Shown here: positions 1 through 64,000 of the stretch, piece by piece
How the letters are laid out: every line of letters begins with the position of its first letter
Numbering within the stretch: the first letter of the stretch is position 1
Origin: a bacterium
Lineage (GTDB): Bacteria > Patescibacteriota > Dojkabacteria > JAKAPS01
Direction of reading: 5' to 3'
NCBI GenBank assembly: GCA_021806925.1
Contig: JAKAPS010000004.1
Location: forward strand, 1,586-65,585
Length of the DNA stretch: 64,000 nt
The notes under the pieces: generated by a model
Seen by the model: the letters and a program-made list of their open reading frames with translations, nothing else
Databases searched by the model: none
What the model was told of the DNA's origin: nothing
Made by a program: the position numbers and the translations under genes

Positions 1-846
1 GCATTCCTTCCAGTTGCAGAAATTATTAAAAATAGTAATGATTTGACTCTAACAGCAGTAGCACTGCTATATGCTGGAGAAGATGATGCAGAAGAAATTG
101 CCGATGCACTTACTAAAAGGATGGAAGAACAGAAGCAAAAGGGACAAGTAAATAATACAGAAACTAAATTAGTGATAGGAGATAGTAGATTAGTGGAAAA
201 TAATTCTAAAACTTTAGAATATACTCCTTTTTCAGACATATTGAGTAAACATCCAAACTCTATTGGTGTGATAGGCGATCCACTTATACTTGGAAATGGT
301 AAAGAGCCTCTATTCTTTCAAGTAAAAGCTGTTATTCTTGAAAATGGTAAAGTAGAAGTGTTGAAAAAGCCAATTTTAGCAAGGAAACCATCAGCAGGTG
401 TTGGATTAAGTGATGGTAGGGCAATTTCAATGGTTGGGGAATTACGTATGGCAACTGGATTAACAGGTGCAGAACAAATAATTGCTGGAAGTAATGATAA
501 CGAATTATCGTTGCCTTATTTAGCAATGACTGAAGCAAGTCAAGAATATGGTGTTAAAATTAATAAAGAGGATCTTACTCACGTTGCTGTATACCCAGCA
601 GGAAGTGAAACTACTGAAATAATCGATCTTTTCTCCTGTGAAATAGATCCAAGTAGCTATAGCGGAAAGGTTCATGGAACAGATTCAGATGAGAGAACAT
701 TAACACATTCTAGAGACATTAATTTACGTGAAGCATTTGGAACTCCCTATGATGCAAAAACAATGACCTTAACTCAATTATTTAGACTTGGAGTGATTAA
801 GATATTACACAAAGACCAAGAAAGAATAAATGCTACACAAAATTGA
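1..846 (+). CDS. hypothetical protein, 5'-partial. The reading frame is open from base 1; the track start at 43 is an internal TTG.
   Basis: Frame 1 has no stop from position 1 to 846. I recognise no motif. Confidence 0.4.
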   Translation, partial: AFLPVAEIIKNSNDLTLTAVALLYAGEDDAEEIADALTKRMEEQKQKGQVNNTETKLVIGDSRLVENNSKTLEYTPFSDILSKHPNSIGVIGDPLILGNGKEPLFFQVKAVILENGKVEVLKKPILARKPSAGVGLSDGRAISMVGELRMATGLTGAEQIIAGSNDNELSLPYLAMTEASQEYGVKINKEDLTHVAVYPAGSETTEIIDLFSCEIDPSSYSGKVHGTDSDERTLTHSRDINLREAFGTPYDAKTMTLTQLFRLGVIKILHKDQERINATQN

Positions 847-929
847 TATAAGTAGGGATTCAATCTAATCAACATGATTGAAGATTGAAGTATTGACATT
901 AACACACAAATAGTGTACATAGTAAAGAT

Positions 930-1571
930 ATGTCTAGTCATAATAGTTTTGATGAGAAACCCAATGAAACAACTCCATTTAATTTGTTTGCAGGAGGCAT
1001 GTTATGTTATATCTGCCATCCGTCAGTATCTTTTGATGGTGACCACAACAACTATTGTTATGTGCTTCCCATTATAAATGGGTGTATTGATGAAAGAACT
1101 AAGTCTCAACTTAATAAAATTAATGATGGATTTCTTAATTACAAAGAATTATCAACAGAGGATATAATAATGTTGTATGTAGGTCTAGAAAAAACAATAA
1201 CAGATGCAATAAAAAGACACTTACGTTTTGATCCTGAGCGACATACTGCTGTAAGAAAATATTTAATCAAAGAAATGAAAACTTATTTTATGGAAAAATA
1301 TTCCAAAAAAATATTACAAGAATATAATACTTATTTCTCATCAGACGAAACATATACTAGAATACTTGAAGAAGAATACTTATATTATGCAGCTACGTTC
1401 AATAAATTCAAGCTCAATTTAACTAATAAATTAAAAAGGGTAGGAGAAAGAATAAGAGAGTACTATGATTTTGCTTCTCTACCATTTTCTATAGCATTAA
1501 CATTATTTCAAGATATAATGAAAGAGATTAATACATCAAAAAAAGAGAAAACACCCTCTACAAGCTATTAA
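930..1571 (+). CDS. hypothetical protein with a Cys-rich N-terminus
   Basis: 213-aa ORF. Its 3' end overlaps the convergent 758-aa gene. No recognisable motif. Confidence 0.3.
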   Translation: MSSHNSFDEKPNETTPFNLFAGGMLCYICHPSVSFDGDHNNYCYVLPIINGCIDERTKSQLNKINDGFLNYKELSTEDIIMLYVGLEKTITDAIKRHLRFDPERHTAVRKYLIKEMKTYFMEKYSKKILQEYNTYFSSDETYTRILEEEYLYYAATFNKFKLNLTNKLKRVGERIREYYDFASLPFSIALTLFQDIMKEINTSKKEKTPSTSY

Positions 1572-3834
1572 TCGTCTTAATAACGCTATAATCCTTAGTA
1601 TTTAATCCATATTGTATCAATAACTCAGTTAATGACCTGCTCATACCAAGGTTCTGATAAAATAATTTTCCAACTGTATAATCATTATTTACAACAAATA
1701 TGTTTTTACCCATTGTTAAGTAGCTAGTCTCCTTAGTTGTATCACTTGAATATAGTTGTGCTGCATATAGGTATATTTGAGGATCTGCATATTTATATCT
1801 TTTCAATATATCATTCATATCACCCTCTGCCTTGTTCGTCTGACCTTGGAAATACAATATCTGATTATTACTCAGCCTTATATACAAACTCTGACTATCT
1901 AATTTCATAGCACTGGCGTTATAGCTAACAAGCTGACTCATTGATAGCGGGGGAGTAGAATTTGTACCTTGACTTGAACTACTCAAACCTACTTGAACTA
2001 GGAAGTATGGGTAATATGCATCTATAGGATTAAATCTTATCAAACTCTCAATTGATTGAACCTGAGGAGCAATTGATGCTGTCTGTGATTGATTAACTAA
2101 ACTATTTAGTATTCCTTGGAACATTTGATATCCGACAAAGAAATATATTGATAAAATAAGGGATAGAAGGGAAATTACACTTACACTGTATGAAAAGACA
2201 TTTCCAGAATTATTAAAGAACCTGTCAATATTTAATATCCTTACTCCAATTGCTAATATAACAAAGAAGAGGAATGTCAACTCAATTACGTGCATTACTG
2301 GATAAAATAACATAAAGAGAATAAATACAAACAATACTAACCCAACCTCAAAGGATTGAGTTGATCTTGTATCCTTTGTAGTAAGCAAATTTAATGACAT
2401 TCTGAATGCCTTGTATATAAAGAATAGAAAGATTAGTCCACCAATAATACCAGTAGCACTAAACATCCATATAAACTCACTTCCAGTTGTTGTAAATACC
2501 TGCCATGGTGCTAATTCAAATGCCTGTGAAACACTCTTAAAGTTCCCAAGCCCTATACCTGTAAATATATATGATTTAAATACATTTAGAGCTTGAATAT
2601 AGTTGGATTCCATTAGAGCCATTGAAAAGTTCCTTTCATCCAGAAATATTGGGTTATATGCAACAGTAAAAGAGTGATTAGTTAGAATATATGAAAGTAT
2701 AATAGTAATAACTGCAAAACCAATCAAATATACTCTATTCTCAACCCATTTGAATCTATTTTCAACTACATCCTTCCAAAGTAGTAGTGACAACTCTATT
2801 CCAAATACAACATATGCAAATTTTGAATATGTTATATATATCCCAATAGATATTATTATGCTTGAAATTAAAAACACTAGTTTTCTCTTTCCCCTTATAC
2901 TGAATATAGATTGGAGAGAGAATGGGAATACAATTAAACCAAACAAAGCCTGAAATATATTAAGATTTAAAAATGGATACATTAAATAATTTGATGGAAT
3001 CAAATAATTTTTAGTTTTTAAGAAATTATATAAACTTAAAAACACTGTTTTCTGTGTAAAAACATTATTTGCAAATGATATCTGAAGATATGACAATATT
3101 ACATATATAAAGATGATGCCTGATACGACGCTAAGTGCATTGAAAAATGTCCTTCTTGATTTTCTCCCATGAAAAAAATCATATGAAAGAATAAAGAATA
3201 GACCATAACTAATTAATTCTATTGTGAAAAGAATTGAGTTATATTTATAAACTGAAAATATATCAGATACCAAAACAAAAAACATGAATGCAAAAAATAC
3301 ATATAAAAATGATTTTGATATATATAAATTTCCCCTTAAATTTCTCAAGAAGAAGAAACCGGAAGCTAATAATGCAACAGTAAATACCTTTGGTTCAGTT
3401 AGGCTGATTCCTCCAAAAAATGATAACGCAACTAGTGAAACAAAAAACAATGCAAAGTATATTTTCTCTATTGTAGTAAAAAAAACAAGAAATTTTCTTT
3501 TTGGCTTATCTTCATAACTTTGATATTCCTCTTTATCACTGACACTATCTTTTTTATCAATCTCAACTACTGTTATACTTTCTTCCTCAATAATGACAGG
3601 TTCTTGGATAATCAATTCCTCATTTTTTTTATCTGTATTATGTTTTGTGTTTTTCATATTCCCATGACCTTTTGTTTTATCACTAGCCAAAGCACTCTTT
3701 GTAGACTTCATTGTTTCCTTCTTTACTTTATCGCTTTGTATAGTACCCTTTGTATTCTCTTTTAAGATATTTTTGAGGTTATTCGTGCTTTTCTTTGATG
3801 TTTTTTTAGATTTATTTTCTTTCACTAAAGACAA
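1558..3834 (-). CDS. large polytopic membrane protein, O-antigen ligase/polymerase-like (Wzy_C-type). It has a Lys-rich disordered N-terminus and a C-terminal extracytoplasmic domain.
   Basis: 758 aa. About 130 K/E/T-rich N-terminal residues are followed by at least 10 predicted TM helices and a hydrophilic C-terminal roughly 200 aa. It lies in the glycan locus. Confidence 0.45.
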   Translation of the reverse strand: MSLVKENKSKKTSKKSTNNLKNILKENTKGTIQSDKVKKETMKSTKSALASDKTKGHGNMKNTKHNTDKKNEELIIQEPVIIEEESITVVEIDKKDSVSDKEEYQSYEDKPKRKFLVFFTTIEKIYFALFFVSLVALSFFGGISLTEPKVFTVALLASGFFFLRNLRGNLYISKSFLYVFFAFMFFVLVSDIFSVYKYNSILFTIELISYGLFFILSYDFFHGRKSRRTFFNALSVVSGIIFIYVILSYLQISFANNVFTQKTVFLSLYNFLKTKNYLIPSNYLMYPFLNLNIFQALFGLIVFPFSLQSIFSIRGKRKLVFLISSIIISIGIYITYSKFAYVVFGIELSLLLWKDVVENRFKWVENRVYLIGFAVITIILSYILTNHSFTVAYNPIFLDERNFSMALMESNYIQALNVFKSYIFTGIGLGNFKSVSQAFELAPWQVFTTTGSEFIWMFSATGIIGGLIFLFFIYKAFRMSLNLLTTKDTRSTQSFEVGLVLFVFILFMLFYPVMHVIELTFLFFVILAIGVRILNIDRFFNNSGNVFSYSVSVISLLSLILSIYFFVGYQMFQGILNSLVNQSQTASIAPQVQSIESLIRFNPIDAYYPYFLVQVGLSSSSQGTNSTPPLSMSQLVSYNASAMKLDSQSLYIRLSNNQILYFQGQTNKAEGDMNDILKRYKYADPQIYLYAAQLYSSDTTKETSYLTMGKNIFVVNNDYTVGKLFYQNLGMSRSLTELLIQYGLNTKDYSVIKTINSL

Positions 3835-3939
3835 TGATATATAAATATTATTAAGAATGCAACAGGATTCAAGAAATGTTAACTATCACAATATAAATTG
3901 TTGATATGGATACCGAGAAAAATGTATAAAAATAAACTT

Positions 3940-3964
3940 CCCACGACCTTACGGTCGGGGTTTT
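3940..3964. terminator. GC-rich hairpin (cccacgacc-ttac-ggtcgggg) followed by TTTT. It is a possible bidirectional intrinsic terminator between xerC and the 758-aa gene.
   Basis: The stem-loop was read directly. T-runs follow it on both strands. Confidence 0.35.
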
Positions 3965-4162
3965 AAGTTCGGAATTTATAAAATTAAGGCACATTTCTTT
4001 AATATGTATTACCTGTAAAATATTGTTTCAATATATATATTAAATACAAGAGATATCCTATACAACAAAATCGTATACACTCTTTACTGGACTATACGAT
4101 TTGTTGGATTATTGCATCGTACTTTTGAAACAAGTATATTATTTAAGTCTCGTTTATGTTTA

Positions 4163-5173
4163 TTACACTTCCTGCAATGGATGGAAGTGCTTATGAGCTT
4201 CATATGCAATCTTATCTGATGTGTGAAGGTATCTGTTTGTAGTTTGAAGCGATTCATGTCCTAACAGAATTTGAATAGCTCCAACATTTGCACCATTTTC
4301 TGCCAGGTAGGTTGCAAATCCATGCCTTAGAGAGTGAGCTGATGTAGGAACGATTATTCCAAGTAACCTTCTATATGTAGCAATTCTTTCTTGCAGGTAA
4401 TTAGGTGATATTCTTTCTGATAATCTGTGATTCCGTCCTCCTCTTGTGGAAAGAAATAGTGCCTTACGTGAATCATCTCCTCTTAATTTTAGGTATTCTA
4501 AAATATAGTGGGTTGCTCTTTCTGTAAGGTATACAAATCTTTGTTTTTTACCTTTACCCATTATATATATTTTACCAGTATCATCTATATTTTCTCTGTT
4601 TATACGTATTAATTCAGATATTCTCATGCCAGTTGAAAAAAGGACTTCAAGCATTGCTCTGTTTCTTGATGCAACATATGGATTCTTCTCAAATGTACTT
4701 GGGTATTCAATTAATTTTATTAGAGTATCAAGCTCTGCAACTTGTGCTTCCTTTCTCTCCATCTTAATCAACTTTATACTGCTTGATGATATAGGGCTTG
4801 AGAAATCAAAATCGGATAAGAATTTAAAATATGATCGTAATGCACTAAGCATTCTGTTTACACTTCTTGATGCAAGTTTTTCACCGTAATCCTTTTTTTT
4901 ATGCTCACAAAATTCCTTATATTCCTCAATATATTCAGTTTCATGAGCTTTAAAAAATTCGCTTATCTTACCCAAATACAATCCGTCCCTAAGAAATCCT
5001 TTATACATTGTTATTGTCAGTTTTGTTATACCATTAAATTCAATATGATTTAAAAGCAAATACATTTCAAAAACAAATAGATCTCTCCTATAATTGTATA
5101 TAGTTTCCCTTGAGTAATTTTGATTTAATAACTCTATCAAGAACTCTTCTTTTTTATCTAATACTGTATTCAT
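4163..5173 (-). CDS. xerC: tyrosine site-specific recombinase, XerC/XerD family
   Basis: The C-terminus carries the catalytic signature RHGFATYLAENGANVGAIQILLGHESLQTTNRYLH (R..HxxR...Y). The N-terminus is the SAM-like core-binding domain. Confidence 0.85.
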   Translation of the reverse strand: MNTVLDKKEEFLIELLNQNYSRETIYNYRRDLFVFEMYLLLNHIEFNGITKLTITMYKGFLRDGLYLGKISEFFKAHETEYIEEYKEFCEHKKKDYGEKLASRSVNRMLSALRSYFKFLSDFDFSSPISSSSIKLIKMERKEAQVAELDTLIKLIEYPSTFEKNPYVASRNRAMLEVLFSTGMRISELIRINRENIDDTGKIYIMGKGKKQRFVYLTERATHYILEYLKLRGDDSRKALFLSTRGGRNHRLSERISPNYLQERIATYRRLLGIIVPTSAHSLRHGFATYLAENGANVGAIQILLGHESLQTTNRYLHTSDKIAYEAHKHFHPLQEV

Positions 5174-5225
5174 AATGTTTATTTATACATTTATATATAA
5201 AAAAAATACAATTACTCTTCAGAAT

Positions 5226-5254
5226 CAGATTGAATAAAGTTTTATTCAATCTAA
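5226..5254. terminator. 12-bp-stem hairpin (agattgaataaa / tttattcaatct) overlapping the stop of the Wzy-like gene. It is a likely intrinsic terminator.
   Basis: An inverted repeat was read directly, followed on the minus strand by a T-rich tract. Confidence 0.4.
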
Positions 5255-6493
5255 CTTCTTTATATATTCATCATCAAACAAATATAAACCTAATAAGAAG
5301 AATATAAATCCGTTAACAGGAAATATTTCAAAATAGGGGAGTCCTATTGAACCTATTAGAAATAAAATTATTAAGATTATGAGTTCAATATTTCTCCTGT
5401 TATTAAATATACTGGATATAAAAGAGTAGATGAATAATATAAATCCGATGATGCCAAAGCTATAAAATAACTGAACATAAGTGTCTTCTGAAAATGTAAG
5501 TTTATTTCCAAAAAAGAACTTTAATACTTTGGTTAATAAACTACTTCCAGTTTTAACAATTGTAGGATTTGTGAAATGTTTAATAGCACTTGGAAATTTA
5601 TTAACAATTTCTTTTGTATAAAGGCCCTTATCAAAAAGAATAACTAATATGGAGAGTATATAGAAAAATAGTATTACATACCCGTATCTATTTTTTATAT
5701 AAATTAAATAAAGACCATATAAAAACAGCAATATAAACGCTGTGAAAGAAAATGTTAATCCAATATATATTATCGATAAAATTATGAATATATAAGAATA
5801 TAGCTGTTTACTCCTTTCACTAAAGAACTTCATATTACTTAACACATCAATATTGAATATGAAATATACTACACCTAAAAATGTAAAATAAGCACTTCCA
5901 TTAGGGTCATCCCATAATCCTCCAAATCTTACTGAACCTCCACTATATGCAAGAGCAGGTAATCTATGTACCGTGAAGAATAATATTAGTTGAATAATAT
6001 CACTTGATACATTAATTAATAAAAACATGGAAAATAAATAAAATATTATATATTTAACATTTCTAAAATTACTAAAAAATATAGGTAATAAGAGTAGGGG
6101 AGTGAAAAATACGAACTTTATAATAAAATCAACACTGGAGTTCCTTATTAGCATATGCAAACTTGATAGATGAAAAACAACTGCAGATATAAGAATATAA
6201 ACAATAAAAAAAATGTACCATTTTATCTTTCCATATATTTTCTTAATATCTATTTTTTTTAATAACTCATTCTTGTGTATTATATAAATAAGTACAAGAT
6301 AAAAAATAAAGAATAATACATATTTAAATATTTGTATTGATAGCGGTGTATTATGATAAGTAGGTGATGTAAGTGTTGAATTTATCTTAAAAGGATATCT
6401 GTAAAAATAGAACAAGTACATAAAGATAAGCATAACTAAAGAAACAAGTTCATATATACTTATTCGTAGTTTATTTATCAAAGAGTCTATCAT
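5246..6493 (-). CDS. polytopic membrane protein, O-antigen polymerase/ligase (Wzy)-like
   Basis: 415 aa with about 12 TM helices and a loop motif GGSVRFGGLWDDPNGSAYF. It lies in the glycan locus. Confidence 0.45.
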   Translation of the reverse strand: MIDSLINKLRISIYELVSLVMLIFMYLFYFYRYPFKINSTLTSPTYHNTPLSIQIFKYVLFFIFYLVLIYIIHKNELLKKIDIKKIYGKIKWYIFFIVYILISAVVFHLSSLHMLIRNSSVDFIIKFVFFTPLLLLPIFFSNFRNVKYIIFYLFSMFLLINVSSDIIQLILFFTVHRLPALAYSGGSVRFGGLWDDPNGSAYFTFLGVVYFIFNIDVLSNMKFFSERSKQLYSYIFIILSIIYIGLTFSFTAFILLFLYGLYLIYIKNRYGYVILFFYILSILVILFDKGLYTKEIVNKFPSAIKHFTNPTIVKTGSSLLTKVLKFFFGNKLTFSEDTYVQLFYSFGIIGFILFIYSFISSIFNNRRNIELIILIILFLIGSIGLPYFEIFPVNGFIFFLLGLYLFDDEYIKKLD

Positions 6494-6641
6494 ATAAAAA
6501 TTATACTATAATTTAATACTATTTAATATTTAAAATGAAGCACATTAAAATATATCTCACATGTCTACAAAACAACTGTATATATAAATAAGAAATCAAA
6601 GATTGACTGAAGAGTGTATAATGTTGAGTAATTAAGTAAAC

Positions 6642-7115
6642 ATGTTTATAGAACTTTTTTTAATAATTACCCTTTCTATAGGTATTGTACTTTTTATTCT
6701 TACATTACTGTTACATTTAATTATCGTGAAAATATTTAAAAGAAATAGTCTTTTACTTGTGCGTTTAATACTAGTCCTTCTTATTTTGCAATTTCTACTC
6801 GGTATGGCTGCAAATCTATTTCAAACAATTCCATATATAAAACCATGGCTTGTATTTCATGATTTTGGATACATATTGTTTCATACAATCAATGCCACAT
6901 TACTAATTATTCTATCAATAATGTATCTTATACAAGTGAGAAAAGAAAAGACACAAAGATTTCATGGAATCATAGGGCTTACTGGTATTGTAATTGCATA
7001 TATAGGTGGAGTTATATTTGTTGATTTTGGACAGAATAATATATTTTCATTTATTATGGCAGTAGGATTTATAGTTAGCACATTTGTATATTCATACCAA
7101 TCTTTTAATAATTAA
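6642..7115 (+). CDS. small integral membrane protein, hypothetical
   Basis: 157 aa with four hydrophobic helices. Confidence 0.4.
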   Translation: MFIELFLIITLSIGIVLFILTLLLHLIIVKIFKRNSLLLVRLILVLLILQFLLGMAANLFQTIPYIKPWLVFHDFGYILFHTINATLLIILSIMYLIQVRKEKTQRFHGIIGLTGIVIAYIGGVIFVDFGQNNIFSFIMAVGFIVSTFVYSYQSFNN

Positions 7116-7190
7116 TGTATCCCACAAATCCTAACATCAATATATATTAACTCTACGCTCTTTAGATAATACCCGACCCACTCTTTGGTT

Positions 7191-7511
7191 TTACCCTACA
7201 AGCGCATCATCAATCACTTCTTTATAATCATCTTTTCTGTGTAATCCAATAAGTTCCTTGAAAAGTTTTCCATTCTTAAATACTTTAACATTAGGAATAC
7301 TTTGAATATTGAACATCATTGATGTTTGTGGATTCTCATCAACATCCATCTCTGCAAACATAATTTTACCATCTGTATATTCACCTTCTAATTCATTTAA
7401 AATAGGGGATAACATCTTACATGGCATACACCAGACTGCGTTGAAATCCACTAATATCACACTATTTTCCTCAATTGTTTTTGAGAAATCTGTATCTGTT
7501 ATTTTTTTCAT
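7191..7511 (-). CDS. trxA: thioredoxin
   Basis: WCMPCK active site (WCxPC) and thioredoxin length. Confidence 0.9.
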   Translation of the reverse strand: MKKITDTDFSKTIEENSVILVDFNAVWCMPCKMLSPILNELEGEYTDGKIMFAEMDVDENPQTSMMFNIQSIPNVKVFKNGKLFKELIGLHRKDDYKEVIDDALVG

Positions 7512-7544
7512 TTTCTTTTTCTATATATATAACGGATAAATTAA

Positions 7545-7763
7545 TCAAATCCGTTTAAGAAGAATCTGTATTTTCTCTGACATATCTTTGGTTGTCTTGC
7601 AATTAGAAATAGAATATTTAACATATTCATTACTGAATGATGAGATAGCTCTTTGCAGTGCAACTACTTGTTGCATTACATCTTCGCAGTTTCTTCCATC
7701 ATCAATCATCTTCATAATTCCATTGACCTGCCCTGATATCTTCTTTAATCTGCCCTTAAGCAT
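7545..7763 (-). CDS. CsoR/RcnR/FrmR-family metal- or redox-sensing transcriptional repressor (DUF156)
   Basis: 72 aa all-helical protein. The N-terminus LKKISGQVNGIMKMIDDGRNCEDVMQQVVALQRAI matches the family signature, including the sensing Cys. Confidence 0.65.
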   Translation of the reverse strand: MLKGRLKKISGQVNGIMKMIDDGRNCEDVMQQVVALQRAISSFSNEYVKYSISNCKTTKDMSEKIQILLKRI

Positions 7764-7829
7764 ACTATACTGGAGTATAGTACAGTCGTTTAGGGAAAGT
7801 CAATATGCAAAAATTAAAAAATTAATTTT

Positions 7830-8747
7830 CTACACTATATTACCCTTATGTTTTCTTAAAAAAAGGTAAAGTCCTATAAAAGACCCCCTAAAAACTTTCA
7901 TTCTGTATTCTAAAGGAACTCCACTATTTGCTTTCAAAGCACCAAATAAATTTCTAAATGGATACATGACATACTTAAAAAAGTATATTGTTGGCCTTAT
8001 CTTTACTCCATTTTTTCTAAGCTTCTGAATAAAGTAAAGATAATTTCTACTTTGTAGAATATCTTTAAATATTGAACCTTGCGAACTCTTTCCACCTTCA
8101 TGATATATTTTAATATTTGGATCGATCCATATTTGAAATCCTAATTTTTTCACACTATAGCTCCAGTCCAGATCTTCATAATACATAAAATAGTCTTCTG
8201 GTATTAGTTGTTTTTTGAAAACTAAGCTCTTTGCCATAAAAAAAGTCCCATTAACAATATCCACTTCATAAAGTGAGCCTTCTGGGAAATTATGTATTTG
8301 AGGAAATAACTCAGTCCATGAATTAAAATCAAATGATCCACCCGCAGATTCAAGAGAAGAATCAGTATGCATCATTAAGCCAGAGACACAATCAATACTA
8401 CTATTAGAAGATAAATCTGAAATTGCTTTTAATATATATTTATTGTCAAATGTTACATCACTATTCATAACGCATATATAATCAAATCCATTCTTTAATC
8501 CATATTTAATTCCTATATTATTTCCCGCGGCATATCCGATATTTCCTCCAGAAAATTTATATACAACACTACTACCAAAATTAGTTAATAGCTTTTCCTT
8601 ACAGTGGCTATTTTTTTCATTATCAATAACTATTATGAATATATACTTGTTCTTTAACAATAAGATATTCTTAATAGCTGAAACAATAGTATCCTCAGAT
8701 TTCCAATTCAGAAATACAACTAATGTTTTTTTATTCATTATATCCAA
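7830..8747 (-). CDS. glycosyltransferase family 2 (rhamnosyltransferase-like)
   Basis: GT-A fold N-terminus (LVVFLNW...IIVIDNEKNS) and D-x-D-like VMNSDV. Confidence 0.7.
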   Translation of the reverse strand: MDIMNKKTLVVFLNWKSEDTIVSAIKNILLLKNKYIFIIVIDNEKNSHCKEKLLTNFGSSVVYKFSGGNIGYAAGNNIGIKYGLKNGFDYICVMNSDVTFDNKYILKAISDLSSNSSIDCVSGLMMHTDSSLESAGGSFDFNSWTELFPQIHNFPEGSLYEVDIVNGTFFMAKSLVFKKQLIPEDYFMYYEDLDWSYSVKKLGFQIWIDPNIKIYHEGGKSSQGSIFKDILQSRNYLYFIQKLRKNGVKIRPTIYFFKYVMYPFRNLFGALKANSGVPLEYRMKVFRGSFIGLYLFLRKHKGNIV

Positions 8748-9034
8748 AAACTATTATACATATTTTTATACATAAATGTATTAAAAGATTTTCAATTATA
8801 TAACTATACCTATTTTAATAGGCACATTATCCTAACTGTAAATCACTTCAATTCTCCTGATTTTCTAAACATATAATTAGTGTACTTCATCTGGTTTGTT
8901 GGAATTGAGAGAGCTAACACATATATCAAATTGCATAAAGTCTTTAATGAATCTGAGTGGTAATAAAACTTTCTATTTTAGGATTTATATATTACAGAGA
9001 ATAATATCTATAAATGTAATATAATCATATTGGT

Positions 9035-10516
9035 ATGCCAAATAAAAAGAGATTGATTTTAAGTAACGGAATAATTCAGATTAGTATAAAATCAATATTA
9101 CTTCTAATTGGTCTAGCAAGTACATTTTTAATTACGAAGCATTTTGGATCAAATGGTTTTGGATATTATTCTGTTGCTGTAAATTATATAGCATTTTTTG
9201 CACTTTTTGCTGATTGGGGGGTTAGTACAATTCTGCAACGTGATATTTTAAAGAATGAGGAAAACCATAATCTAAAACATGAATTTATAGCAAATATCAT
9301 ATCTGTCAAATTCATTTTCATAGCTATTACGTATATAGTAAGTTTAATAGCACTATTTTTCATGAGATATAACCAGATAGAAGTAAAGGGTATACTAATA
9401 TTAATAGTTGCCCAATCTATTTCTGGACTCTCCATGATATTTTTTGTTATAAAAGCAAGCTCACTGGATACATATACATATTTCATAGGTGAACTTATAG
9501 GAAGGATATTATCTTTTTTAGTTATATTCATAACCATATCCTATAATCTTCCAATCATATATTTATTTATTGCAATATTGATAAATAATATAGTTATCTT
9601 TATATTCGGATATTTCTCATGTATAAGAGCAAATAAAATATATGCTGCATTTAACAAGAAATTGGTAAAAAAGATCGTTAAGGAATCAATATTTATTGGT
9701 TTTGTTGGTGCTATTGGAACAATATATTTTAAAATTGATGCACTTATTCTCTCTTTAATGAAAAGTGCTACAGAGGTAGGGTTATATTCATTGCCATATA
9801 AAATACTTGAAATACTATTGTTTATTCCAGGAGTATTTATGAGCTATATTGTTCCTCAATTATCAAAAATCTATAGTGAAAATGACACAGAAAAGATAAG
9901 AGTCTTATCAAATCTTGCAATAAAATTAATGTCAATAACTGTCATACCAATACTTGTTGGAACAATTGTAATTGCACCTAAACTTATACCCCTTTTTGGC
10001 AATAATACTTTTACGAATTCTAATATATATATATATTTATTTAAAACACATATAGAGGCAAATTCAGTAATTGCCTTACAGATATTATCTTTTAGTATTC
10101 TTTTTACATTCTTCAATTACTACCTCGGAGGTTTATTTATAATTTATTCAAAATTTAAGGTTATGATGATAAACAACATTATCTCTGCTGTTATAAACAT
10201 AGGATTAAATATATTACTTATTCCTCACTTCACTTTTGTTGCCAGTGCATTCTTAACAGTACTAGGTGAGGGTATATTCACAGTATTGTACTTGCTTGAG
10301 ATAAAACATGTATTAAAACTTGATATAAATATGTTATCAGTACTATACCCAATTCCTGCAGGAGTTATAATGGGAATAGTAACATTTTATCTTTTGAAAC
10401 AAAATGTTATAGTTGATATACTGCTAAGTGGAGTCGTGTATTTTGCATTAATTATTCTATTTAGAATAGTTGATGTAAAAGAGTTAATTATTATGTTCTA
10501 TAAAGAGAATGGATAA
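9035..10516 (+). CDS. polysaccharide/O-unit flippase (Wzx, MOP superfamily)
   Basis: 493 aa with about 12-14 TM helices and Wzx-like topology. It lies adjacent to glycosyltransferases. Confidence 0.7.
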   Translation: MPNKKRLILSNGIIQISIKSILLLIGLASTFLITKHFGSNGFGYYSVAVNYIAFFALFADWGVSTILQRDILKNEENHNLKHEFIANIISVKFIFIAITYIVSLIALFFMRYNQIEVKGILILIVAQSISGLSMIFFVIKASSLDTYTYFIGELIGRILSFLVIFITISYNLPIIYLFIAILINNIVIFIFGYFSCIRANKIYAAFNKKLVKKIVKESIFIGFVGAIGTIYFKIDALILSLMKSATEVGLYSLPYKILEILLFIPGVFMSYIVPQLSKIYSENDTEKIRVLSNLAIKLMSITVIPILVGTIVIAPKLIPLFGNNTFTNSNIYIYLFKTHIEANSVIALQILSFSILFTFFNYYLGGLFIIYSKFKVMMINNIISAVINIGLNILLIPHFTFVASAFLTVLGEGIFTVLYLLEIKHVLKLDINMLSVLYPIPAGVIMGIVTFYLLKQNVIVDILLSGVVYFALIILFRIVDVKELIIMFYKENG

Positions 10517-11666
10517 ACAAAAAAAATATAAAGTATATATTGATGCACAACCGTTGACTCCACCAAGAAGCGGAGTAGGGGAGTACCTAAAAAATATACT
10601 CAAAAGGCTTGAAAATAATCCAAGGGTTTATAAGTACACATTTAAGATGGGGCTAATGAGAGCTTTCTATAAAAAACCAATCGACCTTGATATTAATGAT
10701 ATAAAAACACCAGTTGTAATTGAGAGAATCATTCCAAAATCAGTATATATTCTACTTGCCGTTCTTGGTATAAAGGTTCCATTAGAGATATTCTTTGGAT
10801 TTAATGATATTTATTTTTTTGAAAACTTTACAACATTTAAAAAGATAAAGGGGAAAAGCATCACTGTAATACATGATTTATCCTACCTTAAATTCCCGGA
10901 TACATTATCAAAAAATAACAGATTATCATTAAACTACTCAGTAAAGGATTCTATAAAAAATGCTGATGTGATTATTGCAATATCGAACTCAGTAAAATCA
11001 GAATTAGAAGAAACATTTGATAGAAAGGATTTTAGAGTTATATACCCTATAATAGAGTTTGGGGAGAATTTCACTTCACATGAGTTTGAAGAAGGGTTTA
11101 GCGATAACGCTACAAAATATCTGAGAAAACATGATCTAGAGAAGGATAAATACATATTTTTTATAGGGAATATGGAACCAAGAAAGAACATTGTAAACCT
11201 AATAAATGGGTATGTTAAAAGTGATGGGTTAAGAAACAATATAAAATTGGTACTAGCTGGAGCTAACGCTTGGAATAATTCAGAGATACTCAAATCAATA
11301 AAAGAAAATAACATCATAAGCCTTGGAAAAGTTACTTCAGAAGAGAAGGCAATCCTATTTAAGAATTGCTTATTTGGTATAAATGTTTCAATGTATGAAG
11401 GATTTGGCATGCCTGTAGTTGAATCATTCTCATTTGGAAAATCAATGCTTCTATCGGATATTCCAATATTTGAAGAGGTTTCAGAATATGATTTCTATAC
11501 AGATCATACTGATACAGAAGATATAGGGAAGAAGATAAATACACTCATATATGATAATGAATTAAGACAAAGGCTAGAAACAAAGAGTAAAGATAGATTT
11601 AAATATTTTAACTCTCTTCATCAGGATGATGAATTATTGGATATTTTTGATGAATTAACTAAATAA
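10509..11666 (+). CDS. glycosyltransferase family 1 (GT4-type)
   Basis: EGFGMPVVESFSFGKSMLLSDIP and FIGNMEPRKN motifs. It is a paralog of 13095-14225. Confidence 0.8.
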   Translation: MDKQKKYKVYIDAQPLTPPRSGVGEYLKNILKRLENNPRVYKYTFKMGLMRAFYKKPIDLDINDIKTPVVIERIIPKSVYILLAVLGIKVPLEIFFGFNDIYFFENFTTFKKIKGKSITVIHDLSYLKFPDTLSKNNRLSLNYSVKDSIKNADVIIAISNSVKSELEETFDRKDFRVIYPIIEFGENFTSHEFEEGFSDNATKYLRKHDLEKDKYIFFIGNMEPRKNIVNLINGYVKSDGLRNNIKLVLAGANAWNNSEILKSIKENNIISLGKVTSEEKAILFKNCLFGINVSMYEGFGMPVVESFSFGKSMLLSDIPIFEEVSEYDFYTDHTDTEDIGKKINTLIYDNELRQRLETKSKDRFKYFNSLHQDDELLDIFDELTK

Positions 11667-11684
11667 AAAAACTAATTCGTATCT

Positions 11685-13037
11685 TTATGTTACATTGATA
11701 GAATTCAATATTTCATTCATAGTACCAAGTGCAAGTGGATTAAATTCTCTTATCTGTGAGACTAGCTCTTGATTATTTGATATTACATTTAAAAATTCAT
11801 CCCATACACTCTGTTTCGCTGAAACTCTTAAGGATATATCAATAGCATTTACATAATGTGGCAACTTACCTTTTTCTGGACTTTCTGAATATAGTTTTTG
11901 AGCTAGTTTAGCTTGATCCTCAATTAATTTCCTATGTGTGCTTGGATTCGTAGTTGTCATCTCAGCACTATCAAACCAGCATATAGGGATTGGTGTGATC
12001 GAATTTTCATCACCCATCATTCTTACTTTTAACAGTAATTCTACATCAAATGAGAATCCTCTTATACATAAATTTCCATCTTTAATAAGCCTGCGAACAC
12101 AATCAGGAGACCAAGCCTTAAATCCGCATTGCGTATCTAAGGGAATGAATCCTCTTCCAAACAGGGTCTCTCTTAAATACCTTGCAACTTGTGCTCTAAT
12201 ATTCCTATCCGCAGTAATTAACATAACTGATTTTTGCAAACGTCTTGAACCAGCAGCAACTAATGTATCAGGGTTATTTACAAATGCATCTAATAATAAT
12301 CCAATTTGTCCAAGATCAACAGATAAATCCGCATCAGTTGTTACGATTATATCGTTACTTGATTTAGAATTCGAACATGATAATGCCATCCCGTATTCGA
12401 CAGCTGCAGCTTTAACTGTACTCTTTGGTATAGTTGCTCCATCTAGTGAATGTAAAATTACTTCATCATCAATATTAGCCTTATTTTCTATTGCTTTACC
12501 TAAGAAATTAACATAGAACTTACTACGTAATAAAGGATCACCATTTATTATAGCTTCAGCCAGTACTCCTGATGGTGGATCATCATTACACTGATCATCT
12601 ATCAAGGTTACTACATAATCTTTGTTTGAGCCTTTAAAAAGCCATTCAAGCTGTAAATACTTTTGTCTTAAAAAATCCTCCCCAAACTCATTCTCTTCCT
12701 TTCTTTGCATCCTTGTACCTTCGTGATACATTGGAATAACAATACTAATCAATCTTTTTTTTGGATCTGACATTAGTATCAATTTTGATATGGCAAGCTT
12801 CAACGTATATGCAACAAAAACATTAGGATCCACTTCAAAGGATAATTTTTGTTCTAATTGCCGCAAAAGACTTATATCTGAACTATATGAAATAATGGTA
12901 TCTGCATAGGATCTAGCCTCCTGCATAAATTCTGGGTCAGTCATATTTTTTATTGAATTATATTTATATCCTTGTTCTTTTAATAATTTTTCAACACTCA
13001 TACAGCATATAATAATACTCTTAACATTTGAATTCAA
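11685..13037 (-). CDS. glycosyltransferase family 2 with an N-terminal extension
   Basis: LISIVIPMYHEG matches the xSIVIPxYNE motif. TTDADLSVD is a DxD motif. CGFKAW is the GT2 catalytic-base region. Confidence 0.6.
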   Translation of the reverse strand: MNSNVKSIIICCMSVEKLLKEQGYKYNSIKNMTDPEFMQEARSYADTIISYSSDISLLRQLEQKLSFEVDPNVFVAYTLKLAISKLILMSDPKKRLISIVIPMYHEGTRMQRKEENEFGEDFLRQKYLQLEWLFKGSNKDYVVTLIDDQCNDDPPSGVLAEAIINGDPLLRSKFYVNFLGKAIENKANIDDEVILHSLDGATIPKSTVKAAAVEYGMALSCSNSKSSNDIIVTTDADLSVDLGQIGLLLDAFVNNPDTLVAAGSRRLQKSVMLITADRNIRAQVARYLRETLFGRGFIPLDTQCGFKAWSPDCVRRLIKDGNLCIRGFSFDVELLLKVRMMGDENSITPIPICWFDSAEMTTTNPSTHRKLIEDQAKLAQKLYSESPEKGKLPHYVNAIDISLRVSAKQSVWDEFLNVISNNQELVSQIREFNPLALGTMNEILNSINVT

Positions 13038-13094
13038 ATATCTACATAAATTAATGTATTTCTAGTATAATCCAAACAGATATTTACAAGATTT

Positions 13095-14225
13095 ATGAGA
13101 AGCAAGGTAGATGATCAATTATCTGAAAGTAAAGTTAACAAACGTAGATCAATATTTATTGATGCATATGCATTAGTTCCGCCAATAAGTGGAGTAGGAT
13201 ATTACCTAAAGAGTATTATTGATAATCTTGTAAAATCAAATAAGTATGATATTGAGCTTGGTACTTTATCTTCATTTTATTCTAATGAGAGGAAAATTAA
13301 CTATGAGAATAAAGATGTAAAGCAAAAAATAGTCAAATTTCTACCTAGATCAATATACATACTATTAATGAGATTAAATATTGCACCTCCAATTGATATA
13401 TTCTTTGGAAGGCATGATCTCTATTTTTTTGAGAATTACGTATGCTACCCAGTAAAATCAGGTAAGACTATAACAGTAATTCATGATTTAACATTCAAAA
13501 AGTTTCCTCATGCTGTATTCTTCATAAATAGAATGAATCTAAATTTCATAGTGCCGTACACTTTGAATAAATCAGATGTAATAGTAACAGTATCGAACTC
13601 AATTAAAAAGGAAATATATAGATATTACTCTCCTAAGAAAAAGATACATGTAATATATCCGTCAATTGATAAGTCACTTGAAGAAGATGATAGCCTACTG
13701 AAAACATACTCTCTTAAGAAGGATGAATATATATATTTTGTTGGAAATCTTGAACCAAGAAAAAATTTAATCAACCTTATAAAAGCGTTTAATGAAGCAA
13801 AATTGAAGAATATGAAATTAGTAATTAGTGGAAATAAAGGATGGAAAAATAACAAAATAATGGAATTACTAAAATCAGAGAATGTATTACATATTGGAAG
13901 CCCAACAGAGAGTCAAAAGAATTCACTTATAAAAAACTGCCTATTCTTATCAATTGTATCTATATATGAAGGATTCGGAATGCCAATAATTGAAGGATTT
14001 AAATACAATAAAGCAGTTTTAATGTCTGATATTGAATCATTCCGGGAGATATCTAAAATGAACTTTTTTTGTGACCCGCATAATGTTAATGATATTAGGA
14101 AAAAAATGGAATCACTCTACTACGACACTAGGTTAAGACAAAAGTTAGAAAGACTAGGTACAGAAAGATACAAATACTTTTCTTCAATTGACCAATCTCA
14201 TGAACTAGAAGATATATTTAAATAA
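13095..14225 (+). CDS. glycosyltransferase family 1 (GT4-type)
   Basis: EGFGMPIIEGFKYNKAVLMSDI and FVGNLEPRKN motifs. It is a paralog of 10509-11666. Confidence 0.8.
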   Translation: MRSKVDDQLSESKVNKRRSIFIDAYALVPPISGVGYYLKSIIDNLVKSNKYDIELGTLSSFYSNERKINYENKDVKQKIVKFLPRSIYILLMRLNIAPPIDIFFGRHDLYFFENYVCYPVKSGKTITVIHDLTFKKFPHAVFFINRMNLNFIVPYTLNKSDVIVTVSNSIKKEIYRYYSPKKKIHVIYPSIDKSLEEDDSLLKTYSLKKDEYIYFVGNLEPRKNLINLIKAFNEAKLKNMKLVISGNKGWKNNKIMELLKSENVLHIGSPTESQKNSLIKNCLFLSIVSIYEGFGMPIIEGFKYNKAVLMSDIESFREISKMNFFCDPHNVNDIRKKMESLYYDTRLRQKLERLGTERYKYFSSIDQSHELEDIFK

Positions 14226-14266
14226 AATATGTAGCAGTTATAAAGCTGACTTATATTACTTTTTTG

Positions 14267-15022
14267 TTATATTTGCCCAAATTTCAATTTAAACAAATCC
14301 ATAATTGCCTTTAATATTACCGACAGTTTTGCACCAGTTGCTTTTCCAAATACTCTCCTTTTATGTGTTACAGGTACCTCAACATACTTGTATCCCTTTA
14401 ATTTAAGCTTATATAGTATTTCAGTGTTTATAAGGGCACTATTTGAAACAATGTTTATTGATTTTATTACATCACTCTTGAATAATTTAAATGCACAGTC
14501 TATATCTCTAACATGTACACCAATGAGAAGTTGAACCATTAAATTATATACTTTTGCATTTAGTAGCCTAATGAATGGATCATGTCTAGGTGCTCTATAA
14601 CCTATTATATAGTCAATTCCTTTCTTCTTAGCTATGATATCAAAGAATTTATCTAGATCCTCTACAACAAACTGATTATCGCTATCAGTAAAGAAAACCC
14701 ACTCAAGATTTGTAGATACTGAGAATCCTTTCCTTAAAGCACTACCGTATGAGTGAATTACTTCATTATCATTATCATATATTTTAACATGTTTATTATC
14801 TTTGAAGTTTTTCTCTACAACTTTTCTAGTATTATCAGACGAACCATCATTAACAACTACTATTTGGAATTCACTTAAGAAATCTTTGCTTGATAAGTAT
14901 TTAAGTATATTTTCTACCTGTAGTTTTATGTTTTTCTCTTCATTGAATGCTGGCATAAAAATAGTTAATGAAAGTTTTTTCTCTTTACCTTCAACTTTTT
15001 CTCTTGTACTTTTATTTCCCAT
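14267..15022 (-). CDS. polyprenyl-phosphate glycosyltransferase, GtrB/DPM1-like (GT2)
   Basis: LSLTIFMPAFNEEKNI ... VVVNDGSSDNT ... RDIDCAFKLF. Confidence 0.75.
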   Translation of the reverse strand: MGNKSTREKVEGKEKKLSLTIFMPAFNEEKNIKLQVENILKYLSSKDFLSEFQIVVVNDGSSDNTRKVVEKNFKDNKHVKIYDNDNEVIHSYGSALRKGFSVSTNLEWVFFTDSDNQFVVEDLDKFFDIIAKKKGIDYIIGYRAPRHDPFIRLLNAKVYNLMVQLLIGVHVRDIDCAFKLFKSDVIKSINIVSNSALINTEILYKLKLKGYKYVEVPVTHKRRVFGKATGAKLSVILKAIMDLFKLKFGQI

Positions 15023-15345
15023 AGGTGATTAATTATTTATTTAAGTATCATATAAATAGAAAAATATTGCAACATCAAAAAGACACATTTGTTTTTAGCA
15101 AGTAAAATAGTTATTTATTGAGAAGCCACATTGTTGTAAAAATAATTTTTTTATGATATTAGAATCAAAAAAGTAAGAATAATGAATATGCCTGTGAAGC
15201 ATACAACATATGGGATAAAGATTAAAAAAAATACATATACTTAGAAAAATCCGATAGATAAGAGATATATTGTATATCCAACCCATATATATAAACTTTC
15301 TTTACCTACATATATCTTTGTGAGATAATTTGCAAGTAATACAAA

Positions 15346-16365
15346 ATGAAAATATATATATCTGATATATTAGATAAACCACAATTCAATGATTTACTGG
15401 TGTTAGTACAACAAGTTGAGAAATTAAAAACAAAGACTAATTTAGACTATATAAAATTAACCCTAAGTGATAAATCTGGTGTTTTAGAAGGTAAAATATG
15501 GGATAAGGCAATTGGATTATGTGATAAGGCTGAAGTAGGCGATATTGTGAAAATAACAGGAAAGGTTGATTCAACATATGCATCTAAACCCCAATTGATT
15601 ATAAGTTCACTAAGTAATACAAAATCAGATGCTGGAATCTTCTCTGAAATTAGTATTGATAGAAGTGATTTCTATAAAGAATCAAAAATACCTTTAGAGG
15701 AAAGAAAGGCTAGGACATTTAAATTTATAGATATGATAAAGAATGATCAATTGAGGGATATGCTTAATGATATTTTTAAAGATGAGAAGTATAAGACATA
15801 CTTTACATTTCCAGCAGCAGTTTCAATGCACCATGCATATGTAGGTGGACTTAGTCAGCATGTATTGGAAATGCTTGATCTTGGTGTATATCTATCAAAT
15901 AAATTTGATTATGTAAATTTAGACATTGTTTTAGCTGGAATTCTAATGCATGATTTTGCAAAAATATGGGAATTTGAAGAAGTGCAACAAGGTGTATTTA
16001 AATATTCTGTCCTTGGTAATTTACATGGACATATATTCATGGGTGCAAATTTTGTAAAAGAGAATGCACCTAAATATGGTATTGACGATGAAACATTAAT
16101 AAGACTAATTCACGTTGTATTATCTCATCATGGTAAGAAAGAATGGGGATCACCAGTAGCTCCGAAAACTCTTGAAGCTAGAATAGTTCACAGAGTAGAT
16201 GTAATGTCTGAAGAACTAAGATCTATAGATGATGCAATTGAATCAAGAAGTCAAGATATAGAGAAGATTCAAATACTTGAAGAATACTACTACTTCGGAT
16301 TTGTAAATAATGATTCCCTAGAGTTGGAAAAACATCAAACTGAAGAAGAAATACTAGAAAACTAA
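15346..16365 (+). CDS. OB-fold plus HD-domain 3'-5' exoribonuclease, YhaM-like
   Basis: The N-terminal OB-fold is followed by the HD motifs HHAYVGGLSQHVLEM, LMHDFAKI and LSHHGKKEWG. Confidence 0.65.
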   Translation: MKIYISDILDKPQFNDLLVLVQQVEKLKTKTNLDYIKLTLSDKSGVLEGKIWDKAIGLCDKAEVGDIVKITGKVDSTYASKPQLIISSLSNTKSDAGIFSEISIDRSDFYKESKIPLEERKARTFKFIDMIKNDQLRDMLNDIFKDEKYKTYFTFPAAVSMHHAYVGGLSQHVLEMLDLGVYLSNKFDYVNLDIVLAGILMHDFAKIWEFEEVQQGVFKYSVLGNLHGHIFMGANFVKENAPKYGIDDETLIRLIHVVLSHHGKKEWGSPVAPKTLEARIVHRVDVMSEELRSIDDAIESRSQDIEKIQILEEYYYFGFVNNDSLELEKHQTEEEILEN

Positions 16366-16370
16366 TAGAC

Positions 16371-17495
16371 ATGAATATTGTAATAATTAACCCTACATAT
16401 AACGAGAATGAGAATATAAAGATTCTTGTAAAAGAAATTGGAAAAGTTATACATGAATTGGAGGAGAATAATAAATCTGATACTGTTATACAGCTTGTTG
16501 TAGATGATTCATCTCCTGATGGAACAGGGGAGACTGTAAAGACGCTTATGAAGGATTCTTCATATAGCTTCCTTAGAATAATCGAGGGGAATAAAGAAGG
16601 ATTAGGTAAAGCTTATGTTAGGGGTATGAAGTACGCAATAGAATCTCTTCATGCTGATGTAGTTATTGAGATGGATGCAGATCTACAGCATGATCCAAAA
16701 TTAATAAAGACTTTAATTAAATATATATATGATGGATATGATTTTGTTATTGCGTCAAGATATGTAAGTGGTGGAGCATATGAAAAAACCTGGAGTAAAT
16801 TTAGAGTTTTAAACAGTAAGATTGCAAATATTGTATCAAGAGGAATTGCAGGATTGAAAACTCATGATACAACATCTGGATTCAGAGCTATAAGGTCAAC
16901 AATACTAAATAAAATTGATTTAGAAAACATTACTTCTGATGGTTATGCATTTCAATTCGAATTACTTTACTTGGCAGAGAAAAAACATGCAAAGATAAAA
17001 GAATTTGGGTTCCTATTCAAAGATAGAAAATTTGGTCAAAGTAAAATAAGTTTAAATAAGCAATATATACTTGATATATTGAATTTCTTCTTCCTTGCAT
17101 TTAAGTTTAGATATTTAAACTCTATAAAAATATTAAAATTTGGTGTAGTAGGATTAACAGGAACAATTATTAATCTGATAATCTACCATCTTGTTATTAA
17201 AGATGTAAAAATAGCATTTATAGCAGAGGCAATAGGATATGAATTATCATTATTCTTTAATTTTGGATTTAATCATTACTGGACATTTAAATCAAATGAA
17301 AAGCCACTTAAAGCATTAATAAAATACAATGGAACATCACTTATATCATTAATTGTAACATCAACTGTTACACAGATTACATCACTTTTATTCTCTAAAT
17401 ACAAGACTAATTTCCTTATACCTATACCAGGTATTGGAGTTGGATTCATAGTCAACTATGTATTAGCAAAGAAATTTGTTTGGAGACAAAAATAA
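16371..17495 (+). CDS. GT2 polyprenyl-phosphate glycosyltransferase (DPM1-like) fused to a GtrA-like C-terminal membrane domain
   Basis: IVIINPTYNENENI ... VVDDSSPDGT ... DADLQHDP ... SGFRA, followed by a roughly 120-aa four-TM GtrA-like tail. Confidence 0.75.
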   Translation: MNIVIINPTYNENENIKILVKEIGKVIHELEENNKSDTVIQLVVDDSSPDGTGETVKTLMKDSSYSFLRIIEGNKEGLGKAYVRGMKYAIESLHADVVIEMDADLQHDPKLIKTLIKYIYDGYDFVIASRYVSGGAYEKTWSKFRVLNSKIANIVSRGIAGLKTHDTTSGFRAIRSTILNKIDLENITSDGYAFQFELLYLAEKKHAKIKEFGFLFKDRKFGQSKISLNKQYILDILNFFFLAFKFRYLNSIKILKFGVVGLTGTIINLIIYHLVIKDVKIAFIAEAIGYELSLFFNFGFNHYWTFKSNEKPLKALIKYNGTSLISLIVTSTVTQITSLLFSKYKTNFLIPIPGIGVGFIVNYVLAKKFVWRQK

Positions 17496-17519
17496 ATAGG
17501 ATAGGGGAAATATGTACGC

Positions 17520-18707
17520 CTACATAGTCTTAAATATATTCACAAGCTTTAATACATCATCATTCCAGGAAAATCTCTTAATGTTCTCTGCACCTAATTT
17601 CGTTAATTTGTTTCGTTTCGTTGTATCCGTACTAAGTGTATCAATAGCTTCAGATAAACTATCTACATCGTTATTTTCAACAAATACAGCACCCTTTCCT
17701 GCAGCTTCAACCAAAGATGAGCTTTTTACAGAGATAACAGGAATGCCAAAGAATTGAGCCTCAATAATTGGTAACCCAAATCCTTCATAAACTGAAGAAC
17801 ATATTGCAATTTTTGAACGGTAATATAGGTAGCTCAAAGTTTTATCATTTATTTCACTGTATAATTCAAAATATTTTTTGTATTTTATAGGTATTATTGG
17901 CTTTACACTTTTAGTCTTCCTGGTAGATAACCCGTTTATCCCAACAATAGCCATCTTTAAGTTACTATCCTTGTGTTCGCTAAGGTATTTAATAAATCCG
18001 CTTACTGCAAAGCTATTATTTTTTCTTTTATCAAACCCTCCTAAACATATTATAAGATTCCTATCATTCTGCCTAATATTATTTTCACCATTGAACTTAG
18101 GTCTTGATTTATTTGTTTGTTTTTTTGAATTACTAATTGCTTTAGTATTGTTAAGTAGGAATGATTCAAACTGGGGTGATATTGATGGATATAGTACAAG
18201 GACCTTATCCTCATTTAATTTTGGAAATGTATCCAATATTTCATCTTTTGAAAATTGGGAAACTGTAATTATCAAATCAGCATATCTTTGAGCTTGCAAT
18301 GATTTTATTATAAACCAGATTTTAGAATATAGGTTTATATACCCGCCAAATTTTATCTGTATCAAATCGTGAATATACGTTATTTTTTTACACTTACTAA
18401 ACAATGGAATTGTAAATGATTCAAATGACACGTATATATCCGTTTTGAATTTATTTACTTGATAATTAAGAAGTGTAAAGTCATAAAGAACCCTGAATAC
18501 ATTAATATTAGCTAATTTTTGAGAAAAAAAATGGACTTCAGGAAACTTATTTCTCATTTTAGATAAAATTGATTTGTGTACAAGCACTGTAAAATCAAAT
18601 TCTTCTGAATATTGGCTAAAAAGTATTGTAGATATATTGTATGTTACTCTACCAGTTCCATCCTTTTTATGCATGTGCCTGCAATCTAAAAAAATTCTTT
18701 TCTTCAT
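17520..18707 (-). CDS. glycosyltransferase family 1
   Basis: EGFGLPIIEAQFFGIPVISVKSSSLVEAAG C-terminal GT-B motif. Confidence 0.75.
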   Translation of the reverse strand: MKKRIFLDCRHMHKKDGTGRVTYNISTILFSQYSEEFDFTVLVHKSILSKMRNKFPEVHFFSQKLANINVFRVLYDFTLLNYQVNKFKTDIYVSFESFTIPLFSKCKKITYIHDLIQIKFGGYINLYSKIWFIIKSLQAQRYADLIITVSQFSKDEILDTFPKLNEDKVLVLYPSISPQFESFLLNNTKAISNSKKQTNKSRPKFNGENNIRQNDRNLIICLGGFDKRKNNSFAVSGFIKYLSEHKDSNLKMAIVGINGLSTRKTKSVKPIIPIKYKKYFELYSEINDKTLSYLYYRSKIAICSSVYEGFGLPIIEAQFFGIPVISVKSSSLVEAAGKGAVFVENNDVDSLSEAIDTLSTDTTKRNKLTKLGAENIKRFSWNDDVLKLVNIFKTM

Positions 18708-18718
18708 AGAATGTATAT

Positions 18719-19366
18719 TTAAATAACACCTTTCTTCTTTATTATTGCCATGGGTGTCTTTAATAGAATTAACATATCATGAATAAAAGATTTCCTATCT
18801 ACATATTCTGCATCCATCTTTATTCTTTGGTTGAATGATATGGTTGATCTTCCGCCTACTTGCCATTCTCCTGTTATACCAGGTTTAACTGACAATATCT
18901 TCTTTATATCCTCGCGTGTTTTAGGGTGTTCTTTCCAATATTCATCTATTTCAAATTTAAAATACGGTCTTGGGCCAACAATACTCATATTCCCCTGAAG
19001 CACATCAAAGAATTGTGGCAATTCATCGATACTTGTTGCCCTAATAAATTTACCTATCTTTGTAATTCTTGGATCTTCATCTATACCTAATTTGTTGTTA
19101 TTTCTCCTATACTTTTCATATAACTCAGTATTAGCCTGTAATACCTCCCATGCATTTGGAATCATTGATCTAAATTTCTTCATAAAGAATGGTTTTCCTT
19201 TTAATCCAATATGAACTGGCATATCTTTCTTGAGTGGATAAACACTATGAGAATCTGTTTCATCAAAATACACTAGGATAGCTAGAACAAGCATAATAGG
19301 GGAGAATAAAACTATGAACACGAGAGAAAGTACAATATCTCCACCCCTTTCTATATATTTGTACAT
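18719..19366 (-). CDS. small monotopic phosphoglycosyltransferase (bacterial sugar transferase, WbaP/PglC-like). It is the initiating enzyme of glycan assembly.
   Basis: N-terminal TM helix plus the hallmark DELPQFFDVLQGNMSIVGPRP. Confidence 0.85.
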   Translation of the reverse strand: MYKYIERGGDIVLSLVFIVLFSPIMLVLAILVYFDETDSHSVYPLKKDMPVHIGLKGKPFFMKKFRSMIPNAWEVLQANTELYEKYRRNNNKLGIDEDPRITKIGKFIRATSIDELPQFFDVLQGNMSIVGPRPYFKFEIDEYWKEHPKTREDIKKILSVKPGITGEWQVGGRSTISFNQRIKMDAEYVDRKSFIHDMLILLKTPMAIIKKKGVI

Positions 19367-19511
19367 CTTTAATTTGTAAGCTAATTATACTACACATTAA
19401 AAACAAATTCATTAGAGAAATCCTTTACAATACAAACATGTGATTTATTAGAAGATATATATAAAAAATATAGGTATTGCAATTTGTTGAAAATATGGTA
19501 TTATGTAAATC

Positions 19512-20108
19512 ATGTCAAATTATAGAACAGGTAAACCTAAAGTCAATGAACCATTTTATCCGCCATACACTGGTCCTTATAAACCAAGAACAAGAGGAGA
19601 TAAGAGAATTGCTAACATGATAGCAACTGAAATTATAAAATGGTTACCAAGCGACATGAGTACGCAATTGGAATTTTTCAATTTGATTTATTCAAAATTA
19701 CATGCAAACAGAGATGATAATGCATATAAAGATCCAGTTATACCTAGTCCTAGTAATGCAAGAGAGATCAATAATTTATTAGATGCAATGAGTAAGCGAG
19801 GTATAACTTGCACTCCGGACCCGGTCGTTTTTTGTAGAAATTTGCTTGGTAATCCAATTCAAAGAGAAAGAATTCATATTGTAGCGCTGCTCTTAAGTGA
19901 CAAGGAATTAGCAAAGTATGGATTAGAACTAAGTGTTTCTAAAATTGAAAATGAAGAAAACAAATTTAAAATAGAACTATCGTCTAGCAATTCTAAATTA
20001 TCTGTATTCGAAATAGTAGACTTTTCAAACATACGTAATTGTATGAGACCCAAAAATCCTACGAGAAGGATAGGTCGTCGATCACATAGTACAGAACGAA
20101 ACATATAA
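19512..20108 (+). CDS. hypothetical protein with basic termini
   Basis: 198-aa ORF with no recognised motif. Confidence 0.35.
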   Translation: MSNYRTGKPKVNEPFYPPYTGPYKPRTRGDKRIANMIATEIIKWLPSDMSTQLEFFNLIYSKLHANRDDNAYKDPVIPSPSNAREINNLLDAMSKRGITCTPDPVVFCRNLLGNPIQRERIHIVALLLSDKELAKYGLELSVSKIENEENKFKIELSSSNSKLSVFEIVDFSNIRNCMRPKNPTRRIGRRSHSTERNI

Positions 20109-20199
20109 AAATAGACATACACAATTTAAGCATATAAATATATCTACTGCACATATTTTTGTTAGTTATATAACATATGGTGTATAATACAAGAAATTA

Positions 20200-21516
20200 A
20201 TGGGAATTATAATCTCAAACATACCGCCAAAGGGTACATCAGACTGGTTTCCTGATGAATACGCTATTAGGTCATATATATTCTCAGTATGGAGAAAAGT
20301 AGTTTTAAGTTTTGGTTTTCAAGAATACATGTCTCCCATACTTGAATATTCTGAAATATATAAGGCAAAATCTGGTGAAGATATTGGTAAGCATGAACTT
20401 CTTTCATTTATCGATAGGGGAGGGAGAGAACTATCACTTAGACCTGAAATGACACCTGGTATTACTAGAATAATTTCAAGGATATATAATAAAGAAACAA
20501 AACCTATAAAGTATTTTTCTATTGCAAACTTTTTTAGAAATCAAAATACACAGCAGGGGAGGAATAGGGAATTCTGGCAACTCAACTATGATATATTTGG
20601 AACTGAATCAATAATCTCAGACATTGAGATAATACAAATTGGGATAGAAATAATGATCCAATTTGGAGCTACAAAAGATAACTTCCAAGTTCAGATTAAT
20701 AACAGAGAGTTTGTTGATGATTTCATTAATAAATATCTTGATTTAAATGAGAATAATAAAAGAACTAGCTTGATTGAGATATTGGATAAATTTAACAAGA
20801 TATCAGAAGAAGAACTAAATAAAAATTTAACTGAACTTGGACTTACTGAAATAAATATAGAAAAGATAAAATCATTTATTCTATCAGAAACAATTGAAGA
20901 TGTAATATACAAATATCCTGAATTATCAAGTTCAAAAGGGTATATTAAATTGAATGAATTATTGGATATGCTAGTGAGTATTGGGTATGGTGAATATATT
21001 AAATATTCTCCGCTTCTCTTCAGAGGATTCGATTACTATAATGGAACTGTTTTTGAAATGTTTCCTATAAATGGAACTAATGAAAGGTCTCTTTTCGGTG
21101 GTGGTAGATACAATGGACTATCTAAAATATTTGGTCTTAAAGAAGATGTTTTTGCTGTTGGTGCTGCACCAGGAGATGAAACAACCAAGTTATTTTTAAT
21201 TACAAATAATCTGTTACCAGAATATTTAAAGGTTACTAAAAGAGCTGACATTTACATCCCGTTACTTGATACTAAATTTTTAAAAGAAGTAATTGAACTA
21301 TCAAAGTCATTGAGAATGAAAACAAATTATTCAGTTGAATGTGGATTTGATCAGCAATCTATATCAAAGGCATTCTCATTTAGCAATAAAAATAACTTTA
21401 AATATGTAGTTATAATTGGAAGTGATGAGATAAAGGATAAAACATACACAATAAAAAACCTTTATACAGGAAAACAAGTAACACTTCCAATTAATAACGT
21501 AAATATAGATATATAA
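20200..21516 (+). CDS. hisS: histidyl-tRNA synthetase
   Basis: Class II motifs are present: LRPEMTPGITR, RNEFWQLNYDIFG (motif 2-like) and GGGRYNGL (motif 3). Confidence 0.85.
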   Translation: MGIIISNIPPKGTSDWFPDEYAIRSYIFSVWRKVVLSFGFQEYMSPILEYSEIYKAKSGEDIGKHELLSFIDRGGRELSLRPEMTPGITRIISRIYNKETKPIKYFSIANFFRNQNTQQGRNREFWQLNYDIFGTESIISDIEIIQIGIEIMIQFGATKDNFQVQINNREFVDDFINKYLDLNENNKRTSLIEILDKFNKISEEELNKNLTELGLTEINIEKIKSFILSETIEDVIYKYPELSSSKGYIKLNELLDMLVSIGYGEYIKYSPLLFRGFDYYNGTVFEMFPINGTNERSLFGGGRYNGLSKIFGLKEDVFAVGAAPGDETTKLFLITNNLLPEYLKVTKRADIYIPLLDTKFLKEVIELSKSLRMKTNYSVECGFDQQSISKAFSFSNKNNFKYVVIIGSDEIKDKTYTIKNLYTGKQVTLPINNVNIDI

Positions 21517-21634
21517 TTTGATAGTTTACTTCAATTGACAAGGTTTCAATTTTCTGTTTGTTATTTTTATTTGTCTTTGCTTATTCACATAAAATGTGAT
21601 GATGTCAATCTCAACAAAACAGAAGATTTATCAA

Positions 21635-21928
21635 TTAATATGAATCTACCCTGTTAAGAAGTATGTTATATAATACTAATGCTCTCTCTGCACTCTCGTA
21701 ACTATTAAATGGGAATCCATATTTTATTTGATACAAGAGTCTTTCAAGTGATTTGAAATCTTCATTATTAATATAATCAAGTGTATTAAATAATTCAATT
21801 GATTGATTATTAAAAGATATTATTAATTGATTATTAATATCTTCCTTATTTTCGGTTATCAAATTAGCTACCCTTTTTAGATTGGAGGCTATAGATAGAA
21901 TCACTGTTCTTTTTTGTAAATTATTCAT
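21635..21928 (-). CDS. hypothetical small protein
   Basis: 97-aa ORF. It overlaps the upstream ORF by 8 bp, so the two form a two-gene operon. Confidence 0.35.
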   Translation of the reverse strand: MNNLQKRTVILSIASNLKRVANLITENKEDINNQLIISFNNQSIELFNTLDYINNEDFKSLERLLYQIKYGFPFNSYESAERALVLYNILLNRVDSY

Positions 21929-22268
21929 TCTCTAAAATCTTCTTAAAATATTTTTTAATTATTAAATCAATTTTTACTCTTATGCTTGTATCTAATACCT
22001 CCATGCTTTTGTTACTATCAGGCCTTATATTTATCAAGGAATTATAGTCAATAGTTTTCGTTATACAATCAATACCACCACCCCATAAATTAGTTTGTTT
22101 AGAACCATTCTCCAGTAGGAATTTTTCGCATTCATAATGCATGACTGTTCCAGCTGCCACAATACTTTGCTCAATATCAACAACAAATTTGATGTATGAC
22201 TTATATGTCAGCATTAATTCATTTATATCATATACCTTTAATTCCTTATTTATTATAAATAACGACAT
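21921..22268 (-). CDS. hypothetical small protein
   Basis: 115-aa ORF, divergent from the RSH-like gene. Confidence 0.35.
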   Translation of the reverse strand: MSLFIINKELKVYDINELMLTYKSYIKFVVDIEQSIVAAGTVMHYECEKFLLENGSKQTNLWGGGIDCITKTIDYNSLINIRPDSNKSMEVLDTSIRVKIDLIIKKYFKKILENE

Positions 22269-22469
22269 TCCAACTTCTTACTCCTATTATACTAATAATA
22301 TATTAGAAACTGAATAGTTGTGCCATTTCGTGTTTTACAAATGTTTATAAATACTTTATAATACTGAAATCTTAGTAAATATATGAGATATTGTTCCGTA
22401 AGACAATTTGGTATTTTGTTTTCAGTAATTATTAATACCTAATTTCCTACGGGTAGTTCCATTAAAAAT

Positions 22470-23468
22470 ATGGCTTCCCAAACAGGGGAGCCTTTTTTAT
22501 TTATGAGTATAGAAATAAAAGAACTTAATAAAAACAATCAACCGCTTCTTAATAAAACGGCTGATGAATTGGTCACGCTACTATTCATGCCAGGAACAGA
22601 TCAGACTTGTAAAATATCAGAGATGTATTCGTGTATCAGTCCAGAAGAATTAATAACTGCATACAGAATACTACACTATGAATATATGCTTTCTGATGAT
22701 AATACTATAACGGAAAAGCCAACTGACACTATAGAATCACTGCTTAATACAGGAGAGATAAATGAATACAATGCTACAGAAGTAATTAAATATATAGAAA
22801 GGAAGATATGCGATAAAAGGAACGGTACAGAGGTGGATTCCGATGATATTGATAATATTTCTGGTTGTGTTAGAAGACTTGCACTTGCAAAGATTATACA
22901 TAATTCAAAAGAGTATATTGACTCAATAAATAATTTAAATTCACTAATTGACTACAATAAATTTTCAACCCTATTAAATGAGTTATTTGGGAGCCAATTT
23001 ATAGGGATGGAAGTAAGAGTCAAATCCTTAGAATCGCTTGTGCAAAAACTTATCAGGAAAGGATTAGATAGAATAGATTCTGCAGGTGACATCATAGGAA
23101 TAAGAATAGTAACACAGGATATATCTACAACAGATGTCATGCAAAAAATAGTACATATATTATCTGTTTTTTATTCCGTCTTACCACAAAATTCAAGTGA
23201 AGAAATGACATATAAGATTATAGATGTGGATACAAATAACCATGTATCATACATGAAAATTCAACTTAAAATTAATGGTATACCTATAGAGATTATGTTT
23301 TCTAGTGAACATCAGGTAGAAATTGGAAAAGACCCATCTCATGATTTATGTCATAGTAACTATGAGTCTAGAAGAGCTATAAAAAGCACTGAAGAACTAA
23401 AACACATATTTGATGATATAAGAGAAAAGATAAGTGAAAAACTACTAGGTAGTAATCAATTCGTTTAA
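22470..23468 (+). CDS. RelA/SpoT-homologue (RSH) synthetase-fold nucleotidyltransferase domain protein. It is toxSAS-like and divergent, and has a roughly 180-aa N-terminal domain of unknown function.
   Basis: Residues about 183-305 align block-by-block with the Rel synthetase core. RVKSLESLVQKL matches the RxKxxxSxxxK motif. SAGDIIGIRIV matches DxxAIRxIV. NHVSYMK....GIPIEIMFSS aligns to NGYQSLH....GPIEIQIRT, with the catalytic EIQIRT replaced by EIMFSS. Confidence 0.5.
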   Translation: MASQTGEPFLFMSIEIKELNKNNQPLLNKTADELVTLLFMPGTDQTCKISEMYSCISPEELITAYRILHYEYMLSDDNTITEKPTDTIESLLNTGEINEYNATEVIKYIERKICDKRNGTEVDSDDIDNISGCVRRLALAKIIHNSKEYIDSINNLNSLIDYNKFSTLLNELFGSQFIGMEVRVKSLESLVQKLIRKGLDRIDSAGDIIGIRIVTQDISTTDVMQKIVHILSVFYSVLPQNSSEEMTYKIIDVDTNNHVSYMKIQLKINGIPIEIMFSSEHQVEIGKDPSHDLCHSNYESRRAIKSTEELKHIFDDIREKISEKLLGSNQFV

Positions 23469-23768
23469 TACTGATAGATCATGATGTATATACAGAATAT
23501 TTTTATTATTCTCCTTATACAAGTTGCTATCACGTGGTAATACACTAAAATCCATTTTATTATAATTATCAATAGTAACTTGTATTTTATTATGAAAATA
23601 TGGAATATTACCATAAAACTTAATATCTAATTGAGAAATAAGTAAATGAACAATGGTTTTGACATCTTCTACACATTGTAAGTTATTAGATCTTATTTCA
23701 GACATACTCAATATATACAACAATGTATAGAATATTACCAGTAATCTATACAGATTTAGACCAATCAT
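23445..23768 (-). CDS. possible small hydrophobic-N-terminus protein. It may be spurious.
   Basis: 107-aa ORF, convergent with the RSH-like gene and overlapping its 3' end. Confidence 0.2.
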   Translation of the reverse strand: MIGLNLYRLLVIFYTLLYILSMSEIRSNNLQCVEDVKTIVHLLISQLDIKFYGNIPYFHNKIQVTIDNYNKMDFSVLPRDSNLYKENNKNILYIHHDLSVLNELITT

Positions 23769-23795
23769 GGTATAATAACACCTTGTAATATAAAT

Positions 23796-24977
23796 ATGGT
23801 CAATGGATTAAATGAGGCATATGGCAATGAATCTATATATAAACTGATTAATTTAGCATTAAAATCTATTAGTATCTTGAATAAGTTTACGCCTGATGAA
23901 AATACTAAGATAGAAGAAGTAATTGATAAGTATAGCAGTATAAACAAACGAGAATTTCATATTCAATATACCGAAGAAGATGGTCATATTCTTAACATAT
24001 TAGTAGGAGATGACGGTTCATTTGAAGCATACTATACAAAAAAAGATTGTGAAGAGCAACAAATAATTGGAATAAACAGAGTAAATAATGATGATAAAAC
24101 CTACTTAATAAATTTGAATGGAAAACACTTCTTATTAAAAATCGAATATTCAGAAGATGGAACACCAATAATACATGATACAATATCAAAATCAGATGAC
24201 AAATATAGACAACTAATATACCAAGTATTACTTGACTGGAAATATGCTTCAGATAAAATAATTGAAACATTTGATATTGCACTATCAATTGAATCGGACT
24301 TTAATCATATCCAAAACGAATTAGAAATACTATGTAAAGACGTGCTATATAAAATAGAAGGGGATGATGATGATGATGACGATGATGAGAATGACGATGA
24401 TGATGATGATGGGAATGACGATGATGATGATGATGGGAATGACGAGGACGATGATGGGAATGACGAGGACGATGATGATGGGAATGACGAGGACGATGAT
24501 GATGGGAATGACGAAGATGATGATGGGGGGGATGACGAGGATGTAAATGAAGATGATGGACATGATAGTGGTGAGAATACATATGATGGGATTGCTGCAT
24601 CAGGAAATATAACCAGAATGAGGGGTATAATGTATGCATATATTAGAATGGTAGCCGTATTAATAGATAATACTCTAATTGGGCCTAATTTTATTGAATA
24701 TATAGATCGGTTCAAAGATAAGAATATTCGTGCATCTATAAATAAAATTGATAATAGGTATGATAGATTTGAAGTAGTGTTTAATGAACCTTTTTTTATT
24801 AAATTTAACGTTAATGTTAATAATGTAGCAGATATTAATATTGAAAATATAGAAATAAATGCAAATGTAAATAAGTACCTACTTAATTTACTTTTAAATA
24901 ATAACCGTGCAGTCTTCAATTTATTTAGAACAATTTCACATATGATTGAGATAATAAAGGAATATAACAATGAATGA
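23796..24977 (+). CDS. hypothetical protein with a long poly-Asp/Glu tract (about 75 aa of D/E/G/N repeats). It is the first of three tandem distant paralogs.
   Basis: The 393-aa ORF is continuous through the repeat. It shares the ESIxxL N-terminal helix and the L..LLDW motif with the next two genes. Confidence 0.55.
   Translation: MVNGLNEAYGNESIYKLINLALKSISILNKFTPDENTKIEEVIDKYSSINKREFHIQYTEEDGHILNILVGDDGSFEAYYTKKDCEEQQIIGINRVNNDDKTYLINLNGKHFLLKIEYSEDGTPIIHDTISKSDDKYRQLIYQVLLDWKYASDKIIETFDIALSIESDFNHIQNELEILCKDVLYKIEGDDDDDDDDENDDDDDDGNDDDDDDGNDEDDDGNDEDDDDGNDEDDDDGNDEDDDGGDDEDVNEDDGHDSGENTYDGIAASGNITRMRGIMYAYIRMVAVLIDNTLIGPNFIEYIDRFKDKNIRASINKIDNRYDRFEVVFNEPFFIKFNVNVNNVADINIENIEINANVNKYLLNLLLNNNRAVFNLFRTISHMIEIIKEYNNE
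24361..24550 (+). repeat. imperfect tandem coding minisatellite with units of about 24-27 bp (gggaatgacgaggacgatgatgat). It encodes a (D/E)n-G-N acidic tract.
   Basis: Read directly. The antisense frames yield His-rich and Ser-rich mirror ORFs. Confidence 0.8.
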
Positions 24978-25791
24978 ACTCAAAAATGAGAAACCAATAG
25001 GAGAATCTATAAGAGAATTATATGGGTTCTTAATATTATTAAGAACCTATATATTCAGTTGTGAGTATAGCGAATCAGAAGAGACTGGAGTAAATAAGAC
25101 ATTCTACTTTAACATAAGAAATGATTACAGAATAATAAACATGAAAATAGATCAGAATAGTAATCTAGAGATATTTGTATCAAATATTATTTACGGTAAT
25201 TCAAAGATAAATATATACAGTCCTAAAGTTGACAATCATTTATATATAATGGAGCTGTATGGTTTAATAATAGAGTACAACTCAAATGATAGAAGTATTT
25301 CATTTCTGAATAAAAATGAAATAGATGTAAATGGAGAGAATAAGGAATTGCTAATAAGATTTTTTGATGATTGGGTAAAGTTTTCAAATGAATACAGAGA
25401 ACTCAGCAGCGTTACATATAAGATACAAGAAATTCTAACCGATAATAAATATAGAAGCGTTATTAATCCTTTTACCGAGAATAACTTCAGGATATCTGAT
25501 ACATACAGTCTAGATGCAATATATACGGATAAAAATAATAGAGAAGTATTATTAGTAACAAATTATCTGCAAGAAAATAAATATAAACTTAAATTATCGT
25601 TAAATAATATAGAGTATACAATAGAATTTACATTAAATGAGTATAATCAAATAATAGTTTTATCCTATATAGTAAATAATTCATATATAGATTCACCAAT
25701 ACTTAATTTCCTTCTAAAAAGTAACTGTATACTTGGTCAATGTATTAGAAATATATTTCGTGATGATGATAACCAGAATATAACCTATTAA
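24970..25791 (+). CDS. hypothetical protein, paralog family member 2
   Basis: Its start overlaps the upstream gene stop, giving an operon. It shares ESIRELYGFLILL, ..IEYNSND.. and the LIRFFDDW motifs with its neighbours. Confidence 0.5.
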   Translation: MNELKNEKPIGESIRELYGFLILLRTYIFSCEYSESEETGVNKTFYFNIRNDYRIINMKIDQNSNLEIFVSNIIYGNSKINIYSPKVDNHLYIMELYGLIIEYNSNDRSISFLNKNEIDVNGENKELLIRFFDDWVKFSNEYRELSSVTYKIQEILTDNKYRSVINPFTENNFRISDTYSLDAIYTDKNNREVLLVTNYLQENKYKLKLSLNNIEYTIEFTLNEYNQIIVLSYIVNNSYIDSPILNFLLKSNCILGQCIRNIFRDDDNQNITY

Positions 25792-25830
25792 CATACAAAT
25801 ATAACAAAGATATGGTATACTCACATCAAA

Positions 25831-26970
25831 ATGTCTATAGAACATAACAACAATAAAGAAGAGATACTTCTAGGGCTGCATAAACTTTACAATGCATTGC
25901 TACAATTGCCAAATAATCTACTTAATCCTAAGTTGATGACCGAGGAGATATTTATTACTCAAGATGGTATTCTTGTATATAGGAAACATGAGCCTCGTAT
26001 ATTAACATATACAGAAATCAAATTTGATATAAATTCAGGTGAATTAACTGTGAATATATCGAAATTTACAAATCTTACCGGGAATAAAGTAGATATGTTA
26101 AATGTTTTTGACCCTGCAGCACCCTATAACACTACTGATTCAAATAATAATCAACCAGCTTCCTCTAAGAATAAAGAGGAAACCTCAGAAGATAGTTATT
26201 TGGAAGAATACTCGTTAACTATTAAGGAAATATCAGATAGTAATTACATTTTACTTATTAATGGTAATAAACCAATAGAATTTAAAGTTTATGATAACAA
26301 TATACAAATAAATAATTACATATCATTTAATAATGAAATTAATGTAATTAATAATATATTAAATATGTGGAATAGTATGAGAATAGAATTTTGTGATACA
26401 ACTATGTCATTGAAATATATATCAGAAGTTATAAAATTGAGTCCTATAGATGATACAATTGGTGATATTTATGATATTGCATTAGAAAACGCTCCTATGA
26501 ATTTACAAATCATCAAAAACCTTATTAATACAATATTACACATGAAGGAATTAGGAATAGATATACAAGATGAATATTCAAGATTATATGCGTTATTTAA
26601 ATATGATTATCCAACATATATTGAATACCATATACATAAGCTTTTTAATGGAAATAACATCATTAAAATAATTCATGAGGCAACCTATACAAAATTAATA
26701 CCAAATCCTAATCCTGATGAGAATCTTATCGAAGTATATTCTAATAACGATGATAGCTTATTGCTATCAGTAACACCTATAAATTTAAACCAATTTCAAT
26801 TAACTATTTATTTAGGTAGAAATCAAGATATTGGTATTATATTTGATTCTTCCATGAATATATTATCTATTACAGGAAGTGAAAATCCAGACTTATTCAA
26901 AATGCTACTTCCGCAATTAAGTTTACATGAAAAGATAAATAAATTTAATCGCAATACTGATAATAATTAA
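25831..26970 (+). CDS. hypothetical protein, paralog family member 3
   Basis: Shares EILLGLHKLYNALLQL, YILLINGNKPIEFKVYDNN and ILNMW with its neighbours. Confidence 0.5.
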   Translation: MSIEHNNNKEEILLGLHKLYNALLQLPNNLLNPKLMTEEIFITQDGILVYRKHEPRILTYTEIKFDINSGELTVNISKFTNLTGNKVDMLNVFDPAAPYNTTDSNNNQPASSKNKEETSEDSYLEEYSLTIKEISDSNYILLINGNKPIEFKVYDNNIQINNYISFNNEINVINNILNMWNSMRIEFCDTTMSLKYISEVIKLSPIDDTIGDIYDIALENAPMNLQIIKNLINTILHMKELGIDIQDEYSRLYALFKYDYPTYIEYHIHKLFNGNNIIKIIHEATYTKLIPNPNPDENLIEVYSNNDDSLLLSVTPINLNQFQLTIYLGRNQDIGIIFDSSMNILSITGSENPDLFKMLLPQLSLHEKINKFNRNTDNN

Positions 26971-27210
26971 TCCCCCTATTACTAATAACATATGTAAATA
27001 GGGGAGTATCCTAATTCAATCTATCTGCAATATACAAATAGACAAGTTGTTCAATTATTTATTACAGATTTTTATAAAATATATTAAATCACAAATATCA
27101 GAGAATGAAACGGTATTTAAAAGAATAAGAAGAAGAATAAATTAATTTAAGGGATAGAATGGGGGAATAAATAAAAATATGCTACCTCTCTACTCTCTTC
27201 AAATAATAAG

Positions 27211-27242
27211 TAACTGAGTATAATCACCCTTATACTCAGTTT
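27211..27242. terminator. 11-bp-stem hairpin (aactgagtata-atcaccct-tatactcagtt) between two convergent transcription units. It is a bidirectional intrinsic terminator.
   Basis: Perfect inverted repeat with T-rich flanks. It lies 4 bp beyond the stop of the 27246-28094 gene. Confidence 0.5.
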
Positions 27243-27245
27243 ATA

Positions 27246-28094
27246 CTATGTATTTATTGAAATCAATATAAATACTGCTGTAATTATAATGAAGAGTGTA
27301 GTTACAAGATACATTGCTCTATTAAATATTCTTGTATTCTCTGACTCGAATTTCATTACATTAAACCAAAGTATAAATATACTTGTAAGTACAGGAACAA
27401 AGAATATCTTTATATTGAACAAATCAAGAATAAGGAAATACTGTATATATATTATCAATGTATATAAAATGATACTAATACTATTCTTAAGCCTTAAAAC
27501 AAGCCCCCAGTTATATATAAATATGTAGTATATAGATATGAGCATGAATATAATTGGAACTATATATGTATGGATACTATACATAACATTGTTCAGTAAA
27601 AGTGAATTAGTATTCATATTCTGCCCAACATATATATATTCAAAGAAGTGATATGTATTATATGATGTTATTGTGCCTCCTATGATAGAGAATAGGAATA
27701 GAAGACTTCTTGACGCTTCAAGAAGAGGTAAATTCCTATACCTTCCAACATTAAATATATTCATAATACTAATAACTGCATTAGTAAGTATAAAAATAAC
27801 TATCGCAAATATAACACTCTCAGCATCTCGTAATATATTTGAAATATGTTGAGAACTTATTATATATACAGCGGAAATAATAAGGTTATCCACAAAAACT
27901 ACAGGAAATAGCATTGATGTTACAAGTGATGAATATACAATATCTCTTTCAAACACCACAAACATTGATATATATAATACTATTGAATACCCTATTAGCA
28001 GATAAGGGTCCAGTCTGAAACCATCTACAAACGCCACCCATAATAATACAAAAGAGGATAATATAGACAATAGGAACATTATAGGTCTTTTCAT
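27246..28094 (-). CDS. polytopic membrane protein, hypothetical. It is the last gene of the yebC-ruvCAB operon.
   Basis: 282 aa with about 8 TM helices. Its start overlaps the ruvB stop (ATGA). Confidence 0.5.
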   Translation of the reverse strand: MKRPIMFLLSILSSFVLLWVAFVDGFRLDPYLLIGYSIVLYISMFVVFERDIVYSSLVTSMLFPVVFVDNLIISAVYIISSQHISNILRDAESVIFAIVIFILTNAVISIMNIFNVGRYRNLPLLEASRSLLFLFSIIGGTITSYNTYHFFEYIYVGQNMNTNSLLLNNVMYSIHTYIVPIIFMLISIYYIFIYNWGLVLRLKNSISIILYTLIIYIQYFLILDLFNIKIFFVPVLTSIFILWFNVMKFESENTRIFNRAMYLVTTLFIIITAVFILISINT

Positions 28095-29128
28095 GTGCTT
28101 TTATACCCCCTGGCTTTTTCTGTTGCTACCCTACCCTTCTCTGTTTTGTGAATAAATCCTTGCTTTAATAAATATGGCTCGTAAACATCTTCAATTGTAG
28201 AAACATCCTCATTAACAATTGCTGAGATTGTTTTAATCCCTAAAGCTTTTGGATATCTATCAACAAGTAAATCTATTATCAACCTATCTATGTTATCAAA
28301 TCCATTTTCATCAATTCCAAGTGCTTTTAATCCAATTAATGCTGATTCAAAGACTATTTTTCTGCTACCAGAGACAATAGCATAATCTCTGAGTCTTTTT
28401 AGATACCTTATTGCTAGCCTTGCTGTTCCCCTACTCCTCTTTGCAATTGCATCTGAAGCTTTTTCATCAATCTCTATATCTAATATATTAGCACTTCTTT
28501 TTATTATATTTATCAAATCCTGTATTGAATAATAGTCAAGCCTCAAATGAAGTCCAAATCTATCCCTAAATGGAGAAGATAATAGGCTTATCTTAGTTGT
28601 AGCTCCAACTAAAGTAAATTCAGGTATATCAATTGATATACTTCTTGCACTTACTCCCTTTCCAATTATGATATCAAGCCTAAAGTCTTCCATTGCACTA
28701 TATAGTATCTCCTGCGTCTCTTTACTCATTCTATGTATTTCATCAATAAATACAATATCTCTCTTTGTAATGCTTGTTAAAATCGATATCAAATCAGCAT
28801 TCTTCTTTAACATAGGACCAGTTATTATCTTTATATTACTTCCTACTTCTTTTGCAATTACATATGCTAATGATGTTTTACCAAGTCCAGGTGGACCATA
28901 AAGTAAAATATGATCCAAAGTTGCACCTCTTTTTTTTGCACTATCAATCATTATTTTTATTTCATTAATCTCTTTGTCCCTTCCTGGAAAATCTTCGAAA
29001 TTTTTTGGTCTTACATTATTACTTATATCAGAATCTTCCTGAAATTCTGATGTATCATTTGTAGCATGATTATTGCTATTAATTGTTTTATCTGCTACAG
29101 ATTTAATACTAGTATTACCTTTTTTCAT
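28091..29128 (-). CDS. ruvB: Holliday junction branch migration helicase RuvB
   Basis: Walker A LLYGPPGLGKTSLA and Walker B IVFIDEIHR, with RuvB sensor and winged-helix regions. A roughly 40-aa N-rich N-terminal extension is present. Confidence 0.95.
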   Translation of the reverse strand: MKKGNTSIKSVADKTINSNNHATNDTSEFQEDSDISNNVRPKNFEDFPGRDKEINEIKIMIDSAKKRGATLDHILLYGPPGLGKTSLAYVIAKEVGSNIKIITGPMLKKNADLISILTSITKRDIVFIDEIHRMSKETQEILYSAMEDFRLDIIIGKGVSARSISIDIPEFTLVGATTKISLLSSPFRDRFGLHLRLDYYSIQDLINIIKRSANILDIEIDEKASDAIAKRSRGTARLAIRYLKRLRDYAIVSGSRKIVFESALIGLKALGIDENGFDNIDRLIIDLLVDRYPKALGIKTISAIVNEDVSTIEDVYEPYLLKQGFIHKTEKGRVATEKARGYKST

Positions 29129-29673
29129 TTTCTAATATTCTTTATTGCATGTTTTATAATATCCTCTAAAGGCATATCAAAATCAATATCCTTCTCCACG
29201 TTTATAATTTCAGCATCAGTATATCCTAATTGTAGTAGAGTTGAATAAAAATCATCATGAGTTTGATTATACATCTTTAATTCACCCTTCAACTCTATTA
29301 TTATTTTCATAGCAGTCCTGTCACTTATACCTCCTAATTTCTTTAGTAACTTACTTTCTCCAGTATTAACCAGCTCATATATCTTGTTAATTTCGATATT
29401 TCTCATAAGTTTGAGTGCTGTTTTTGCACCAACTCCAGAGATATTTAATAATTTTTTAAAGAAATCAAGTTCCTTCTTTTCTTTAAAACCATATAGGTAT
29501 ATGTTATCTTGAGTAAATTTTGTAAATATATAAAGTGATAATTCTGTCCCTATAGTAATAGGCTCTACGATGATTGTCTCAACCGAATACCCCACACCAC
29601 TATTTGTTTTAATTATTACTTCACCTGTTTCACTGTTTAAATAAACGACATCTCCTTCAATATATCCTATCAT
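29125..29673 (-). CDS. ruvA: Holliday junction DNA-binding protein RuvA
   Basis: MIGYIEG...VGY...LYGF N-terminal OB domain and the helix-hairpin-helix LLNISGVGAKTALKLM. Confidence 0.9.
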   Translation of the reverse strand: MIGYIEGDVVYLNSETGEVIIKTNSGVGYSVETIIVEPITIGTELSLYIFTKFTQDNIYLYGFKEKKELDFFKKLLNISGVGAKTALKLMRNIEINKIYELVNTGESKLLKKLGGISDRTAMKIIIELKGELKMYNQTHDDFYSTLLQLGYTDAEIINVEKDIDFDMPLEDIIKHAIKNIRK

Positions 29674-30152
29674 AATATATTCTTCTTACTATATTGAGTA
29701 TAACTAATTGCTCCAGCAATTGCATCTGCAGCGTCATCAGGCTTAGGAATACTATCTAAAGATAGTAGTAATTTCACAGTATTTTGAATTTGCCTTTTAT
29801 CGGCTCTACCATAACCAGTTAATGCCATTTTTATTTCAAGCGGAGTCAATTCTATAAATGGTATATTTTTTCTTTTAAGAGTTAGTATTATTACTCCCCT
29901 AGCCTCCCCTACTTTGATTACAGTTTTTGCATTATTGTTAAAGAACAATTCTTCAACAACAGCAACATCAGGTTTAAATTTTCTAATTATCTTGCTAAGT
30001 CCTAAATACACATATTCTAATCTGTCCTCAATTGGATTATTTGCTGTTGTATTGATTGAACCATAATCTATGAGGCTGTATTTATTAAAATTAAATTCAA
30101 CTACTCCCCACCCCACAATCGCAAAACCTGGATCAATCCCAAGTATTACCAT
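29670..30152 (-). CDS. ruvC: crossover junction endodeoxyribonuclease RuvC
   Basis: ILGIDPGFAIVGWGVVE catalytic N-terminus, about 160 aa, positioned upstream of ruvA. Confidence 0.9.
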   Translation of the reverse strand: MVILGIDPGFAIVGWGVVEFNFNKYSLIDYGSINTTANNPIEDRLEYVYLGLSKIIRKFKPDVAVVEELFFNNNAKTVIKVGEARGVIILTLKRKNIPFIELTPLEIKMALTGYGRADKRQIQNTVKLLLSLDSIPKPDDAADAIAGAISYTQYSKKNIL

Positions 30153-31015
30153 ATATTACTTACATCTGTATAGCATGATATTACATCATCGTCTTCTTCA
30201 AGAGAAAGTATAAGGTTTTGTAATTTCTCAACTTGAACCTGTTCTAAGTGAATTTGTTCATTTGCTAAATATATTAATTTACTTGTTTCTATTTCAAACT
30301 TATATTTTTCATCAATCAATTTTCTTATGCTGGCTAATGACTTATCAAGTGTATATATATCAATACTAAATACACCATCTTCTCCTCTATCCTCATCAAC
30401 AACATTCTCCTCCTTTATATCAATTATTCCTTCTACATCAAGTAGTTCTAACATAAAACTATCTATGAATTCATGATTACCACTTTGCAACTTTCTCTTC
30501 TCATTACTCGTATCAATATTTCTAATGCTCATAGACTTCAACTTCTTCTCATATTGTTCATGTTCTTCTTTTGTTTCTGATAGCAGCGATATATATCCTA
30601 CTATTGCAAATTTCCACAATATGCTATTACTTGGAACTAATTTACCTCCCCCGCCTTTTTCTATTATTTCTCTAATATTTGCTACAGTCCTATTTCTGTT
30701 ATCAGTCAGACACTCTATTAATAGGCTCGAATTTCCATATGAATATGCCTCATAAACAATGCTTTCAAGTGTATTTTTCTGTGATTTATCTGAGGCTTTC
30801 AGTATAGCAGATTTAACATTATCCATAGGCATATCAGCTTCTCTTGCACTGGATATTGCCATTTTCAAAGCAAAATTTGATTCTGGATCATCGCTTCCAT
30901 TTTGTTTTACAGCCTGAATTATCTGCTTTGATATCTTTGTATATATTTTACCCTTTGCAGAGTCATTTATACCTTTCTTCCGCTTTATTTGTGACCATTT
31001 ATTATGTCCTGACAT
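30146..31015 (-). CDS. yebC: YebC/PmpR-family probable transcriptional regulator
   Basis: The MSGHNKWSQIKRKKG...AKGKIYTK N-terminus is diagnostic. The true start is likely the internal Met, whereas the track extends to 31060. Confidence 0.85.
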   Translation of the reverse strand: MSGHNKWSQIKRKKGINDSAKGKIYTKISKQIIQAVKQNGSDDPESNFALKMAISSAREADMPMDNVKSAILKASDKSQKNTLESIVYEAYSYGNSSLLIECLTDNRNRTVANIREIIEKGGGGKLVPSNSILWKFAIVGYISLLSETKEEHEQYEKKLKSMSIRNIDTSNEKRKLQSGNHEFIDSFMLELLDVEGIIDIKEENVVDEDRGEDGVFSIDIYTLDKSLASIRKLIDEKYKFEIETSKLIYLANEQIHLEQVQVEKLQNLILSLEEDDDVISCYTDVSNIW

Positions 31016-31067
31016 ATACCTTCCTTGTATTATATCATGTAGGGACACATGAACGCACAAGATAGAG

Positions 31068-31730
31068 TTGAATAAAGTTATAAATAATGATACTATTCAT
31101 ATCTATATGTCTTATGAAAATCACACACACGAACAATATGAACCTATTGGAGTACTAGCTATTTGTGTACATCCTTTTTTTCTTACTCCATTACGAAGTG
31201 ATAAAGTCTATCAAGAATTCCTTGAAAAAATAAGTAAATTTTACCCAACGAAACGAAATAATATTACGGTTATAACTCCTATGGAAAAAATACCTGGCGT
31301 CACAATACCTAATAATAATAATGAACGTTTCTCTTGGGAAGACCTTCAGGCAGAACTTATTGAGAATGCAGAAAAAGATAGATGTCTTCATTATGCATTC
31401 CCTAATACATTGATTATTAAAGATCTAATTGCACCTGGTTCTGATATAAACAACTTTAAAAGGATATTAAATGAAATGAAATTGATTATCACACCAGAAA
31501 CTCAAATCATCCTTGGTGGTGAATATACACAAGTTTGTGTATTAGGCGTTGCATTTCTTCTATTCAATGAGTTTATTCAAATCAATGAAATAAAAATACG
31601 CAGTGATGCATGTGTCCCTTATAAATCACGCTTTACTGGGGAAAACATGCCAATGGATCTACCTGAAAAATGTGGAATAGAATACTCAGAAGATGGTGAA
31701 TATATTCTACTACGTAGAAAAACTACATAA
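31068..31730 (+). CDS. hypothetical protein. A weak isochorismatase-like resemblance is seen in IILGGEYTQVCVLG.
   Basis: 220-aa ORF. The resemblance is weak. Confidence 0.3.
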   Translation: MNKVINNDTIHIYMSYENHTHEQYEPIGVLAICVHPFFLTPLRSDKVYQEFLEKISKFYPTKRNNITVITPMEKIPGVTIPNNNNERFSWEDLQAELIENAEKDRCLHYAFPNTLIIKDLIAPGSDINNFKRILNEMKLIITPETQIILGGEYTQVCVLGVAFLLFNEFIQINEIKIRSDACVPYKSRFTGENMPMDLPEKCGIEYSEDGEYILLRRKTT

Positions 31731-31744
31731 AGAGATTCTTTAAA

Positions 31745-32608
31745 TTATACAAAATGCTTTAGATAGCTAACCCATACGTCATGGTTATATTCTTTACCCA
31801 TCATACTATTACATATTGTATCAGTAATGTCACTAGGCACATTTCTGCTATTCCTTGTAGATAACATTAGTATTAAATTTAAAATTGTAGTTAGGGTTAC
31901 TAACCCTTCTATTATATTTCCTTTACATAAATCTTCATTTACTTTTATTAGGTTCGTTTTTAATATTTCATCATTATAGTTTTCTGTTGTATTGTTCCCT
32001 GATACTAAATTACCAACAAATTTCATAATACAACTTACAAAACCATCATTATCATCTGATATATTAACAAATGGAAAATAATTTATTAACAATTGATATA
32101 TATTTCTTTCTAGATTACTCTGATCAAATTTATTGATCGATATAGTATCTTCTGATTCTTTTAATACATCACTACTTACATATCCGAATTTATGTGCCAG
32201 ATATATTAAAAGTAAATCATTATCTTCTGCTCTCTCTAAATTAATTCCTTTATCACATTTAATTTCATATACTACAGCCCTAGATATATCCTTTTCTATT
32301 TCACTATCGATCACTACTCTACCTGACGTTCTTAGAATTAAGCTTAAACAATTTGATAGAATAACATATTTATGAATTTGATCAATATGATCATTATTCC
32401 ATATATCGTTCGATAATAAATGAGTTAATAATGGACTCCTATCTTCAACAACTCCATGTAAAACCTTAATTAAACTACCAATGTTGCCTGAATCTGAATT
32501 AGAGTATTCTTGTCCAATTAGATTATATTTCTCTAATAGATTATGTAAGGAGAAAGATTCTGCATTATTACATTCATAAGACATTCTACACATAAATTGT
32601 AGACACAA
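31745..32608 (-). CDS. hypothetical protein
   Basis: 287-aa ORF with no motif. Confidence 0.35.
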   Translation of the reverse strand: MCLQFMCRMSYECNNAESFSLHNLLEKYNLIGQEYSNSDSGNIGSLIKVLHGVVEDRSPLLTHLLSNDIWNNDHIDQIHKYVILSNCLSLILRTSGRVVIDSEIEKDISRAVVYEIKCDKGINLERAEDNDLLLIYLAHKFGYVSSDVLKESEDTISINKFDQSNLERNIYQLLINYFPFVNISDDNDGFVSCIMKFVGNLVSGNNTTENYNDEILKTNLIKVNEDLCKGNIIEGLVTLTTILNLILMLSTRNSRNVPSDITDTICNSMMGKEYNHDVWVSYLKHFV

Positions 32609-32718
32609 ATAACACTATTTTGCAACATATACAAAAAAAGACTGATATACTAATTCACTTTGAGTTTCCTTTCTAAATAAACCAAAGCTTTAAAGTATAT
32701 CAGCCTATTAACAAAAAT

Positions 32719-32752
32719 AAGGAACAAATAAATTGTTCCTTATTTAAGTATT
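32719..32752. terminator. hairpin aaataaggaacaa-ataaa-ttgttccttattt downstream of surface-protein paralog 1
   Basis: 13-bp stem with a T-run following on the minus strand. An identical copy lies at 37817-37852. Confidence 0.55.
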
Positions 32753-32760
32753 AATCAAAT

Positions 32761-33762
32761 TTACTTTACATTAAATACTACTCCAAGTTCTGGACCACAG
32801 TATCCATTTGCACAATCATGATTTGTTGATAAATAATATCCGTAACTATTTGCATCTACTTGATACTCTCCAGTTGAATTAAATGTAAATTCACTTACTA
32901 TTTGGAATGTGTTACCAGCAGAATATTTAGGATTATTCTTAGTTGCAATATATTGTATTGTACGTTGATATGGCGCAAAGTAGTTATATTCACCACTTGG
33001 AACTTTACTATTTAATTCATATGGAGTTTGACTTCCATTGGAGTTTATTTCATCTGCACTTATTCCTATATATTCATCTGGTATGTTTCTAACATGATTT
33101 ACTGTGTAGTCAGCTTTAACATCTAATACTGTTCCTGCAGGTATACTTATAGTATTCCCTTTTACACATATTATACTAGCTACTGGGTAACCTTGGTTAT
33201 AAACAGCATCAAAAACCATCTTTACACTGTAGTAATAATAATTATTAGATACTGTATAGGTTGAAGGACACTGTAATCCTGTTGGTGTTGGTGTCGGTGT
33301 TGCTACTGTAGGACTTACTGTTGGCGTTGATGTCGGTGTTCCTGTAGGACTTACTGTTGGTGTTGGCGTCGGTGTTGCTACTGTAGGACTTACTGTTGGT
33401 GTTGGCGTACTAGAAGTAGTACAAACTTCTTCTCGGTTTATTAATTGGCAGGAATTATTTGTTTTTGTTGGTGCAGTATTTCCTGTACTAGTTCCACCAC
33501 TTGTATTTGCACTTGAAAATACACTTCTGTCTCCACCGGAAACTCCGCTTGATATATTATTATATTGGGTTAAATGGTTTCTACCGTAATTACCCCCCAT
33601 AGAGAATATTCCTCTACTCTCTACGTTATTAATATAATTTCTGTTTAGAATCAAGAATGCAAAAACTGACAAAAGAGAAACAAAAGCAATTGATAATATC
33701 AATCCTTTCTTTAAACCTCCCTTTTCTTCAGTATCAATCTTTTTTATATTTATTGAACCCAT
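32761..33762 (-). CDS. membrane-anchored surface protein, paralog 1. It has an N-terminal signal anchor, a PT-rich mucin-like linker and a conserved roughly 130-aa C-terminal domain with a CxxxxC pair.
   Basis: The likely true start is the ATG (MGSINIKK) 6 nt after a consensus -10. The TTG start used by the track lies inside the -35. Its N- and C-termini are near-identical to 37863-38828. Confidence 0.6.
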   Translation of the reverse strand: MGSINIKKIDTEEKGGLKKGLILSIAFVSLLSVFAFLILNRNYINNVESRGIFSMGGNYGRNHLTQYNNISSGVSGGDRSVFSSANTSGGTSTGNTAPTKTNNSCQLINREEVCTTSSTPTPTVSPTVATPTPTPTVSPTGTPTSTPTVSPTVATPTPTPTGLQCPSTYTVSNNYYYYSVKMVFDAVYNQGYPVASIICVKGNTISIPAGTVLDVKADYTVNHVRNIPDEYIGISADEINSNGSQTPYELNSKVPSGEYNYFAPYQRTIQYIATKNNPKYSAGNTFQIVSEFTFNSTGEYQVDANSYGYYLSTNHDCANGYCGPELGVVFNVK

Positions 33763-33798
33763 AACTATATTATAGCACCCATAGTATAATAATGTCAA
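33763..33798 (-). promoter_or_regulatory. consensus sigma70-type promoter (TTGACA, 18 bp, TATAAT, 6 nt, ATG). The mRNA is leaderless or near-leaderless.
   Basis: Read directly on the minus strand. An identical copy sits upstream of paralog 2. Confidence 0.55.
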
Positions 33799-33806
33799 GG
33801 AGCTGA

Positions 33807-34745
33807 TTACTGCTTAAGCCTTTGTATAAATTCATTAGGAATATCAAGGGAAAATGAGTATTCCTTTCCTCTATATATAAATGTCAGACTTTTTGCAAGT
33901 AGATACATTCGTTTTTCATTTTTGGTCCCAGAATAGAGCTTATCACCTAATATAGGAGTCCCTAAGTATTTGAGATGAAGTCTAATTTGATGTGTTCTAC
34001 CAGTTTTCGGAGCTATTTTGAAAAGAATCATGTTATTCTTTATCTCGATTGGTGATATATATGATAGAGAATACTTAGATACTCTAAGTTTATTAGTAGA
34101 AAACATCATTTTTCTATACTCCCTTGGATTATGGGCTACATATCCCTCCACTTTAAATTCATTTTTATCACCATTTATATCTACAAATTTCCTTTCTATT
34201 GATAGCGATGAAGGTATTCCTATTGCAAGGTATTCCTTATACACCTCTCGTTTTGCAAACAACTCCATCAGCTCTCTTTGAGATTCATAGTTTTTAGCAA
34301 TTAAAAGTAACCCACTTGTATCTTTATCTATTCTATGAACAATATATGGTCTAGTTGTTACTGATTTTGGGAAAGACACGTCATTTAATCCGTATTTATA
34401 TACAAGCCAGTTAAGAACTGTATTTGCTCTTTCATTTTTAGATGTATGAACACTTACTCCTACTGGTTTATCTATGACCAGAAAATCATCATTTTCAAAA
34501 ATAATAGGAATATCCATATTTGCAGGTTCAATTGTTTTAAAACTGTTTTTAATTGATTCATTCTGTTGTAGAACAGCATCCAAAGTATTCTCTTGTATAT
34601 AGACTATATCACTGCTTCTTGTCATTTTTGAAGGGTTAGTAACAAATGTATTATTTAATTCAACCTTCCCATCACGGATAAGATGGAGTATTTGAGTTCT
34701 GGAAATTTGCGGATATTTTAAACTTGCGAGTTTATCGAATCTCAT
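33807..34745 (-). CDS. RluA-family pseudouridine synthase with an N-terminal S4-like domain
   Basis: HRIDKDTSGLLLIAKN catalytic-Asp motif. Confidence 0.85.
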   Translation of the reverse strand: MRFDKLASLKYPQISRTQILHLIRDGKVELNNTFVTNPSKMTRSSDIVYIQENTLDAVLQQNESIKNSFKTIEPANMDIPIIFENDDFLVIDKPVGVSVHTSKNERANTVLNWLVYKYGLNDVSFPKSVTTRPYIVHRIDKDTSGLLLIAKNYESQRELMELFAKREVYKEYLAIGIPSSLSIERKFVDINGDKNEFKVEGYVAHNPREYRKMMFSTNKLRVSKYSLSYISPIEIKNNMILFKIAPKTGRTHQIRLHLKYLGTPILGDKLYSGTKNEKRMYLLAKSLTFIYRGKEYSFSLDIPNEFIQRLKQ

Positions 34746-35106
34746 TTTCGATTATCTTCTCGCATTCGATGCAATAAATTATACTTGGATCTGCTTCAAG
34801 ACGCTCTTTACCTATGTCTTTACCACATTTTCTACACTTCCCGTATTTCTTTGTTTTTATCAATTTTAAAGAATACCTTATATTCTTCAGGTATCTTTTT
34901 AGGATTGACTCACTTTCAATATTTTCAAGTCTTTTCTGTTCACCATCCTGGCTAGCAGCAGGGTCAATATCCTCAAGATATTTATCTGTATCCTTGAGAT
35001 TTATTTCATTTTCAATCCTTTCAATACTATCTTCAAGAACTTCCTCTTCATTCTTAAGCTTCTTCTTATTTCTCTTAATTAAATCACTAAATTTTATCAT
35101 AATCAC
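34732..35106 (-). CDS. DksA/TraR-family C4 zinc-finger protein
   Basis: C-terminal CRKCGKDI...CIECE four-Cys finger after an acidic coiled-coil region. Confidence 0.55.
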   Translation of the reverse strand: MIMIKFSDLIKRNKKKLKNEEEVLEDSIERIENEINLKDTDKYLEDIDPAASQDGEQKRLENIESESILKRYLKNIRYSLKLIKTKKYGKCRKCGKDIGKERLEADPSIIYCIECEKIIENEIR

Positions 35107-35122
35107 TCTATTGTATATTTTA

Positions 35123-35800
35123 CTACTTTTTTATTTCAAATGTAAAAGCAGATAATTTTCCTACCCTTCTTCCAAATAGATCAAAAAGAGCTGGAAAGTG
35201 TATAAGATCATTCCTATACATAAAGTATGTAATACACGACATATAAACAACAGCCGTTGATGCGTAATATATTGTATTCAAACTATATATATTTGATATT
35301 AATATAGTTGAGTTATACAGAATGTTTACTAGAAAATATATGAATAAGGAATAGTAAAACCATTTTATGTTTTTGTAAAGAACGACTAGTGATATATATA
35401 TCACACCATAGAATAACAGGAAGTGCCATTCTGTAAGCACAAATTTAGAAATATTTATATGTGAGACAAGATACATACATGTAATAGAGAAGAAAATATT
35501 TAATAGTATGTACGTTCTTAATATCTCAAGTACAAATACAGGTGTGAATTTAACATAACTTAATTTAAACACAAGAATTGCAGTTGGTATAAGCAATAGA
35601 ACTGTCAAAGGGAAAAAAATATCAGGTGAATATATGAAAGGGATTGCTGGTATTATTGATATGAATATTATCCTAAAGAATATATCAAAACTATCGATTT
35701 TATCATAATTGTATTTAAAGCATTTTACATAAAGACTAAATGATGAAAATATTAATGAGAATATAAAGAAACCAAAATCTACTAATATATTATCTATCAT
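35123..35800 (-). CDS. polytopic membrane protein, hypothetical
   Basis: 225 aa with about 7 TM helices. Confidence 0.4.
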   Translation of the reverse strand: MIDNILVDFGFFIFSLIFSSFSLYVKCFKYNYDKIDSFDIFFRIIFISIIPAIPFIYSPDIFFPLTVLLLIPTAILVFKLSYVKFTPVFVLEILRTYILLNIFFSITCMYLVSHINISKFVLTEWHFLLFYGVIYISLVVLYKNIKWFYYSLFIYFLVNILYNSTILISNIYSLNTIYYASTAVVYMSCITYFMYRNDLIHFPALFDLFGRRVGKLSAFTFEIKK

Positions 35801-35831
35801 TTATTTTCTTAACATGATAGCCTTAAATAAA

Positions 35832-37073
35832 TCAGCTTGTCAAAATAGTTTCAAATATATCATTAGAAGCGATACTTTTAAAATATTCTTTAATTTTTAC
35901 ACTCTTAATTTTACTAATTGTGGAAATTATATCAACGTAATTATTTACTTTATCTTCATAATAGTAGTCATAGCAATATAGCTTATTCATCACACCTGGA
36001 TTATTTATCTCTTTTTTATATATTGATTTTAGGTACTTAACTCCCCTATTGATATCTATGCCTTCCCCATTAGATATCTTCTCTAGTGAATTCCTTATTT
36101 CAGCTATAACTTTTTTAACATTTCTTTTGGTAACTGAAGAATATATATAGCAGATTGAAAAATCATGAAAATAAAATACTTCATAATCAATTGAGTAAAC
36201 CATACCAGAATTTTCCCTTAGAGTTTGCCATAGGTATGAACTTGTTCCACCTAATAATATACTCATACCTGCTTCAAGTAAAAGTGATTCATTTGATCCA
36301 TATCGTGGACCTATAAATCCAACCGACAGAAATGTTTCTGATTTGCTCTTTTTTACTACCTTTTTGTATAGTGTTTTATTTGTACTATGACCTATATCCG
36401 TATACTTCGGAAGTGCTCTTTTACGCTGCACATTGTTTATATTATGCACATCTTTAACATTGTTAAATACTTGTCTGTATATTGAAGTATATGACGCCTT
36501 TGATGTTATTGAAATAATCAGATTCTCAGGAACACATATTTTCTTTATAAATCTTCTAACTTGCCCAATGGTTATATTATCTTCGTTCCCTATGATATCC
36601 CTTGATATTTCTGGATAGTTATACAATATTTGCCCATACACTAAGTCAGATAGTTCTTTTTCTGAATCATATCCATTACTAATTCTTTCCTCATGAATGA
36701 CCTTCTTTTCACTTTCAAAATCTTTCTTACTAAATTTGTTTCTAAAAATTAAATCTAGAACTATATCTATCAATTCACATATCTTTTTTGAATTAATCTC
36801 TGCTGTTATTTCAATAAATTCTGCTGAGGTATAGGCATTTAACTCACCCTCATTTTCATCAAGAAATTTACTTATTGAAAATTGAGAATAATTTACACTT
36901 CCCTTTAGAATTATATGTTCAACAAAATGAGACAACCCTATGATTTTATCATCCTTTGCACCATGCCTAATTACAATATGTAAGTATGAAGTATCATTAT
37001 TACTTTGGTGATAATTTAATTTGCTATATTTATTTACTAATAGAGTCCCATTTTTTATATCAAATACTTTCAT
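35832..37073 (-). CDS. M16-family (pitrilysin/insulinase-like) zinc peptidase
   Basis: Inverted zinc motif HFVEHIILKGS (HxxEH). Confidence 0.75.
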   Translation of the reverse strand: MKVFDIKNGTLLVNKYSKLNYHQSNNDTSYLHIVIRHGAKDDKIIGLSHFVEHIILKGSVNYSQFSISKFLDENEGELNAYTSAEFIEITAEINSKKICELIDIVLDLIFRNKFSKKDFESEKKVIHEERISNGYDSEKELSDLVYGQILYNYPEISRDIIGNEDNITIGQVRRFIKKICVPENLIISITSKASYTSIYRQVFNNVKDVHNINNVQRKRALPKYTDIGHSTNKTLYKKVVKKSKSETFLSVGFIGPRYGSNESLLLEAGMSILLGGTSSYLWQTLRENSGMVYSIDYEVFYFHDFSICYIYSSVTKRNVKKVIAEIRNSLEKISNGEGIDINRGVKYLKSIYKKEINNPGVMNKLYCYDYYYEDKVNNYVDIISTISKIKSVKIKEYFKSIASNDIFETILTS

Positions 37074-37621
37074 TTTGACTCTCTGCCAACATATTCCCCA
37101 TTTTCTGTATTTACACGTACAACTTCACCCTGTTTTACAAAAAGCGGAACTTGAATAATAAGGCCAGTTTCTAACTCTGCGGGTTTTGTAGGATTACTTG
37201 ATGAATTTCCTTTAACCCCCTCTTCAGTATCTTTTACAGTAAGTTCAACAATCTTAGGAATATCAACGCTTACAAGTTTTCCATCAATACTCATTCCAAT
37301 TACTTTTTCACCGTTCTTCAGGTATTTTATATCATCCCCTATATCAACAGAAACCTGTTCAAATGACTCAATATCCATAAAATACCCAATTGAGTCTTCT
37401 GAATATATAAACTGATAATTAGATTTACTCACATCTGCATCATCAAATTTATCATTATTACTGAAGCTTTTATCAACAATTGACAATGTTTTCAAGTTTT
37501 TTACACGTACCTTTATTACGGCCCCTCCCCTACCCATAGCTATATGATCATACTTTAAGACAATAAATGTATCCTTGTCCATCTTAAATACTGCACCTGG
37601 TTTTAAATCTGTTGCTAACAT
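37070..37621 (-). CDS. efp: elongation factor P
   Basis: The N-terminus LKPGAVFKMDKDTFIVLKYDHIAMGRGGAVIKVRVKNLKT is characteristic, including the KOW and conserved-loop region. Confidence 0.9.
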   Translation of the reverse strand: MLATDLKPGAVFKMDKDTFIVLKYDHIAMGRGGAVIKVRVKNLKTLSIVDKSFSNNDKFDDADVSKSNYQFIYSEDSIGYFMDIESFEQVSVDIGDDIKYLKNGEKVIGMSIDGKLVSVDIPKIVELTVKDTEEGVKGNSSSNPTKPAELETGLIIQVPLFVKQGEVVRVNTENGEYVGRESK

Positions 37622-37816
37622 AACTTTTTGGATTATATATTAAAAGAAGGAAGAATGGAAGAAACAAAACACAAGTATATATAGATGAATAATAAAGATA
37701 AGAGAAAACAAATGCTGTATGCAGTATGTAACAAAAAAGACTGACATACTAATTCCCTTTGAGTTTCCTTTCTAAATAAACCAAAGCTTTAAAGTATATC
37801 AGTCTATTAACAGAAA

Positions 37817-37852
37817 TAAGGAACAATATATATCTTGTTCCTTATTTGAGTA
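37817..37852. terminator. hairpin identical to 32719-32752, downstream of surface-protein paralog 2
   Basis: Same inverted repeat, aaataaggaacaa...ttgttccttattt. Confidence 0.55.
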
Positions 37853-37862
37853 TTAATCTTAT

Positions 37863-38828
37863 TTACTGTACATTAAATACTATTCCAAGTTCTGGACCAC
37901 AGTATCCATTTGCACAATCATTATTTGTTGACAAATAATATCCATAACTATTTGCATCTATTTGATATTCGCCAGTTGAACCAAATATAAATTCGCTTGC
38001 TATCTGGAATGTGTTACCAGCAGAATATTTAGGATTATTCTTTGTTGCAATATATTGTATTGTACGTTGGTATGGTGCAAAATTTCTATATTCACTACCA
38101 GGTACCTTACTATTTAATTCGTATGGTGTCTGACTTCCATTTAGATTTATTTCATCTGCACTTATTCCTATATATTCATCAGATATATTTCTTGTATGAT
38201 TTATTGTGTAATATGCTTCAACATCAACAGTTGATCCTACTGGAATACTTATTTTAGTTCCATTAACACATATTCCATTTTTATCAGTTAATATTAATTT
38301 TACTGAATAGAAATAATTATTATCTGCATTAGTCATAATGTATGTTTCACTGCATTGTATAGCATTACTTGTTTTTTTACTTTGTATTTTATTAATTAGA
38401 TTTGAAAGATTATTACCAGCGTTACTGAAAATTTTATTTATATTTTGTGTGCCTTGTCCTTGTGACATTTTTACTGGTGTAGGATTACAATCTAATAATC
38501 TAACCAATACTATTGGAAGTGGGCATTTATTATTTGTAACAAAATTATTATTTAATGTTGTTTGTTGTTTCTTAGTAGAATTATCAGATGGTTTATAGTC
38601 AGTCCTTGAATTATATGTAACAACAGATGATATACCATTCGAGTTCCTACTATAATTACCACCCATAGAGAATACTCCCCTACTCTCTACATTGGATATA
38701 TAGTTTCTGTTTAATACTAGGAACGTAAATACTGATAAAAGAGAAACAAAAGCAATTGATAATATCAATCCTTTCTTTAAACCTCTCTTTTCTTCAGTAT
38801 CAATTTTTTTTATATCTATTGAACTCAT
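37863..38828 (-). CDS. membrane-anchored surface protein, paralog 2. It has the same N-terminal anchor and C-terminal domain as paralog 1 but a different stalk (N/S/T/K-rich, no PT repeat).
   Basis: Direct protein comparison with 32761-33762. The ATG is MSSIDIKK after an identical promoter. Confidence 0.6.
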   Translation of the reverse strand: MSSIDIKKIDTEEKRGLKKGLILSIAFVSLLSVFTFLVLNRNYISNVESRGVFSMGGNYSRNSNGISSVVTYNSRTDYKPSDNSTKKQQTTLNNNFVTNNKCPLPIVLVRLLDCNPTPVKMSQGQGTQNINKIFSNAGNNLSNLINKIQSKKTSNAIQCSETYIMTNADNNYFYSVKLILTDKNGICVNGTKISIPVGSTVDVEAYYTINHTRNISDEYIGISADEINLNGSQTPYELNSKVPGSEYRNFAPYQRTIQYIATKNNPKYSAGNTFQIASEFIFGSTGEYQIDANSYGYYLSTNNDCANGYCGPELGIVFNVQ

Positions 38829-38864
38829 AACTATATTATAGCACCTATAATATAATAATGTCAA
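38829..38864 (-). promoter_or_regulatory. consensus sigma70-type promoter, a duplicate copy (TTGACA, 18 bp, TATAAT, 6 nt, ATG)
   Basis: Sequence identical to 33763-33798 except for one spacer base. Confidence 0.55.
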
Positions 38865-38968
38865 GGAGCTGATTACTGCTTAAGCCTTTGTATAAATTCA
38901 TTGGGAATATCCCAGAATACTTACTGCAGTAGATATTGACAAATATATATATATAGTAACATTATGGT

Positions 38969-39136
38969 ATGAACGAAAATCAATATGAACCCTGTGAATC
39001 TGAAGATAGAAAAACTATTAGTAAAGTATCTAGTGCATGTTCTAATGCTGGTATGAACGAAAATCAATATGAACCCTGTGAATCTGAAGATAGAAAAACT
39101 ATTAGTAAAGTATTTAGTGCATGTTCTGATAAATGT
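38969..39136 (+). repeat. two near-identical 84-bp tandem copies, in frame
   Basis: Copy 1 spans 38969-39052 and copy 2 spans 39053-39136. They differ only in the last roughly 10 bp. Confidence 0.85.
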
Positions 39137-39385
39137 AAAAAAATTATTAGTGAACATCCAAAAACTAGTTTTGTGCTAAGTGGTCTCGCGTTAGGTACAC
39201 TGTATGTGCTTTCAACACATTTTCCATCTGTAATTGTTGCAAATCTTATATCTACTGGATTTTTCTTTAGAGCTTTTTTTGATCCAAGAGATTGGAGGAA
39301 AATAAATAAAAAAAAGATAAATATTTATACTATATTTCACTTTGTTCTAATTTTATTTATCCTTAAGTTTGTTCACCTCCATTGA
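38969..39385 (+). CDS. small membrane protein whose N-terminal 28 aa is tandemly duplicated
   Basis: MNENQYEPCESEDRKTISKV(S/F)SACS occurs twice, then a TM segment. The DNA carries an 84-bp direct tandem repeat. Confidence 0.45.
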   Translation: MNENQYEPCESEDRKTISKVSSACSNAGMNENQYEPCESEDRKTISKVFSACSDKCKKIISEHPKTSFVLSGLALGTLYVLSTHFPSVIVANLISTGFFFRAFFDPRDWRKINKKKINIYTIFHFVLILFILKFVHLH

Positions 39386-39543
39386 TAATAGCTTCGTATA
39401 GAGTTCAAAACCGATAGAATTTACGTTACCATGCTGTTTTCTATGGAAAGAGGTTACCTGCCCCCTTATTTCAAGATCCTTTACTGCCATATTAAATCCT
39501 GAACCAAGTTCATCATCATGTGTTAGAATATACATAGCAAAAT

Positions 39544-40074
39544 ATGATAAACAAAATAGAACAATACAAGAAGGTTTTATATTTACTAGATAAAAACAAT
39601 GTTGAATATATTCAATATGAACATATGCCTGCTTTAACATATGAAGATTTATTAAAGGTACAGAAGGAAACTGGTTTCTATGGAAGTGAAACAAAATCCA
39701 TGGCTTTAAATATAGGGTCTTCTCAGTTTATAGTTTGCAATACATTGCAAGGTAAAAGATTAAATATTAATAAAATAAAGGAGACTATAAATCAGTCTAG
39801 GAAAGACTTACACCTTAATGAGATAAAAAGCATTAAACTTGCAACAAAAGAAGAACTTGAAGAACACTTTGGTGCTGAACCTGGTTGTATGTACCCTTTT
39901 GGATTCTCAAAGAATATCGATATATTTGTTGATGAAACCATATTTCAAACAGAATGGTTACTATTTAGCCCAGTTCTTCCAACAAGAACAATACAGGCCA
40001 AGGCAATTGATTTGAAGAAAGTGTATGATAATATAGGAAATAGAGTCACTTATGTAAATGATTTTACATTATAA
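39544..40074 (+). CDS. YbaK/ProX-family aminoacyl-tRNA deacylase (trans-editing) domain protein
   Basis: The size, SMALNIG and the C-terminal GAEPGCMYPFG (the GxxSPxG region) fit the family. The overlapping minus-strand ORF 39353-39694 is judged spurious. Confidence 0.5.
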   Translation: MINKIEQYKKVLYLLDKNNVEYIQYEHMPALTYEDLLKVQKETGFYGSETKSMALNIGSSQFIVCNTLQGKRLNINKIKETINQSRKDLHLNEIKSIKLATKEELEEHFGAEPGCMYPFGFSKNIDIFVDETIFQTEWLLFSPVLPTRTIQAKAIDLKKVYDNIGNRVTYVNDFTL

Positions 40075-40118
40075 CTGAGTGACGAATAATACCCCTTTTT
40101 GTGTTTAAATATATAGTA

Positions 40119-40202
40119 TGCCGAGGAAGAGAGTCGAACTCTTATGAAGTCACCTTCGCTGGATTTTGAGTCCAGTGCGTCTGCCAGTTCCGCCACCTCG
40201 GC
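40119..40202 (-). tRNA. tRNA-Leu (anticodon CAA), type II with a long variable arm and no encoded CCA
   Basis: The reverse complement folds into a cloverleaf. The acceptor pairs GCCGAGG/CCTCGGC. The anticodon loop is CTCAAAA. The T-loop is TTCGACT. The discriminator is A. Confidence 0.85.
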
Positions 40203-40254
40203 ACATTTCCACACTCTTCTTATACATTATAGATCCGATATCTGTCAATATATA

Positions 40255-40869
40255 TCAAAGTATTTCATCCTTTTTATCAATAAATTTCCTTCGTATTTTC
40301 TCTATTCCTAAAATATAACCTGCAATGTATATTACAAATATTGAAATTAATATATAGTAGCTTGATATATTTATATTAAAATATTCTAGGATTATAACAA
40401 TGCCGAACATAAATAGAGTTGCCTTCCCTGATTCTGAAAAATATACAAACTTTTCTTCCAACACATCAAGAATTCTTATTGTGTAGAATAATACTATTGT
40501 AGATATCGCTACTCCAAGTAAAATAAGTAAGATGTTTTTGGTTATAGCGACCATTGCAATAACATTATCAAAGGAAAGAAAAATATCTATTAAGATTATG
40601 AGCAAAATACCAGCTACCCTTTTTTCAACATTAATGTTTTTAACTGCTAAGAATATGATAAATATTCCAGTAAAAATGTACAGTATATGTAGTATGCTCA
40701 AAAGGAATACAATAAACATGGTAAGTAATACTTTAATAACAGCACCCATTATTAAACCAATCAAAAGATCTTTATTTTTAGGTTGAACCTTTTCTATACC
40801 AATTGCATTATCAAATGAAAATATTGTGTTTATTAATACTAAGTTTAATAATATAATTAGTGTATACAT
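40255..40869 (-). CDS. TerC/YjbE-family integral membrane protein
   Basis: Two SFDN(A/V)I motifs sit in TM helices, and the roughly 200-aa size fits the family. Confidence 0.5.
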   Translation of the reverse strand: MYTLIILLNLVLINTIFSFDNAIGIEKVQPKNKDLLIGLIMGAVIKVLLTMFIVFLLSILHILYIFTGIFIIFLAVKNINVEKRVAGILLIILIDIFLSFDNVIAMVAITKNILLILLGVAISTIVLFYTIRILDVLEEKFVYFSESGKATLFMFGIVIILEYFNINISSYYILISIFVIYIAGYILGIEKIRRKFIDKKDEIL

Positions 40870-40873
40870 AATA

Positions 40874-42205
40874 TTATTCCTTCCTTACTTTTTCCATATC
40901 GTTGAATCTTGCATATTCTTTAGTAAAGAATAATTCAGCCATACCAGTAGGACCATTCCTATGCTTTGCTATATATATTTCTGCTATACCTTTTTTTTCT
41001 GATTCTGGATTTGTAGCATCATCTCTGTTTATAAACATAACAACATCTGCATCCTGCTCAATTGCACCAGATTCTCTTAAATCTGATAACTGAGGTATTT
41101 TACTCGCTCTTTGTTCAATTGATCTTGATAATTGAGATAGAGCTAATACAGGAGTATTCAATTCCCTTGCAAGATTTTTTAAAGATCTTGATATATCCGC
41201 AACTTCAGTGGATCTATTTTCATATGATCTATTAGATGAGATTAATTGAAGATAATCTATAATCACAAGGTCAATCTTTTTCTCAACAGATAATCTTCTT
41301 GCCTTTGTCCTTATTTCAAGAATACTTTGTCCTGGAGTATCATCCAAATAAAGAGAACTCTCAGATAACTGCCCATATACATCCCCCATCTTCTCTACTG
41401 TACTTGCATCTTTTATTTTTGCCATTCTAAGTTCCCACAAATTTACTCCTACTTCAGATGCGACTAATCTGTAAGTTAATTCAAGATTAGACATTTCAAG
41501 AGAGAATATTGCAACTTTTTTATTGTGTCTAAGTGCTGCATTTCTTGCAATATCAAGAGCAAATGCACTCTTTCCTACTGATGGTCGTGCTGCGAGAATA
41601 ACTAAGTTACTATCTTGAAGACCTCCTAATATGTTATCAATTGATTTGAATCCAGTAGGCACACCTCTAAATGTATCCATCTTGTTGTCTGGATCCATTG
41701 AATTTTCATATGCACTTTTTAATAGATCTTTAATATGTATAAAATCGGATGTATTTCCGCTTTGGGATATATCAAATATTTTTTTTTCTGCTTCATCAAG
41801 AGCAGATTCAATCGTTCCTGTCTCATTTATACCAAGAGAACTGATCTCACCTGCTACTGTTATTAAACTTCTTCTAATGTACTTATCCCTAATTATATGA
41901 CCATACGATTGTGCATTTGATACGCTTGGGACATCTTCAACAAGAGTTGCAAGGTACGATTTTCCTCCTATCTTATCCAACTTTTTATTCCTTTTTAAAA
42001 GATCTGCAACTGTTAAAATATCAATAGGATCACCTTCGGAGAACAATTCAATCATTCCTTCAAATATTAAGGAATTCGCATGACTATAGAAGTAGATTGG
42101 ACGCAAAAAAGATGCAACATCGGTAATTGCATTTCTGTCAAGCAATATCGCACCAAGTAATGACTTTTCTGCATCAATATCCTGTGGTGGAACTGTATCT
42201 GCCAT
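40874..42205 (-). CDS. dnaB: replicative DNA helicase DnaB
   Basis: Walker A ARPSVGKSAFALDIARN. Motifs FSLEMS, VIIDYLQLI and the RecA-like C-terminus are also present. Confidence 0.95.
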   Translation of the reverse strand: MADTVPPQDIDAEKSLLGAILLDRNAITDVASFLRPIYFYSHANSLIFEGMIELFSEGDPIDILTVADLLKRNKKLDKIGGKSYLATLVEDVPSVSNAQSYGHIIRDKYIRRSLITVAGEISSLGINETGTIESALDEAEKKIFDISQSGNTSDFIHIKDLLKSAYENSMDPDNKMDTFRGVPTGFKSIDNILGGLQDSNLVILAARPSVGKSAFALDIARNAALRHNKKVAIFSLEMSNLELTYRLVASEVGVNLWELRMAKIKDASTVEKMGDVYGQLSESSLYLDDTPGQSILEIRTKARRLSVEKKIDLVIIDYLQLISSNRSYENRSTEVADISRSLKNLARELNTPVLALSQLSRSIEQRASKIPQLSDLRESGAIEQDADVVMFINRDDATNPESEKKGIAEIYIAKHRNGPTGMAELFFTKEYARFNDMEKVRKE

Positions 42206-42227
42206 ATATTCTTATATAATCAAACTT

Positions 42228-42887
42228 TTAAATACTTTTTTCAAGTAGATATATTAGATACTGCTCTCTATCTTCCGGAATCATATCACGGGTTAATTTT
42301 AATGTCTTTACCGTTTCGTGAGTTTTACCACTTAAAGATAAGAACTTATCTACATCATCAAGTCCATCTATTCCAAGATCTTTATTTCCATAATGCATTG
42401 GTATCACTATTCCAGGTTCTAATTGATCTATTACATCTAGTGCCTCTTTTGAATCTATTGTATACTTACCTCCAACTGGAACAAATAGCACATCAACTTG
42501 ACCTATTTTCTCTATTTCTTTTACGGATAATTTATCTCCTAGATCTCCTAGATGGCATAAAAATATTCCTTCAAGGAATATTGTATATACTGTATTCAAT
42601 CCCCTTTCTGCACCTTTTACTTTATCATGGTATGTAGAAATACCTTCAATAAAGACATCCTTCAAATCATACTCCCCTGGCGTTTCTATATGAAAGTATG
42701 TTTTGTCAATATCATTATCTAATCCGTAATGATCAGGATGGCTATGAGATGTTAGAAGAATATCAATATCCTTTTGGTGAGGAATTTTACCCATCTTTGC
42801 AGCGATAGGGTCAATTAATATGTTGACTCCCCTACCCTCATCTGATGATATTTTAAAACACGCATGAGTTATATATTGTATTTTCAT
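42228..42887 (-). CDS. metallo-beta-lactamase-fold hydrolase
   Basis: LLTSHSHPDHYG (HxHxDH). Confidence 0.7.
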   Translation of the reverse strand: MKIQYITHACFKISSDEGRGVNILIDPIAAKMGKIPHQKDIDILLTSHSHPDHYGLDNDIDKTYFHIETPGEYDLKDVFIEGISTYHDKVKGAERGLNTVYTIFLEGIFLCHLGDLGDKLSVKEIEKIGQVDVLFVPVGGKYTIDSKEALDVIDQLEPGIVIPMHYGNKDLGIDGLDDVDKFLSLSGKTHETVKTLKLTRDMIPEDREQYLIYLLEKSI

Positions 42888-42966
42888 GAATTTAATGTAA
42901 TTATACTACAGTTAAAATTAAAGTACCTAACCTTCATACAAAGCATATTAAAACATACTCTTTTTA

Positions 42967-43362
42967 TTATGATATTAATTTTCTGAATTTTGCAGTTATC
43001 CTATCATGGAATGAATTTACAACATAGAACCCCGATTCAAACATCAAAGTATTCAGGAATACTATATATATCACTGATAATACTATTGAGATTGCTTCAA
43101 GATATTGCAATGGAGTATTTGATAATTGAAATCCATTCATAAATCCAAGAATAGTTGTGTTCAATGAGAAACTTCCGAATATTGATGTCTCCAGAAATGC
43201 TTCTAAAGCAAGTGCTAAAGACACTATTATATTCCTGTATTTTGCCTTTTCATCAAAAACATTATATAAAGCTCCTAAAAGGAATACAGTTATAAAGGAA
43301 TGCAACACAAACCTAACACAAAGTGCAAATAACAAATATTTTAAAAAGTTCTCCTTATTCAC
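42967..43362 (-). CDS. small membrane protein, hypothetical
   Basis: 131 aa with 3-4 TM helices. Confidence 0.35.
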   Translation of the reverse strand: MNKENFLKYLLFALCVRFVLHSFITVFLLGALYNVFDEKAKYRNIIVSLALALEAFLETSIFGSFSLNTTILGFMNGFQLSNTPLQYLEAISIVLSVIYIVFLNTLMFESGFYVVNSFHDRITAKFRKLIS

Positions 43363-43765
43363 TTATTTGAGGTTCATCATCATTTGGAAGATCATTAGGA
43401 TCAATCCCATATTTACCTAATATTGTTAATTCATCATTTGGCTTACCAGCTTGTACATCAGATACAAGTGAATCAAAATCCCCTATTGCTCCTTTTAATT
43501 CATCTCTAAAAATATCTAAGTATCTTATTAAATTAGGACTCGAATTTGCAATATCACTAAGTTGACTTGCATCCATACTAAAAAGACTTGGATCAGATAC
43601 AAGTTTTTTTTCTTCTTCAGTTAAAAATGTCAGGTCTTGTTTAGACATATTTGCACTTGCCATAACAACAACCTGTTGTAATATTGTTCCTGATTCTTCA
43701 TTACTAAATCCTAAGCCTGATAACTTAGATTGAAACTCTATCAATAAATTTTTTATATCATCCAT
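43355..43765 (-). CDS. hypothetical protein with an acidic C-terminus
   Basis: 136-aa ORF that overlaps the downstream gene by 8 bp. Confidence 0.35.
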   Translation of the reverse strand: MDDIKNLLIEFQSKLSGLGFSNEESGTILQQVVVMASANMSKQDLTFLTEEEKKLVSDPSLFSMDASQLSDIANSSPNLIRYLDIFRDELKGAIGDFDSLVSDVQAGKPNDELTILGKYGIDPNDLPNDDEPQISE

Positions 43766-43842
43766 ATACCCATATATTATACCATGTTGAGATTAAATGC
43801 AATTAGAATGATAAAATAGCACTTGAATCTAAAACAGATGAA

Positions 43843-44076
43843 TTATTCATATAAATATTTATCAATATTTGTAGAAATATCAGTTATATCTGTATGAATT
43901 GCGTTGTTAGAAATCCATAATAATGCCTTTACACTATTTTTCTTCTTACTCTCTTTTTCTAAACCTGTTTCTAGGAGTGTCCTAATTACTTCTGCAACTG
44001 GTCTGTTTTTTCTATGTGCAAGTATCCTAATACCTTGATAAATTGGTTTTGTTAAGTATACTTGTGTTCTTATCAT
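43843..44076 (-). CDS. ribbon-helix-helix (CopG/antitoxin-like) small DNA-binding protein. It is a candidate orphan antitoxin or regulator.
   Basis: 77 aa. The N-terminal beta-strand plus helix pattern IRTQVYLTKPIYQGIRILAHRKNRPVAEVIRTLLE is RHH-like. It is a weak call. Confidence 0.35.
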   Translation of the reverse strand: MIRTQVYLTKPIYQGIRILAHRKNRPVAEVIRTLLETGLEKESKKKNSVKALLWISNNAIHTDITDISTNIDKYLYE

Positions 44077-44508
44077 AATTATATGCTATATGTTAAACAT
44101 ATAATATATAAATAGTTTGTATTTGTCAATATTATCTTGTGTGATTTATGAATTTAGAAAATAAATGAATTAACCATTCTTATATTATAGCGTTCTCATA
44201 TAAAACGGGAAGCATAGAATCAAACTAAAAATACACTAATACAAATACTGCTAACTCACCTTTTAGAACGTCGATTAATGCTGTTTTCTCCTGATATTAA
44301 TATAAAGTATTTATATGGTTACTTTGGAATAATAACAACAATTTTATAAGACACAATCTGTTCAAGCCTTCCCAAGGCATATTATAACAATATGTGGCAG
44401 TATTTATGTAAATAGATTGTCAGGTTATTTTCTTATAAAGGATATATCATTTTATCTCATTGTGACTTCTTGTTCATGCAGAGTATAATAATTTTGAAAG
44501 AAAATGTA

Positions 44509-45270
44509 ATGAAAAACACATTTGTTTTTATTGACGAGAGTGGTACTAAAAAGCAAGATAGATTTTTTCTTGTTGGATTTTTACGCCTAACAAATCCAGA
44601 TAAATATTTCAAAACATATAGTTTATATAAGGATAAGTTATATGGGCGGAGCCGAGAAGAGAGAGTAAAAAGAGTAGCGTTATTACATGATGAGAATAAA
44701 ATACATGAATTAGCACTTTTAGCTAAGAATCCAAGTAAATTCGAACTTAAATATTCAAAAATTAACAAGGATAATCAAGACATTTATAAAAAATTGTTGG
44801 AAACCCTATGTGATATAGGATTTCATTTTGTCGTTATCGGTATTGACCGTCGAGACCCTAGTTTTCATGATACTTCTGGACTTATTGCATCGTATAAAAG
44901 AATTATTAATCAATACCTTCAAAAATATGGCAAAAAAGACGATTGCATATTACTTGATGATTTTGGAATACAAATAGTAAATATTTGTGAACAGAAGCTG
45001 TTACCAGATTATTTTATACGGATAAGATCGGAATCTCTAATCTATATGGAAATTGTTGATATTTTGACTGGGCTCTCAGGATTTGCCATGCACAATTGGG
45101 AAGTGAGTAAGAAAGATCAAGTGCGAGAAGGTATATTAAGAACATTTCAAGCAAAGCTAGAAAAACAAATTAAAGTTAATCAAACAATAGAAACTGAAAA
45201 AATATATTATTCAACGTGGGTTTTGAATTTCAGTAAGGGCCATGGACATTACCCCAATCCCTTACAATAA
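44509..45270 (+). CDS. DUF3800-like protein (N-terminal FIDESG motif)
   Basis: MKNTFVFIDESGTK at the N-terminus and a length of about 250 aa fit the family. TATAAT lies 20 bp upstream. The track ORF starts at an upstream TTG at 44470. Confidence 0.5.
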   Translation: MKNTFVFIDESGTKKQDRFFLVGFLRLTNPDKYFKTYSLYKDKLYGRSREERVKRVALLHDENKIHELALLAKNPSKFELKYSKINKDNQDIYKKLLETLCDIGFHFVVIGIDRRDPSFHDTSGLIASYKRIINQYLQKYGKKDDCILLDDFGIQIVNICEQKLLPDYFIRIRSESLIYMEIVDILTGLSGFAMHNWEVSKKDQVREGILRTFQAKLEKQIKVNQTIETEKIYYSTWVLNFSKGHGHYPNPLQ

Positions 45271-45617
45271 ATATTGTAATATATTTTCACTTTGAATACA
45301 AATCAGAGTAAGGTGAACTATTTTCACTAGATTCCGTATTGCAATGCTTTTTTAAACAGAAGAAGCAAAATTACGTTGGATAAAATATGTTTTAGTAAAG
45401 TACACACTTTTATATACCTGCTTAACCCTTCTACCTCTATGGAAAAAAGGGTGAATAGCTACATAGTGAGTAAGGGAGAATATGAAGAGATAATTCTAGC
45501 AAAATATCACGGATTGTGTATATTAAATGAAACTGAATCGAAAAATCAAAAAAGTGGTATTAATATAAGGAAGCTGTTAATCGTACAGCTTGATATGGTT
45601 ATAAGGAAATTGAAAAA

Positions 45618-45704
45618 CGGAGAGGGTGAGATTCGAACTCACGGTATGCGTTAACATACGACGGTTTTCAAGACCGTTACCATAATCCACTCGGTCACCT
45701 CTCC
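45618..45704 (-). tRNA. tRNA-Ser (anticodon UGA), type II with a long variable arm and no encoded CCA
   Basis: The reverse complement is GGAGAGGTGACCGAGTGG...CTTGAAA...GTTCGAATCTCACCCTCTCCG. It has a 3-bp D-stem, a variable-arm hairpin GTATG/CATAC and discriminator G. Confidence 0.85.
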
Positions 45705-45801
45705 AATAACTTTCTAGTGTATTATACCTTACCTTACGCATATATATCAATAAGATATTTTTTATGATATAATGTTAACACAAAAGTTGAAGTAGTAATC
45801 T

Positions 45802-46122
45802 ATGAAAAAAAATATACATCCTACATCTAACATGGTGAATACGACATGTCTTTCATGTGGAAAAGCATATGTTATAAAGAGTACATATAGCACAATAAAG
45901 GTTGAAATATGTTCAAATTGTCATCCATTTTATACAGGGCAACAAAAGATTGTTGACTCTGCAAATAAGGTAAGTGATTTCAATAAGAGATTAGCTCAGA
46001 AATCTGATAATGTAATTTCAAGGAAAGATAAGAATAAAAATAGAGCAAAGCATACAGTTACAGAGATAAAAGGAGAAAGAACACTAACTCTTAAAGATAT
46101 GTTACAACAGTTCAAAAAGTGA
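45802..46122 (+). CDS. rpmE: 50S ribosomal protein L31 (zinc-ribbon type) with a C-terminal extension
   Basis: MKKNIHP...CxxC...CSNCHPFYTGQQK. Confidence 0.8.
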   Translation: MKKNIHPTSNMVNTTCLSCGKAYVIKSTYSTIKVEICSNCHPFYTGQQKIVDSANKVSDFNKRLAQKSDNVISRKDKNKNRAKHTVTEIKGERTLTLKDMLQQFKK

Positions 46123-47120
46123 TTCAAAATCTCTCTGATTTAAAGAAACGTATTGAAGAAACCGAAAAGAGTGATTTATTAGGTCTATCAATTTTAAATC
46201 AGTATAAAAGATTCCTTGAATCAGATATCGACATTGATAAACAATTAGTTGATTTAGATTCAATTGATTCTCCTGAACTTAAGGAATATATAGAAGAAGA
46301 AAAGCTCAAATTAAAGGAGAATAAGCAAAGTAATTACCAAACATTCCTAAATAATGTAAAAAATATATATCTGGAAGATGATTTTCAGAATTGTATAATT
46401 GAGTTAAGAGCTGGTGCTGGAGGAAATGAAGCATCACTGTTCGCAAACGATTTATACAGTATGTATACAAATTATTGTAACATCAAAAGGATAAAATATG
46501 AGCCACTTTTTACATCATACTCCCCTGCTGACGGTTTTAAGGAAGTAGGATTTAAAGTTTATGGAGGTTACTACAGCTTTAAATACGAAGGAGGAGTTCA
46601 TAGAGTCCAAAGAGTTCCAGTAACTGAAAATATGGGTAGAATACATACATCAACTGTAAGCGTGGCTATATTGCCAGAGATATCTGATACAGACTACAAA
46701 ATATCAGATAATGATCTTAAAATTGAAACATTTAAAGCATCTGGACCAGGAGGCCAAAAAGTGAATAAGATAGAAAGTGCAGTTAGAATAACTCATATTC
46801 CAACAGGACTGACTGCATCATGTCAGGATTCAAAATCACAACACATGAATAAAGCAAATGCACTAGAATTGATTAGATCGAGAGTATGGAGCTACTATAA
46901 ATCAAAAGAGGAAAAGCAAATCCAATCCTTAAGAACTGCTCAAATAGGTCAATCAATGAGAGCTGAAAAGATAAGAACATATAACTTTCCACAGGATAGA
47001 GTTACAGACCATAGAATAAATAAATCATTTTCAAATATATTTAAAATAGTAGATGGAAATAACTTTGAAGATATATCAAGATCACTCCATGAATTCTATG
47101 ATTTACAAATACTTGATTGA
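46119..47120 (+). CDS. prfA: peptide chain release factor 1
   Basis: GGQ motif SGPGGQKVNKIESAVRITHIPTG and RVQRVP...GRIHTS. It lies upstream of prmC, which is typical RF1 synteny. Confidence 0.85.
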   Translation: MIQNLSDLKKRIEETEKSDLLGLSILNQYKRFLESDIDIDKQLVDLDSIDSPELKEYIEEEKLKLKENKQSNYQTFLNNVKNIYLEDDFQNCIIELRAGAGGNEASLFANDLYSMYTNYCNIKRIKYEPLFTSYSPADGFKEVGFKVYGGYYSFKYEGGVHRVQRVPVTENMGRIHTSTVSVAILPEISDTDYKISDNDLKIETFKASGPGGQKVNKIESAVRITHIPTGLTASCQDSKSQHMNKANALELIRSRVWSYYKSKEEKQIQSLRTAQIGQSMRAEKIRTYNFPQDRVTDHRINKSFSNIFKIVDGNNFEDISRSLHEFYDLQILD

Positions 47121-48027
47121 TCCATTATCTAATACATATAACGAAGAAGTACTTCTATTTTCATATATATTTGAATTAGATTATTCTACATTTCTTTTGA
47201 ATAATATAAATAATCAAGATAAAAAGAGTAGATATAATGATAACAAGTCTATTTCAAACAAATACAATGCTAAATTAGACGAACATCTCTTGAAAAAATT
47301 TGAATTTCTAAGGAAAAAGATCGTATTTGATTCTGTACCAGTTCAATATATTACGAAAGGTGCATATTTCTTTAAGGATAAATTCTACGTTAACAACAAT
47401 ACACTTATACCGAGAAGCGAAACTGAATTCATACCAGAATTCATATTAAATTGGATTGATACACATACAAAAATTAAACCCACTTTATATATGGATAATA
47501 TAGATGTATTGGATATATTCACAGGAAGCGGAGCTATTGGACTAAGTATTGCAAAATATTATAAATCTAGAATTAAACCTAATATATATTTATCGGATAT
47601 TTCTGAGTCTGCATTGACTGTAGCAGATATAAACAGGAAAACTCTTGTTCCTAATACACCAGATATAAGATTAATAAAATCAGATTTATTTAAGAATAAA
47701 AGAATTAAATATATTAAATTTGATGTCATATCTGCCAATCCTCCATATATTCCAAGACGGAGTATGAGAAAATTAAATGCTAGGGTAAAAAATGAACCAC
47801 GTATAGCCCTGTTTAGGAAAGGCTCAAACATCATAAGAATATTTCTTAAACAAGTTGTTTCTCACATTAAAGAAAATAATAGCATATGTATAACAGAGAC
47901 AAATGACAATGACTTTAAGTTATATAAATATATTAACAAAAGGACAAAGAAGAATCACCCCTCTTTCAAGGTATCATATATAAAAGATATCTATGGAATA
48001 CATAGGTACATTCTAATTGAAACCTAA
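47089..48027 (+). CDS. prmC: release-factor glutamine N5-methyltransferase PrmC/HemK
   Basis: NPPY motif ISANPPYIP and SAM-binding LDIFTGSGAIGL. The start is placed at an internal Met (47089 or 47098). The track start at 47053 overlaps prfA by 68 bp. Confidence 0.8.
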   Translation: MNSMIYKYLIDPLSNTYNEEVLLFSYIFELDYSTFLLNNINNQDKKSRYNDNKSISNKYNAKLDEHLLKKFEFLRKKIVFDSVPVQYITKGAYFFKDKFYVNNNTLIPRSETEFIPEFILNWIDTHTKIKPTLYMDNIDVLDIFTGSGAIGLSIAKYYKSRIKPNIYLSDISESALTVADINRKTLVPNTPDIRLIKSDLFKNKRIKYIKFDVISANPPYIPRRSMRKLNARVKNEPRIALFRKGSNIIRIFLKQVVSHIKENNSICITETNDNDFKLYKYINKRTKKNHPSFKVSYIKDIYGIHRYILIET

Positions 48028-49206
48028 ATAATTCAGTGCATAATTCATCTGAGTATCAGTTCCATTTTGAATATCTGTGCTACTTAAATTAACAATATCA
48101 TTAGGAACTATCGGGCTTGAGTTGTTAATCCATCTTCCTGATGGCAAAAGCCAATGGTCTACAGTAACATGTAGAGCACTTCCATCTGGAAGGTTATATA
48201 CTACTTGAGCAGTCCCCTTTCCAAATGTATCAGTCCCTATAACAGTTGCTCTTTTATAGAATTGCAATGCTCCTGTAAAAATCTCTGCTGCACTTGCTGT
48301 ATTCTGATCTACAAGCACAACTATCTTTGTACTTTGCGGAATAATTGGATTAAACTGAGTTGCGTAGCTCGTCTTATTGCCGTTTCTATCTTCCTGATAA
48401 GCAACTATTGTATTATCTGGTAGTATTGATGAAGCTGCATAAACTGCAGCATCAAAGTATCCACCAGGATTACCCCTTAAATCAAAAATTATACTACTTG
48501 GATTATCTGATTTAACTTGTGACATAGTAGTATCCCAACTTGATTCCCAATCAGCAAGTGTAGTATCAGAGAATCTTGTAACTTGTACTACATCAACAAC
48601 ATTACCATTCTTGCCAATTTCTTTTGTAACATATTCACTATTAACATGTATTGCAGCTCTAGTTATATTTGTTGTATATATCTGCCCATTCTTATTCATA
48701 AGTTCAATTGTTACAACAGTTCCAGGTATCCCCTGTATCATTGAAGCAACAGCTGATAAACTCATTCCTGTTTTTATATCAGTAGAGTTCACTTTTAATA
48801 TTATATCCCCTATATTTATTGGTGAACTTGCAGCTGGAGTTTTTGGCAAGACTTCATCAATCTTTATTTCAGAATTATAGTAGCCTAATTTAACTCCTAT
48901 ACCTGATAGGTTATTACCTGCCAAGTCACTATTAAATGTAGTGTTTTCACTAGGTGTAAGATAAATTGTACCAACATCATTTAATGATCCGACCATCCCT
49001 TGAATTGATGCATTAGTCAAATCTGTTTGATTCAATGATTTTGAATAGTATACAGTATTCAAAAGATTCCTAACTGTCAAGTAATCATTTACATTAGCAA
49101 AATTAATATTTTCAAAGTATCTATTTGCAAAGAATCCTAAAACAAAGAAAATAATTCCAATTGCGGATATATTTAGAATATTTATTAATTTAGTGTTTTG
49201 TTTCAT
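48013..49206 (-). CDS. S41-family C-terminal processing peptidase (Ctp/Prc-like) with an N-terminal TM anchor and a PDZ domain
   Basis: PDZ segment IGDIILKVNSTDIKTGMS...GTVVTIEL. S41 catalytic region RGNPGGYFDAAVYAAS... Confidence 0.85.
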   Translation of the reverse strand: MKQNTKLINILNISAIGIIFFVLGFFANRYFENINFANVNDYLTVRNLLNTVYYSKSLNQTDLTNASIQGMVGSLNDVGTIYLTPSENTTFNSDLAGNNLSGIGVKLGYYNSEIKIDEVLPKTPAASSPINIGDIILKVNSTDIKTGMSLSAVASMIQGIPGTVVTIELMNKNGQIYTTNITRAAIHVNSEYVTKEIGKNGNVVDVVQVTRFSDTTLADWESSWDTTMSQVKSDNPSSIIFDLRGNPGGYFDAAVYAASSILPDNTIVAYQEDRNGNKTSYATQFNPIIPQSTKIVVLVDQNTASAAEIFTGALQFYKRATVIGTDTFGKGTAQVVYNLPDGSALHVTVDHWLLPSGRWINNSSPIVPNDIVNLSSTDIQNGTDTQMNYALNYLGFN

Positions 49207-49332
49207 TTTAATTGATTTCTCTTTTGTTTTTTTTACGCTCTTTATTTATTCTACTTCTTCTTAAGTTCTTAAGCACATAGTTATCAATTTAATTGAATTT
49301 AAATTAAATCTATGTGTGTAACTCAATTCAAT

Positions 49333-50142
49333 TTACACTACTGCGAAGAAGTCATCAATATCTAAAGAAATTGAGCAAGCTACTTTACGCCTATCATCCT
49401 CTTCCAAAGGAAAGTATACCATATTATCCCCTATGTAACATCCTTCATTTTTTTTGTTCAAAATGTATTTCCACCATTTATATTCATTCTCATTATTCTT
49501 TATACCATCGCTTTGAAATTTTCCAATAAGGACACTTGGCAAATCTTTAATATGAACTAATTCTGGATCCATTGACAAGCAAACCAGTGTAGAGAATTTT
49601 GCATTAAATATGTCTTTATAGTCATCATATCCAAGATAAGTGACAGGCAAAACATCTGAATTTAATATATAGTACATGTTAGTTCTTACAACAGGAGCAA
49701 TATAGTTGGTTACAAATGCCATCATGTGGCAATTCAAGTATAAGTTATCCCCTACTATCCTAACATTTCCACCTACTGGAGAATATATACTCTCTTTCTG
49801 AGGAATAGTATTAAGTACTAATTTAGACCCATCAACAGCAACTGATGCATCTATAGGGCTTTTAATAATTAATTCGACAGGTAATATACTTCTGTGAGCA
49901 AGGATACTCCCCTTTCTTACTATATCTCCGTTTTTAACATCAAGATATTTCCCTATATTATTAGAATTCAATTTTAGTTCATCTTTCAAGTCAATAGTAA
50001 CCTCTCTATATGATATATCCCTAAGTACAAGTAAATCCCCTGCCGATACTTTTGTTCCATTCTTAACCTTTATATCATCAATATTCCTTACATCAATAGG
50101 AAATTCATATTCTAAAATTTTAGGAATCTTAAATTTTCTCAT
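49333..50142 (-). CDS. hypothetical protein
   Basis: 269-aa ORF. It overlaps the upstream gene by 14 bp, forming an operon pair. Confidence 0.35.
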   Translation of the reverse strand: MRKFKIPKILEYEFPIDVRNIDDIKVKNGTKVSAGDLLVLRDISYREVTIDLKDELKLNSNNIGKYLDVKNGDIVRKGSILAHRSILPVELIIKSPIDASVAVDGSKLVLNTIPQKESIYSPVGGNVRIVGDNLYLNCHMMAFVTNYIAPVVRTNMYYILNSDVLPVTYLGYDDYKDIFNAKFSTLVCLSMDPELVHIKDLPSVLIGKFQSDGIKNNENEYKWWKYILNKKNEGCYIGDNMVYFPLEEDDRRKVACSISLDIDDFFAVV

Positions 50143-51001
50143 ACATACTCAAAATTATATCAGGAATATATTTATCCTTTTTTCCAAATGTTACAAGTAA
50201 CATCCCCTTACCTTTTACTATTTTTTCTGGTACCACAATGCTATCTTCAAGACATGAAAAATCAACTGACTTATATTTACCGTCAATCACAACTGTTTCT
50301 CCAAGAAACGGATATATTGATTTTGACCCTTCGTCCCATGAATGTATATCAAGCCTTCCTGCAATATTACCAATCTTTTCGGAAGATCTAGCCCAAATAT
50401 ATGTTCCCTCCAGTTTAATACTCTTCTTTATAGCTCTTTCAACAAAATTATATGATATTTTTGATAATTGTTCATTATGCACAAGAAGTGAATAATAGTC
50501 AGAATATATTGACACTGAAAAAGCTTGATTTAATATTGTTGAGAATACAGAATTTCCTAAAACATAATCCCCTGTTACAACAATATTTTTTGATCTTATT
50601 AATATATCCTTTAAGATATAGCTTAAGGCGACAGATAAGTAATTACTTTTCTGAGGAAACAACATGCTGTTATATATTCCATCAATAGTAGTTTTATCCA
50701 TTGGAATACCTCTAAATATTTCAAATTTCTGAAATGGGATAATTTGAGTGCTTATGCCATCAATACAAACTACCTGTTTTGAATCAATATATATCAATGT
50801 GAAATCTTTATTAAAAAATGAGGATAAATAATATCTACCCATTTCTAATTCAGCAACATTGATAACAGTATTCCATGAATTGATGTTATTACTTATTGTT
50901 GGATAATAGTGAAAGTTTCTTTTTATATTTATTAGATTTAAGTCATTATCATAATAAAGAATTGAATCAAAAAATCTATTCTTTAAAACGACATTACGCA
51001 T
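50129..51001 (-). CDS. hypothetical protein
   Basis: 290-aa ORF. Confidence 0.35.
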   Translation of the reverse strand: MRNVVLKNRFFDSILYYDNDLNLINIKRNFHYYPTISNNINSWNTVINVAELEMGRYYLSSFFNKDFTLIYIDSKQVVCIDGISTQIIPFQKFEIFRGIPMDKTTIDGIYNSMLFPQKSNYLSVALSYILKDILIRSKNIVVTGDYVLGNSVFSTILNQAFSVSIYSDYYSLLVHNEQLSKISYNFVERAIKKSIKLEGTYIWARSSEKIGNIAGRLDIHSWDEGSKSIYPFLGETVVIDGKYKSVDFSCLEDSIVVPEKIVKGKGMLLVTFGKKDKYIPDIILSMYEKI

Positions 51002-51062
51002 ATGTACAGTATACCAAAGAAAATGTATTTATGTAAAAAATAGCTATAAAAATAATGAGTTA

Positions 51063-51299
51063 TTACCTGATCTCAAAAGCAATTAAAGACATTATTCTTG
51101 CACGTTTTATACTCAGCATCAACAATCTCTGATGCTTCCTACAGGTTCCAGTTTTCTCCCTTGAAAGAATCTTTCCTCTTCTTGTCATGAAACGAGCAAG
51201 AAGAAATAGATCCTTGTAATCAGGAACTAAACTATCACGACAAACTTGGCATTTTAAATTTTTCTGTATTCTTGATTTTTTCTTTTTTTGAATTTTCAT
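51063..51299 (-). CDS. rpsR: 30S ribosomal protein S18
   Basis: [52 protein letters not shown]. Confidence 0.9.
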
Positions 51300-51311
51300 A
51301 TTAACGTAAAT

Positions 51312-51761
51312 TTAAAATGGAAGATCGTCTACATCTTCAATAATTGCATCAGCATCACTTAATGGAACTTGTGAATCATCAGGAATTTCATCAGCATATG
51401 AACCTGATGCATCACCTGATACTTTACCACCTGAAAGTAGAAGCATATCTGTTATTTTTATTTCGGTTCTATTTTTTGTTTCGCCATTTGCATCAGTATA
51501 CTGCCTGTATTTGATTGAACCTGTTACATATACCTTTGATCCCTTTTTCAAAATTTGCCCACAGATTTCTGCCAATTTATTCCAAGCAACAATATTATGA
51601 AATTCTGTACTTTGAACAGTCTCACTTTGTGCATTTTTCCATGCACTATTTGTTGCTAAACCGAAAGTAGCTACAGCTGCACCATTTGGTGTATATTTTA
51701 ATTGAGGGTCTCTTGTAAGATTACCAACTAATATAACCTGATTTATTGATCTTGTTGCCAT
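51312..51761 (-). CDS. ssb: single-stranded DNA-binding protein
   Basis: OB-fold N-terminus INQVILVGNLTRDPQLKYTPNGAAVATFGLATN. The acidic tail ends in DDLPF. Confidence 0.95.
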   Translation of the reverse strand: MATRSINQVILVGNLTRDPQLKYTPNGAAVATFGLATNSAWKNAQSETVQSTEFHNIVAWNKLAEICGQILKKGSKVYVTGSIKYRQYTDANGETKNRTEIKITDMLLLSGGKVSGDASGSYADEIPDDSQVPLSDADAIIEDVDDLPF

Positions 51762-51766
51762 TGTTT

Positions 51767-52162
51767 TTAATTGTTATTTATTAATGCTTCTTCATCACCT
51801 TTAAAAGTGACTTGATCGGCTGAATTTCCTTTAATGGAGGTCTTATTTTTATTGTTTTTATTATTGTTTTTGCTATTTTCTTCCTTAAGAATAATATATC
51901 TCAAAACATGTTCATCTAACATCATACGTCTCTTTAAAAGGGAAACTTTATCTGCATCAATTGAGAAATTTAGAACAAAATAGAAAGCCTCTGAGAATTT
52001 CTTTATCTTATATGCCAATGCTCTTTTCCCCCACATTGACTCTGAAATAACCTCTCCAGCTAGTTCATTTATTATGTAAGATTTTGTACCTTCTATCAAT
52101 TTCCTCCTTTGGTCTGCTGTAATATTTGCTTGAACAGCAACCATCATTTCATAAATCTTCAT
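51767..52162 (-). CDS. rpsF: 30S ribosomal protein S6
   Basis: MKIYEMMVAVQANITADQ... The internal Met is the likely start, whereas the track starts at 52207. rpsF-ssb-rpsR synteny is present. Confidence 0.85.
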   Translation of the reverse strand: MKIYEMMVAVQANITADQRRKLIEGTKSYIINELAGEVISESMWGKRALAYKIKKFSEAFYFVLNFSIDADKVSLLKRRMMLDEHVLRYIILKEENSKNNNKNNKNKTSIKGNSADQVTFKGDEEALINNN

Positions 52163-52367
52163 ACTTTTCCTACAGATGAAGATATCATAAATATTTAGTA
52201 AATGCAAGAGATAAGAATTATTTTAGAGTAATTAACTTTATACACATCTAAACTTACTGTAAATTTACAATTTATACTTACATATGTTTTATAGAATAAA
52301 CACAAAAAAAACATAAATAATTCACCCTTATATAATATACCCCTGTGTCTGTCTGTACTAGCCATAT

Positions 52368-53489
52368 TTATCCATGCTTTACAAGCACAATGTCACCATC
52401 ATTAACAACATAGTCTTTACCTTCAGACCTTACCAGTCCTTTCTCACGTGCCTTTTCAAAACCGCCTGCACTTATATAGTTTTCAAAGCTTACCACATCT
52501 AATTTTATAAATTTTTCCTCAAAATCAGTATGTATTACTCCTGAAGCTTTTGGAGCCTTCGTCCCTTTCTTTATTGTCCATGACCTTACTTCATCTAAAC
52601 CTTCAGTGAAAAATGATATAAGACCAAGTGAAGAATATACCTTGTGCACTAAGTTTGTAACTAAAGATTCTTTCATGCCATATAAACTCAACAACTCTTC
52701 TTTCTCTTTAATTGATGTAATACTGTTTAAGGAATTTTCGAACGATGCTGATATCTTTATATATTCATAAGGAAAATCAATTTTTAAATTATCATCAACC
52801 ATTCCCTTCTCATCCACATTAAGTATGTATATTCTTGGTTTTATGCATAATAGATTGAATTCCCTAACTAACTCTAAATCCTCTTCAGAAAGAACAGGAT
52901 CACTTGAAAGGGTTTCGATTTGTGACTTAATGTACTTTAATATATCAAGTTTTTTTTCTAACTCAGCAGATTTCTCAGTTTTCAGCCGCTTTTCAAGCTT
53001 TTGCATAAATCCATCAATATGCTCAAGATCTTTCAGGTATATTTCACATTTTAGAATTTCAAGATCTCTAACTGGGTTATTTACACTATTAACTAGACTT
53101 CCATTACCAGTATCATTATCTGCAACGCTGGTAACTGAATCGTCATTGAAGTATCTTAAAACGAAACATAATTCATCAACCTCTGCTATATTACCTAAAA
53201 ATTTATTACCTAATCCCGCACCAGTAGAAGCTCCTTTTACTAACCCTGCAATATCTCTAAATTCAATCATTGATTGAACTATCTTCTTTGTTCCAACCCC
53301 ATTATTCCCCTTCTTTATAACTTCGTTTATATCTTCAAGTCTCTTGTCAGTTACAAATAGAATTGCTGTATTTGGCTCTATTGTACAAAATGGATAATTC
53401 TCGGCAGGAACTCCAGCACCTGTTAGTGCATTAAATAAAGTTGATTTACCGGCATTAGGAAGACCTACAAATCCAGCACTTAACGACAT
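52368..53489 (-). CDS. ychF: ribosome-binding ATPase YchF (Obg-like GTPase family) with a TGS domain
   Basis: G1 GLPNAGKSTLFNALT...FCTIEPN and the C-terminal TGS segment VIHTDFEEKFIKLDVV. Confidence 0.9.
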   Translation of the reverse strand: MSLSAGFVGLPNAGKSTLFNALTGAGVPAENYPFCTIEPNTAILFVTDKRLEDINEVIKKGNNGVGTKKIVQSMIEFRDIAGLVKGASTGAGLGNKFLGNIAEVDELCFVLRYFNDDSVTSVADNDTGNGSLVNSVNNPVRDLEILKCEIYLKDLEHIDGFMQKLEKRLKTEKSAELEKKLDILKYIKSQIETLSSDPVLSEEDLELVREFNLLCIKPRIYILNVDEKGMVDDNLKIDFPYEYIKISASFENSLNSITSIKEKEELLSLYGMKESLVTNLVHKVYSSLGLISFFTEGLDEVRSWTIKKGTKAPKASGVIHTDFEEKFIKLDVVSFENYISAGGFEKAREKGLVRSEGKDYVVNDGDIVLVKHG

Positions 53490-53613
53490 AAACTTACCTT
53501 TCTAATAAGATAAATATATTGTTTAAAAAGATTATACTTCACAAAAAGCTATATATTATTGCTAATATATACCATATTTATTTAACTTATACAAATAACT
53601 TCTACAAAAAAAG

Positions 53614-55110
53614 TTACTTTATTAATAATATATTTTCGTCCTTTATGAAGTCATTTACAGAATTAAGTTTATCCTCACTTGTAGAGTATATGCTGAAAGC
53701 AACATCTCCTTTATTTATGCTATCCCCTACATTCTTATAAAAATATATTCCTGCATCCTTATCATGAGGGCAACCAAGGGATAATGCTATCTGAATAGCT
53801 TTTTTATTATCTATTCCTACGATGCTTCCACTTGCACCTGAATGTATATCTATATATTTTGATTCAATAGAAATATCGCTCGAAGAAATACTTTCTGATC
53901 CTCCTTGCATTTTGCATATTCTTCTGAATTTTTGTAAAGCATTTAGACTTGTTAGAGTGTCCTTTGCCAATGAATAGCCGTTTTCAATACCTTTCACAGT
54001 GTTTATAAGTTGAGCTGCTACATTTAGAGACTCCTCTTCAAGCTGCATTGATCTTTTATCTGATTGCTCTAGAACATAAAGAGCTTCACGAATCTCAAGT
54101 TTTGCTCCTATTCCATTCCCGTCAATCCCCTTTGGCTCCCTTATATATGTATGTACTTTTATACCAAGTAACTCCCCTATTCTAACAAATCTATCACTTA
54201 TTTTCCTAGCATCATCAATATTCTTGACCTTTAAAGATTCCCCGCATGGAATATCTATTAACAAGGTATCAATACCTAATGCTACTTTTTTTGATAGTAT
54301 ACTAACAATATATTCACTATCATCTTCAACTCCTATTTGACTTACTATATGCATTATTTCATCGTCAAGAGGAACTATTCCTATACCGCCTATCCAAGCT
54401 AAGAATCCATTTTCATCATCTAAAAATTTCTGTAGTTTATCACCGCTATGGAATATTGACATTACTGATTCAAGAATATCACTGGTTCCTGCTGGAGTTG
54501 TTAGTGATCTTGATGATGTATTTGGCAGAGACATATCCAAACATGCACATATTGAAACTAGAATAGGAGTAATACCCTTACCTGCTACACCGCCTATTGA
54601 ATGTTTATCAACTATCGGAAATTTGCTAGTAAATTTATACCTCTTCCCAGTAGAAACCATTCCTTTGATGAAATAGACAATTTCATCATCACTAAATGTT
54701 GAATTGAAGAATGTTGAAACAAAAAACGTTTTTTCAACTTCATTCAATTTTTGATTCATAAAATCAGAAATTATACTTGTTATTTCATTTTCTGTTAAAT
54801 GACCCCCCTTAAGCTTTCTTCCAATAGCATTAACTGATTCAAGTGGAAGGTATGTATGGACATCAATACTATTCCCATCAATTAGTCCATATTTTTTAAT
54901 CATATTCAAAGGGAAAAAAAATCTGCTATTATCTGCATTTTTCATATCATCGATCTCAACTATTGAACCGAACTGTTCGCCTTTATATGAAAAAATTACT
55001 CCTCCTCCCTTTACTACACCTAATTTATCAGCTAATTCATTTGAAATATATACTCTGTTTATATTTTCTTCATCAATATCAATAACACCAACTATATATT
55101 TACTTACCAT
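53614..55110 (-). CDS. AMP phosphorylase / thymidine phosphorylase family (DeoA homologue) with a roughly 85-aa N-terminal extension
   Basis: DKHSIGGVAGKGITP matches the KHSTGGVGDK phosphate-binding motif. The 498-aa length and N-terminal extension fit archaeal/CPR-type AMP phosphorylase rather than the 440-aa bacterial thymidine phosphorylase. Confidence 0.65.
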   Translation of the reverse strand: MVSKYIVGVIDIDEENINRVYISNELADKLGVVKGGGVIFSYKGEQFGSIVEIDDMKNADNSRFFFPLNMIKKYGLIDGNSIDVHTYLPLESVNAIGRKLKGGHLTENEITSIISDFMNQKLNEVEKTFFVSTFFNSTFSDDEIVYFIKGMVSTGKRYKFTSKFPIVDKHSIGGVAGKGITPILVSICACLDMSLPNTSSRSLTTPAGTSDILESVMSIFHSGDKLQKFLDDENGFLAWIGGIGIVPLDDEIMHIVSQIGVEDDSEYIVSILSKKVALGIDTLLIDIPCGESLKVKNIDDARKISDRFVRIGELLGIKVHTYIREPKGIDGNGIGAKLEIREALYVLEQSDKRSMQLEEESLNVAAQLINTVKGIENGYSLAKDTLTSLNALQKFRRICKMQGGSESISSSDISIESKYIDIHSGASGSIVGIDNKKAIQIALSLGCPHDKDAGIYFYKNVGDSINKGDVAFSIYSTSEDKLNSVNDFIKDENILLIK

Positions 55111-56495
55111 AATTCATGAACTGTATTAAAATACGGTACTTCAACCTCATCAGCCATACCTTTCTCTTTTAAAGTTTCTGCAAATTGAAGTGATATGTCT
55201 TCATCACCATGCGTTACATATACTCTCTTGCCTATTTTACCGCCTTCCGCAGTACTCACCCAATTTAGTAAATCGTCTCTATCTCCATGAGCGCTAAATG
55301 ACCCCATTGTCCTTATTTCAGCATTGACTTTGACCTCTTCTCCGTATATAACCACGGATTTAGCTCCATCTTTAATCTCTCTACCTAGTGTTCCATTAGC
55401 TTGAAACCCTGGAAATATAACAGTATTCTTGGATAATGGCAGGTTCTTCTTCAAATATCCTAGTATCCTTCCGCCTGTACACATTCCAGATCCTGCAAGA
55501 ACAATATATGATTTTTTACTATCATGCTGTCCTTTCAGGGTATTTTTTGAAGCAATTTTCTTAGATTTTTGAGACATATTTACATATCTAAGATTATCTA
55601 CAAAGAATGGATTCTGCCCAGCTTCAAATATCTTCCTTGCATCTTCTCCAAACTCTTTAGGAAATTTCACAAAGACTTTAGTAACCTTACTTGCCATAGG
55701 AGAATCTAAATATATTGGTACATTTGGAATTCTATTTGCAATCTTCAATTTTCTTAATGTGTACAACAATTCCTGTGCTCTTTCAATTGAAAATGTCGGC
55801 ATTATTATATTTCCACCTCTTGATACAGTTTGTTTTATTGTATCAACAAATTCATTTTCACTTTCTTCTCTAGCCATATGTAAACTATTACCGTAGGTTG
55901 ATTCAATAACAAGGAAATCAACTTTTTTTGATATAGGGGTTATAAACTGAGATATACTTTGCCATTTACTTCCAACATCTCCAGAAAATATTACAGTCTT
56001 ATCTTCGATATCCATCACAATATATCCAGCACCTAATATATGCCCTGTATTCCTCAAAGAAAAATGAAAATCTTTCTCAAGCTCAATTACCTCACCAAAC
56101 TCAATTGTTTTACATTTTGAAAGAGATTCTACAACATCAGCGCTATTGTAAATTATTTTCTTCCCTGCGTTTATATTATCCTCCTTTTGTATTTTTGCAC
56201 TATCAAATGCAGTTATTTCAAAAATATCTTTACTAGGAGGTGTTAAATATATATTACCGCTAAACCCATGTTTAATAAGCTTTGGAATCAATCCGCAGTG
56301 GTCAAGATGAGAGTGCGTTAATATGAAGGTATTTATTTCTTTTGGATCAAAGAGAAAATCATCATAATTTCTATGCTCTAAATCCTCTTCTTGATAAGAA
56401 CCGCAATCAACCATTACCTTAAATCCATTATGGTCCAATATATAGCTACTTCCAGTAACTTCTCTATTAGCACCTAAAAATCTTATACTTGTCAT
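55104..56495 (-). CDS. beta-CASP family MBL-fold ribonuclease (CPSF73/Ysh1-like)
   Basis: ILTHSHLDHCG (HxHxDH), a beta-CASP insert and C-terminal SFSAHGD and VTHGDED motifs. Confidence 0.75.
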   Translation of the reverse strand: MTSIRFLGANREVTGSSYILDHNGFKVMVDCGSYQEEDLEHRNYDDFLFDPKEINTFILTHSHLDHCGLIPKLIKHGFSGNIYLTPPSKDIFEITAFDSAKIQKEDNINAGKKIIYNSADVVESLSKCKTIEFGEVIELEKDFHFSLRNTGHILGAGYIVMDIEDKTVIFSGDVGSKWQSISQFITPISKKVDFLVIESTYGNSLHMAREESENEFVDTIKQTVSRGGNIIMPTFSIERAQELLYTLRKLKIANRIPNVPIYLDSPMASKVTKVFVKFPKEFGEDARKIFEAGQNPFFVDNLRYVNMSQKSKKIASKNTLKGQHDSKKSYIVLAGSGMCTGGRILGYLKKNLPLSKNTVIFPGFQANGTLGREIKDGAKSVVIYGEEVKVNAEIRTMGSFSAHGDRDDLLNWVSTAEGGKIGKRVYVTHGDEDISLQFAETLKEKGMADEVEVPYFNTVHELW

Positions 56496-56731
56496 AAATT
56501 CATTTTACACTATACCATAAAAATATATAAGGGAGAAGATAATTTGTATTGTAGCTTGCAATTATTAATAAAACACATAAAAGAATCTATTTTCAATACA
56601 GAAATATTTGAAATATTAGTAATATAATATCTTTCCATTTTGAAATTTCCATTTTCACAATATGTGAATTAGTAACTATTTCTAATTCACCACATCTCTT
56701 TTAACAAACTATTCTAATATATATTGGAAAC

Positions 56732-56774
56732 AAAAATACTTGACACAAAACTTGACAGAAGGCTTGACAGAAAT
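56732..56774 (+). repeat. 41-bp element with three TTGACA hexamers at 12-bp spacing (acTTGACAcaaaacTTGACAgaaggcTTGACAg). It lies upstream of fic and is copy 1 of a direct repeat pair.
   Basis: Read directly. It also provides a -35 box for fic. Confidence 0.8.
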
Positions 56775-56791
56775 ATATACTGACAATACAA

Positions 56792-57805
56792 ATGTTTTTA
56801 CCTAAATATGAATATACAAACACAATTATATCCAACACGAATACAATAGAAAGACTTTATGGACAATTGGAAAGTATACATATTCCAAAGAATTTAATGC
56901 TCAATCTTCAAAATGAGAATATAATCACATCAACATATTCATCAAACAAAATTGAAGGCAATCCGTTAACCCATTTGGAAGTAACAAATTTGTTATTAGG
57001 TGAAAGAGTCCCAGTAAACAGAGCAGAAAAAGAAATAACTAATTATTTCGATATTTTGAAAAGTATCAACAAAAGTATTGATAAAGAGATTAATATTCAA
57101 CTTATGCTTGAATTTCATAATAAGTTGTTAACAGGTATAAATGATGAGATAAAAGGTAAGATAAGAAATGTCGAAGTTGTTGTTGGGAGATTTGATGAGA
57201 ATTCTCAATTAATAGCAAGACATATACCTCCATTCTCTACAAGAGATAAAATATCAGAGACACTTAATGACTTGTTTTCATGGGTCAATACAGAAAATGA
57301 TATTGTTAAAGTACTAAAAATCGGTATATTTCATCATCAATTTGAATATATACATCCTTTTGAAGATGGCAATGGTAGAATAGGTAGATTACTTTCATCA
57401 TTGCTTTTCCTAAAATACAATTACGCAATAAACAAGTATTTCATACTTGATGACTATTATGATATTGATAAGATTGAATATTCAAATAAATTACATTCTG
57501 CAGATTTTGGTGATGAGACTAAATGGCTTGAATACTTCACAAATGGTATAATTTATTCACTACAATCATCAATAGATAAATTAAATAAAGGATTATCAAA
57601 GTTATCAATTTCATTAAGACCAACAAAGAAGGAAGAAGAAGTTTTGCATCTTATTCAAAAGTACCATGAAATAACTTCACAAAATATATCATCAGAAATG
57701 GGAATTTCAAGACAACAAGCATTCAATCTTCTTAAATCTCTTACAGAGAAAGGATATATTGAAAGAAGAAATAAATCTAAGAATACATATTATGTCCTCT
57801 TATAG
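56792..57805 (+). CDS. fic: Fic-family protein (adenylyltransferase-type fold) with an N-terminal inhibitory SxxxEG motif and a C-terminal winged HTH
   Basis: HPFEDGNGRIGR is the HPFx(D/E)GNGR motif. SSNKIEGN matches (S/T)xxxE(G/N). The C-terminal segment LHLIQKYHEITSQNISSEMGISRQQAFNLLKSLTEKGYI is a wHTH. Confidence 0.9.
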   Translation: MFLPKYEYTNTIISNTNTIERLYGQLESIHIPKNLMLNLQNENIITSTYSSNKIEGNPLTHLEVTNLLLGERVPVNRAEKEITNYFDILKSINKSIDKEINIQLMLEFHNKLLTGINDEIKGKIRNVEVVVGRFDENSQLIARHIPPFSTRDKISETLNDLFSWVNTENDIVKVLKIGIFHHQFEYIHPFEDGNGRIGRLLSSLLFLKYNYAINKYFILDDYYDIDKIEYSNKLHSADFGDETKWLEYFTNGIIYSLQSSIDKLNKGLSKLSISLRPTKKEEEVLHLIQKYHEITSQNISSEMGISRQQAFNLLKSLTEKGYIERRNKSKNTYYVLL

Positions 57806-57879
57806 CGAAGTTAAAAAGTTGCATAATATATACTACCCTAACATATATAAACTCTAATCATGTTATTTATTAATGTATT

Positions 57880-57921
57880 AAAAATACTTGACACAAAACT
57901 TGACAGAAAGCTTGACAAAAG
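57880..57921 (+). repeat. second copy of the triple-TTGACA 41-bp element (39/41 identical), 75 bp downstream of fic
   Basis: Read directly. Confidence 0.8.
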
Positions 57922-57932
57922 ATTGCTATAAA

Positions 57933-59276
57933 TCACACTTGTCTTACCTTTGATTTTGAGCATACTAATTTAATTAGTTCTTCTCTTGTATTTAATTCCG
58001 GATCTTCTAGAACCTTAGATAGAAGCGTTTCAAGTTCCTCCCCTATTTCCTTTCCACTATAGCCAAGCTGTTTTAAGTCGTCTCCATTAATTGCAAGATC
58101 TTTTCTTGTTAATACATTACTCTTTCTTTTTACTTCTTCTATTCTTTTCTTAAATGATAAAAGATTATCATATGTTGTATTAAGAGGGTTTGACTTTATA
58201 TCTGCTTCTCTTAGTAGAAATAGCTCATTCAGGAAATCCTCTGATGGTATTTTTGAAAGAAATCTTCTTACACTAGAATCCTTCCAATCCTCAGAATAAT
58301 TGAACATATGCATCTTTATTAAAAGGATTATTTTCAAAATATCCTTTTTAGGGAATTTCAATCTCTTTAATATATCTTTAGCCATATCGCTTCCAACTAT
58401 CTCATGTGAATAGAAATGCTCCCCCTCTTTGGTTCTTGGTTTACCAATATCATGAAGTAGAGATACAAGCCTTACATCTTTTTGCGCCTTATCACACGAA
58501 TGTATAAGGTGCATATATACAGTTTCTGTATGGAATTTGTTCTGTTCAATATGAATTCCCTCAAGAAGTTCAGGCATAATTACCTCCAATATACCTGACT
58601 CCCTTAATAACTCAATTCCATAACTTGGAATTGGTGAATCGTTCAATATTTTTATAAGTTCATCCCTTATTCTTTCTACTGAGATTTTTAATATATCCTT
58701 TGCAAAATATTTTATTGCATCAAATGTATCACTATCAATTGAAAATTCAAGAATAGAAGCAAAACGTACTGCTCTCATACTTCTTAAATAGTCCTCAAGC
58801 ATTCTTTCCTTTGGGTTACCAGTTGCCTTAACTAACTTCTTTTGTATATCATCTACACCTCCATAGAGATCTATAACCTTATCCAAGTTATTTTTAACAT
58901 ATTCCTCAATAGTTTTGTAATTGCCAAAATCATCCCCAATTTCAAGTGCCATTGAATTTATTGTAAAATCTCTACGCTTCAAATCATCATATATATTGTC
59001 TGAATATGAAACATCATCGGGGTGTCTTGAATCTGAATAAACCCTATCGGATCTAAAGGTAGTTATTTGAATATTATCTACGACAATCGTACCAAACTTT
59101 GCCCCAACATCATTTGCTTTAGGGAATATTTCCATCAACTCATCTGGATGAGCTGAAGTAGCTAAATCAATATCATGAGTAGCTCTTCCTATTATTGAAT
59201 CTCTAATATATCCGCCTACAACATACAAACTAAATCCGTTTTGTTTGAGAGCAGAGATAATATTGTCCATCTTCAA
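57933..59276 (-). CDS. cca: CCA-adding tRNA nucleotidyltransferase (PolyA_pol head plus HD domain)
   Basis: GGYIRDSIIGRATHDIDLA nucleotidyltransferase head and HD domain LLHDIGKP. Both tRNAs in the window lack an encoded CCA, which is consistent with this call. Confidence 0.8.
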   Translation of the reverse strand: MKMDNIISALKQNGFSLYVVGGYIRDSIIGRATHDIDLATSAHPDELMEIFPKANDVGAKFGTIVVDNIQITTFRSDRVYSDSRHPDDVSYSDNIYDDLKRRDFTINSMALEIGDDFGNYKTIEEYVKNNLDKVIDLYGGVDDIQKKLVKATGNPKERMLEDYLRSMRAVRFASILEFSIDSDTFDAIKYFAKDILKISVERIRDELIKILNDSPIPSYGIELLRESGILEVIMPELLEGIHIEQNKFHTETVYMHLIHSCDKAQKDVRLVSLLHDIGKPRTKEGEHFYSHEIVGSDMAKDILKRLKFPKKDILKIILLIKMHMFNYSEDWKDSSVRRFLSKIPSEDFLNELFLLREADIKSNPLNTTYDNLLSFKKRIEEVKRKSNVLTRKDLAINGDDLKQLGYSGKEIGEELETLLSKVLEDPELNTREELIKLVCSKSKVRQV

Positions 59277-59314
59277 TTCCTAGTATATTATACAACAATT
59301 TATATACAAACATT

Positions 59315-59390
59315 AATTTATTTAAGAATATAGCAACTTCTGTTATTTTTCATATCAATTACCTCAAATCCTTTTTCGATTGATAACTTA
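59315..59390. repeat. 76-bp exact copy of the cysS 3' end plus 15 bp of its downstream flank. It is the left direct repeat bracketing the ATPase cassette.
   Basis: Identical to 60836-60911. A further 13-bp match (ttaaagagtaatc) follows after a short indel. Confidence 0.85.
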
Positions 59391-59534
59391 AAGAGTAATC
59401 TTAAAAAAGAGACTACTTTGAAATATATTCAGAAAATAGGAATTTGAGTAATCAGATGCAGATATCACTTCATTTAATCGACAAATTGTAATATACACTT
59501 GACAAATTAACCCCTTATTTTGTAAAGTATACCT

Positions 59535-60712
59535 ATGTATATACACCGCTTTGTAGAAAAATCATTAGAAAACCTTTTAAGGGATCCAAAATTTTTATTC
59601 TCCTTGGGGCACGTCAAGTAGGGAAAACCACCCTTATTGAACCCTTAGTTCGAAAGAGAATTGGATTATTACTCAACTGCGATATTGATATTGATAAATC
59701 AAGATTGTTAGCTTCTAGTTCGCTACACCCCTTTGAAGCTATGAAATTTTTTGGTAATCCAAAACTTCTAGTCATTGATGAAGCACAAAACTTACCAGAA
59801 ATTGGAAGAATTGTAAAAGGTTGGTATGATGCTCGTGTTACTACAAAGATAATACTACTTGGGTCATCAAGCCTTAATTTATTAGACCTTACTGCAGAAC
59901 CTCTTACTGGAAGAAATGAAAAAATCTATTTAACACCACTGTTGTTTAGTGAAATTCTCAAGAATCAATCATGGCTTACTCCAGAAGTAACAAAATCGAT
60001 TCTTGAAGAACAATTTAAAGATCAAATTCAAACCTTGCTTTTACAACAAATGGTATATGGTAGCTATCCGGAAGCAATTACAACAGTTGATAAAGAGAGG
60101 TATCTACTAAATTTGACATCCGATTATTTACTCAAAGACGTCTTACAAAACGGACTGGTAAAATCTCCTGAGCCAGTAAAAAAACTTTTATCTATGATTG
60201 CATATCAAGCAGGAAATGAAGTATCTATTAATGAACTTGCTATGAATTTACACACCTCTAGACAAACAATAGAGCGATATATAGAACTACTTGAAAGGTC
60301 GTATGTAATTTTTAAAGTACATGCATTTAGTACAAACCAACGAAAGGAAATTGTTAAAAACTCAAAAATATTCTTTTGGGATACAGGTGTACGTAATGCA
60401 CTTCTTAAAGAATTTTCTCTTTCACCGTTCAGGTCTGATATAGGTTCACTGTTTGAAAACTGGGTTGTTTCAGAAGTAGCCAAACTTAATTTAATAAAAG
60501 GAGATAAAAATAATATTTACTTCTGGCGCAAAAGAGATGGCAGTGAAGTGGACTTAATTGTAAAAGGAACAAATACATTCAAGGCATATGAAATGAAGTG
60601 GTCAAAACTAAACATAACACAATCAGCAAAAAGTTTTTCTAATACCTACAATATACCAGTTAAAGTTATCACAAAAGATACAATACTGGACTTGTTGTGG
60701 GAAGAAAAATAG
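59535..60712 (+). pseudogene. AAA+ ATPase of the DUF4143 type (Walker A GARQVGKTTL), disrupted by a frameshift in an A5T5 homopolymer (ccAAAAATTTTTatt) at about 59588-59597
   Basis: The ATG at 59535 encodes MYIHRFVEKSLENLLRDPKFLF and then stops. The rest (ILLGARQVGKTTLIEPL...) is in the -1 frame with no in-frame ATG. The track ORF 59705-60712 is the 3' part, starting at TTG. Confidence 0.6.
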
Positions 60713-60835
60713 AGCTCCTAGATATATTTACAGATATAAGAAAAATTATTCAGTAATATAACAGATGGCTTATTTTCCTTTTTGTATATACAGTTGTGAT
60801 ACTATTCCATAACGCATATTTAATATTTATACAAA

Positions 60836-60911
60836 TATACAAACATTAATTTATTTAAGAATATAGCAACTTCTGTTATTTTTCATATCAATTACCTCAA
60901 ATCCTTTTTCT
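60836..60911. repeat. right direct repeat, the native 3' end of cysS
   Basis: Identical to 59315-59390. Confidence 0.85.
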
Positions 60912-62311
60912 TCTAAATCCTGTTTTAATTTATCACTTAAAGAGTAATCCCCGATATTTTTCGCTTCACTCCTTCTATTAATCAGTTCGTTATACTCCTC
61001 ATCCTTACTATTTGATGCTTCAACCATTAAATTAAAATCAAAACCCAATACACTTCCTATTGCATATATATTAGATATCTTTTCTTTAGATGCCATATCA
61101 TTCCTTTTTAAAATGTCATGAATTAATGCAATAGCTTTTGATGTATTAATATCATCTTCCAGGCACTCTTTTAATTTAACTAAATATTCATTTGAAAACA
61201 TATCATACACTGGAGATACACTGCCGTGAGTACTTGTACTCCGTAATGGAGTGGCAGAATCATCCTCTGCAAATAATCTTATCTGCCTTATTATTCCATA
61301 TATAGCTCTGTACGCATTAAGAATTGCTTCTTTAGAGAAATCTATCATGCTCCTATAATTTCCTGATAGAAATAGATATCGTAAAGCTTCAGGAGCATAT
61401 TTTGTGTTAGCTTTTAATTCAGAATTTAATATACTTTCAACATCATCAAGTGTATAGAAATTGTTTTTGCTTTTACTCATCTTTTCACCATTTATTGTTA
61501 TAAAAGCATTATGCAACCAATAATGTACAACTTGTTTTCCTGCTATTGAATCTGATTGAGCTATTTCATTTGTATGATGAGGAAATATCAAATCACTTCC
61601 GCCAGTATGAATGTCAAATTCATCTCCTAAGTATTTCATACTCATTGCACTACATTCAATATGCCAACCAGGATAACCTTTTCCCCATGGAGAATCCCAC
61701 AGCATTTGGTGTGTCGGATCATCAAGCTGCCATAATCTGAAATCCTTTTGCGACTTCTTTTCTACAGATTCATTTAGATTATCCCTTGAATTATCCATAA
61801 GTTCATCTGTTTTCTGTCCAGATAGGTTATAGTAAAGAGGAAATTTAGTTACATCAAAATATATTGCCTCATCTGTCCTATATGCATATCCTTTTTCTAA
61901 AAGTATCTCGATTAATTTTATCTGCTCTTGAATATGATCGGTAGCTTTAGCTAAAACACTTGGTGGTAATATATTTAATCTATCCCTATCTTTTAAAAAT
62001 ACATCAGTATATTTTTTTGCAATTGCCCATACATCTAAATTATCAATTTTTGCTTGTTTTTCCAGTTTATCTTCTCCCTTATCTATATCCCCTACAATAT
62101 GACCTACATCCGTTATATTCATTACATTGAATACATCATATCCTAGAAATCTGAAACTTCTAACCAAAATATCAGCAAAAATGAATGCACGCCAATTGCC
62201 TATTGTAGGGTTTGAATATACAGTTGGTCCACAGCTATATATCTTAACCATTCCTTTAACAATTGGTTTAAATTCTTCTAGCTGTTTTGATAATGTGTTG
62301 TATAATTTCAT
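60851..62311 (-). CDS. cysS: cysteinyl-tRNA synthetase whose HIGH motif reads TIGN
   Basis: CGPTVY...TIGNWRA in place of HIGHAR. KMSKS is present as GEKMSKSKNN. The zinc ligand WHIECS is present. Confidence 0.85.
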   Translation of the reverse strand: MKLYNTLSKQLEEFKPIVKGMVKIYSCGPTVYSNPTIGNWRAFIFADILVRSFRFLGYDVFNVMNITDVGHIVGDIDKGEDKLEKQAKIDNLDVWAIAKKYTDVFLKDRDRLNILPPSVLAKATDHIQEQIKLIEILLEKGYAYRTDEAIYFDVTKFPLYYNLSGQKTDELMDNSRDNLNESVEKKSQKDFRLWQLDDPTHQMLWDSPWGKGYPGWHIECSAMSMKYLGDEFDIHTGGSDLIFPHHTNEIAQSDSIAGKQVVHYWLHNAFITINGEKMSKSKNNFYTLDDVESILNSELKANTKYAPEALRYLFLSGNYRSMIDFSKEAILNAYRAIYGIIRQIRLFAEDDSATPLRSTSTHGSVSPVYDMFSNEYLVKLKECLEDDINTSKAIALIHDILKRNDMASKEKISNIYAIGSVLGFDFNLMVEASNSKDEEYNELINRRSEAKNIGDYSLSDKLKQDLEEKGFEVIDMKNNRSCYILK

Positions 62312-62919
62312 AGTATTTCTGATCTGTTTTCAAAACTTTTTTCAAGTGTTTGAAAATCAGCATATTCAATATCCCCTCCTGTTGGAAGTCCTCTTGCTAT
62401 TCTTGATACTTTTACTTTAACAAAATCTCTTAATACATTCTTTATATACATAGCTGTTGCCTCTCCTTCAAGATTTTGATTTAATGCAATAATAACTTCA
62501 TTTACATTGCCTTTAGTGATCCTTGATTTTAGTTCATATAACCTAATATTTTCCGGTGCTATGCCTTTCATTGGAGAAAGGACTCCTCCTAATACATGAT
62601 ATATTCCTTTGTATATTCCAGCTGATTCTATAGCTAATACATCCAATGCTTCTTCAACAACACATATCTGATTTAAATTTCTCAATTTATTTGAGCATAT
62701 TTCACACAAATTATCTCCATTATCCCCTTTCTCAGTAAAATTAAAACATTCCACGCATTTCACAACTGTTTTTTTTGATGTTGTTAAAACAGATAGGAAA
62801 TTGGAGAACCTATCATCCGGTGCATTCAAAAAAAAATATGCCAACCTTGAAGCACTCTTATGACCTATGCCTGGTAATTTTTCAAATTCAGTAATCAAAG
62901 ACTCAATCAAATTATTCAT
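62308..62919 (-). CDS. recR: recombination protein RecR
   Basis: C4 zinc finger CVECFNF...CEICS, HhH N-terminus and Toprim domain. ybaB-recR synteny is present. Confidence 0.9.
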   Translation of the reverse strand: MNNLIESLITEFEKLPGIGHKSASRLAYFFLNAPDDRFSNFLSVLTTSKKTVVKCVECFNFTEKGDNGDNLCEICSNKLRNLNQICVVEEALDVLAIESAGIYKGIYHVLGGVLSPMKGIAPENIRLYELKSRITKGNVNEVIIALNQNLEGEATAMYIKNVLRDFVKVKVSRIARGLPTGGDIEYADFQTLEKSFENRSEIL

Positions 62920-62934
62920 TTATTATAGGTTAAA

Positions 62935-63243
62935 TTACTTAGAAGCGAACATTGAACGCAAAGTACCCATATCAAAATCTTTTGCCATTGCTTTTTGCAT
63001 TTGCTTACTTGCATCCTGCATTGCTTCCTTAATTCCTTCAATTAACTCATCCTTATACTCAGTACTGAGAAGCATATCATCAATCTTAATATCTAAAATC
63101 TTTTGTGTTCCATCAATTACTATTTCTACTCTACCTTTTTTTGATTTTCCAGAATGCCTTTGAGCTTGCAATTTCTTTTGCATTTCACTAGCTTGTTTCT
63201 GCATTTTAACTAAATCACCTACAGATGAAAATGGATTATTCAT
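62935..63243 (-). CDS. ybaB: YbaB/EbfC nucleoid-associated protein
   Basis: MNNPFSSVGDLVKMQKQASEMQKKLQAQ... is typical. The internal Met is taken as the start, whereas the track extends to 63306. Confidence 0.8.
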   Translation of the reverse strand: MNNPFSSVGDLVKMQKQASEMQKKLQAQRHSGKSKKGRVEIVIDGTQKILDIKIDDMLLSTEYKDELIEGIKEAMQDASKQMQKAMAKDFDMGTLRSMFASK

Positions 63244-63762
63244 ATGTTTAATTATTACATAAGAGTAGAGTAAAAAGCAATTAATTATTAATAGTAAATA
63301 TTTCAACTATTGACATAGTTTATATAGGGTTGTAGACTGCTGAAGCATTATGAGTAAACCAGAACAAGAAACTGTTAAGACAGATCAAATATTAGAAAAA
63401 TTTCTAAATGTGTATGCATCCATCGGATAATTCCACATAAAATTATTATAGCAATTCTAATAGCTACTAATATTTACTCAAAAGAAACTCAGGAACAAGA
63501 AAAACCATAATCTCATATCTACATTGATTAAATTGAGGCATTGAAATAGATATGTATCAGTTGTAATATATATAGTATATGAGTAGTCATGAGAATAGTG
63601 GAAGTTGGATAGAAAAATTAAGTTCTAATTTTATTGGTAGAATAAAAGGCATCATGAAACGTCTTTATCCTTATTTAAAAGCATTTGATGATGGTTTTCA
63701 TAATGAAAATAGAGATGTATATTTTCATAGACGGAATGATAATAATTTACCACAAGGTGATA

Positions 63763-64000
63763 CTACTCATACTTCAAAGCCTCAATAGTATTTATTCTAC
63801 TTGCTCTAACTGATGGAATGCTACCTGCAATGAATGCTATTGCCATTATACCTAGTATTACTGCAATTACATAGATTGGATTAAATATAAGTATCCTATA
63901 TCCAAAAAATTGTTTTAATATTGTTTCACTTAGTATTTTGTCTGCTATTAATCCAAGTGTTATTGCAAAGGATGAGCCTATTATTGCTCCCCAGAATCCA
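63763..64000 (-). CDS. ABC transporter permease of the FtsX-like family, C-terminal fragment. The gene continues beyond the window end.
   Basis: The reverse frame reads ...GFWGAIIGSSFAITLGLIADKILSETILKQFFGYRILIFNPIYVIAVILGIMAIAFIAGSIPSVRASRINTIEALKYE*. This is the FtsX-family C-terminal consensus (…P..RA.RI.P.EALRYE). Confidence 0.6.
   Translation of the reverse strand, partial: GFWGAIIGSSFAITLGLIADKILSETILKQFFGYRILIFNPIYVIAVILGIMAIAFIAGSIPSVRASRINTIEALKYE

Follow-up and report, generated by a model that had tools for sequence, protein, structure and literature searches.

A stand-alone, degenerate SAS-like protein of a Dojkabacteria-like bacterium with retained ATP-site residues and replaced catalytic residues

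Introduction

The roles of the ATP-site, Mg2+ and catalytic residues of SaRelP are described in PMC5794853. A Glu serves as a Mg ligand in the synthetase site of RelA/SpoT homologues (RSH), and in (p)ppGpp-synthesising SAS the ATP-coordinating and catalytic residues are all strictly conserved (PMC5794853). The toxSAS genes are found in conserved bicistronic, often overlapping operons with an antitoxin gene, and the exchange of the G-loop Tyr for Ala abolishes the toxicity of every toxSAS tested (PMC7229694). The modification of tRNA needs both the Mg-ligand Asp and the G-loop Tyr (bioRxiv 10.1101/2021.04.30.441581). Synthetase (SYNTH) domains that are inactive but retained are known in plant RSH1 (PMC5633626). 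The RSH enzymes serve as a model of the retargeting of one nucleotidyltransferase fold, from (p)ppGpp through (pp)pApp to tRNA, and a donor half-site kept with all acceptor and catalytic residues replaced could represent a pseudo-synthetase or a further retargeting. To our knowledge, either case would be the first for a stand-alone SAS.

The 332-aa protein described here is encoded in a window of 64,000 nucleotides (the whole stretch of DNA analysed) from an uncultured, ultra-small, Dojkabacteria-like CPR/Patescibacteria bacterium. RelP and RelQ match it best in both sequence and structure comparisons. From alpha1 to alpha5 the predicted secondary-structure elements follow in the same order, and the ATP-binding residues are identical, namely the two stacking Arg, the K/S/K/R series, the Asp that ligates Mg, and the ribose His. 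In contrast, identity is about 20%, and an extra orphan N-domain of ~155 residues is present. The G-loop Tyr, the flanking K, H and YK, and the EIQIRT box with its catalytic Glu are replaced. RelP and RelQ form a widespread family, whereas the protein is a singleton. Unlike the toxSAS (FaRel, FaRel2, PhRel, PhRel2, CapRel; Tas1), it is not encoded in a bicistronic or overlapping toxin-antitoxin operon, and the G-loop Tyr and catalytic Glu that toxicity requires are missing. The long RSHs (Rel/RelA/SpoT) differ as well, since the N-domain has no HD, HD_4, TGS or ACT match and the chain continues for about 45 residues beyond the SYNTH core. Plant RSH1 (PMC5633626) is similar in that a RelA/SpoT synthetase domain is kept with a residue for synthesis substituted. 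However, the degenerate SYNTH domains of long RSHs belong to conserved families of multidomain proteins with an active hydrolase, whereas the present one is stand-alone, is joined to an orphan domain, and has many residues changed, as against one in the plant RSH1 type.

The gene also adds a case from the CPR bacteria, a group with essentially no described signalling. The value of the case is limited by its consisting of a single sequence. In annotation, no function of this protein should be read from the Pfam label 'RelA_SpoT' or 'GTP pyrophosphokinase'.

Gene and coding status

The gene lies at 22470..23468 of the window on the + strand, as do all the features given below. In the list of open reading frames it is complete, with 332 codons and a stop codon included, at exactly the coordinates of the original prediction. 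Identical copies of the protein are found on 3 public contigs. The in-frame codon-usage signal is 0.34-0.42 bits/codon and uniform in all segments of the ORF, the N-terminal domain having the same signal as the remainder, and the off-frames give -0.7 to -0.8 bits/codon. This uniformity indicates that the ORF is clearly coding over its full length. The host genome has 29% GC.

Homology and domain layout

The similarity to RelA/SpoT synthetases that had been read from the sequence by eye is borne out by profile methods. Pfam PF04607 (RelA_SpoT) matches residues 183-275 at 31.5 bits, above its gathering cut-off of 27 (E=2.4e-7). The phmmer search of the PDB finds RelP/YwaC (6fgk) at E=4.3e-5, and hhalign against a SAS alignment built without the target gives a probability of 93.9% (E=1.6e-7). 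The homology signal is carried by the first two motif blocks, and the fragment 160-232 by itself scores 19.6 bits. The original prediction had assigned these blocks correctly to GRxKxxxSIxxK and DLxAIRVIV. Unanchored fragments from the second half of the domain align only weakly to the family HMM (7-9.5 bits), and residues 228-332 alone have no RSH match in a phmmer search of the PDB.

The C-terminal part of the protein, residues ~160-330 (22947..23459), comprises a RelP/RelQ-type SAS module with the predicted layout alpha1-beta1-alpha2-beta2-alpha3-beta3-loop-beta4-beta5-alpha4-alpha5. The last helix, alpha5 (residues 296-327, 23355..23450), carries the Asp of the family 'LDxKM' motif, which is reported as invariant in 77/77 rows of alignment A2. 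The N-terminal part, residues 1-155 (22470..22934), is an orphan domain predicted to be mostly helical, with no profile or PDB match and low-confidence helices in a single-sequence AF2 model. The N-terminal ~155-175 residues have no match in Pfam, NCBIfam, PADLOC or PHROG, and no PDB sequence match at E<=10, in line with the earlier statement that the first ~180 residues resemble nothing known. The single-sequence AF2 model of the protein has a pLDDT of 39, too low for use. An MSA-guided model has a helix at alpha4, but it inherits the alignment and is hence not independent evidence. The sequence comparisons support a stand-alone, very divergent protein with a predicted RelA/SpoT-homologue synthetase fold and with an N-domain of obscure ancestry.

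The ATP-donor half-site

The donor half-site contains all the residues expected of an ATP site. The stretch RVKSLESLVQKL fits RxKxxxSxxxK, and DIIGIRIV fits DxxGxRxx. In the motif RVKSLESLVQKLIR (23016..23057), R183, K185, S189, K193, and R196, which comprise the adenine-stacking Arg and the triphosphate contacts, are all retained and map to R78, K80, S84, K88, and R91 of SaRelP. The R, K, and K of the RxKxxxSxxxK motif are invariant among 119 family members. The motif DIIGIR (23088..23105) retains D207 as first Mg2+ ligand, G210, and R212 as second adenine-stacking Arg. These correspond to the family-invariant D107, G110, and R112 of SaRelP. The ribose contact His190 of SaRelP is retained as H281. 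The retention of the ATP site is partly an ascertainment effect, since the same motifs make the homology detectable at all.

The acceptor and catalytic half-site

The second half-site is replaced. The degenerate G-loop region YSVLPQNSSEEMTYK (23172..23216) retains Y235 and P239 as scaffold. K147, Y151, and H155 of SaRelP, invariant in 119/119 family members, are replaced by Q240, by E244 or E245, and by K249 (or Y248), respectively. The alternatives arise from a G-loop register that varies by one residue among alignment methods. The degenerate 'EIQIRT' box reads QLKING (23262..23279), with E174, Q176, R178, and T179 of SaRelP replaced by Q265, K267, N269, and G270. In the family sample, the catalytic Glu is found in 119/119 members, and the Q, R, and T of EIQIRT each in 118/119. 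The helix alpha4, IPIEIMFSSEHQVEIG (23280..23327), has E274 at the position of a conserved Asp (SaRelP D183) and keeps H281, while its terminal YK (SaRelP Y194/K195) is changed to I285/G286. The invariant catalytic and acceptor residues replaced are nine, E174, Y151, K147, H155, Q176, R178, T179, Y194, and K195 in SaRelP numbering, each present in 118-119 of 119 members of the family sample.

The assignment of the catalytic position depends on the register of the third motif block. The original prediction had paired NHVSYMK...GIPIEIMFSS with the EIQIRT block and had concluded that both the Mg-binding Asp and the Glu of EIQIRT are kept. The Asp is indeed kept as D207, but the block was placed out of register, and the position of the Glu is occupied by Gln265 in the best-supported alignment. 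YMKIQLKING is aligned to V.AEIQIRT by phmmer against the PDB, by the target-free HMM, by MAFFT alignments of 3 and 77 rows, by hhalign, and with unanchored C-terminal fragments. These five approaches place Gln265 at the catalytic Glu. The segment 'IPIEIMFSSEH' is aligned to the following helix, 'IAMDFWASLEH', so that E274 corresponds to the conserved Asp and not to the catalytic Glu. The segment S260-I268, which is aligned to beta5, contains zero carboxylates. The register of the original prediction would be suited by the single-sequence AF2 model, in which residues 271-279 form a strand and not a helix at pLDDT<55, as expected if E274 were the catalytic Glu. Gln265 may still ligate Mg2+, and the nearby E244, E245, and E274 could rebuild a catalytic centre. 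A literature search on the synthetase-dead mutants E139V/E154V found nothing usable. The residues were judged on one sequence, and selection on any of them is not readable from conservation.

Relatives and genomic neighbourhood

Homologues were sought in about 15 billion proteins, in GTDB genomes, and in metagenome and viral contigs, and none was found. The protein searches comprised a word-indexed search of a 5.8-billion-cluster set and an exhaustive phmmer search of 1.84 billion representatives. The protein, GTDB, metagenome, and viral searches returned the self-match or noise alone, and the C-domain searched by itself gave no match at E<=10. Two candidates were rejected, P0002 as a repeat artefact and P0003 (E=6e-4) as an ordinary tandem SAS. 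Among the hisS loci of related CPR genomes, 23 in number, there is no homologue of the protein or of any of its neighbours, and no RSH gene. A weak match at one of these loci (L015) proved to be a release factor. The proposal of a non-canonical, stand-alone RSH with a novel N-domain, and not a widespread housekeeping architecture, agrees with this singleton status. The findings that the original prediction had named as speaking against it (no profile match, a different fold, a housekeeping architecture) were not obtained.

The gene lies between hisS upstream and ruvB/A/C/yebC downstream, as had been described. Its neighbours are a divergent DUF5674 gene, a 97-aa ORF in the same divergent group, and a convergent 107-aa ORF, the last with the weakest coding signal (0.13). 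Other orphan ORFs surround it. The DUF5674 and 97-aa ORFs have no informative PDB match, and a literature search on them found nothing. A paralog array had been proposed on one side of the gene, and this lacks statistical support, since BLASTP has no match below E=1 and the Smith-Waterman z is at most 1.1.

A toxin or defence context had also been proposed for the locus, and the searches do not favour it. No ORF of 20 aa or more that adjoins or overlaps the gene runs in its direction. PADLOC and PHROGs find no defence or phage profile match in the neighbours. For the protein itself, PHROGs gives nothing significant and PADLOC only a marginal match to PDC-S33 (E=1e-3), which falls on the two N-terminal motifs. 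The PDB search at E<=10 reaches RelP/RelQ, and does not reach CapRel (7ztb) or FaRel2 (8pu3). A type III toxin-antitoxin layout (promoter, repeat RNA, terminator, toxin) was considered and rejected, as there are no tandem repeats in 22260-22640.

Functional interpretation

Judged from sequence, the protein is most likely a degenerate SAS that binds ATP, whether as a pseudoenzyme or as an enzyme whose chemistry has changed. Its ATP-binding half is kept, but the catalytic Glu and the acceptor pocket are lost, so that it probably does not work as an alarmone synthetase or a toxin of a known kind. The best explanation would be a lineage-restricted two-domain protein, in which an orphan helical N-domain (~1-155) is fused to a complete, highly diverged RelP/RelQ-type SAS module (~160-330). 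With its donor half-site intact, the module would bind ATP or another NTP. It would not be expected to perform the canonical Mg2+-dependent transfer of pyrophosphate to the 3'-OH of GDP/GTP, ADP/ATP or tRNA-A76. Such a nucleotide-binding pseudo-synthetase would most likely act as a regulatory or sensor module with its output through the N-terminal domain, and its gene would stand alone, outside any toxin-antitoxin operon. The chances that the protein is this pseudo-synthetase, and neither an alarmone synthetase nor a toxSAS toxin, are judged to be about even.

A less likely reading, though one of some weight, is that of an active pyrophosphokinase or nucleotidyltransferase whose acceptor site has been rebuilt and which would transfer pyrophosphate or AMP to another acceptor, with E274, E244, E245 or Gln265 completing the metal site. 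Given the acidic Glu-Glu loop, the acceptor is possibly non-nucleotide or cationic. The donor site is wholly kept despite an identity to SAS of otherwise ~20%, the changes are replacements rather than deletions with loop and strand lengths nearly preserved, and the whole ORF is clearly coding. The RSH acceptor has also changed repeatedly, among GDP/GTP, ATP/ADP, and tRNA (PMC7229694; bioRxiv 10.1101/2021.04.30.441581). However, the beta5-aligned strand is without a carboxylate, the cited characterised RSH enzymes all use an Asp/Glu pair (PMC5794853), and in a singleton no homologue shows the new residues to be conserved. It is improbable that the protein is what remains of a SAS or a truncated long Rel, decaying or without function, still open as an ORF in a fast-evolving, reduced genome but with an unselected active site. 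This reading would fit the absence of orthologues from the searches, those of the nearest sampled relatives included, the nine lost invariant residues, and the other orphan ORFs around the gene. Against it, an uninterrupted ORF of 332 codons at 29% GC has an estimated chance of stop-free survival of about 1e-12, and the codon-usage signal is uniform and gene-like. Decay would have to spare every ATP-site residue, and the full SAS secondary-structure layout is kept, including alpha1 and alpha5.

It is very improbable that the protein is a toxin of the toxSAS type, belonging to a toxin-antitoxin or anti-phage module and kept in check by a small neighbouring ORF or, like CapRel, by its own extra domain. 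Both the G-loop Tyr that is essential to the tested toxSAS and the catalytic Glu are absent, a partner ORF is lacking, and the neighbours have no phage or defence profile match. In addition, the neighbourhood of this singleton is not conserved, and the nearest matches are the non-toxic RelP/RelQ and not CapRel or FaRel2. An origin from a housekeeping long RSH is hardly credible and was rejected for the lack of an HD signal and for the closeness to RelP/RelQ. It would make the protein the N-terminal half of a Rel (a helical pseudo-hydrolase and SYNTH) that has lost the C-terminal regulatory domains. The order of a helical N-domain and SYNTH would agree with this, as would the position between hisS and ruvABC, since relA of B. 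subtilis presumably lies near hisS and ruv genes too. However, the N-domain has neither an HD/HD_4 profile match nor a His-Asp dipeptide, and it falls about 58 residues short of a Rel hydrolase domain in length. The SYNTH part, with the alpha1 and alpha5 of RelP/RelQ, is nearest to these, the match to long RSHs is confined to residues 169-230, and none of the 23 related hisS loci has an RSH gene.

Putative leader and promoter-like site upstream of the gene

The region upstream of the gene has a promoter-like site and a putative structured leader. The best promoter-like site, TTTACA-17-TATAAT (22334..22362), matches 11/12 positions; it is a consensus match only, and such sites are not enriched in the AT-rich upstream region. 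The putative leader of ~100-130 nt (22369..22502) ends in a GC-rich hairpin and T-run (22472-22502), and its fold has a z of -3.1. The terminator scan gave 3 observed against 0.3 expected. Rfam finds no family at the gathering score in the leader, the best match being Phe_leader, which is driven by the terminator and at 29.5 bits lies below the cut-off of 55, and tandem repeats are absent from the leader. It is a long shot that the protein alone represents, among the sequences sampled, a new class of enzymes derived from SAS, with an RSH donor site, a rebuilt acidic acceptor pocket, a Gln/Lys strand, and a non-canonical substrate. Its expression would then be controlled by an undescribed, structured leader RNA with an intrinsic terminator at its end, a riboswitch or attenuator candidate, while the genome otherwise uses short or leaderless mRNAs. 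The annotated start codon and the hairpin share sequence, and the next in-frame ATG is M12, at 22503.

Homology and coding status

The open reading frame at 22470..23468 (+) of the ORF listing encodes a protein of 332 amino acids, exactly where the original prediction had placed it. With 23 confident genes of the window as the training set, codon-usage log-odds are positive and flat across it (0.34-0.42 bits per codon in 7/7 segments) and fall within the span of the neighbouring genes (0.24-0.54), while its other frames score -0.7 to -0.8 bits per codon. The whole frame, including the orphan N-terminal part, thus behaves as coding. Three public contigs, from NCBI, ENA, and Logan SRR13206618, carry the protein.

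The Pfam profile RelA_SpoT (PF04607), proposed earlier as a check, matches residues 183-275 significantly (E=2.4e-7, 31.5 bits, curated cut-off 27). The best phmmer match among all PDB sequences is B. subtilis RelP/YwaC (6fgk, E=4.3e-5), with weaker matches to S. aureus RelP, a pneumococcal small alarmone synthetase (SAS), and one long Rel. A profile of 119 SAS sequences, from which the protein was left out, aligns residues 180-318, and hhalign against the target-free SAS alignment gives 93.9% probability (E=1.6e-7). The aligned region extends beyond the Pfam core and covers alpha1 and alpha5 of the family, which places the module at about residues 160-330; judged by alignment, it looks like an entire SAS of the RelP/RelQ type. 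Given a 77-row alignment, AF2 models residues 165-332 at a mean pLDDT of 68.7; because the alignment steers the model, this is consistency rather than independent proof. The unbiased single-sequence model, with a pLDDT of 39, is too low for use. The proposal of a very divergent RelA/SpoT homologue (RSH) with a novel N-domain is borne out: by its homology the protein is genuinely RSH/SAS-like, probably with that fold. The observation as a whole was confirmed in part and its interpretation supported in part: the homology and the novel N-domain stand, the retained catalytic Glu does not, and no support was found for a toxin or defence role.

Active site

The matches to GRxKxxxSIxxK and DLxAIRVIV had been placed correctly, and most of the homology signal resides there, fragment 160-232 alone scoring 19.6 bits. 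The match to EIQIRT, placed on PIEIMF at E274, was mis-registered. Another register is shared by pairwise phmmer, 3-row and 77-row MAFFT alignments, the target-free HMM, hhalign, and unanchored fragments. In all five approaches, VSYMKIQLKING pairs with v.vkaEIQIRT and IPIEIMFSSEHQVEIG with the following helix, iAMDxWASLEHKixYK. The target-free HMM supports this shift with high posterior, and fragments 228-332, 240-300, and 255-300 reach it at 7-9.5 bits without the N-terminal anchor. On this shared register, E274 corresponds to the conserved Asp of the following helix, and the position of the catalytic Glu, said to be kept, is occupied by Gln265. The alignment of the C-half is weak in absolute terms, since a phmmer search of the PDB with the C-half alone yields no RSH.

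In S. aureus RelP (SaRelP), the adenine is sandwiched by Arg78 and Arg112, the ribose is bound by His190, and the phosphates by Lys80, Ser84, Lys88, and Arg91; Mg2+ is held by Asp107 and Glu174, and the G-loop Tyr151 is critical for guanosine substrate binding (Steinchen et al., PMC5794853). These residues were mapped through the family HMM, with the chain numbering checked against PMC5794853. The ATP contacts and the first Mg ligand are kept at 9/9 positions: SaRelP R78, K80, S84, K88, R91, D107, G110, R112, and H190 correspond to R183, K185, S189, K193, R196, D207, G210, R212, and H281. The Mg-binding Asp is thus kept as predicted (D207). The acceptor-site and catalytic positions are all replaced, with K147, Y151, H155, E174, Q176, R178, T179, Y194, and K195 becoming Q240, E245 (E244 in two alignments), K249, Q265, K267, N269, G270, I285, and G286. 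Of the 119 family members, 118-119 share the original residue at each replaced position, except at K195 (113/119). As mapped, the site divides systematically into an intact donor half and a replaced acceptor and catalytic half.

Possible function

With the G-loop Tyr and the catalytic Glu missing, along with the remaining acceptor-site residues, the canonical RSH reaction is unlikely. tRNA pyrophosphorylation requires the Mg-ligand Asp and the G-loop Tyr (Kurata et al., bioRxiv 10.1101/2021.04.30.441581). Outside the ATP-site residues, the protein is about 20% identical to SAS. The retention of every ATP-site residue at this identity, together with the conserved secondary-structure layout, suggests that nucleotide binding has persisted and speaks against random decay, and a decaying relic is improbable on the same grounds; these motifs are partly self-selected as evidence, because the homology is detectable through them. 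The preferred reading, given an even chance, is an ATP-binding degenerate SAS, or pseudo-synthetase, whose module would bind ATP without canonical synthesis and presumably direct its output through the orphan N-domain. Plant RSH1, with a retained but inactive SYNTH domain, is a precedent, although that domain sits within a long RSH, unlike this stand-alone protein (PMC5633626).

The main rival, in which the donor site still serves an enzyme with a rebuilt acceptor and metal site, is about half as probable as the pseudo-synthetase. A toxin SAS (toxSAS), the kind of role originally suggested, is very improbable, as the G-loop Tyr is missing and the catalytic Glu is replaced by Gln265; nothing was found in its support. 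A G-loop Tyr to Ala change abolishes the toxicity of PhRel2, FaRel2, PhRel, and FaRel, and a large deletion in the active site leaves PhRel without significant toxicity (Jimmy et al., PMC7229694). Origin from a truncated long Rel is the least probable of these readings. With a single sequence, no comparative test is possible.

Distribution and host

The protein is a singleton across protein, genome, metagenome, and viral searches. No relative turned up when 5.8 billion cluster representatives were searched by word index, when 1.84 billion representatives, standing for about 15 billion proteins, were scanned exhaustively with phmmer, or in 185,579 GTDB species genomes, JGI metagenome contigs, and IMG/VR viral contigs. 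All that phmmer retrieved was a repeat artefact and a tandem SAS (E=6e-4). The latter, the only other real match, has 425 aa and a duplicated-SAS architecture of two RelP/RelQ-like modules with intact EIQLRT boxes in both.

The neighbouring HisS has its best matches in Dojkabacteria, Saccharibacteria-labelled MAGs, Moraniibacteriota, CPR3, and WWE3 at only 42-49% identity, which identifies the host, by sequence, as a CPR/Patescibacteria bacterium. Against the 185,579 GTDB species representatives, this HisS never exceeds 49% identity, and that set does not include the contig itself; the genome thus belongs to a deep, poorly sampled CPR lineage, which by itself raises the number of orphan genes. 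Among 23 related hisS loci, none has a homologue of the protein or its neighbours, and none encodes any RSH gene.

Genomic neighbourhood

The gene lies between hisS (20200-21516, +) and ruvB/ruvA/ruvC/yebC, as originally described. Divergent from it is a pair overlapping by 8 nt, a 115-aa DUF5674 protein (21921-22268, -; Pfam E=1e-26) and, after it, a 97-aa orphan (21635-21928, -). The pair is toxin-antitoxin-like in size and overlap; no PDB match, literature, or function was found for it. A convergent 107-aa ORF (23445-23768, -) with a hydrophobic N-terminus overlaps the last 24 nt of the gene and may not be real, because its codon-usage signal is the weakest of the region (0.13 bits/codon).

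Downstream are three ORFs of 393, 273, and 379 aa (23796-26970, +), none with a family match, and a membrane protein before the ruv genes. The three had been called a paralog array, but no BLASTP match at E<1 links them, and their Smith-Waterman scores, compared with shuffles, do not exceed z=1.1. The 393-aa orphan (23796-24977, +) contains an almost purely acidic, low-complexity tract of about 78 residues (24348-24581, +), with D/E runs broken by G/N, such as DDDDDDDENDDDDDDGNDDDDDDGNDEDDDGNDEDDDDG; because of the tract, other frames and the opposite strand show long spurious ORFs.

The suggested toxin or defence context found no support. No co-directional ORF of at least 20 aa adjoins or overlaps the gene, PADLOC gives only a marginal PDC-S33 match (E=1e-3) spanning the two N-terminal motifs of the synthetase module and none for any neighbour, and PHROGs has no significant match at the locus. 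The GC content of the block is that of its flanks, and none of the tested features marks a toxin-antitoxin or defence locus. Among all ORFs of at least 70 aa in the 64-kb window, HMM scanning revealed no second RSH gene. A 339-aa protein (15346-16365, +) combines an OB-fold (tRNA_anti-codon) with an HD domain, which we take to be a YhaM-type nuclease architecture and not a SpoT-type hydrolase.

Putative upstream leader

A near-consensus promoter-like site (TTTACA-17-TATAAT; 22334-22362, +) precedes the gene, and about 100 nt after it, a GC-rich 8-bp hairpin with a T-run (22472-22502, +) overlaps the annotated ATG; the next in-frame ATG (M12) is at 22503. The 143-nt stretch folds better than shuffles (z=-3.1), matches no Rfam family, and has no tandem repeats. 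The region 22334-22502 may represent a leader of the attenuator or riboswitch-like kind, a separate small RNA, or a coincidence. A second terminator-like hairpin (22537-22565, -; 12 pairs and a T-run) is antisense to codons 23-32, and no minus-strand gene ends close to it. Across 39 gene starts of the window, Shine-Dalgarno motifs are almost absent, and in many cases a TATAAT-like box, often TGnTATAAT-like, lies only 7-20 nt ahead of the ATG. The mRNAs of the host may accordingly be mostly leaderless or very short-leader, and against this background the putative leader of about 100 nt stands out.

Follow-up and report, generated by a model that had tools for sequence, protein, structure and literature searches.

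The PT-box proteins of the Cellulomonas fimi Cex/CenA type consist of catalytic or carbohydrate-binding modules joined by tandem PT-rich segments, and in them the modules are conserved while the linkers vary freely in sequence and repeat number. Wall-less bacteria with small genomes, such as Mycoplasma, carry multigene families of variable surface proteins of the Vlp/Vsp type, in which the promoter/5′ region and the N-terminal membrane-targeting sequence are nearly the same from one paralogue to the next and the differences fall in a repetitive internal part. Mosaic similarity between paralogues is also displayed by phage receptor-binding proteins and adhesins, in which it is the distal binding module that varies. 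Finally, the LytR_C-domain (PF13399) proteins of Dojkabacteria-like and other Patescibacteria have a basic tail and a single transmembrane (TM) helix, with the remainder of the chain being extracytoplasmic.

We examined a 64-kb stretch of low-GC DNA (the window) from a Dojkabacteria-like bacterium, whose DnaB has its named relatives in Candidatus Dojkabacteria/Patescibacteria. The window contains two direct copies of one ~1.2-kb expression unit, both on the minus strand, each of which comprises, in this order, the last 39 nt of an rluA-family gene, a σ70 promoter, an open reading frame and two hairpins. The two products, X1 and X2, are composed of an N-terminal anchor, a stalk and a C-terminal domain (the head). 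The elements of the locus are as follows.

32621–33845, minus strand: copy 1 of the unit (original), delimited by its homology blocks with 37720–38911
37720–38911, minus strand: copy 2 of the unit (derived), about 100 nt upstream of efp
33846–37719, minus strand: unique 3.9-kb spacer between the copies, with genes (Pfam) for the rluA product, a dksA/traR-type zinc finger, a 225-aa membrane protein, an M16 peptidase and efp
32761–33762, minus strand: X1 coding sequence, 333 aa (P0002), an open reading frame with a start that agrees with the public annotation and a dN/dS below 1 against X2
37863–38828, minus strand: X2 coding sequence, 321 aa (P0001), an open reading frame matching X1 by BLASTP
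33577–33762, minus strand: X1 residues 1–62, the N-terminal region (hydropathy, AF2, dN/dS)
33274–33576, minus strand: X1 stalk, residues 63–163 (101 aa), 55% S+T+P
33279–33405, minus strand: PT-rich tandem repeat in the X1 stalk, 3.3 copies of a 39-nt unit (TRF score 212)
32764–33273, minus strand: X1 C-terminal domain, residues 164–333, Tyr/Asn-rich, acidic, with 4 Cys, predicted to be mostly β
33769–33798, minus strand: X1 promoter, TTGACA-18 nt-TGc-TATAAT, 12/12 consensus match with an extended −10 TG
38835–38864, minus strand: X2 promoter, hexamers and spacing identical to those of X1 (consensus scan)
33807–33845, minus strand: end of the rluA/RluD-family pseudouridine synthase gene (33807–34745), 39 nt inside the unit
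38873–38911, minus strand: passenger rluA tail outside any gene, 38/39 nt identical to 33807–33845
32715–32745, minus strand: X1 predicted terminator hairpin 1, 13-bp stem and 5-nt loop (consensus scan)
32633–32706, minus strand: X1 hairpin 2 followed by T7, 13-bp outer stem plus an inner stem (found by folding)
37732–37847, minus strand: the two predicted terminator hairpins of copy 2 (homology and pairing comparison)

Each of the described systems resembles this locus in part. As in the PT-box proteins, a tandem PT-rich segment lies between two modules, but this segment is present in copy 1 alone and the modules are a membrane anchor and a domain that has no Pfam match. The features that unite Vlp/Vsp proteins, together with a reduced genome, are found here too, whereas X1 and X2 have no lipobox, possess a conserved C-terminal domain and exist in just two copies; neither an invertase nor a switching element was observed. 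The mosaic similarity of phage receptor-binding proteins and adhesins is likewise shared, but the distal module of X1 and X2 is conserved. The LytR_C proteins are alike in their chromosomal slot, strand, length, basic tail, single TM helix and extracytoplasmic remainder, the last of which is a prediction for X1 and X2. Unlike them, X1 and X2 have neither a LytR_C domain nor any sequence or profile similarity to these proteins, and they contain a low-complexity stalk and six cysteines, both of which the LytR_C proteins lack.

The initial annotation had described a segmental duplication of the whole promoter-to-terminator unit. The blastn and repeat searches delineate two blocks of homology, 32621–33175 versus 37720–38274 (86% identity over 555 nt) and 33577–33845 versus 38643–38911 (90% over 269 nt), and the products match each other with a BLASTP E value of 6e-127. 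This is far above chance, none of the shared domains is low-complexity sequence, and the duplication is confirmed at both places, although copy 2 spans 37720–38911 and not 37722–38905 as first reported. The homology ends within a few nucleotides of both borders of the unit; the next 60 nt outside each border display a gapped identity of 63–68%, which is no better than that of the unalignable mid-region of the gene. Mistaken double assembly of a single gene, or a contig joined from different strains, could produce such a layout in a metagenome-assembled sequence, and short-read assemblies do break at this repeat. However, the conserved parts of the two copies differ at ~10% of positions, their middles are unalignable, unique flanks surround each copy, and the 3980-nt Logan contig SRR13206618_49300, which was assembled independently, matches 33807–37786 at 100% identity, thereby reproducing the spacer with its ends entering both repeats. 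The probability of an artefact is close to negligible, and the duplication is real. Neither X1 nor X2 has an exact match on record in the contig index, and no third copy or donor cassette is present in the 64-kb window or among the deposited proteins of this genome. An open reading frame at 49333–50142 gave a weak tblastn match to the head (E = 0.017); it has neither the anchor nor a Pfam domain, and we took the match as chance.

The border of the unit reveals the direction of copying. The gene at 33807–34745 encodes Pfam PseudoU_synth_2 and S4 domains, and the C-terminus of its product (...DIPNEFIQRLKQ), which is encoded by the tail of the unit, resembles the RluA C-termini of relatives, so the 39-nt tail is native to rluA. 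Two relatives (L083 and L084) share the gene order dnaB...efp-M16-membrane-dksA-rluA-slot-yebC-ruvCAB, and neither of them has an X-like gene anywhere across 21 kb, nor between dnaB and efp. As the rluA tail travels as a passenger and the synteny of the relatives agrees, copy 1 is the source and copy 2 is derived, which is the order that had been proposed from the passenger. The gene would first have sat directly downstream of rluA, in the slot of the LytR_C-domain anchored protein of relatives, and a 1.2-kb copy that included the last 39 nt of rluA would then have landed upstream of efp, at a distance of 5.1 kb. The composition of the X1/X2 region is native, and on this ground a foreign origin was rejected.

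The slot itself allows a further reading. In four relatives (L083, L084, L027 and L068) the position after rluA is occupied by a LytR_C-domain anchored protein, and X1 and X2 may be housekeeping envelope components that replaced it, for example in organizing the cell wall or a surface glycopolymer, and would then have no part in host contact. Consistent with this, (i) X1 has a single N-terminal TM anchor, is located directly downstream of rluA, and matches the LytR_C proteins of L083 and L084 in position, strand and size (333 vs 338–344 aa), (ii) a LytR_C gene could not be detected anywhere in the 64 kb, and (iii) the head is conserved and not diversifying. However, X1 and X2 fail to match PF13399, a model that all four slot proteins do match; hhalign alignments to these four proteins have a probability of 0.3–0.6%, and there is no Pfam match to LytR_C at E ≤ 10. 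Furthermore, the 64 kb covered are a part of the genome and a LytR_C gene may lie elsewhere, and the position may be a coincidence, as two further orphan genes are located in the slot. We consider a housekeeping replacement rather unlikely.

Both copies carry the same promoter, as the initial annotation had it, and this pair, with its extended −10 TG, constitutes the only 12/12 matches to TTGACA-18-TATAAT in 64 kb; the next-best consensus matches in the window include two sites upstream of tRNA genes. Because the −10 element of X1 ends 6 nt before the ATG, its mRNA is probably leaderless, and no Shine-Dalgarno sequence was found upstream of the start. Each gene would constitute a monocistronic unit that has the strongest-consensus σ70 promoter of the window, is probably translated from a leaderless mRNA and ends at two intrinsic terminators in tandem, an arrangement from which high expression of X1 and X2 may be expected.

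The terminator that had been described as common to the two copies proved to be two conserved hairpins. The 146-nt 3′ flank containing both has a folding energy of −45 kcal/mol (fold z-score −7.0), and across both hairpins the copies differ in 2 of 84 paired columns, both changes being pair-preserving, whereas in unpaired columns they differ at 15 of 64 (p = 1e-4). A stable stem-loop and a T-run follow the stop codon as in intrinsic terminators, and termination is predicted from them; hairpin 2 could serve as another intrinsic terminator or else be a small structured 3′ element. No Rfam family matches the 3′ element, and a known RNA family was rejected for it.

The anchor reported for both copies withstood analysis. 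Residues 1–20 of X1 form a Lys-rich, presumably cytoplasmic tail, residues 21–39 a TM helix and residues 40–62 a conserved juxtamembrane segment. The 19-residue Kyte-Doolittle maximum (2.86) falls on residues 21–39, the sole strongly hydrophobic segment; a helix spanning residues 10–50 is the only confident part of the AF2 model; and dN/dS between X1 and X2 is 0.12 over residues 1–60. We infer that the ~20-residue tail and the 19-residue helix act as an uncleaved signal anchor with an N-in, C-out topology, and that a ~100-aa, largely low-complexity stalk, which could reach ~30 nm at full extension, holds a ~165-aa head outside the membrane. All six cysteines of each protein lie beyond the TM helix and are conserved as three neighbouring pairs, which may form disulphides. 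The N-terminal anchor and the conserved C-terminal domain are consistent with a surface-exposed protein.

Other modes of attachment find little in the sequences. The first cysteine is residue 105 in X1 and 102 in X2, not that of a lipobox. No LPXTG sorting signal is present at the C-termini (...GPELGVVFNVK and ...GPELGIVFNVQ), and the hydrophobic segment is confined to residues 21–39. A long basic leader that ends in K-K-G and precedes a hydrophobic helix, as well as a C-terminal Cys-x4-Cys loop loosely reminiscent of the pilin D-region, might indicate pilin-like proteins with a class III (prepilin-type) signal, or an ordinary cleaved signal peptide and a secreted product in place of a permanent anchor, and the prominence of type IV pili in cultivated Patescibacteria (PMC12206443) speaks for a pilin. 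However, the prepilin motif (G|F/M-x-x-x-E) is absent, with no Glu at +5 (KKG|LILSI, cleavage after G20) and no N_methyl/prepilin match in Pfam or NCBIfam; the pilin fold is not compatible with a low-complexity stalk of 100 aa that directly follows the helix; and no pilus genes occur among the window open reading frames scanned. Cleavage of either kind is therefore very improbable.

The C-terminal domains of X1 and X2 are 75% identical. The initial annotation was right that this domain is conserved, although it measures ~165–170 aa instead of ~150, and the last ~128 aa alone are near-identical. Homologues beyond the pair were found neither in a word-indexed search of 5.8 billion protein clusters, nor among PDB sequences, nor in genome, metagenome and viral contig scans and phage records. 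The C-terminal domains have no Pfam match even at E ≤ 10, and the whole proteins have none at E ≤ 0.01. NCBIfam and PHROGs contain no credible family for either protein: the weak matches to TIGR04526 and phrog_15511 concern copy 1 only, extend from the PT-rich stalk over part of the head, and are attributed to the biased composition of the stalk. When 1.84 billion representatives were searched exhaustively with HMMER profiles, X1 and X2 found only each other apart from probable repeat artefacts, the sole non-self match being an FN3-repeat protein with an E value of 1.2e-11, a sum to which 7 repeats contribute ~9 bits each. As regards an FN3/Ig-like β-sandwich, hhalign gave a probability of 4.7% and Pfam no FN3 match, and the AF2 model of the head is mostly β but unreliable. 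AF2 yielded a pLDDT of 35 for full-length X2 as a single sequence and, for the head with a two-sequence alignment, a pLDDT of 44 and a pTM of 0.39 (low confidence); Foldseek with the latter model returned nothing at E ≤ 0.001, with TM below 0.3. The acidic, Tyr/Asn-rich head is probably β-rich and probably stabilized by disulphides; conservation and composition suggest that it may be globular, and it may have a binding function.

The stalks had been described as completely different and as the product of cassette exchange; the first description does not hold, and the second is not supported. The X2 stalk (residues 63–157, 95 aa) is N/S/T/K-rich with a weakly predicted helix and retains nearly the length of the 101-aa X1 stalk. 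The two stalks can be aligned with significance over their proximal ~54 aa (z = 3.95, 0 of 500 shuffles), where both retain two cysteines, Cys105 and Cys114 in X1; it is just the distal ~50 aa that cannot be aligned (z = −0.5). The internal 51-nt copies of the X1 PT repeat are 96% identical, that is, closer to one another than are the conserved ends of the paralogues, which shows that the PT-rich part is a young tandem amplification of the 39-nt unit that arose in place. Its local GC content of 40% stems from Pro and Thr codons, most of which end in A. The linker would thus have changed freely by substitutions and indels and, in copy 1, also by replication-slippage amplification of a 13-aa PT-rich unit, with its length staying nearly the same while its sequence changed.

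The anchor and the C-terminal domain, for which dN/dS is 0.21 over residues 206–333, are under purifying selection. Selection would have kept the anchor, head, promoter and terminator stems in both copies after the duplication. The differences between the copies are ordinary and symmetric (51 transitions and 26 transversions; A/T/G/C 24/21/17/15 at the differing sites), and on this ground a diversity-generating retroelement target was rejected; no reverse transcriptase domain was found among the window open reading frames scanned, which take in part of the small ones.

Synonymous differences at codons for identical residues are more frequent in the middle of the gene (13/30, 43%) than at its ends (32/159, 20%; p = 0.01), with 9/16 in residues 164–205 and 20/107 in residues 206–333, in tests that rest on two sequences and have low power. 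If the whole gene dates from one duplication and its parts differ in constraint, this pattern is not expected, unless codon or structure constraints explain it, and partial gene conversion of the ends is therefore possible. In such a mosaic history, an old duplication would have had its ends, promoter and terminators homogenized by gene conversion, or its middle swapped with another allele, and conserved ends with an exchanged middle would be a diversification device. The non-coding flanks within the unit, just 7% of which differ between the copies, and the abrupt switch from conserved to divergent sequence at about residue 62 fit this history. However, the switch on the C side is gradual, without a breakpoint, and the longest stretch of unbroken identity in the C block (38 nt) is not unusual (permutation P = 0.14). 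Furthermore, the proximal stalk is still homologous, the PT part was produced in place, neither the window nor the deposited proteins supply a donor, and the promoter and hairpin stems account for the conservation of the flanks. The 38/39 identity of the rluA tail, considered as a sign of recent conversion, is not significant (P about 0.1, allowing change on the copy-2 side only). We regard a mosaic history as possible but doubtful.

Ordinary divergence of two paralogues accounts for the locus on balance somewhat better than evenly: X1 and X2 would be lineage-specific envelope proteins with purifying selection on their modules and a freely varying linker. This looks like the evolution of any two-module protein with a disordered linker that is free to vary. 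The initial annotation had proposed diversification of an adhesin or receptor-binding protein, and a variable linker combined with a conserved putative binding head is the opposite of that pattern.

A role of X1 and X2 in host contact would be conjectural. Cultivated Patescibacteria are obligate episymbionts, the host-recognition molecules of which are largely unknown apart from type IV pili (PMC12206443). The head could be a new domain of an episymbiont, specific to its lineage and used in host recognition or adhesion, that displaced the LytR_C protein and is displayed in two highly expressed versions with chemically different stalks and gene-converted ends, a combination that we find improbable. 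The stalks in that reading would be rigid and possibly glycosylated (PT-rich, copy 1) or polar (copy 2).

By itself, the X1/X2 locus does not open a new question. It is mainly a clean, small example of (i) a promoter-to-terminator unit copied within a reduced genome, (ii) modules and regulatory elements that are selectively kept alongside a linker that drifts and lengthens through slippage, and (iii) an orphan gene in a slot that is otherwise conserved among relatives. As a membrane-tethered, lineage-specific and putatively abundant protein with a conserved outer domain, its product would make a reasonable candidate for host recognition.

The duplication of an orphan, probably surface-displayed protein gene is real and well delimited. 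The paralogous genes, X1 and X2, each lie in a ~1.2-kb unit that runs from the tail of an rluA gene through a promoter and the X ORF to two terminator hairpins (copy 1, 32621-33845; copy 2, 37720-38911, upstream of efp):

32761-33762, minus strand: X1 ORF, 333 aa from ATG
37863-38828, minus strand: X2 ORF, 321 aa
33807-34745, minus strand: rluA/RluD-family pseudouridine synthase gene (Pfam PseudoU_synth_2 and S4), the last 39 nt of which form the rluA tail that opens the unit

Repeat finding, MAFFT and blastn all recover the same two blocks of homology, directly oriented and 5.1 kb apart: 32621-33175 versus 37720-38274 (86% over 555 nt) and 33577-33845 versus 38643-38911 (90% over 269 nt). The ~400 nt separating the blocks show no DNA-level alignment between the copies, and the two proteins align with E=6e-127. 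Homology is lost within a few nucleotides at both outer ends of the unit; the next 60 nt on each side are 63-68% identical in gapped alignments, which is not above the unalignable mid-region of the gene. The segmental duplication claimed by the initial annotation is thus borne out, although the strand and, slightly, the limits of copy 2 needed correction and the stalks (the linkers between the N-terminal anchor and the C-terminal domain, or head) are less different than described. The copies are about 10% diverged, with different middles and unique flanks. In an independent Logan assembly of run SRR13206618, a 3,980-nt contig is 100% identical to 33807-37786 and both its ends run into the two repeats, as expected where short-read assembly breaks at a true repeat. 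A separate 84-nt tandem duplication (38965-39130; 1.9 copies, 98% identical) lies 54 nt past the copy 2 boundary, at the 5′ end of a divergently oriented 138-aa ORF (38969-39385) that has no match in Pfam, NCBIfam or PHROGs; through this duplication a 28-aa segment (MNENQYEPCESEDRKTISKV..) is repeated.

The window is an ordinary stretch of chromosome of a low-GC (29.5%) bacterium, encoding DnaB, HisRS, CysRS, RuvABC, YebC, RF, SSB and a CCA-adding enzyme together with an AMP/thymidine phosphorylase of archaeal type and a large cluster of glycan-biosynthesis genes. The phosphorylase gene (53614-55110) overlaps by 7 nt a beta-CASP/MBL ribonuclease gene (55104-56495), for which the top-scoring NCBIfam model is that of type VII CRISPR-associated Cas14 (401 bits, far short of the cut-off of 800), followed by archaeal aCPSF1. 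AMP phosphorylase is an enzyme of the CPR nucleoside/RuBisCO pathway, which PMC5113843 describes; the window showed no RuBisCO. The named relatives of the window DnaB, at 50-54% identity, are almost all Candidatus Dojkabacteria / Patescibacteria, and other relatives reach 60-64%. Two of the closer relatives, L083 (ENA ERZ25039496 contig_21009) and L084 (GCA_025450075.1), share with the window the order dnaB ... efp - (zinc-ribbon protein) - M16 peptidase - membrane protein - dksA - rluA - slot - yebC - ruvC - ruvA - ruvB (identities to the window: DnaB 60-63%, EF-P 52%, RluA 37%, YebC 41%). The zinc-ribbon gene of these relatives, a ~250-aa double-zinc-ribbon (DZR) gene between efp and the M16 peptidase gene (L083:14107-14886, L084:13277-14029), is absent from the window, where the efp and M16 genes share 4 nt (37070-37073). 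The DnaB of GCA_025450075.1 (L084:10001-11836; 611 aa) carries an intein (PF14890), which the window DnaB (443 aa) lacks.

The slot directly after rluA was compared as the interval between rluA and yebC:

Window 31068-33806: X1, a 287-aa ORF and a 220-aa ORF on the other strand, none of a recognisable family
L083:18197-20571 and L084:17298-18314: N-terminally anchored protein of 338-344 aa with a C-terminal LytR_C domain
L027:10871-11656 and L068:5157-5954, two much more distant genomes: likewise an anchored LytR_C-domain protein

All four slot proteins of these other genomes match Pfam PF13399. X has no similarity to them (hhalign probability below 1%); the 287-aa ORF retrieves just itself among 5.8 billion clusters, and the 220-aa ORF has no match in Pfam or NCBIfam. 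X is more likely a replacement of the LytR_C protein than its drifted orthologue, because the LytR_C signature survives divergences deeper than that between the window and L083, although some fast-evolving neighbours such as a 225-aa membrane protein are also unrecognisable at this distance. The presence of the rluA tail at copy 2 and the lack of anything X-like upstream of efp in L083 and L084 together show, in line with the original proposal, that copy 1 is the original and copy 2 derived. The interval upstream of efp varies among relatives, with a toxin-like gene in L083. Copy 2 may have arisen by a single 1.2-kb insertion, or a 5.1-kb tandem duplication may have been followed by deletion of efp-to-rluA from one copy.

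The dN/dS ratio between X1 and X2 (Nei-Gojobori) is 0.12 for amino acids 1-60 and 0.21 for amino acids 206-333, which indicates that purifying selection acts on both ends of each copy and that X1 and X2 are real coding genes. In a sliding window, similarity drops abruptly past about amino acid 62 and returns gradually on the C-terminal side, from the 'QC..TY' motif to the 'ISIP' motif. The stalks, previously called completely different, align significantly over their membrane-proximal half, up to the second Cys (z=3.95; 0/500 shuffles); only the distal ~50 amino acids do not (z=-0.5 in the shuffle test). The distal stalk of X1 is almost exactly a 39-nt tandem repeat (3.3 copies, 33279-33405). 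Internal 51-nt copies within this PT repeat are 96% identical, above the identity of the paralogues' conserved ends, which shows that the PT stalk formed in situ once the copies had separated; X2 retains a short 'NPTPV' there. Composition is native, Pro/Thr codons aside. The X1/X2 substitution spectrum is ordinary (51 transitions, 26 transversions) and not adenine-specific, which excludes retroelement-driven mutagenesis.

The evolutionary pattern of the duplication is largely ordinary, and from the comparison of two sequences we lean slightly towards a single history in which differential constraint plus slippage would account for the differences. Gene conversion of the ends, which would make X a mosaic, is the more doubtful account of the same two sequences. 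At codons for identical residues, third positions differ at 13/30 sites in the middle compared to 32/159 in the ends (p=0.01), an excess that constraint does not easily explain and that would leave room for such conversion. Conversion is opposed by the gradual boundary on the C side, the unremarkable length of the longest identical run (P=0.14) and the lack of any donor cassette. Only 16/226 positions differ in the non-coding flanks, a low divergence owed to the promoter and hairpin stems.

X begins with a Lys-rich stretch (amino acids 1-20) and a sole strongly hydrophobic segment (amino acids 21-39; Kyte-Doolittle 2.7-2.9), which is also the one part confidently predicted by AlphaFold2, as a helix. 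Sequence inspection and searches of Pfam and NCBIfam found no lipobox, prepilin motif or LPXTG, and the N-terminus is most simply read as an uncleaved signal anchor, which would leave the remainder outside. A conserved juxtamembrane segment (amino acids 40-62) leads into a stalk of 101 aa in X1 (55% Ser+Thr+Pro) and 95 aa in X2 (Asn/Ser/Thr/Lys-rich), followed by an acidic (pI 4.5-4.8), Tyr- and Asn-rich head of about 165-170 aa. Six Cys are conserved as three neighbouring pairs (X1: 105/114, 165/199, 317/322), all past the transmembrane helix, which fits an extracytoplasmic, disulphide-bonded protein. The window's surface-glycan cluster (1558-19366), which might glycosylate the Ser/Thr/Pro-rich X1 stalk, encodes a Wzy-like O-antigen ligase/polymerase, a Wzx flippase, several GT2/GT4 glycosyltransferases, a GtrA-domain protein and an initiating sugar transferase, with a tyrosine recombinase gene at 4163-5173 inside it.

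A word-indexed search of 5.8 billion protein clusters with X returned the pair itself only. HMMER, run exhaustively with a profile against 1.84 billion representatives, added two repeat proteins, among them an FN3-repeat protein at about 9 bits per repeat (hhalign probability 4.7%). X has no match in Pfam (E<=10), NCBIfam, PHROGs or PDB sequences, and nothing beyond the pair was found in GTDB representative genomes, JGI metagenome contigs, IMG/VR or GenBank phages; the annotated proteome of this genome holds two family members only. AlphaFold2 gave a pLDDT of 35 for the full length and 44 for the head (two-sequence alignment), and Foldseek found no match for the mostly beta but unreliable head model.

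After the rluA tail, each copy carries a promoter of perfect consensus, TTGACA-18 nt-TATAAT, whose −10 is extended by a TG; no other site in the 64 kb of the window reaches 12/12. Among the runners-up at 11/12 are sites upstream of both tRNA genes, at 40248 (minus strand), directly upstream of tRNA-Leu (40118-40203), and at 45750 (minus strand), directly upstream of tRNA-Ser (45617-45705); this suggests that promoters of consensus sequence work in this organism and mark its highly expressed genes. As the last base of the X −10 hexamer is 6 nt ahead of the ATG, the mRNA is probably leaderless. This start is not peculiar to X: among 38 confident genes of the window, only 2 have a motif resembling a Shine-Dalgarno sequence, and there is a strong excess of −10-like hexamers 5-14 nt ahead of start codons, suggesting that the mRNAs of this genome as a rule have no leader or a very short one. 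At 33745-33783 (and 38811-38849), the extended −10 region and the start region of the gene look like tandem copies of ~20 nt (TRF period 20): cTATGGGTgCtATAA comes first and, 20 nt on, tTATGGGTtCaATAA with the ATG inside it. Local duplication of the ORF 5′ end may have given rise to the promoter. Codons 6-9 contain an A8 run in X2 (38800-38812; ATA AAA AAA ATT) and A6 in X1 (33734-33746; ATA AAA AAG ATT). Slippage in so early an A8 could switch the gene on and off, but homopolymers of this kind are frequent in DNA of 29% GC.

Past the stop codon lie a 13-bp hairpin and a longer bipartite hairpin followed by T7 (-45 kcal/mol together; z=-7 versus shuffles), with no match to any Rfam family. Between the copies, 2/84 paired columns differ, both pair-preserving, compared to 15/64 unpaired columns (p=1e-4), which indicates that the stems are under selection.

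In its workings the X locus resembles the many envelope proteins in which a disordered linker joins two modules, for instance the PT-box linkers of secreted glycoside hydrolases. Its likeness to the families of variable surface proteins in small-genome bacteria, whose members have promoter and signal region in common and diverge in their internal repeats, is superficial: X has no lipobox, a conserved C-terminal part, two copies only and no switch element. Nor does X follow the adhesin or receptor-binding-protein diversification first suggested for it, in which the distal binding module varies; the X pattern is the inverse, with the distal part conserved. The most informative new facts on this locus are the probable positional replacement of a conserved LytR_C gene, the in situ origin of the PT stalk and the conserved tandem terminators. 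Cultivated Patescibacteria are all episymbionts, and little is known of their host-binding molecules beyond type IV pili (PMC12206443), which makes it plausible on general grounds that X acts in host contact; it is no less likely that X has taken over a housekeeping envelope role from the LytR_C protein.

Follow-up and report, generated by a model that had tools for sequence, protein, structure and literature searches.

A duplicated transcription unit encoding an orphan, putatively membrane-anchored protein: an rluA remnant and uneven silent-site divergence between the copies

The 64-kb stretch of DNA analyzed here, subsequently designated the window, carries a complete minus-strand transcription unit twice, as a pair of diverged direct repeats lying 5.1 kb apart. 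The best explanation as a whole, to which we assign a probability of roughly three in four, is that copy 2 was derived from the copy-1 locus at the 3' end of rluA and that the two copies became mosaics after the duplication. The duplication event is of an ordinary kind and its divergence pattern is unusually patchy; new here is the uneven silent-site divergence between the copies.

Global alignment and repeat finding showed that the ends of the copies are 86–96% identical, while a centre of ~400 nt is unalignable. On the left, 32621–32727 pairs with 37720–37826 (92% identity) and 32723–33022 with 37825–38124 (89%), and this similarity reaches 33172/38274 at 86% identity with blastn. On the right, 33577–33845 matches 38643–38911 (90%, E about 1e-101), leaving about 33173–33576 and 38275–38642 as the unalignable parts between the blocks. 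Hence, 86–96% identity extends over 555 nt plus 269 nt and includes promoter, 3' UTR and the remnant of rluA. Such paired blocks are far beyond chance and bear out the segmental duplication claimed in an earlier, sequence-only reading of this DNA, as well as its description of like ends around an unrelated stalk, the residual similarity of the stalks not being significant. The bounds given there for copy 2 (37722–38905) had to be corrected to 37720–38911. The placement of this copy between efp and a small membrane-protein gene agrees with the ORF positions (Table 1). The unique spacer between the copies contains the remaining part of rluA, a DksA/TraR zinc-finger gene, genes for a 225-aa membrane protein and an M16 peptidase, and efp with its upstream region. 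Neither terminal inverted repeats nor target-site duplications were reported at the unit ends by repeat finding, and tblastn and blastn detected neither a third paralogue in the rest of the window nor a sequence there that could have donated one of the stalks. A weak match at 49927–50130 (E = 0.017) was rejected as a further paralogue or donor, since it sits in an unrelated 269-aa ORF. Rfam found only two tRNAs across the whole window, none of them inside the unit.

Table 1. Positions of the two copies, their parts and their neighbours in the window.
Feature	Position	Strand	Basis
Copy-1 unit (source locus), reaching into the 3' end of rluA	32621..33845	-	Alignment and repeat families
Copy 2 of the transcription unit	37720..38911	-	Alignment and repeat families vs 32621–33845
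Unique spacer between the copies	33846..37719	-	ORF list and Pfam; Logan contig L043
Copy-1 CDS, 333 aa (P0002), PT-repeat stalk	32761..33762	-	ORF list
Copy-2 CDS, 321 aa (P0001)	37863..38828	-	ORF list; identical protein in public collection
Copy-1 predicted promoter, perfect consensus, ATG at 33762	33769..33798	-	Promoter scan
Copy-2 predicted promoter, TTGACA, 18-nt spacer, TG-extended TATAAT, ATG at 38828	38835..38864	-	12/12 consensus match
Copy-1 tandem terminator hairpins and U7	32632..32745	-	Fold -44.2 kcal/mol, z = -7.0; terminator scan
Copy-2 3' UTR, two tandem hairpins, the second followed by U6	37732..37847	-	Fold -42.5 kcal/mol, z = -6.0
Copy-2 charged tail (aa 1–20) and predicted transmembrane helix (about aa 21–39)	38712..38828	-	
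Copy-2 stalk, aa 61–157, N/S/T/K-rich	38358..38648	-	Composition, shuffle test
Copy-2 head domain, aa 158–321, 4 conserved Cys	37866..38357	-	76% identity to copy 1
PT-repeat array in the copy-1 stalk	33279..33405	-	TRF score 212, 87% matches; repeat family D3
rluA, RluA/RluD-family pseudouridine synthase	33807..34745	-	Pfam PF00849 (1.7e-28) and S4 domain, homologue alignment
rluA 3' remnant, last 12 codons and stop	38873..38911	-	1 mismatch/39 vs 33807–33845
efp, flank of copy 2	37070..37621	-	
138-aa small membrane-protein ORF, flank of copy 2	38969..39385	+	

Each copy is composed of a predicted strong promoter, an ORF and two terminator hairpins. The promoters share the form TTGACA-N18-TGnTATAAT and provide the only perfect TTGACA-N18-TATAAT matches in the 64 kb, where 0.22 would be expected. 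In both copies the -10 box ends 6 nt ahead of the ATG, and therefore the mRNAs are probably leaderless. No Shine-Dalgarno motif precedes the ATG in either copy; in this genome such sites are scarce (6 of 55 long ORFs) and -10-like boxes often occur just upstream of the ATG. Both 3' UTRs contain two conserved hairpins with a U-run after the second, and the terminator scan also calls the first hairpin of copy 1 a terminator. Interpretation of the 3' hairpin as an integron attC-like site was discarded, as no R''/R' core consensus could be recognized by eye, no integrase is encoded among the neighbouring genes and the unit possesses its own promoter.

The upstream flank of the promoter overlaps the 3' end of rluA, whose final 39 nt belong to the duplicated block, and consequently the copied segment carried the last 12 codons of rluA and the stop codon. 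Alignment of 38865–38911 with 33799–33845 revealed a single mismatch in 47 positions. Within this match, 38873–38911 represents the rluA stop and last 12 codons (DIPNEFIQRLKQ*, 33807–33845), while 38865–38872 is an 8-nt spacer ahead of the -35 box that both copies share. The 12 codons encode D-I-P-N-E-F-I-Q-R-L-K-Q, and the remnant reads IPNEFIQRLKQ* on the minus strand. The sequence-only reading had assigned 41 bp at 38865–38905 to the C-terminal codons of rluA; the match is real, but homology extends 6 nt further. It was right that an rluA gene is absent at copy 2, the neighbours being efp and the 138-aa ORF, and that the fragment originates from rluA. However, the fragment is not stray as had been supposed: it constitutes the flank of the gene's own promoter from -36 to -82 (spacer, -36 to -43; remnant, -44 to -82), which indicates that it moved as part of the transcription unit.

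The motif [IVL]-P-x-x-[FL] is found at the C-terminus of 12/12 aligned RluA homologues (13/13 sequences of the alignment), and the RluA protein of a syntenic outgroup contig, L046, has DVPEYF at its C-terminus vs DIPNEF in the rluA product of the window. The fragment at copy 2 thus matches residues homologous to the C-terminus of the RluA family. As the 12 codons carry this conserved motif, they are native rluA sequence at copy 1, copy 2 carrying them as a remnant, and the fragment holds as the direction marker it had been proposed to be. Judged from these alignments, the copy-1 locus is the source of copy 2. Conversely, the unit could have resided beside efp first and have been copied into the 3' end of rluA, which would have gained 12 codons thereby. 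Direction indeed hangs on a single argument, with two copies at hand and no one-copy relative, and copy 1 itself lies within a lineage-specific insert: the outgroup lacks the family and carries just an 87-aa ORF between rluA and yebC, indicating that the slot of copy 1 is itself lineage-specific. (The view offered by L046 starts at the M16 peptidase gene and excludes the efp side.) However, the 12 codons align with the C-terminal motif of every RluA homologue examined, the DVPEYF of the outgroup included, and such a motif would hardly arise in the correct register from random non-coding DNA, making the reverse direction very improbable. No close relative exists, the best matches being 41% for EF-P, 40% for RluA and 58% for RuvB.

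Two routes could have led from the copy-1 locus to copy 2. Tandem duplication of 32621–37719 may have been followed by loss of the redundant second rluA-to-efp block. Alternatively, the unit may have been transferred directly by ectopic copy-and-paste, which would generate an identical end structure. No microhomology was evident at the junctions upon inspection of the flanking sequence.

The contig is derived from a metagenome, and copy 2 could in principle be an assembly artefact, i.e. a strain variant of copy 1 or a chimeric join misplaced beside efp. The sequence-only reading had named such an error as the finding that would overturn the duplication. Three junctions (32621, 33845 and 37720) are spanned by Logan contigs from run SRR13206618, which match at 100% and show copy-specific variants; the first is crossed by L045 and the other two by L043 (window 37786..33807, 100%). 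From efp the contigs extend 66–67 nt into copy 2; copy 1 is entered over 66–67 nt on the side of the 282-aa gene and over 39 nt on that of rluA. These stretches differ from the other copy at 7, 7 and 1 positions, respectively. As an independent assembly crosses three of the four junctions at 100%, an artefact is unlikely. The fourth, 38911/38912, lies beyond Logan contig coverage, because L044 does not start before 39084, where it lies within an 84-bp tandem repeat, and the Logan data may share reads with the original assembly. However, homology ends abruptly, the junctions have no common k-mer able to cause a false join, and a strain variant of copy 1 would run into rluA past 39 nt. Moreover, the copies differ by about 10%, have unrelated centres and retain intact ORFs, promoters and terminators. 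We consequently give an assembly error very little credence.

The two proteins share a layout of a short charged tail, one transmembrane helix, a low-complexity stalk, six conserved cysteines and a beta-rich head. The tail contains 6 K+R and 4 D+E, and the Kyte-Doolittle 19-residue maximum of 2.7 is located at residue 21. The six cysteines agree in number and order between the copies, and in the copy-2 stalk a cysteine pair (TNNKC-x11-C) is followed by PTP. The stalk of copy 1 harbors a PT array of 127 nt with a 39-nt period and 3.3 units, while TRF detected neither a tandem repeat nor a PT array in the stalk of copy 2, confirming that the latter has no PT repeat. Shuffled sequences scored as well as the two stalks in about 90 of 1000 cases at the protein level and about 91 of 300 at the DNA level, and no frame-shifted homology between the stalks was found. 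For the head, AlphaFold2 returned an all-beta model of low confidence (pLDDT 48.9) from a 2-sequence alignment. The dN/dS ratio between the copies is 0.12–0.26 in the alignable parts, indicating that both are real protein-coding genes, which are probably expressed and under purifying selection. The features of the sequence suggest a single-pass, N-in/C-out membrane-anchored protein with a disulfide-containing beta-rich head on a stalk, and a surface location of both proteins appears plausible. A like anchor and distal head would then be displayed on stalks that differ in chemistry and length. A type IV pilin or class III signal peptide was rejected, since the sequence KKG-LILSI lacks Glu at +5 and neither NCBIfam nor Pfam yielded an N-methyl match at E <= 1.

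No homologue of the family could be detected among about 6 billion protein clusters or in Pfam, the PDB and phage records. A word-indexed search of 5.8 billion clusters retrieved the two window proteins only, and an exhaustive HMMER search of 1.84 billion representatives with the head profile gave no accepted relative besides these. Two JGI metagenome scans and a viral-contig scan revealed nothing beyond the same two proteins, and tblastn against phage records detected no relative. Likewise, no family match for the paralogues was accepted in Pfam (E <= 10) and NCBIfam, and no relative was present among PDB sequences (best match E = 0.74). Foldseek comparison of the head model, whose pLDDT is 48.9, with the PDB returned generic beta-sandwiches only (best E = 0.016, TM 0.35), and no fold was assigned to the head. 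The head profile matched an Fn3-repeat protein, P0003, with E = 1.2e-11, but this value adds up 7 near-identical repeats, of which no single domain scores above 13.9 bits (E about 5e3), and the match was rejected; the family could be assigned neither to fibronectin type III nor to a known Ig-like family. Weak matches across the PT region of copy 1 to phrog_15511 (E = 1.2e-5) and TIGR04526 (E = 0.008) are absent for copy 2; they were ascribed to composition and dismissed. Exact-protein look-ups with copy 2, the small membrane protein and the 280/287-aa gene returned no contigs.

Divergence between the copies is distributed unevenly. Termini and flanks are about 4–7% divergent including silent sites and would go back to a recent common ancestor, while the inner shoulders differ at about 30–38% of silent sites. 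Synonymous-only differences amount to 4/56 (7%) in the termini vs 23/76 (30%) in the shoulders (p = 0.001), counts that are small and come from one pair of sequences. In the 5' block a maximum chi-square analysis placed a breakpoint near 33670, separating 7/175 from 21/94 mismatches (permutation p = 0.0005). The 5' non-coding region differs at 3/83 and the membrane-targeting N-terminus at 6/99 positions. At third codon positions, the N-terminal part differs at 2/31 vs 12/31 sites; in the C-terminal part, the counts per 32 sites run 9, 12, 5 and 2 from the innermost to the outermost segment. For silent divergence, the inner-vs-outer contrast of the C-terminal part by itself gave p = 0.085. The shoulders exhibit a dN/dS of 0.26 with dS saturated at about 1.5, which indicates that they are older, not that they evolved under positive selection. 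Of the mismatches, 55 are transitions and 26 transversions, an ordinary spectrum. At the 5' end, constraint on silent sites close to a leaderless start could add to the pattern.

Could a single duplication followed by point mutation account for these data, with constrained ends and a stalk and inner head that evolve fast under relaxed or diversifying selection and by slippage? Low-complexity linkers change quickly through indels and repeat expansion, the PT array being itself a tandem repeat. Constraint could plausibly act on the anchor, the promoter and the hairpins of the terminators, and the ordinary mismatch spectrum would fit as well. However, selection on the protein explains neither the four- to five-fold synonymous gap between termini and shoulders nor why divergence changes so sharply near 33670 (p = 0.0005). 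In addition, the function-less rluA remnant (1/39) is preserved as well as adjacent silent sites, and the shoulders combine dN/dS < 1 with saturated dS. Plain divergence is therefore unlikely. The unevenness of silent-site divergence indicates that the copies are recombination mosaics rather than simply diverged duplicates, and the stalk, as the extreme of a gradient that reaches silent sites, points to recombination or gene conversion after the duplication. Such mosaics could have formed from an older duplicate, by gene conversion limited to its conserved ends, or from a young one, by a divergent allele replacing the interior. Expansion of the PT array probably contributed to the stalk difference.

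A more far-reaching and rather doubtful idea is that the pair represents a minimal surface-variation module of a deep-branching, uncultivated bacterium with a small genome. Recurrent gene conversion would keep the ends (promoter, anchor, distal head and terminators) nearly identical, and these would serve as recombination anchors for exchange of stalk and inner head between copies or strains. If true, this would tune reach or specificity of a head contacting host or environment. A further reading is programmed variation, either as target of a diversity-generating retroelement (DGR) or as cassette-type antigenic variation with one copy serving as donor. DGRs are reported to be common in small-genome uncultivated bacteria, and a predicted surface protein with a hypervariable centre between conserved ends is reminiscent of systems with expression site and donor cassettes. 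However, the mismatches are not adenine-specific (A25/T22/G18/C16 in copy 1, A29/T22/G16/C14 in copy 2) and their spectrum is symmetric and transition-biased. Furthermore, no reverse transcriptase or RVT domain is encoded among the genes of the Logan contigs (window 24.5–32.7, 33.8–37.8 and 39.1–50.1 kb), for which reasons a DGR target was rejected. Neither copy is a silent truncated cassette, each being a complete gene behind a perfect promoter, and the public collection has only two family members. Programmed variation of either kind is hence hardly to be expected here.

Taken together, the duplication provides a clean, datable case of gene-unit copying, in which the direction can be read from the 39 nt of rluA left at copy 2, and the limits of the unit fall at promoter flank and terminator. 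The two-tier silent divergence shows paralogues 5 kb apart whose ends and interiors have separate histories, and bears on the dating of duplicates and on inferring selection from such pairs. An orphan protein behind the two best promoters of the window, in a lineage without close genome, is a candidate for an abundant envelope component. Current understanding is not overturned by these findings.

Several known systems invite comparison. Pro/Thr-rich interdomain linkers are typical of secreted bacterial proteins such as cellulases, and copy 1 likewise has a PT array of roughly 40–45 residues, which arose by tandem duplication, between anchor and globular domain. In contrast, copy 2 has an N/S/K-rich segment instead, and the window proteins have no catalytic or carbohydrate-binding domain detectable by Pfam. 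The Vlp/Vsp proteins of Mycoplasma combine a conserved promoter and N-terminus with a repetitive variable exposed region. Here too, the 5' non-coding region and N-terminus are near-identical, and the paralogues differ in an exposed region of low complexity or repetitive sequence. However, the window proteins have no lipobox and are thus not lipoproteins, their C-terminal head is also conserved, and the pair has neither a phase-variable promoter tract nor an invertase and comprises two members only; Pfam and NCBIfam revealed no sequence similarity to Vlp/Vsp-type families. In tufA/tufB, gene conversion makes dispersed bacterial paralogues evolve in concert, and the window pair likewise has segments of low silent divergence and a statistically supported breakpoint. 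Unlike tuf, which is homogenised over the whole gene, the unit is similar at termini and flanks and unalignable in the centre, and the case for conversion comes from two sequences only, for which a foreign allele that replaced the interior would account equally well. Finally, dispersed paralogues arise by tandem duplication and subsequent deletion of the redundant interior in the remodelling of duplications known from innovation-amplification-divergence. Although the window shows the final state only, which copy-and-paste would equally give, its order is likewise A-R-S-R-B with both R in direct orientation, the second R adjoins a truncated remnant of rluA, the gene with which S begins, and the piece that was kept is a complete functional unit.

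Alignment of 32560-33900 with 37650-38960 revealed two collinear high-identity blocks whose intervening centre cannot be aligned. The same blocks emerged from repeat finding and from blastn, all three methods showing the segmental duplication. The sequence-only reading had placed copy 2 at 37722-38905, between efp and a small membrane-protein gene; the neighbourhood is correct, and the left end needed adjustment by at most 2 nt, the right end by at most 6 nt. Each duplicated segment starts 47 nt before the -35 box, its outermost 39 nt on that side being the end of rluA, and stops just beyond the terminators. The rest of the 64-kb window contains no further match to either copy at the DNA or protein level.

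Positions of the two copies, their shared blocks, neighbouring genes and independently assembled contigs
Feature	Position	Strand	Remarks
Copy 1	32621-33845	minus	transcription unit
Copy 2	37720-38911	minus	transcription unit
Left outer block	32621-32727 vs 37720-37826		92% identity
Left inner block	32723-33022 vs 37825-38124		89% identity; extends to 33172/38274, 86% overall
Right block	33577-33845 vs 38643-38911		90% identity, without gaps
Copy-1 promoter	33798..33769	minus	TTGACA, 18-nt spacer, TG-extended TATAAT, 12/12 consensus
Copy-2 promoter	38864..38835	minus	TTGACA, 18-nt spacer, TG-extended TATAAT, 12/12 consensus
rluA-family gene	33807..34745	minus	PF00849 and S4 domain
efp	37070..37621	minus	neighbour of copy 2
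Small membrane-protein ORF	38969..39385	plus	138 aa; neighbour of copy 2
Logan contig L043	37786..33807		100% identity
Logan contig L045	32687..24485		100% identity
Logan contig L044	39084..50074		100% identity

Three contigs of an independent Logan assembly (run SRR13206618) bear on whether copy 2 is an assembly artefact. They break within the repeat, at the onset of exact shared k-mers, as expected of a true two-copy repeat, and with copy-specific variants they span three of the four junctions (37720, 33845 and 32621). The fourth, 38911/38912, lies outside the contigs because the unique stretch before the next repeat is too short for a complete gene. A misplaced strain variant should run into rluA beyond 39 nt, but copy 2 does not, and we regard an artefact as very improbable. 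The next repeat, at 38965-39130 and 54 nt from the right junction of copy 2, is an 84-bp tandem duplication that keeps the reading frame (1.9 copies at 98% identity), and L044 breaks within it. It takes in the start codon and opening 28 codons of the small membrane-protein gene, plus the preceding 4 nt, so that the N-terminus MNENQYEPCESEDRKTISKV.SACS... is present twice. L045 ends, at 24485, inside a GAT/GAC/GGG-rich low-complexity coding array (24334-24591), where runs of Asp and Gly codons yield many overlapping direct repeats.

A stray rluA 3' fragment at copy 2 had been proposed to fix the direction of duplication. Indeed, 38865-38911 aligns to 33799-33845 with one mismatch, 38873-38911 comprises the last 12 codons and stop of rluA (DIPNEFIQRLKQ*), and no rluA gene adjoins copy 2. 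The 12 codons include an [IVL]-P-x-x-[FL] motif conserved among 13 RluA-family sequences aligned through their C-termini, and RluA of a distant syntenic locus, L046, ends in ...DVPEYFDEY.... Conservation of this motif, L046 included, shows that the 12 codons are native to rluA and that the version at copy 2 is a remnant; duplication went from copy 1 to copy 2, with the copy-1 locus as the source. The remnant is placed where promoter upstream elements lie; its one mismatch in 39 nt is unremarkable against a local silent divergence of about 7%, so that no function is required to explain it.

L046 (positions 1-4236, GC 25%, RluA 40% identical) is the sole syntenic relative found. Its genes run in the order M16 peptidase, DksA/TraR zinc finger, rluA, a single 87-aa ORF, yebC, ruvCAB. 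Within this otherwise conserved backbone it has no member of the protein family and neither of the genes (282 aa and 207 aa) that lie between rluA and yebC in the window, placing copy 1 in a lineage-specific insert. These two genes (31107-32593, beside copy 1) have no known relatives, nor has an additional 225-aa multi-pass membrane protein encoded between the M16 peptidase and DksA/TraR genes (35123-35800). The duplicate could have arisen through tandem duplication of 32621-37719 followed by loss of the second rluA-to-efp block, or through direct ectopic insertion; both routes would give the arrangement A-R-S-R-B and are indistinguishable from the data. Repeat finding detected neither terminal inverted repeats nor target duplications, and no mobile-element gene was seen among the genes on the Logan contigs. 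Elsewhere in the window, a second stray gene-3' fragment (59302-59377, translation EKGFEVIDMKNNRSCYILK*) is a direct repeat, 100% identical over 76 nt and 1.5 kb away, of 60835-60910, a segment made up of the final 19 codons of cysS (60851..62311, minus), its stop and the next 16 nt downstream. The interval between the repeats contains an ATPase ORF of the AAA_14/DUF4143 type that is truncated at its N-terminus (59705..60712, plus), and the locus looks like a very recent insertion beside cysS, flanked by long direct repeats.

Each copy is a complete minus-strand transcription unit. The two promoters ranked top in a promoter scan and are the sole perfect matches in the window (0.22 expected). 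The ATG (33762 in copy 1, 38828 in copy 2) follows 6 nt past the end of the -10 box; a transcription start at the usual distance would coincide with its A, so that the mRNAs are probably leaderless. This fits the genome: across the whole window, a Shine-Dalgarno-like motif precedes only 6/55 long ORFs, and in 18/55 a -10-like box ends 3-11 nt ahead of the first ATG, which suggests that leaderless or very short-leader mRNAs are widespread. TGA serves as a stop, so the standard bacterial code applies. The terminators downstream of each stop are two tandem RNA hairpins; in the second, the outer stem measures 13 bp and leads into a U7 or U6 run (-44.2 kcal/mol, z = -7.0 in copy 1; -42.5 kcal/mol, z = -6.0 in copy 2), and homology ceases about 10 nt beyond the U-run.

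The encoded proteins (333 aa, copy 1; 321 aa, copy 2) consist of a charged 20-residue N-terminal tail, one strong hydrophobic helix (aa 21-39), a juxtamembrane stretch conserved between the copies, a low-complexity stalk and a head (about 165 residues) for which an all-beta fold is predicted. The helix region has no lipobox, obvious cleavage site or prepilin motif. Six cysteines are kept in number and order (105/114/165/199/317/322 vs 102/114/159/187/305/310), which together with the PT linker points to an extracytoplasmic C-terminal part, i.e. a type II signal-anchor topology. The stalks, which the sequence-only reading called unrelated, show no significant similarity in any frame: that of copy 1 is T/S/P-rich with a PT array of 39-nt period, that of copy 2 N/S/T/K-rich. 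A TNNxC-x8/11-C loop followed by PTP is common to both and hints at common descent. Over the alignable parts dN/dS is 0.12-0.26, so both copies are functional coding genes.

Divergence between the copies is mosaic. Differences rise from 3/83 in the 5' flank and 6/99 nt in codons 1-33 to 19/87 nt in codons 34-62, and a breakpoint near 33670 divides the 5' block into 7/175 vs 21/94 (permutation p = 0.0005). Third positions differ at 2/31 in codons 1-31 vs 12/31 in codons 32-62, and at 9, 12, 5 and 2 of 32, from inside to outside, across the last 128 codons. Synonymously different codons number 4/56 in the termini vs 23/76 in the shoulders (Fisher p = 0.001), and the stalk-adjoining block is saturated at silent sites (dS about 1.5, dN/dS 0.26). 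Since protein-level selection cannot cause such silent-site differences and the mismatch spectrum is ordinary, we infer that gene ends and interior differ in age. Two scenarios fit the pattern: the duplicate may be old, its ends kept similar by gene conversion that the diverged centre blocked, or it may be young, its interior having been replaced by a divergent allele.

No relative of the protein was found among 5.8 billion protein clusters, in an exhaustive head-domain profile search of 1.84 billion representatives, in JGI metagenome contigs, viral contigs or phage genomes, or in Pfam, NCBIfam or PDB sequences. A profile-search match to an Fn3-repeat protein was a summation artefact (best single domain 13.9 bits). 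Over aa 83-300, copy 1 alone matched phrog_15511, function not described (E = 1.2e-5), and, far below cut-off, TIGR04526, 'putative immunoglobulin-blocking virulence protein' (E = 0.008); as copy 2 lacks both, they probably stem from the PT-rich stalk. AlphaFold modelling reached low confidence (pLDDT 48.9), and Foldseek returned weak generic beta-sandwich matches only. A DGR target, a pilin, an Fn3 protein and a known RNA element were each tested for and rejected. The organism itself is isolated, the best non-self matches being 41% for EF-P (in a Patescibacteria MAG), 40% for RluA and 58% for RuvB; an affiliation of the Patescibacteria type is no more than suggested.

A surface-variation module maintained by conversion, for which the mosaic pattern is the sole positive support, seems unlikely. 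The event is of a standard kind, bacterial gene duplication with later recombination; its new elements are the protein family itself and a clear two-tier pattern of divergence. It most closely resembles remodelled tandem duplications, dispersed paralogues under concerted evolution, and families of surface proteins in which 5' ends are conserved and exposed regions are variable and repetitive.

Follow-up and report, generated by a model that had tools for sequence, protein, structure and literature searches.

[quoted passage not shown] SoFic of Shewanella oneidensis (SO_4266) and its E. coli homologue EcSofic have a class II Fic domain, an SxxxEG motif and a wHTH. SoFic, as a dimer, binds within the 100 bp that directly precede its start codon (bioRxiv 10.64898/2026.07.09.737422); no operator sequence is given in the sections examined, where neither "operator" nor "palindrom" appears. 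An antitoxin, AS1, has been described for EcSofic (PMC12249575). Foreign genes that sit in a conserved operon and are bracketed by direct repeats are also found as attL/attR-flanked single-crossover islets. Finally, winged-helix operators such as OmpR/PhoB-type boxes, and plasmid iterons, consist of short direct repeats that recur roughly once per helical turn and overlap a -35 box.

Here we analysed a fic locus in a 64-kb stretch of DNA (hereafter the window) from a low-GC, CPR-type host, whose CCA-adding enzyme gene (cca) has homologues (~38-48% identity) in Dojkabacteria/WS6 and other Patescibacteria, among others. Like CccR, the encoded protein combines an N-terminal Fic domain with a C-terminal HTH and may repress its own promoter. 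Unlike CccR, to which it is only distantly related, it is encoded by a stand-alone insertion in a CPR-type genome, and its putative operator consists of three direct repeats with a 12-bp period rather than of palindromes; no inverted repeat involving the array was reported.

The fic gene (56,792-57,805, + strand) encodes a 337-residue class II Fic protein of the AMP-transferase type. Residues 100-204 matched the Pfam Fic family (E = 7.4e-17), and residues ~280-334 matched TrmB, MarR_2, MarR and HTH_24, corresponding to a TrmB/MarR-type wHTH. The catalytic motif HxFx(D/E)GNGRxxR is present as H188-PFEDGNGRIG-R199 and is invariant in 35 homologues. The inhibitory motif (S/T)xxxE(G/N), defined as lying in the same polypeptide N-terminal to the Fic core (PMC9755527), is present as S51-N-K-I-E55-G56, with S51, E55 and G56 invariant in the 35 homologues. 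These motifs and Pfam matches confirmed the description, given in the earlier note on this DNA, of a class II Fic with an internal SxxxEG helix and a C-terminal wHTH. The PADLOC SoFic model PDLC03963 aligned to residues 10-335 (profile positions 23-350 of 361, E = 1.6e-51). Against the NCBIfam SoFic equivalog NF046030 the protein scored 67.6 bits, below the curated cut-off of 550, and the SoFic chains in the PDB aligned only over residues 146-332 (E = 1.5e-10). Judging from its sequence, the window Fic is a member of a subfamily distinct from the S. oneidensis SoFic equivalogs, and fic is a predicted SoFic-like single-gene defence or toxin gene. Plasmid and phage collections yielded only Fic relatives of less than 30% identity.

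A 41-bp element occurs on both sides of fic. It was matched exactly twice in the 64-kb window, both times on the + strand, at 56,732-56,772 (copy 1) and 57,880-57,920 (copy 2), and no further copy was found there. Copy 1 runs from 60 nt to 19 nt ahead of the fic ATG (56,792); copy 2 starts 74 nt past the end of fic (57,805) and ends 12 nt from the stop codon of cca (57,933-57,935). The two copies are identical at 39 of 41 positions, and the two differences show them to be separate loci rather than one locus doubled in assembly; an independent assembly of the same sample (Logan contig L001) has the identical two-copy arrangement. Each copy is made up of three CTTGACA heptamers with an exact 12-bp period, the hexamers starting at 56,740, 56,752 and 56,764 in copy 1 and at 57,888, 57,900 and 57,912 in copy 2. 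The pattern TTGACA-N6-TTGACA was found four times in the window against 0.52 expected, always within the two copies, which also hold six of the 11 CTTGACA heptamers of the window. None of 100 dinucleotide-preserving shuffles produced a 41-mer match. The coordinates, identity and hexamer spacing reported previously were thus reproduced, and the shuffles mark the pair as a genuine, non-random cis element; the many genome-wide copies that had been named as speaking against this were not seen within the 64 kb.

The repeat is sharply bounded. In a gapped local alignment of the copies, similarity reached only to 56,776 and 57,923, and the observed alignment scores of the flanks were attained by 264 of 500 shuffles downstream and by 350 of 500 upstream, so that the flanks of the two copies are no more alike than shuffled sequence. 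Plasmid-type iterons or a response-regulator reader, as suggested in the earlier note, found no backing, with neither a rep gene nor a response regulator gene present here. The cumulative GC skew is monotonic across the fic locus. OmpR/PhoB-type boxes, moreover, have a period of 10-11 bp, compared to 12 bp for the arrays of the window.

Copy 1 overlaps the predicted fic promoter (56,752-56,781, + strand), in which the middle hexamer serves as the -35 box (TTGACA, 56,752-56,757), followed by an 18-nt spacer that holds the third hexamer and by the -10 box TATACT (56,776-56,781). With 11 of 12 consensus matches, this was the best sigma-70-like site in a promoter scan of 56,400-58,100, in agreement with the earlier proposal that the upstream copy supplies the -35 box of fic. 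The predicted leader up to the ATG measures about 10 nt or less.

To place this arrangement among related loci, the pattern CTTGACA-N5-CTTGACA-N5-CTTGACA was scanned for in one genome per species, which gave at least 119 loci. Most of the matches listed are generic 12-bp tandem repeats, many of them coding, and eight of the listed loci are followed, on the same strand, by a gene for a Fic-wHTH homologue. Seven of these eight (among them L007, L031, L066, L073, L097 and L103, with L031 cut off by a contig end) have the fic start within ~70 bp of the array and encode proteins of 47-54% identity; the eighth among the matches listed, L016, is weaker (32% identity, ~380 bp from the array). Of the relatives retrieved by exact protein look-up, the closest three were P0002 (69%), P0003 (67%) and P0008 (58%), and three more orthologues came from metagenomes (L128-L130). 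The 12 orthologue loci fetched, of 47-69% identity and from several phyla, stem from Endomicrobiellum MAGs, one gammaproteobacterial MAG and unclassified metagenome contigs.

All 12 of them carry a triple TTGACA/TTTACA/TTGTCA array with a 12-bp period over the fic promoter, ending 17-32 nt before the ATG, and the neighbourhood of fic is different at every one. In an alignment anchored on the array, the hexamer positions carry ~2 bits and the spacers ~1 bit. Most commonly, 16-17 nt separate the third hexamer from a -10 box, which in turn precedes the ATG by 6-7 nt, so that the predicted promoter leaves almost no leader. The array is one 12-nt unit closer in L007, L066 and the window, the middle hexamer being the -35 box and the third lying in the spacer. 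That three hexamers are kept, of which a single one can be the -35 box, suggests that the array serves for binding and is more than a promoter element. Copy 1 is, as far as these alignments go, a feature of the family.

The most plausible reader of the array is the Fic protein itself. Among Fic-wHTH loci, periodic arrays scoring at least 0.8 were found in 15 of 80 upstream regions, compared to none of 80 intragenic controls, and distant subfamilies (25-35% identity) have other repeat words, such as ATAGTGAAAA, TTGCGCGA, GTCATAAAA, TAATCCG and GATAsTATCA. Aligned with the recognition helices, TTGACA or TTTACA goes with SRQQ(A/S)(F/H)NLL, and TTGTCA with SRQAALKEL, the latter in L132, a protein that is only 29% identical overall and keeps SRQ-A. 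The word TAGTGAAA goes with TN(R/K)T(V/I)INR, TAATCCG with ALGTVRQ, and GATA(C/G)TATCA with S(S/T)ATASRDL. Repeat word and wHTH recognition helix thus vary together, a relationship confounded by shared ancestry, which would point to a general rule by which lineage-specific triple direct repeats track that helix. Given the conservation of the array at 12 loci, this co-variation and the published self-binding of CccR and SoFic, copy 1 is very probably an operator for the wHTH of Fic, as the earlier note had supposed. It would provide a concrete candidate operator for a widespread SoFic-like subfamily: three TTGACA words, repeated every 12 bp, that cover the -35 box of a promoter with almost no leader.

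The repeat word is also the exact -35 consensus of sigma-70, so that RNA polymerase could be the main reader. The hexamers would then act as several -35 boxes, adjusting the strength of the promoter or trapping the enzyme, and copy 2 would be a -35-only decoy or a duplicated promoter fragment. The -35 box is the middle or the third hexamer depending on the orthologue, as this explanation would allow, and among the matches listed, triple CTTGACA arrays also lie upstream of dnaG at 16 Chloroflexota loci and upstream of genes resembling Rrf2-type and MerR-type regulators, judged by their N-terminal sequences. However, the distant subfamilies have the same triple layout with words unlike a -35 box (ATAGTGAAAA, TAATCCG and GATAsTATCA) that track the helix, and published experiments place Fic-wHTH proteins on their own promoters. 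We therefore consider polymerase as the reader improbable.

Two features of the known proteins differ from what an operator of this kind would require. The sites of CccR are palindromic, whereas the arrays here are direct repeats, and the known Fic-wHTH proteins are two-fold symmetric dimers. How such dimers would read head-to-tail sites is a structural puzzle raised by the arrays.

The genomic setting of fic was compared to that of its nearest relatives, in which the gene order is ybaB-recR-cysS-cca-ychF, with cysS and cca overlapping and cca and ychF 1-3 nt apart. These relatives (cca ~46-49% identical) have no insert in cysS-cca-ychF and are too distant to define the junctions. The window retains the order ybaB-recR-cysS, but a DUF4143/AAA_14 ATPase gene lies between cysS and cca on the opposite strand, and fic, likewise on the opposite strand, lies between cca and ychF, followed by two genes on the cca strand, one for a beta-CASP/MBL RNase (55,104-56,495, - strand, divergent from fic) and one resembling AMP phosphorylase (53,614-55,110, - strand). 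Neither of the latter two is found between cca and ychF in the relatives. Because the relatives' genes overlap or are separated by 1-3 nt, fic lies within inserted DNA, with copy 2 at its very edge. The adjoining cca (57,933-59,276, - strand) is an intact housekeeping gene, convergent with fic, and encodes a C-terminus of normal length.

The ATPase gene (59,535-60,712, + strand) matched the PADLOC candidate PDC-S01 (8.1e-99), is frameshifted in an A4T5 run near 59,590 and has its own CTTGACA -35 box at 59,498-59,504. Together with the PADLOC SoFic match of fic, this bears out the earlier idea of a defence island. The ATPase gene, too, is bracketed by direct repeats. The left copy (59,281-59,400, just upstream of the cca start) is a pseudo 3' end of cysS, and the right copy (60,821-60,949) forms the functional 3' end of cysS (60,851-62,311, - strand), stop codon included. 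These repeats of 120-129 nt share a perfect 76-nt core (59,302-59,377) and differ in the remainder by mismatches and a 16-nt gap, the pattern left by a single crossover between similar, non-identical partners. A Logan contig breaks inside the 76-nt core, as expected for a true repeat. With the 3' end of its target gene present twice, the ATPase cassette resembles a typical single-crossover island. In contrast to attL/attR-flanked islets, no integrase is present here and the units comprise a single gene and 1.1-1.5 kb; furthermore, the repeat around fic is its own putative operator and not target DNA. Two single-gene defence-type insertions in a reduced CPR-type genome would offer a case for how defence genes get acquired.

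With its three hexamers intact, copy 2 should bind whatever binds copy 1. It was also suggested previously to be an antisense promoter into cca. Its three consensus -35 hexamers do point into cca, and a TATAAA is present at 57,927-57,932. However, this box is 9 nt from the third and 21 nt from the second hexamer, outside the spacing of 16-18 nt, no correctly spaced -10 box was found at copy 2, and the promoter scan was empty there. The region between fic and cca, moreover, had no Rfam match at E up to 1 and no significant RNA fold (z = -0.95). An antisense RNA driven by copy 2 is thus highly improbable.

Other functions for the fic-cca gap were also considered. An RNA element or a terminator was rejected, with no fold, no Rfam match and no terminator found between the two genes. 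A 23-residue ORF (57,860-57,931) spans copy 2, but it lacks a ribosome-binding site and has no conserved equivalent in the orthologues, and an AS1-like downstream antitoxin was rejected as well; in this respect the window differs from EcSofic. A decayed tandem duplication was rejected, given that the flanks of the copies are alike only at shuffle level and that the cca product has a C-terminus of normal length.

Both copies might instead be Fic-binding sites kept by selection, copy 2 strengthening repression by looping over 1.15 kb or acting as a roadblock at the convergent fic/cca junction of a genome without intrinsic terminators. The intact hexamers, the lack of a terminator in the fic-cca gap and the expected binding of the same factor to both copies would fit such a pair, and both mismatches between the copies fall outside the six hexamers; the chance of this is ~0.23, however, which makes it uninformative. 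A second copy of its own array was found at none of the 79 other Fic-wHTH loci, including eight orthologue loci with downstream sequence, each of which has one array only; the window is alone among the 80. A second array as a trait of the family was rejected accordingly, and the looping pair proposed earlier does not hold as a designed feature. In addition, the spacers of copies 1 and 2 are identical at nine of 10 positions, whereas those of the orthologues vary freely, which, together with the sharp bounds of the repeat, indicates a recent operator-only duplication and not a long-selected pair. We consider a selected operator pair unlikely.

Since fic and the ATPase gene both break up a conserved operon, both between direct repeats of their own and with no recombinase nearby, copy 2 most likely marks the edge of a cassette as a scar of recombination or duplication. 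Combining the two arrays, we favour on balance, and with moderate confidence, the reading that copy 1 is a self-repression promoter-operator and copy 2 a recent operator-only scar of the insertion of fic. The C-terminal winged helix of Fic would bind the three TTGACA repeats that overlap the -35 box and the spacer, and bound Fic would occlude RNA polymerase, so that a potentially toxic AMP-transferase would be held low and limit itself. A fic unit of ~1.15 kb would have recombined into the ancestral cca-ychF junction and given rise to copy 2. A circular or tandem intermediate could have entered by one crossover through the array; alternatively, the inserted fic copy could have been slightly longer than the unit. 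Copy 2, which has no -10 box, would drive nothing, and looping or roadblock effects, if any, would be incidental rather than part of the family's design. As to the first route, a crossover through the array would have required an array already beside cca, which speaks against such an origin. The putative triple-direct-repeat operator, the co-variation of word and helix and the operator-flanked arrangement are undescribed in the literature searched, as is any operator logic common to the whole family.

The cassette boundary seen by the earlier note in the paired arrays stood in part: fic is inserted relative to the order recR-cysS-cca-ychF and its ATPase neighbour is also bracketed by repeats, but no recombinase was found within ~10 kb of fic, where, between ~46 kb and 63.3 kb, all genes other than fic and the ATPase gene are housekeeping genes, and no strain variant is on record. 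Exact-protein look-ups with the cca and beta-CASP gene products returned the same population only or nothing. The arrays could nevertheless be recombination sites of an excisable fic cassette of 1,148 bp, mobilised, like the ATPase cassette, by host recombination or by a recombinase whose gene lies elsewhere. In line with this, two adjacent opposite-strand defence-type genes interrupt the operon, each with flanking direct repeats, and the neighbourhood of fic differs in every genome. Among 58 Fic loci flanked by 300 nt or more of sequence on each side (the window included), flanking direct repeats of at least 20 nt were found at four, compared to one of 58 in an inverted-repeat control. On the other hand, the repeat pairs of fic and the ATPase gene are unrelated in sequence, no solo array or empty site was seen, the orthologues have one array only, and no recombinase gene is close by. 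Moreover, the flanking repeat is the operator array only in the window; those at the other loci are heterogeneous, and one looks generic and REP-like. Such a mobile cassette is quite unlikely.

In a bolder version, to which we attach little probability, the operator arrays would double as recombination sites. SoFic-type single-gene defence cassettes of CPR-type bacteria would move as circles of ~1.1 kb, integrating and excising through their own operator or, for the neighbouring ATPase gene, through a captured gene end, and would need no recombinase of their own. If true, mobile defence cassettes would gain a new and minimal type. Flanking direct repeats of any sequence were also considered as a family trait, for which four of 58 loci against one of 58, with heterogeneous repeats, gave a weak signal. 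Direct repeats of other kinds do flank a few distant fic genes (L138 and L154).

In distant subfamilies of the Fic-wHTH protein, two to three direct repeats with a period of 10-13 bp were found upstream of fic, at L132, L139, L152, L155, L156, L164-L166, L183, L198, L150, L170, L179, L184, L202, L159 and L167. The repeat words are lineage-specific (TTGTCA, TTGCGCGA, ATAGTGAAAA, GTCATAAAA, TAATCCG and GATAsTATCA), and in most of these subfamilies the recognition helix of the wHTH co-varies with the word. The intergenic direct repeats that bracket two distant fic genes are not operator arrays: there is a perfect 25-nt repeat at L138 (723-747 and 2081-2105, period 1358) and a 119-nt repeat of 80% identity at L154 (3407-3525 and 5037-5155, period 1630), where the fic gene itself looks frameshifted.

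CTTGACA arrays also occur away from fic. A triple array with a 12-bp period is conserved in 16 Chloroflexota/Limnocylindria loci, namely L006 (863-893), L021, L030, L038, L042, L047, L054, L061, L062, L070, L088, L090, L105, L106, L109 and L120, which share the sequence around it. At L006, the one locus examined, the array comes after a TTGACA-17-TAAAAT promoter and before the start of the primase gene dnaG, and a GC-rich hairpin follows it. This dnaG-associated array is a putative leader or operator element with no relation to Fic. Furthermore, a five-copy CTTGACA-containing 12-bp array (L009, 4907-4961) and a three-copy one (L050, minus strand, oriented 2541-2571) are located just upstream of candidate regulator genes, of the Rrf2 and MerR types, respectively, as judged by eye from the N-terminal sequences. 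The same array design may serve as an operator for other self-regulated regulators.

In the window, the array copy downstream of fic (copy 2) is spanned by a 23-codon ORF (MLFINVLKILDTKLDRKLDKRLL; 57860-57931, plus strand), in which its 12-nt period reads as an (L-D-x-K)3 repeat. Since neither a ribosome-binding site nor conservation was found for this ORF, it is probably fortuitous.

A second direct-repeat pair (59281-59400 and 60821-60949) surrounds the plus-strand DUF4143/AAA_14 ATPase gene between cysS and cca (59535-60712; PADLOC candidate PDC-S01, E = 8.1e-99). The pair contains a perfect 76-nt core (59302-59377 and 60835-60910), outside which there are mismatches and a 16-nt gap, and the duplicated sequence is that of the last ~33 codons and the stop codon of cysS. 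The arrangement resembles the attL/attR of an island integrated into the 3' end of a gene, but an integrase is lacking. The gene has its own -35 box, CTTGACA (59498-59504), and starts with ATG at 59535; its reading frame breaks near 59589-59598, in an A4T5 run directly 5' of the Walker A motif (GARQVGKT). The gene could be a pseudogene, or the break could stem from a sequencing error or from slippage.

Elsewhere in the window, two segments of ~90% identity (32621-33845 and 37720-38911) lie ~5.1 kb apart, an 82-nt tandem pair (38965-39130) is 98% identical, and a long run of GAT/GAC-rich repeats (24334-24591) would encode acidic residues if coding. On the minus strand, an AMP-phosphorylase-like gene and a beta-CASP RNase gene (53614-56495) lie between cca and ychF. 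As cca and ychF are joined directly in the two nearest relatives, this gene pair is also an addition of the window's lineage to the ancestral operon.
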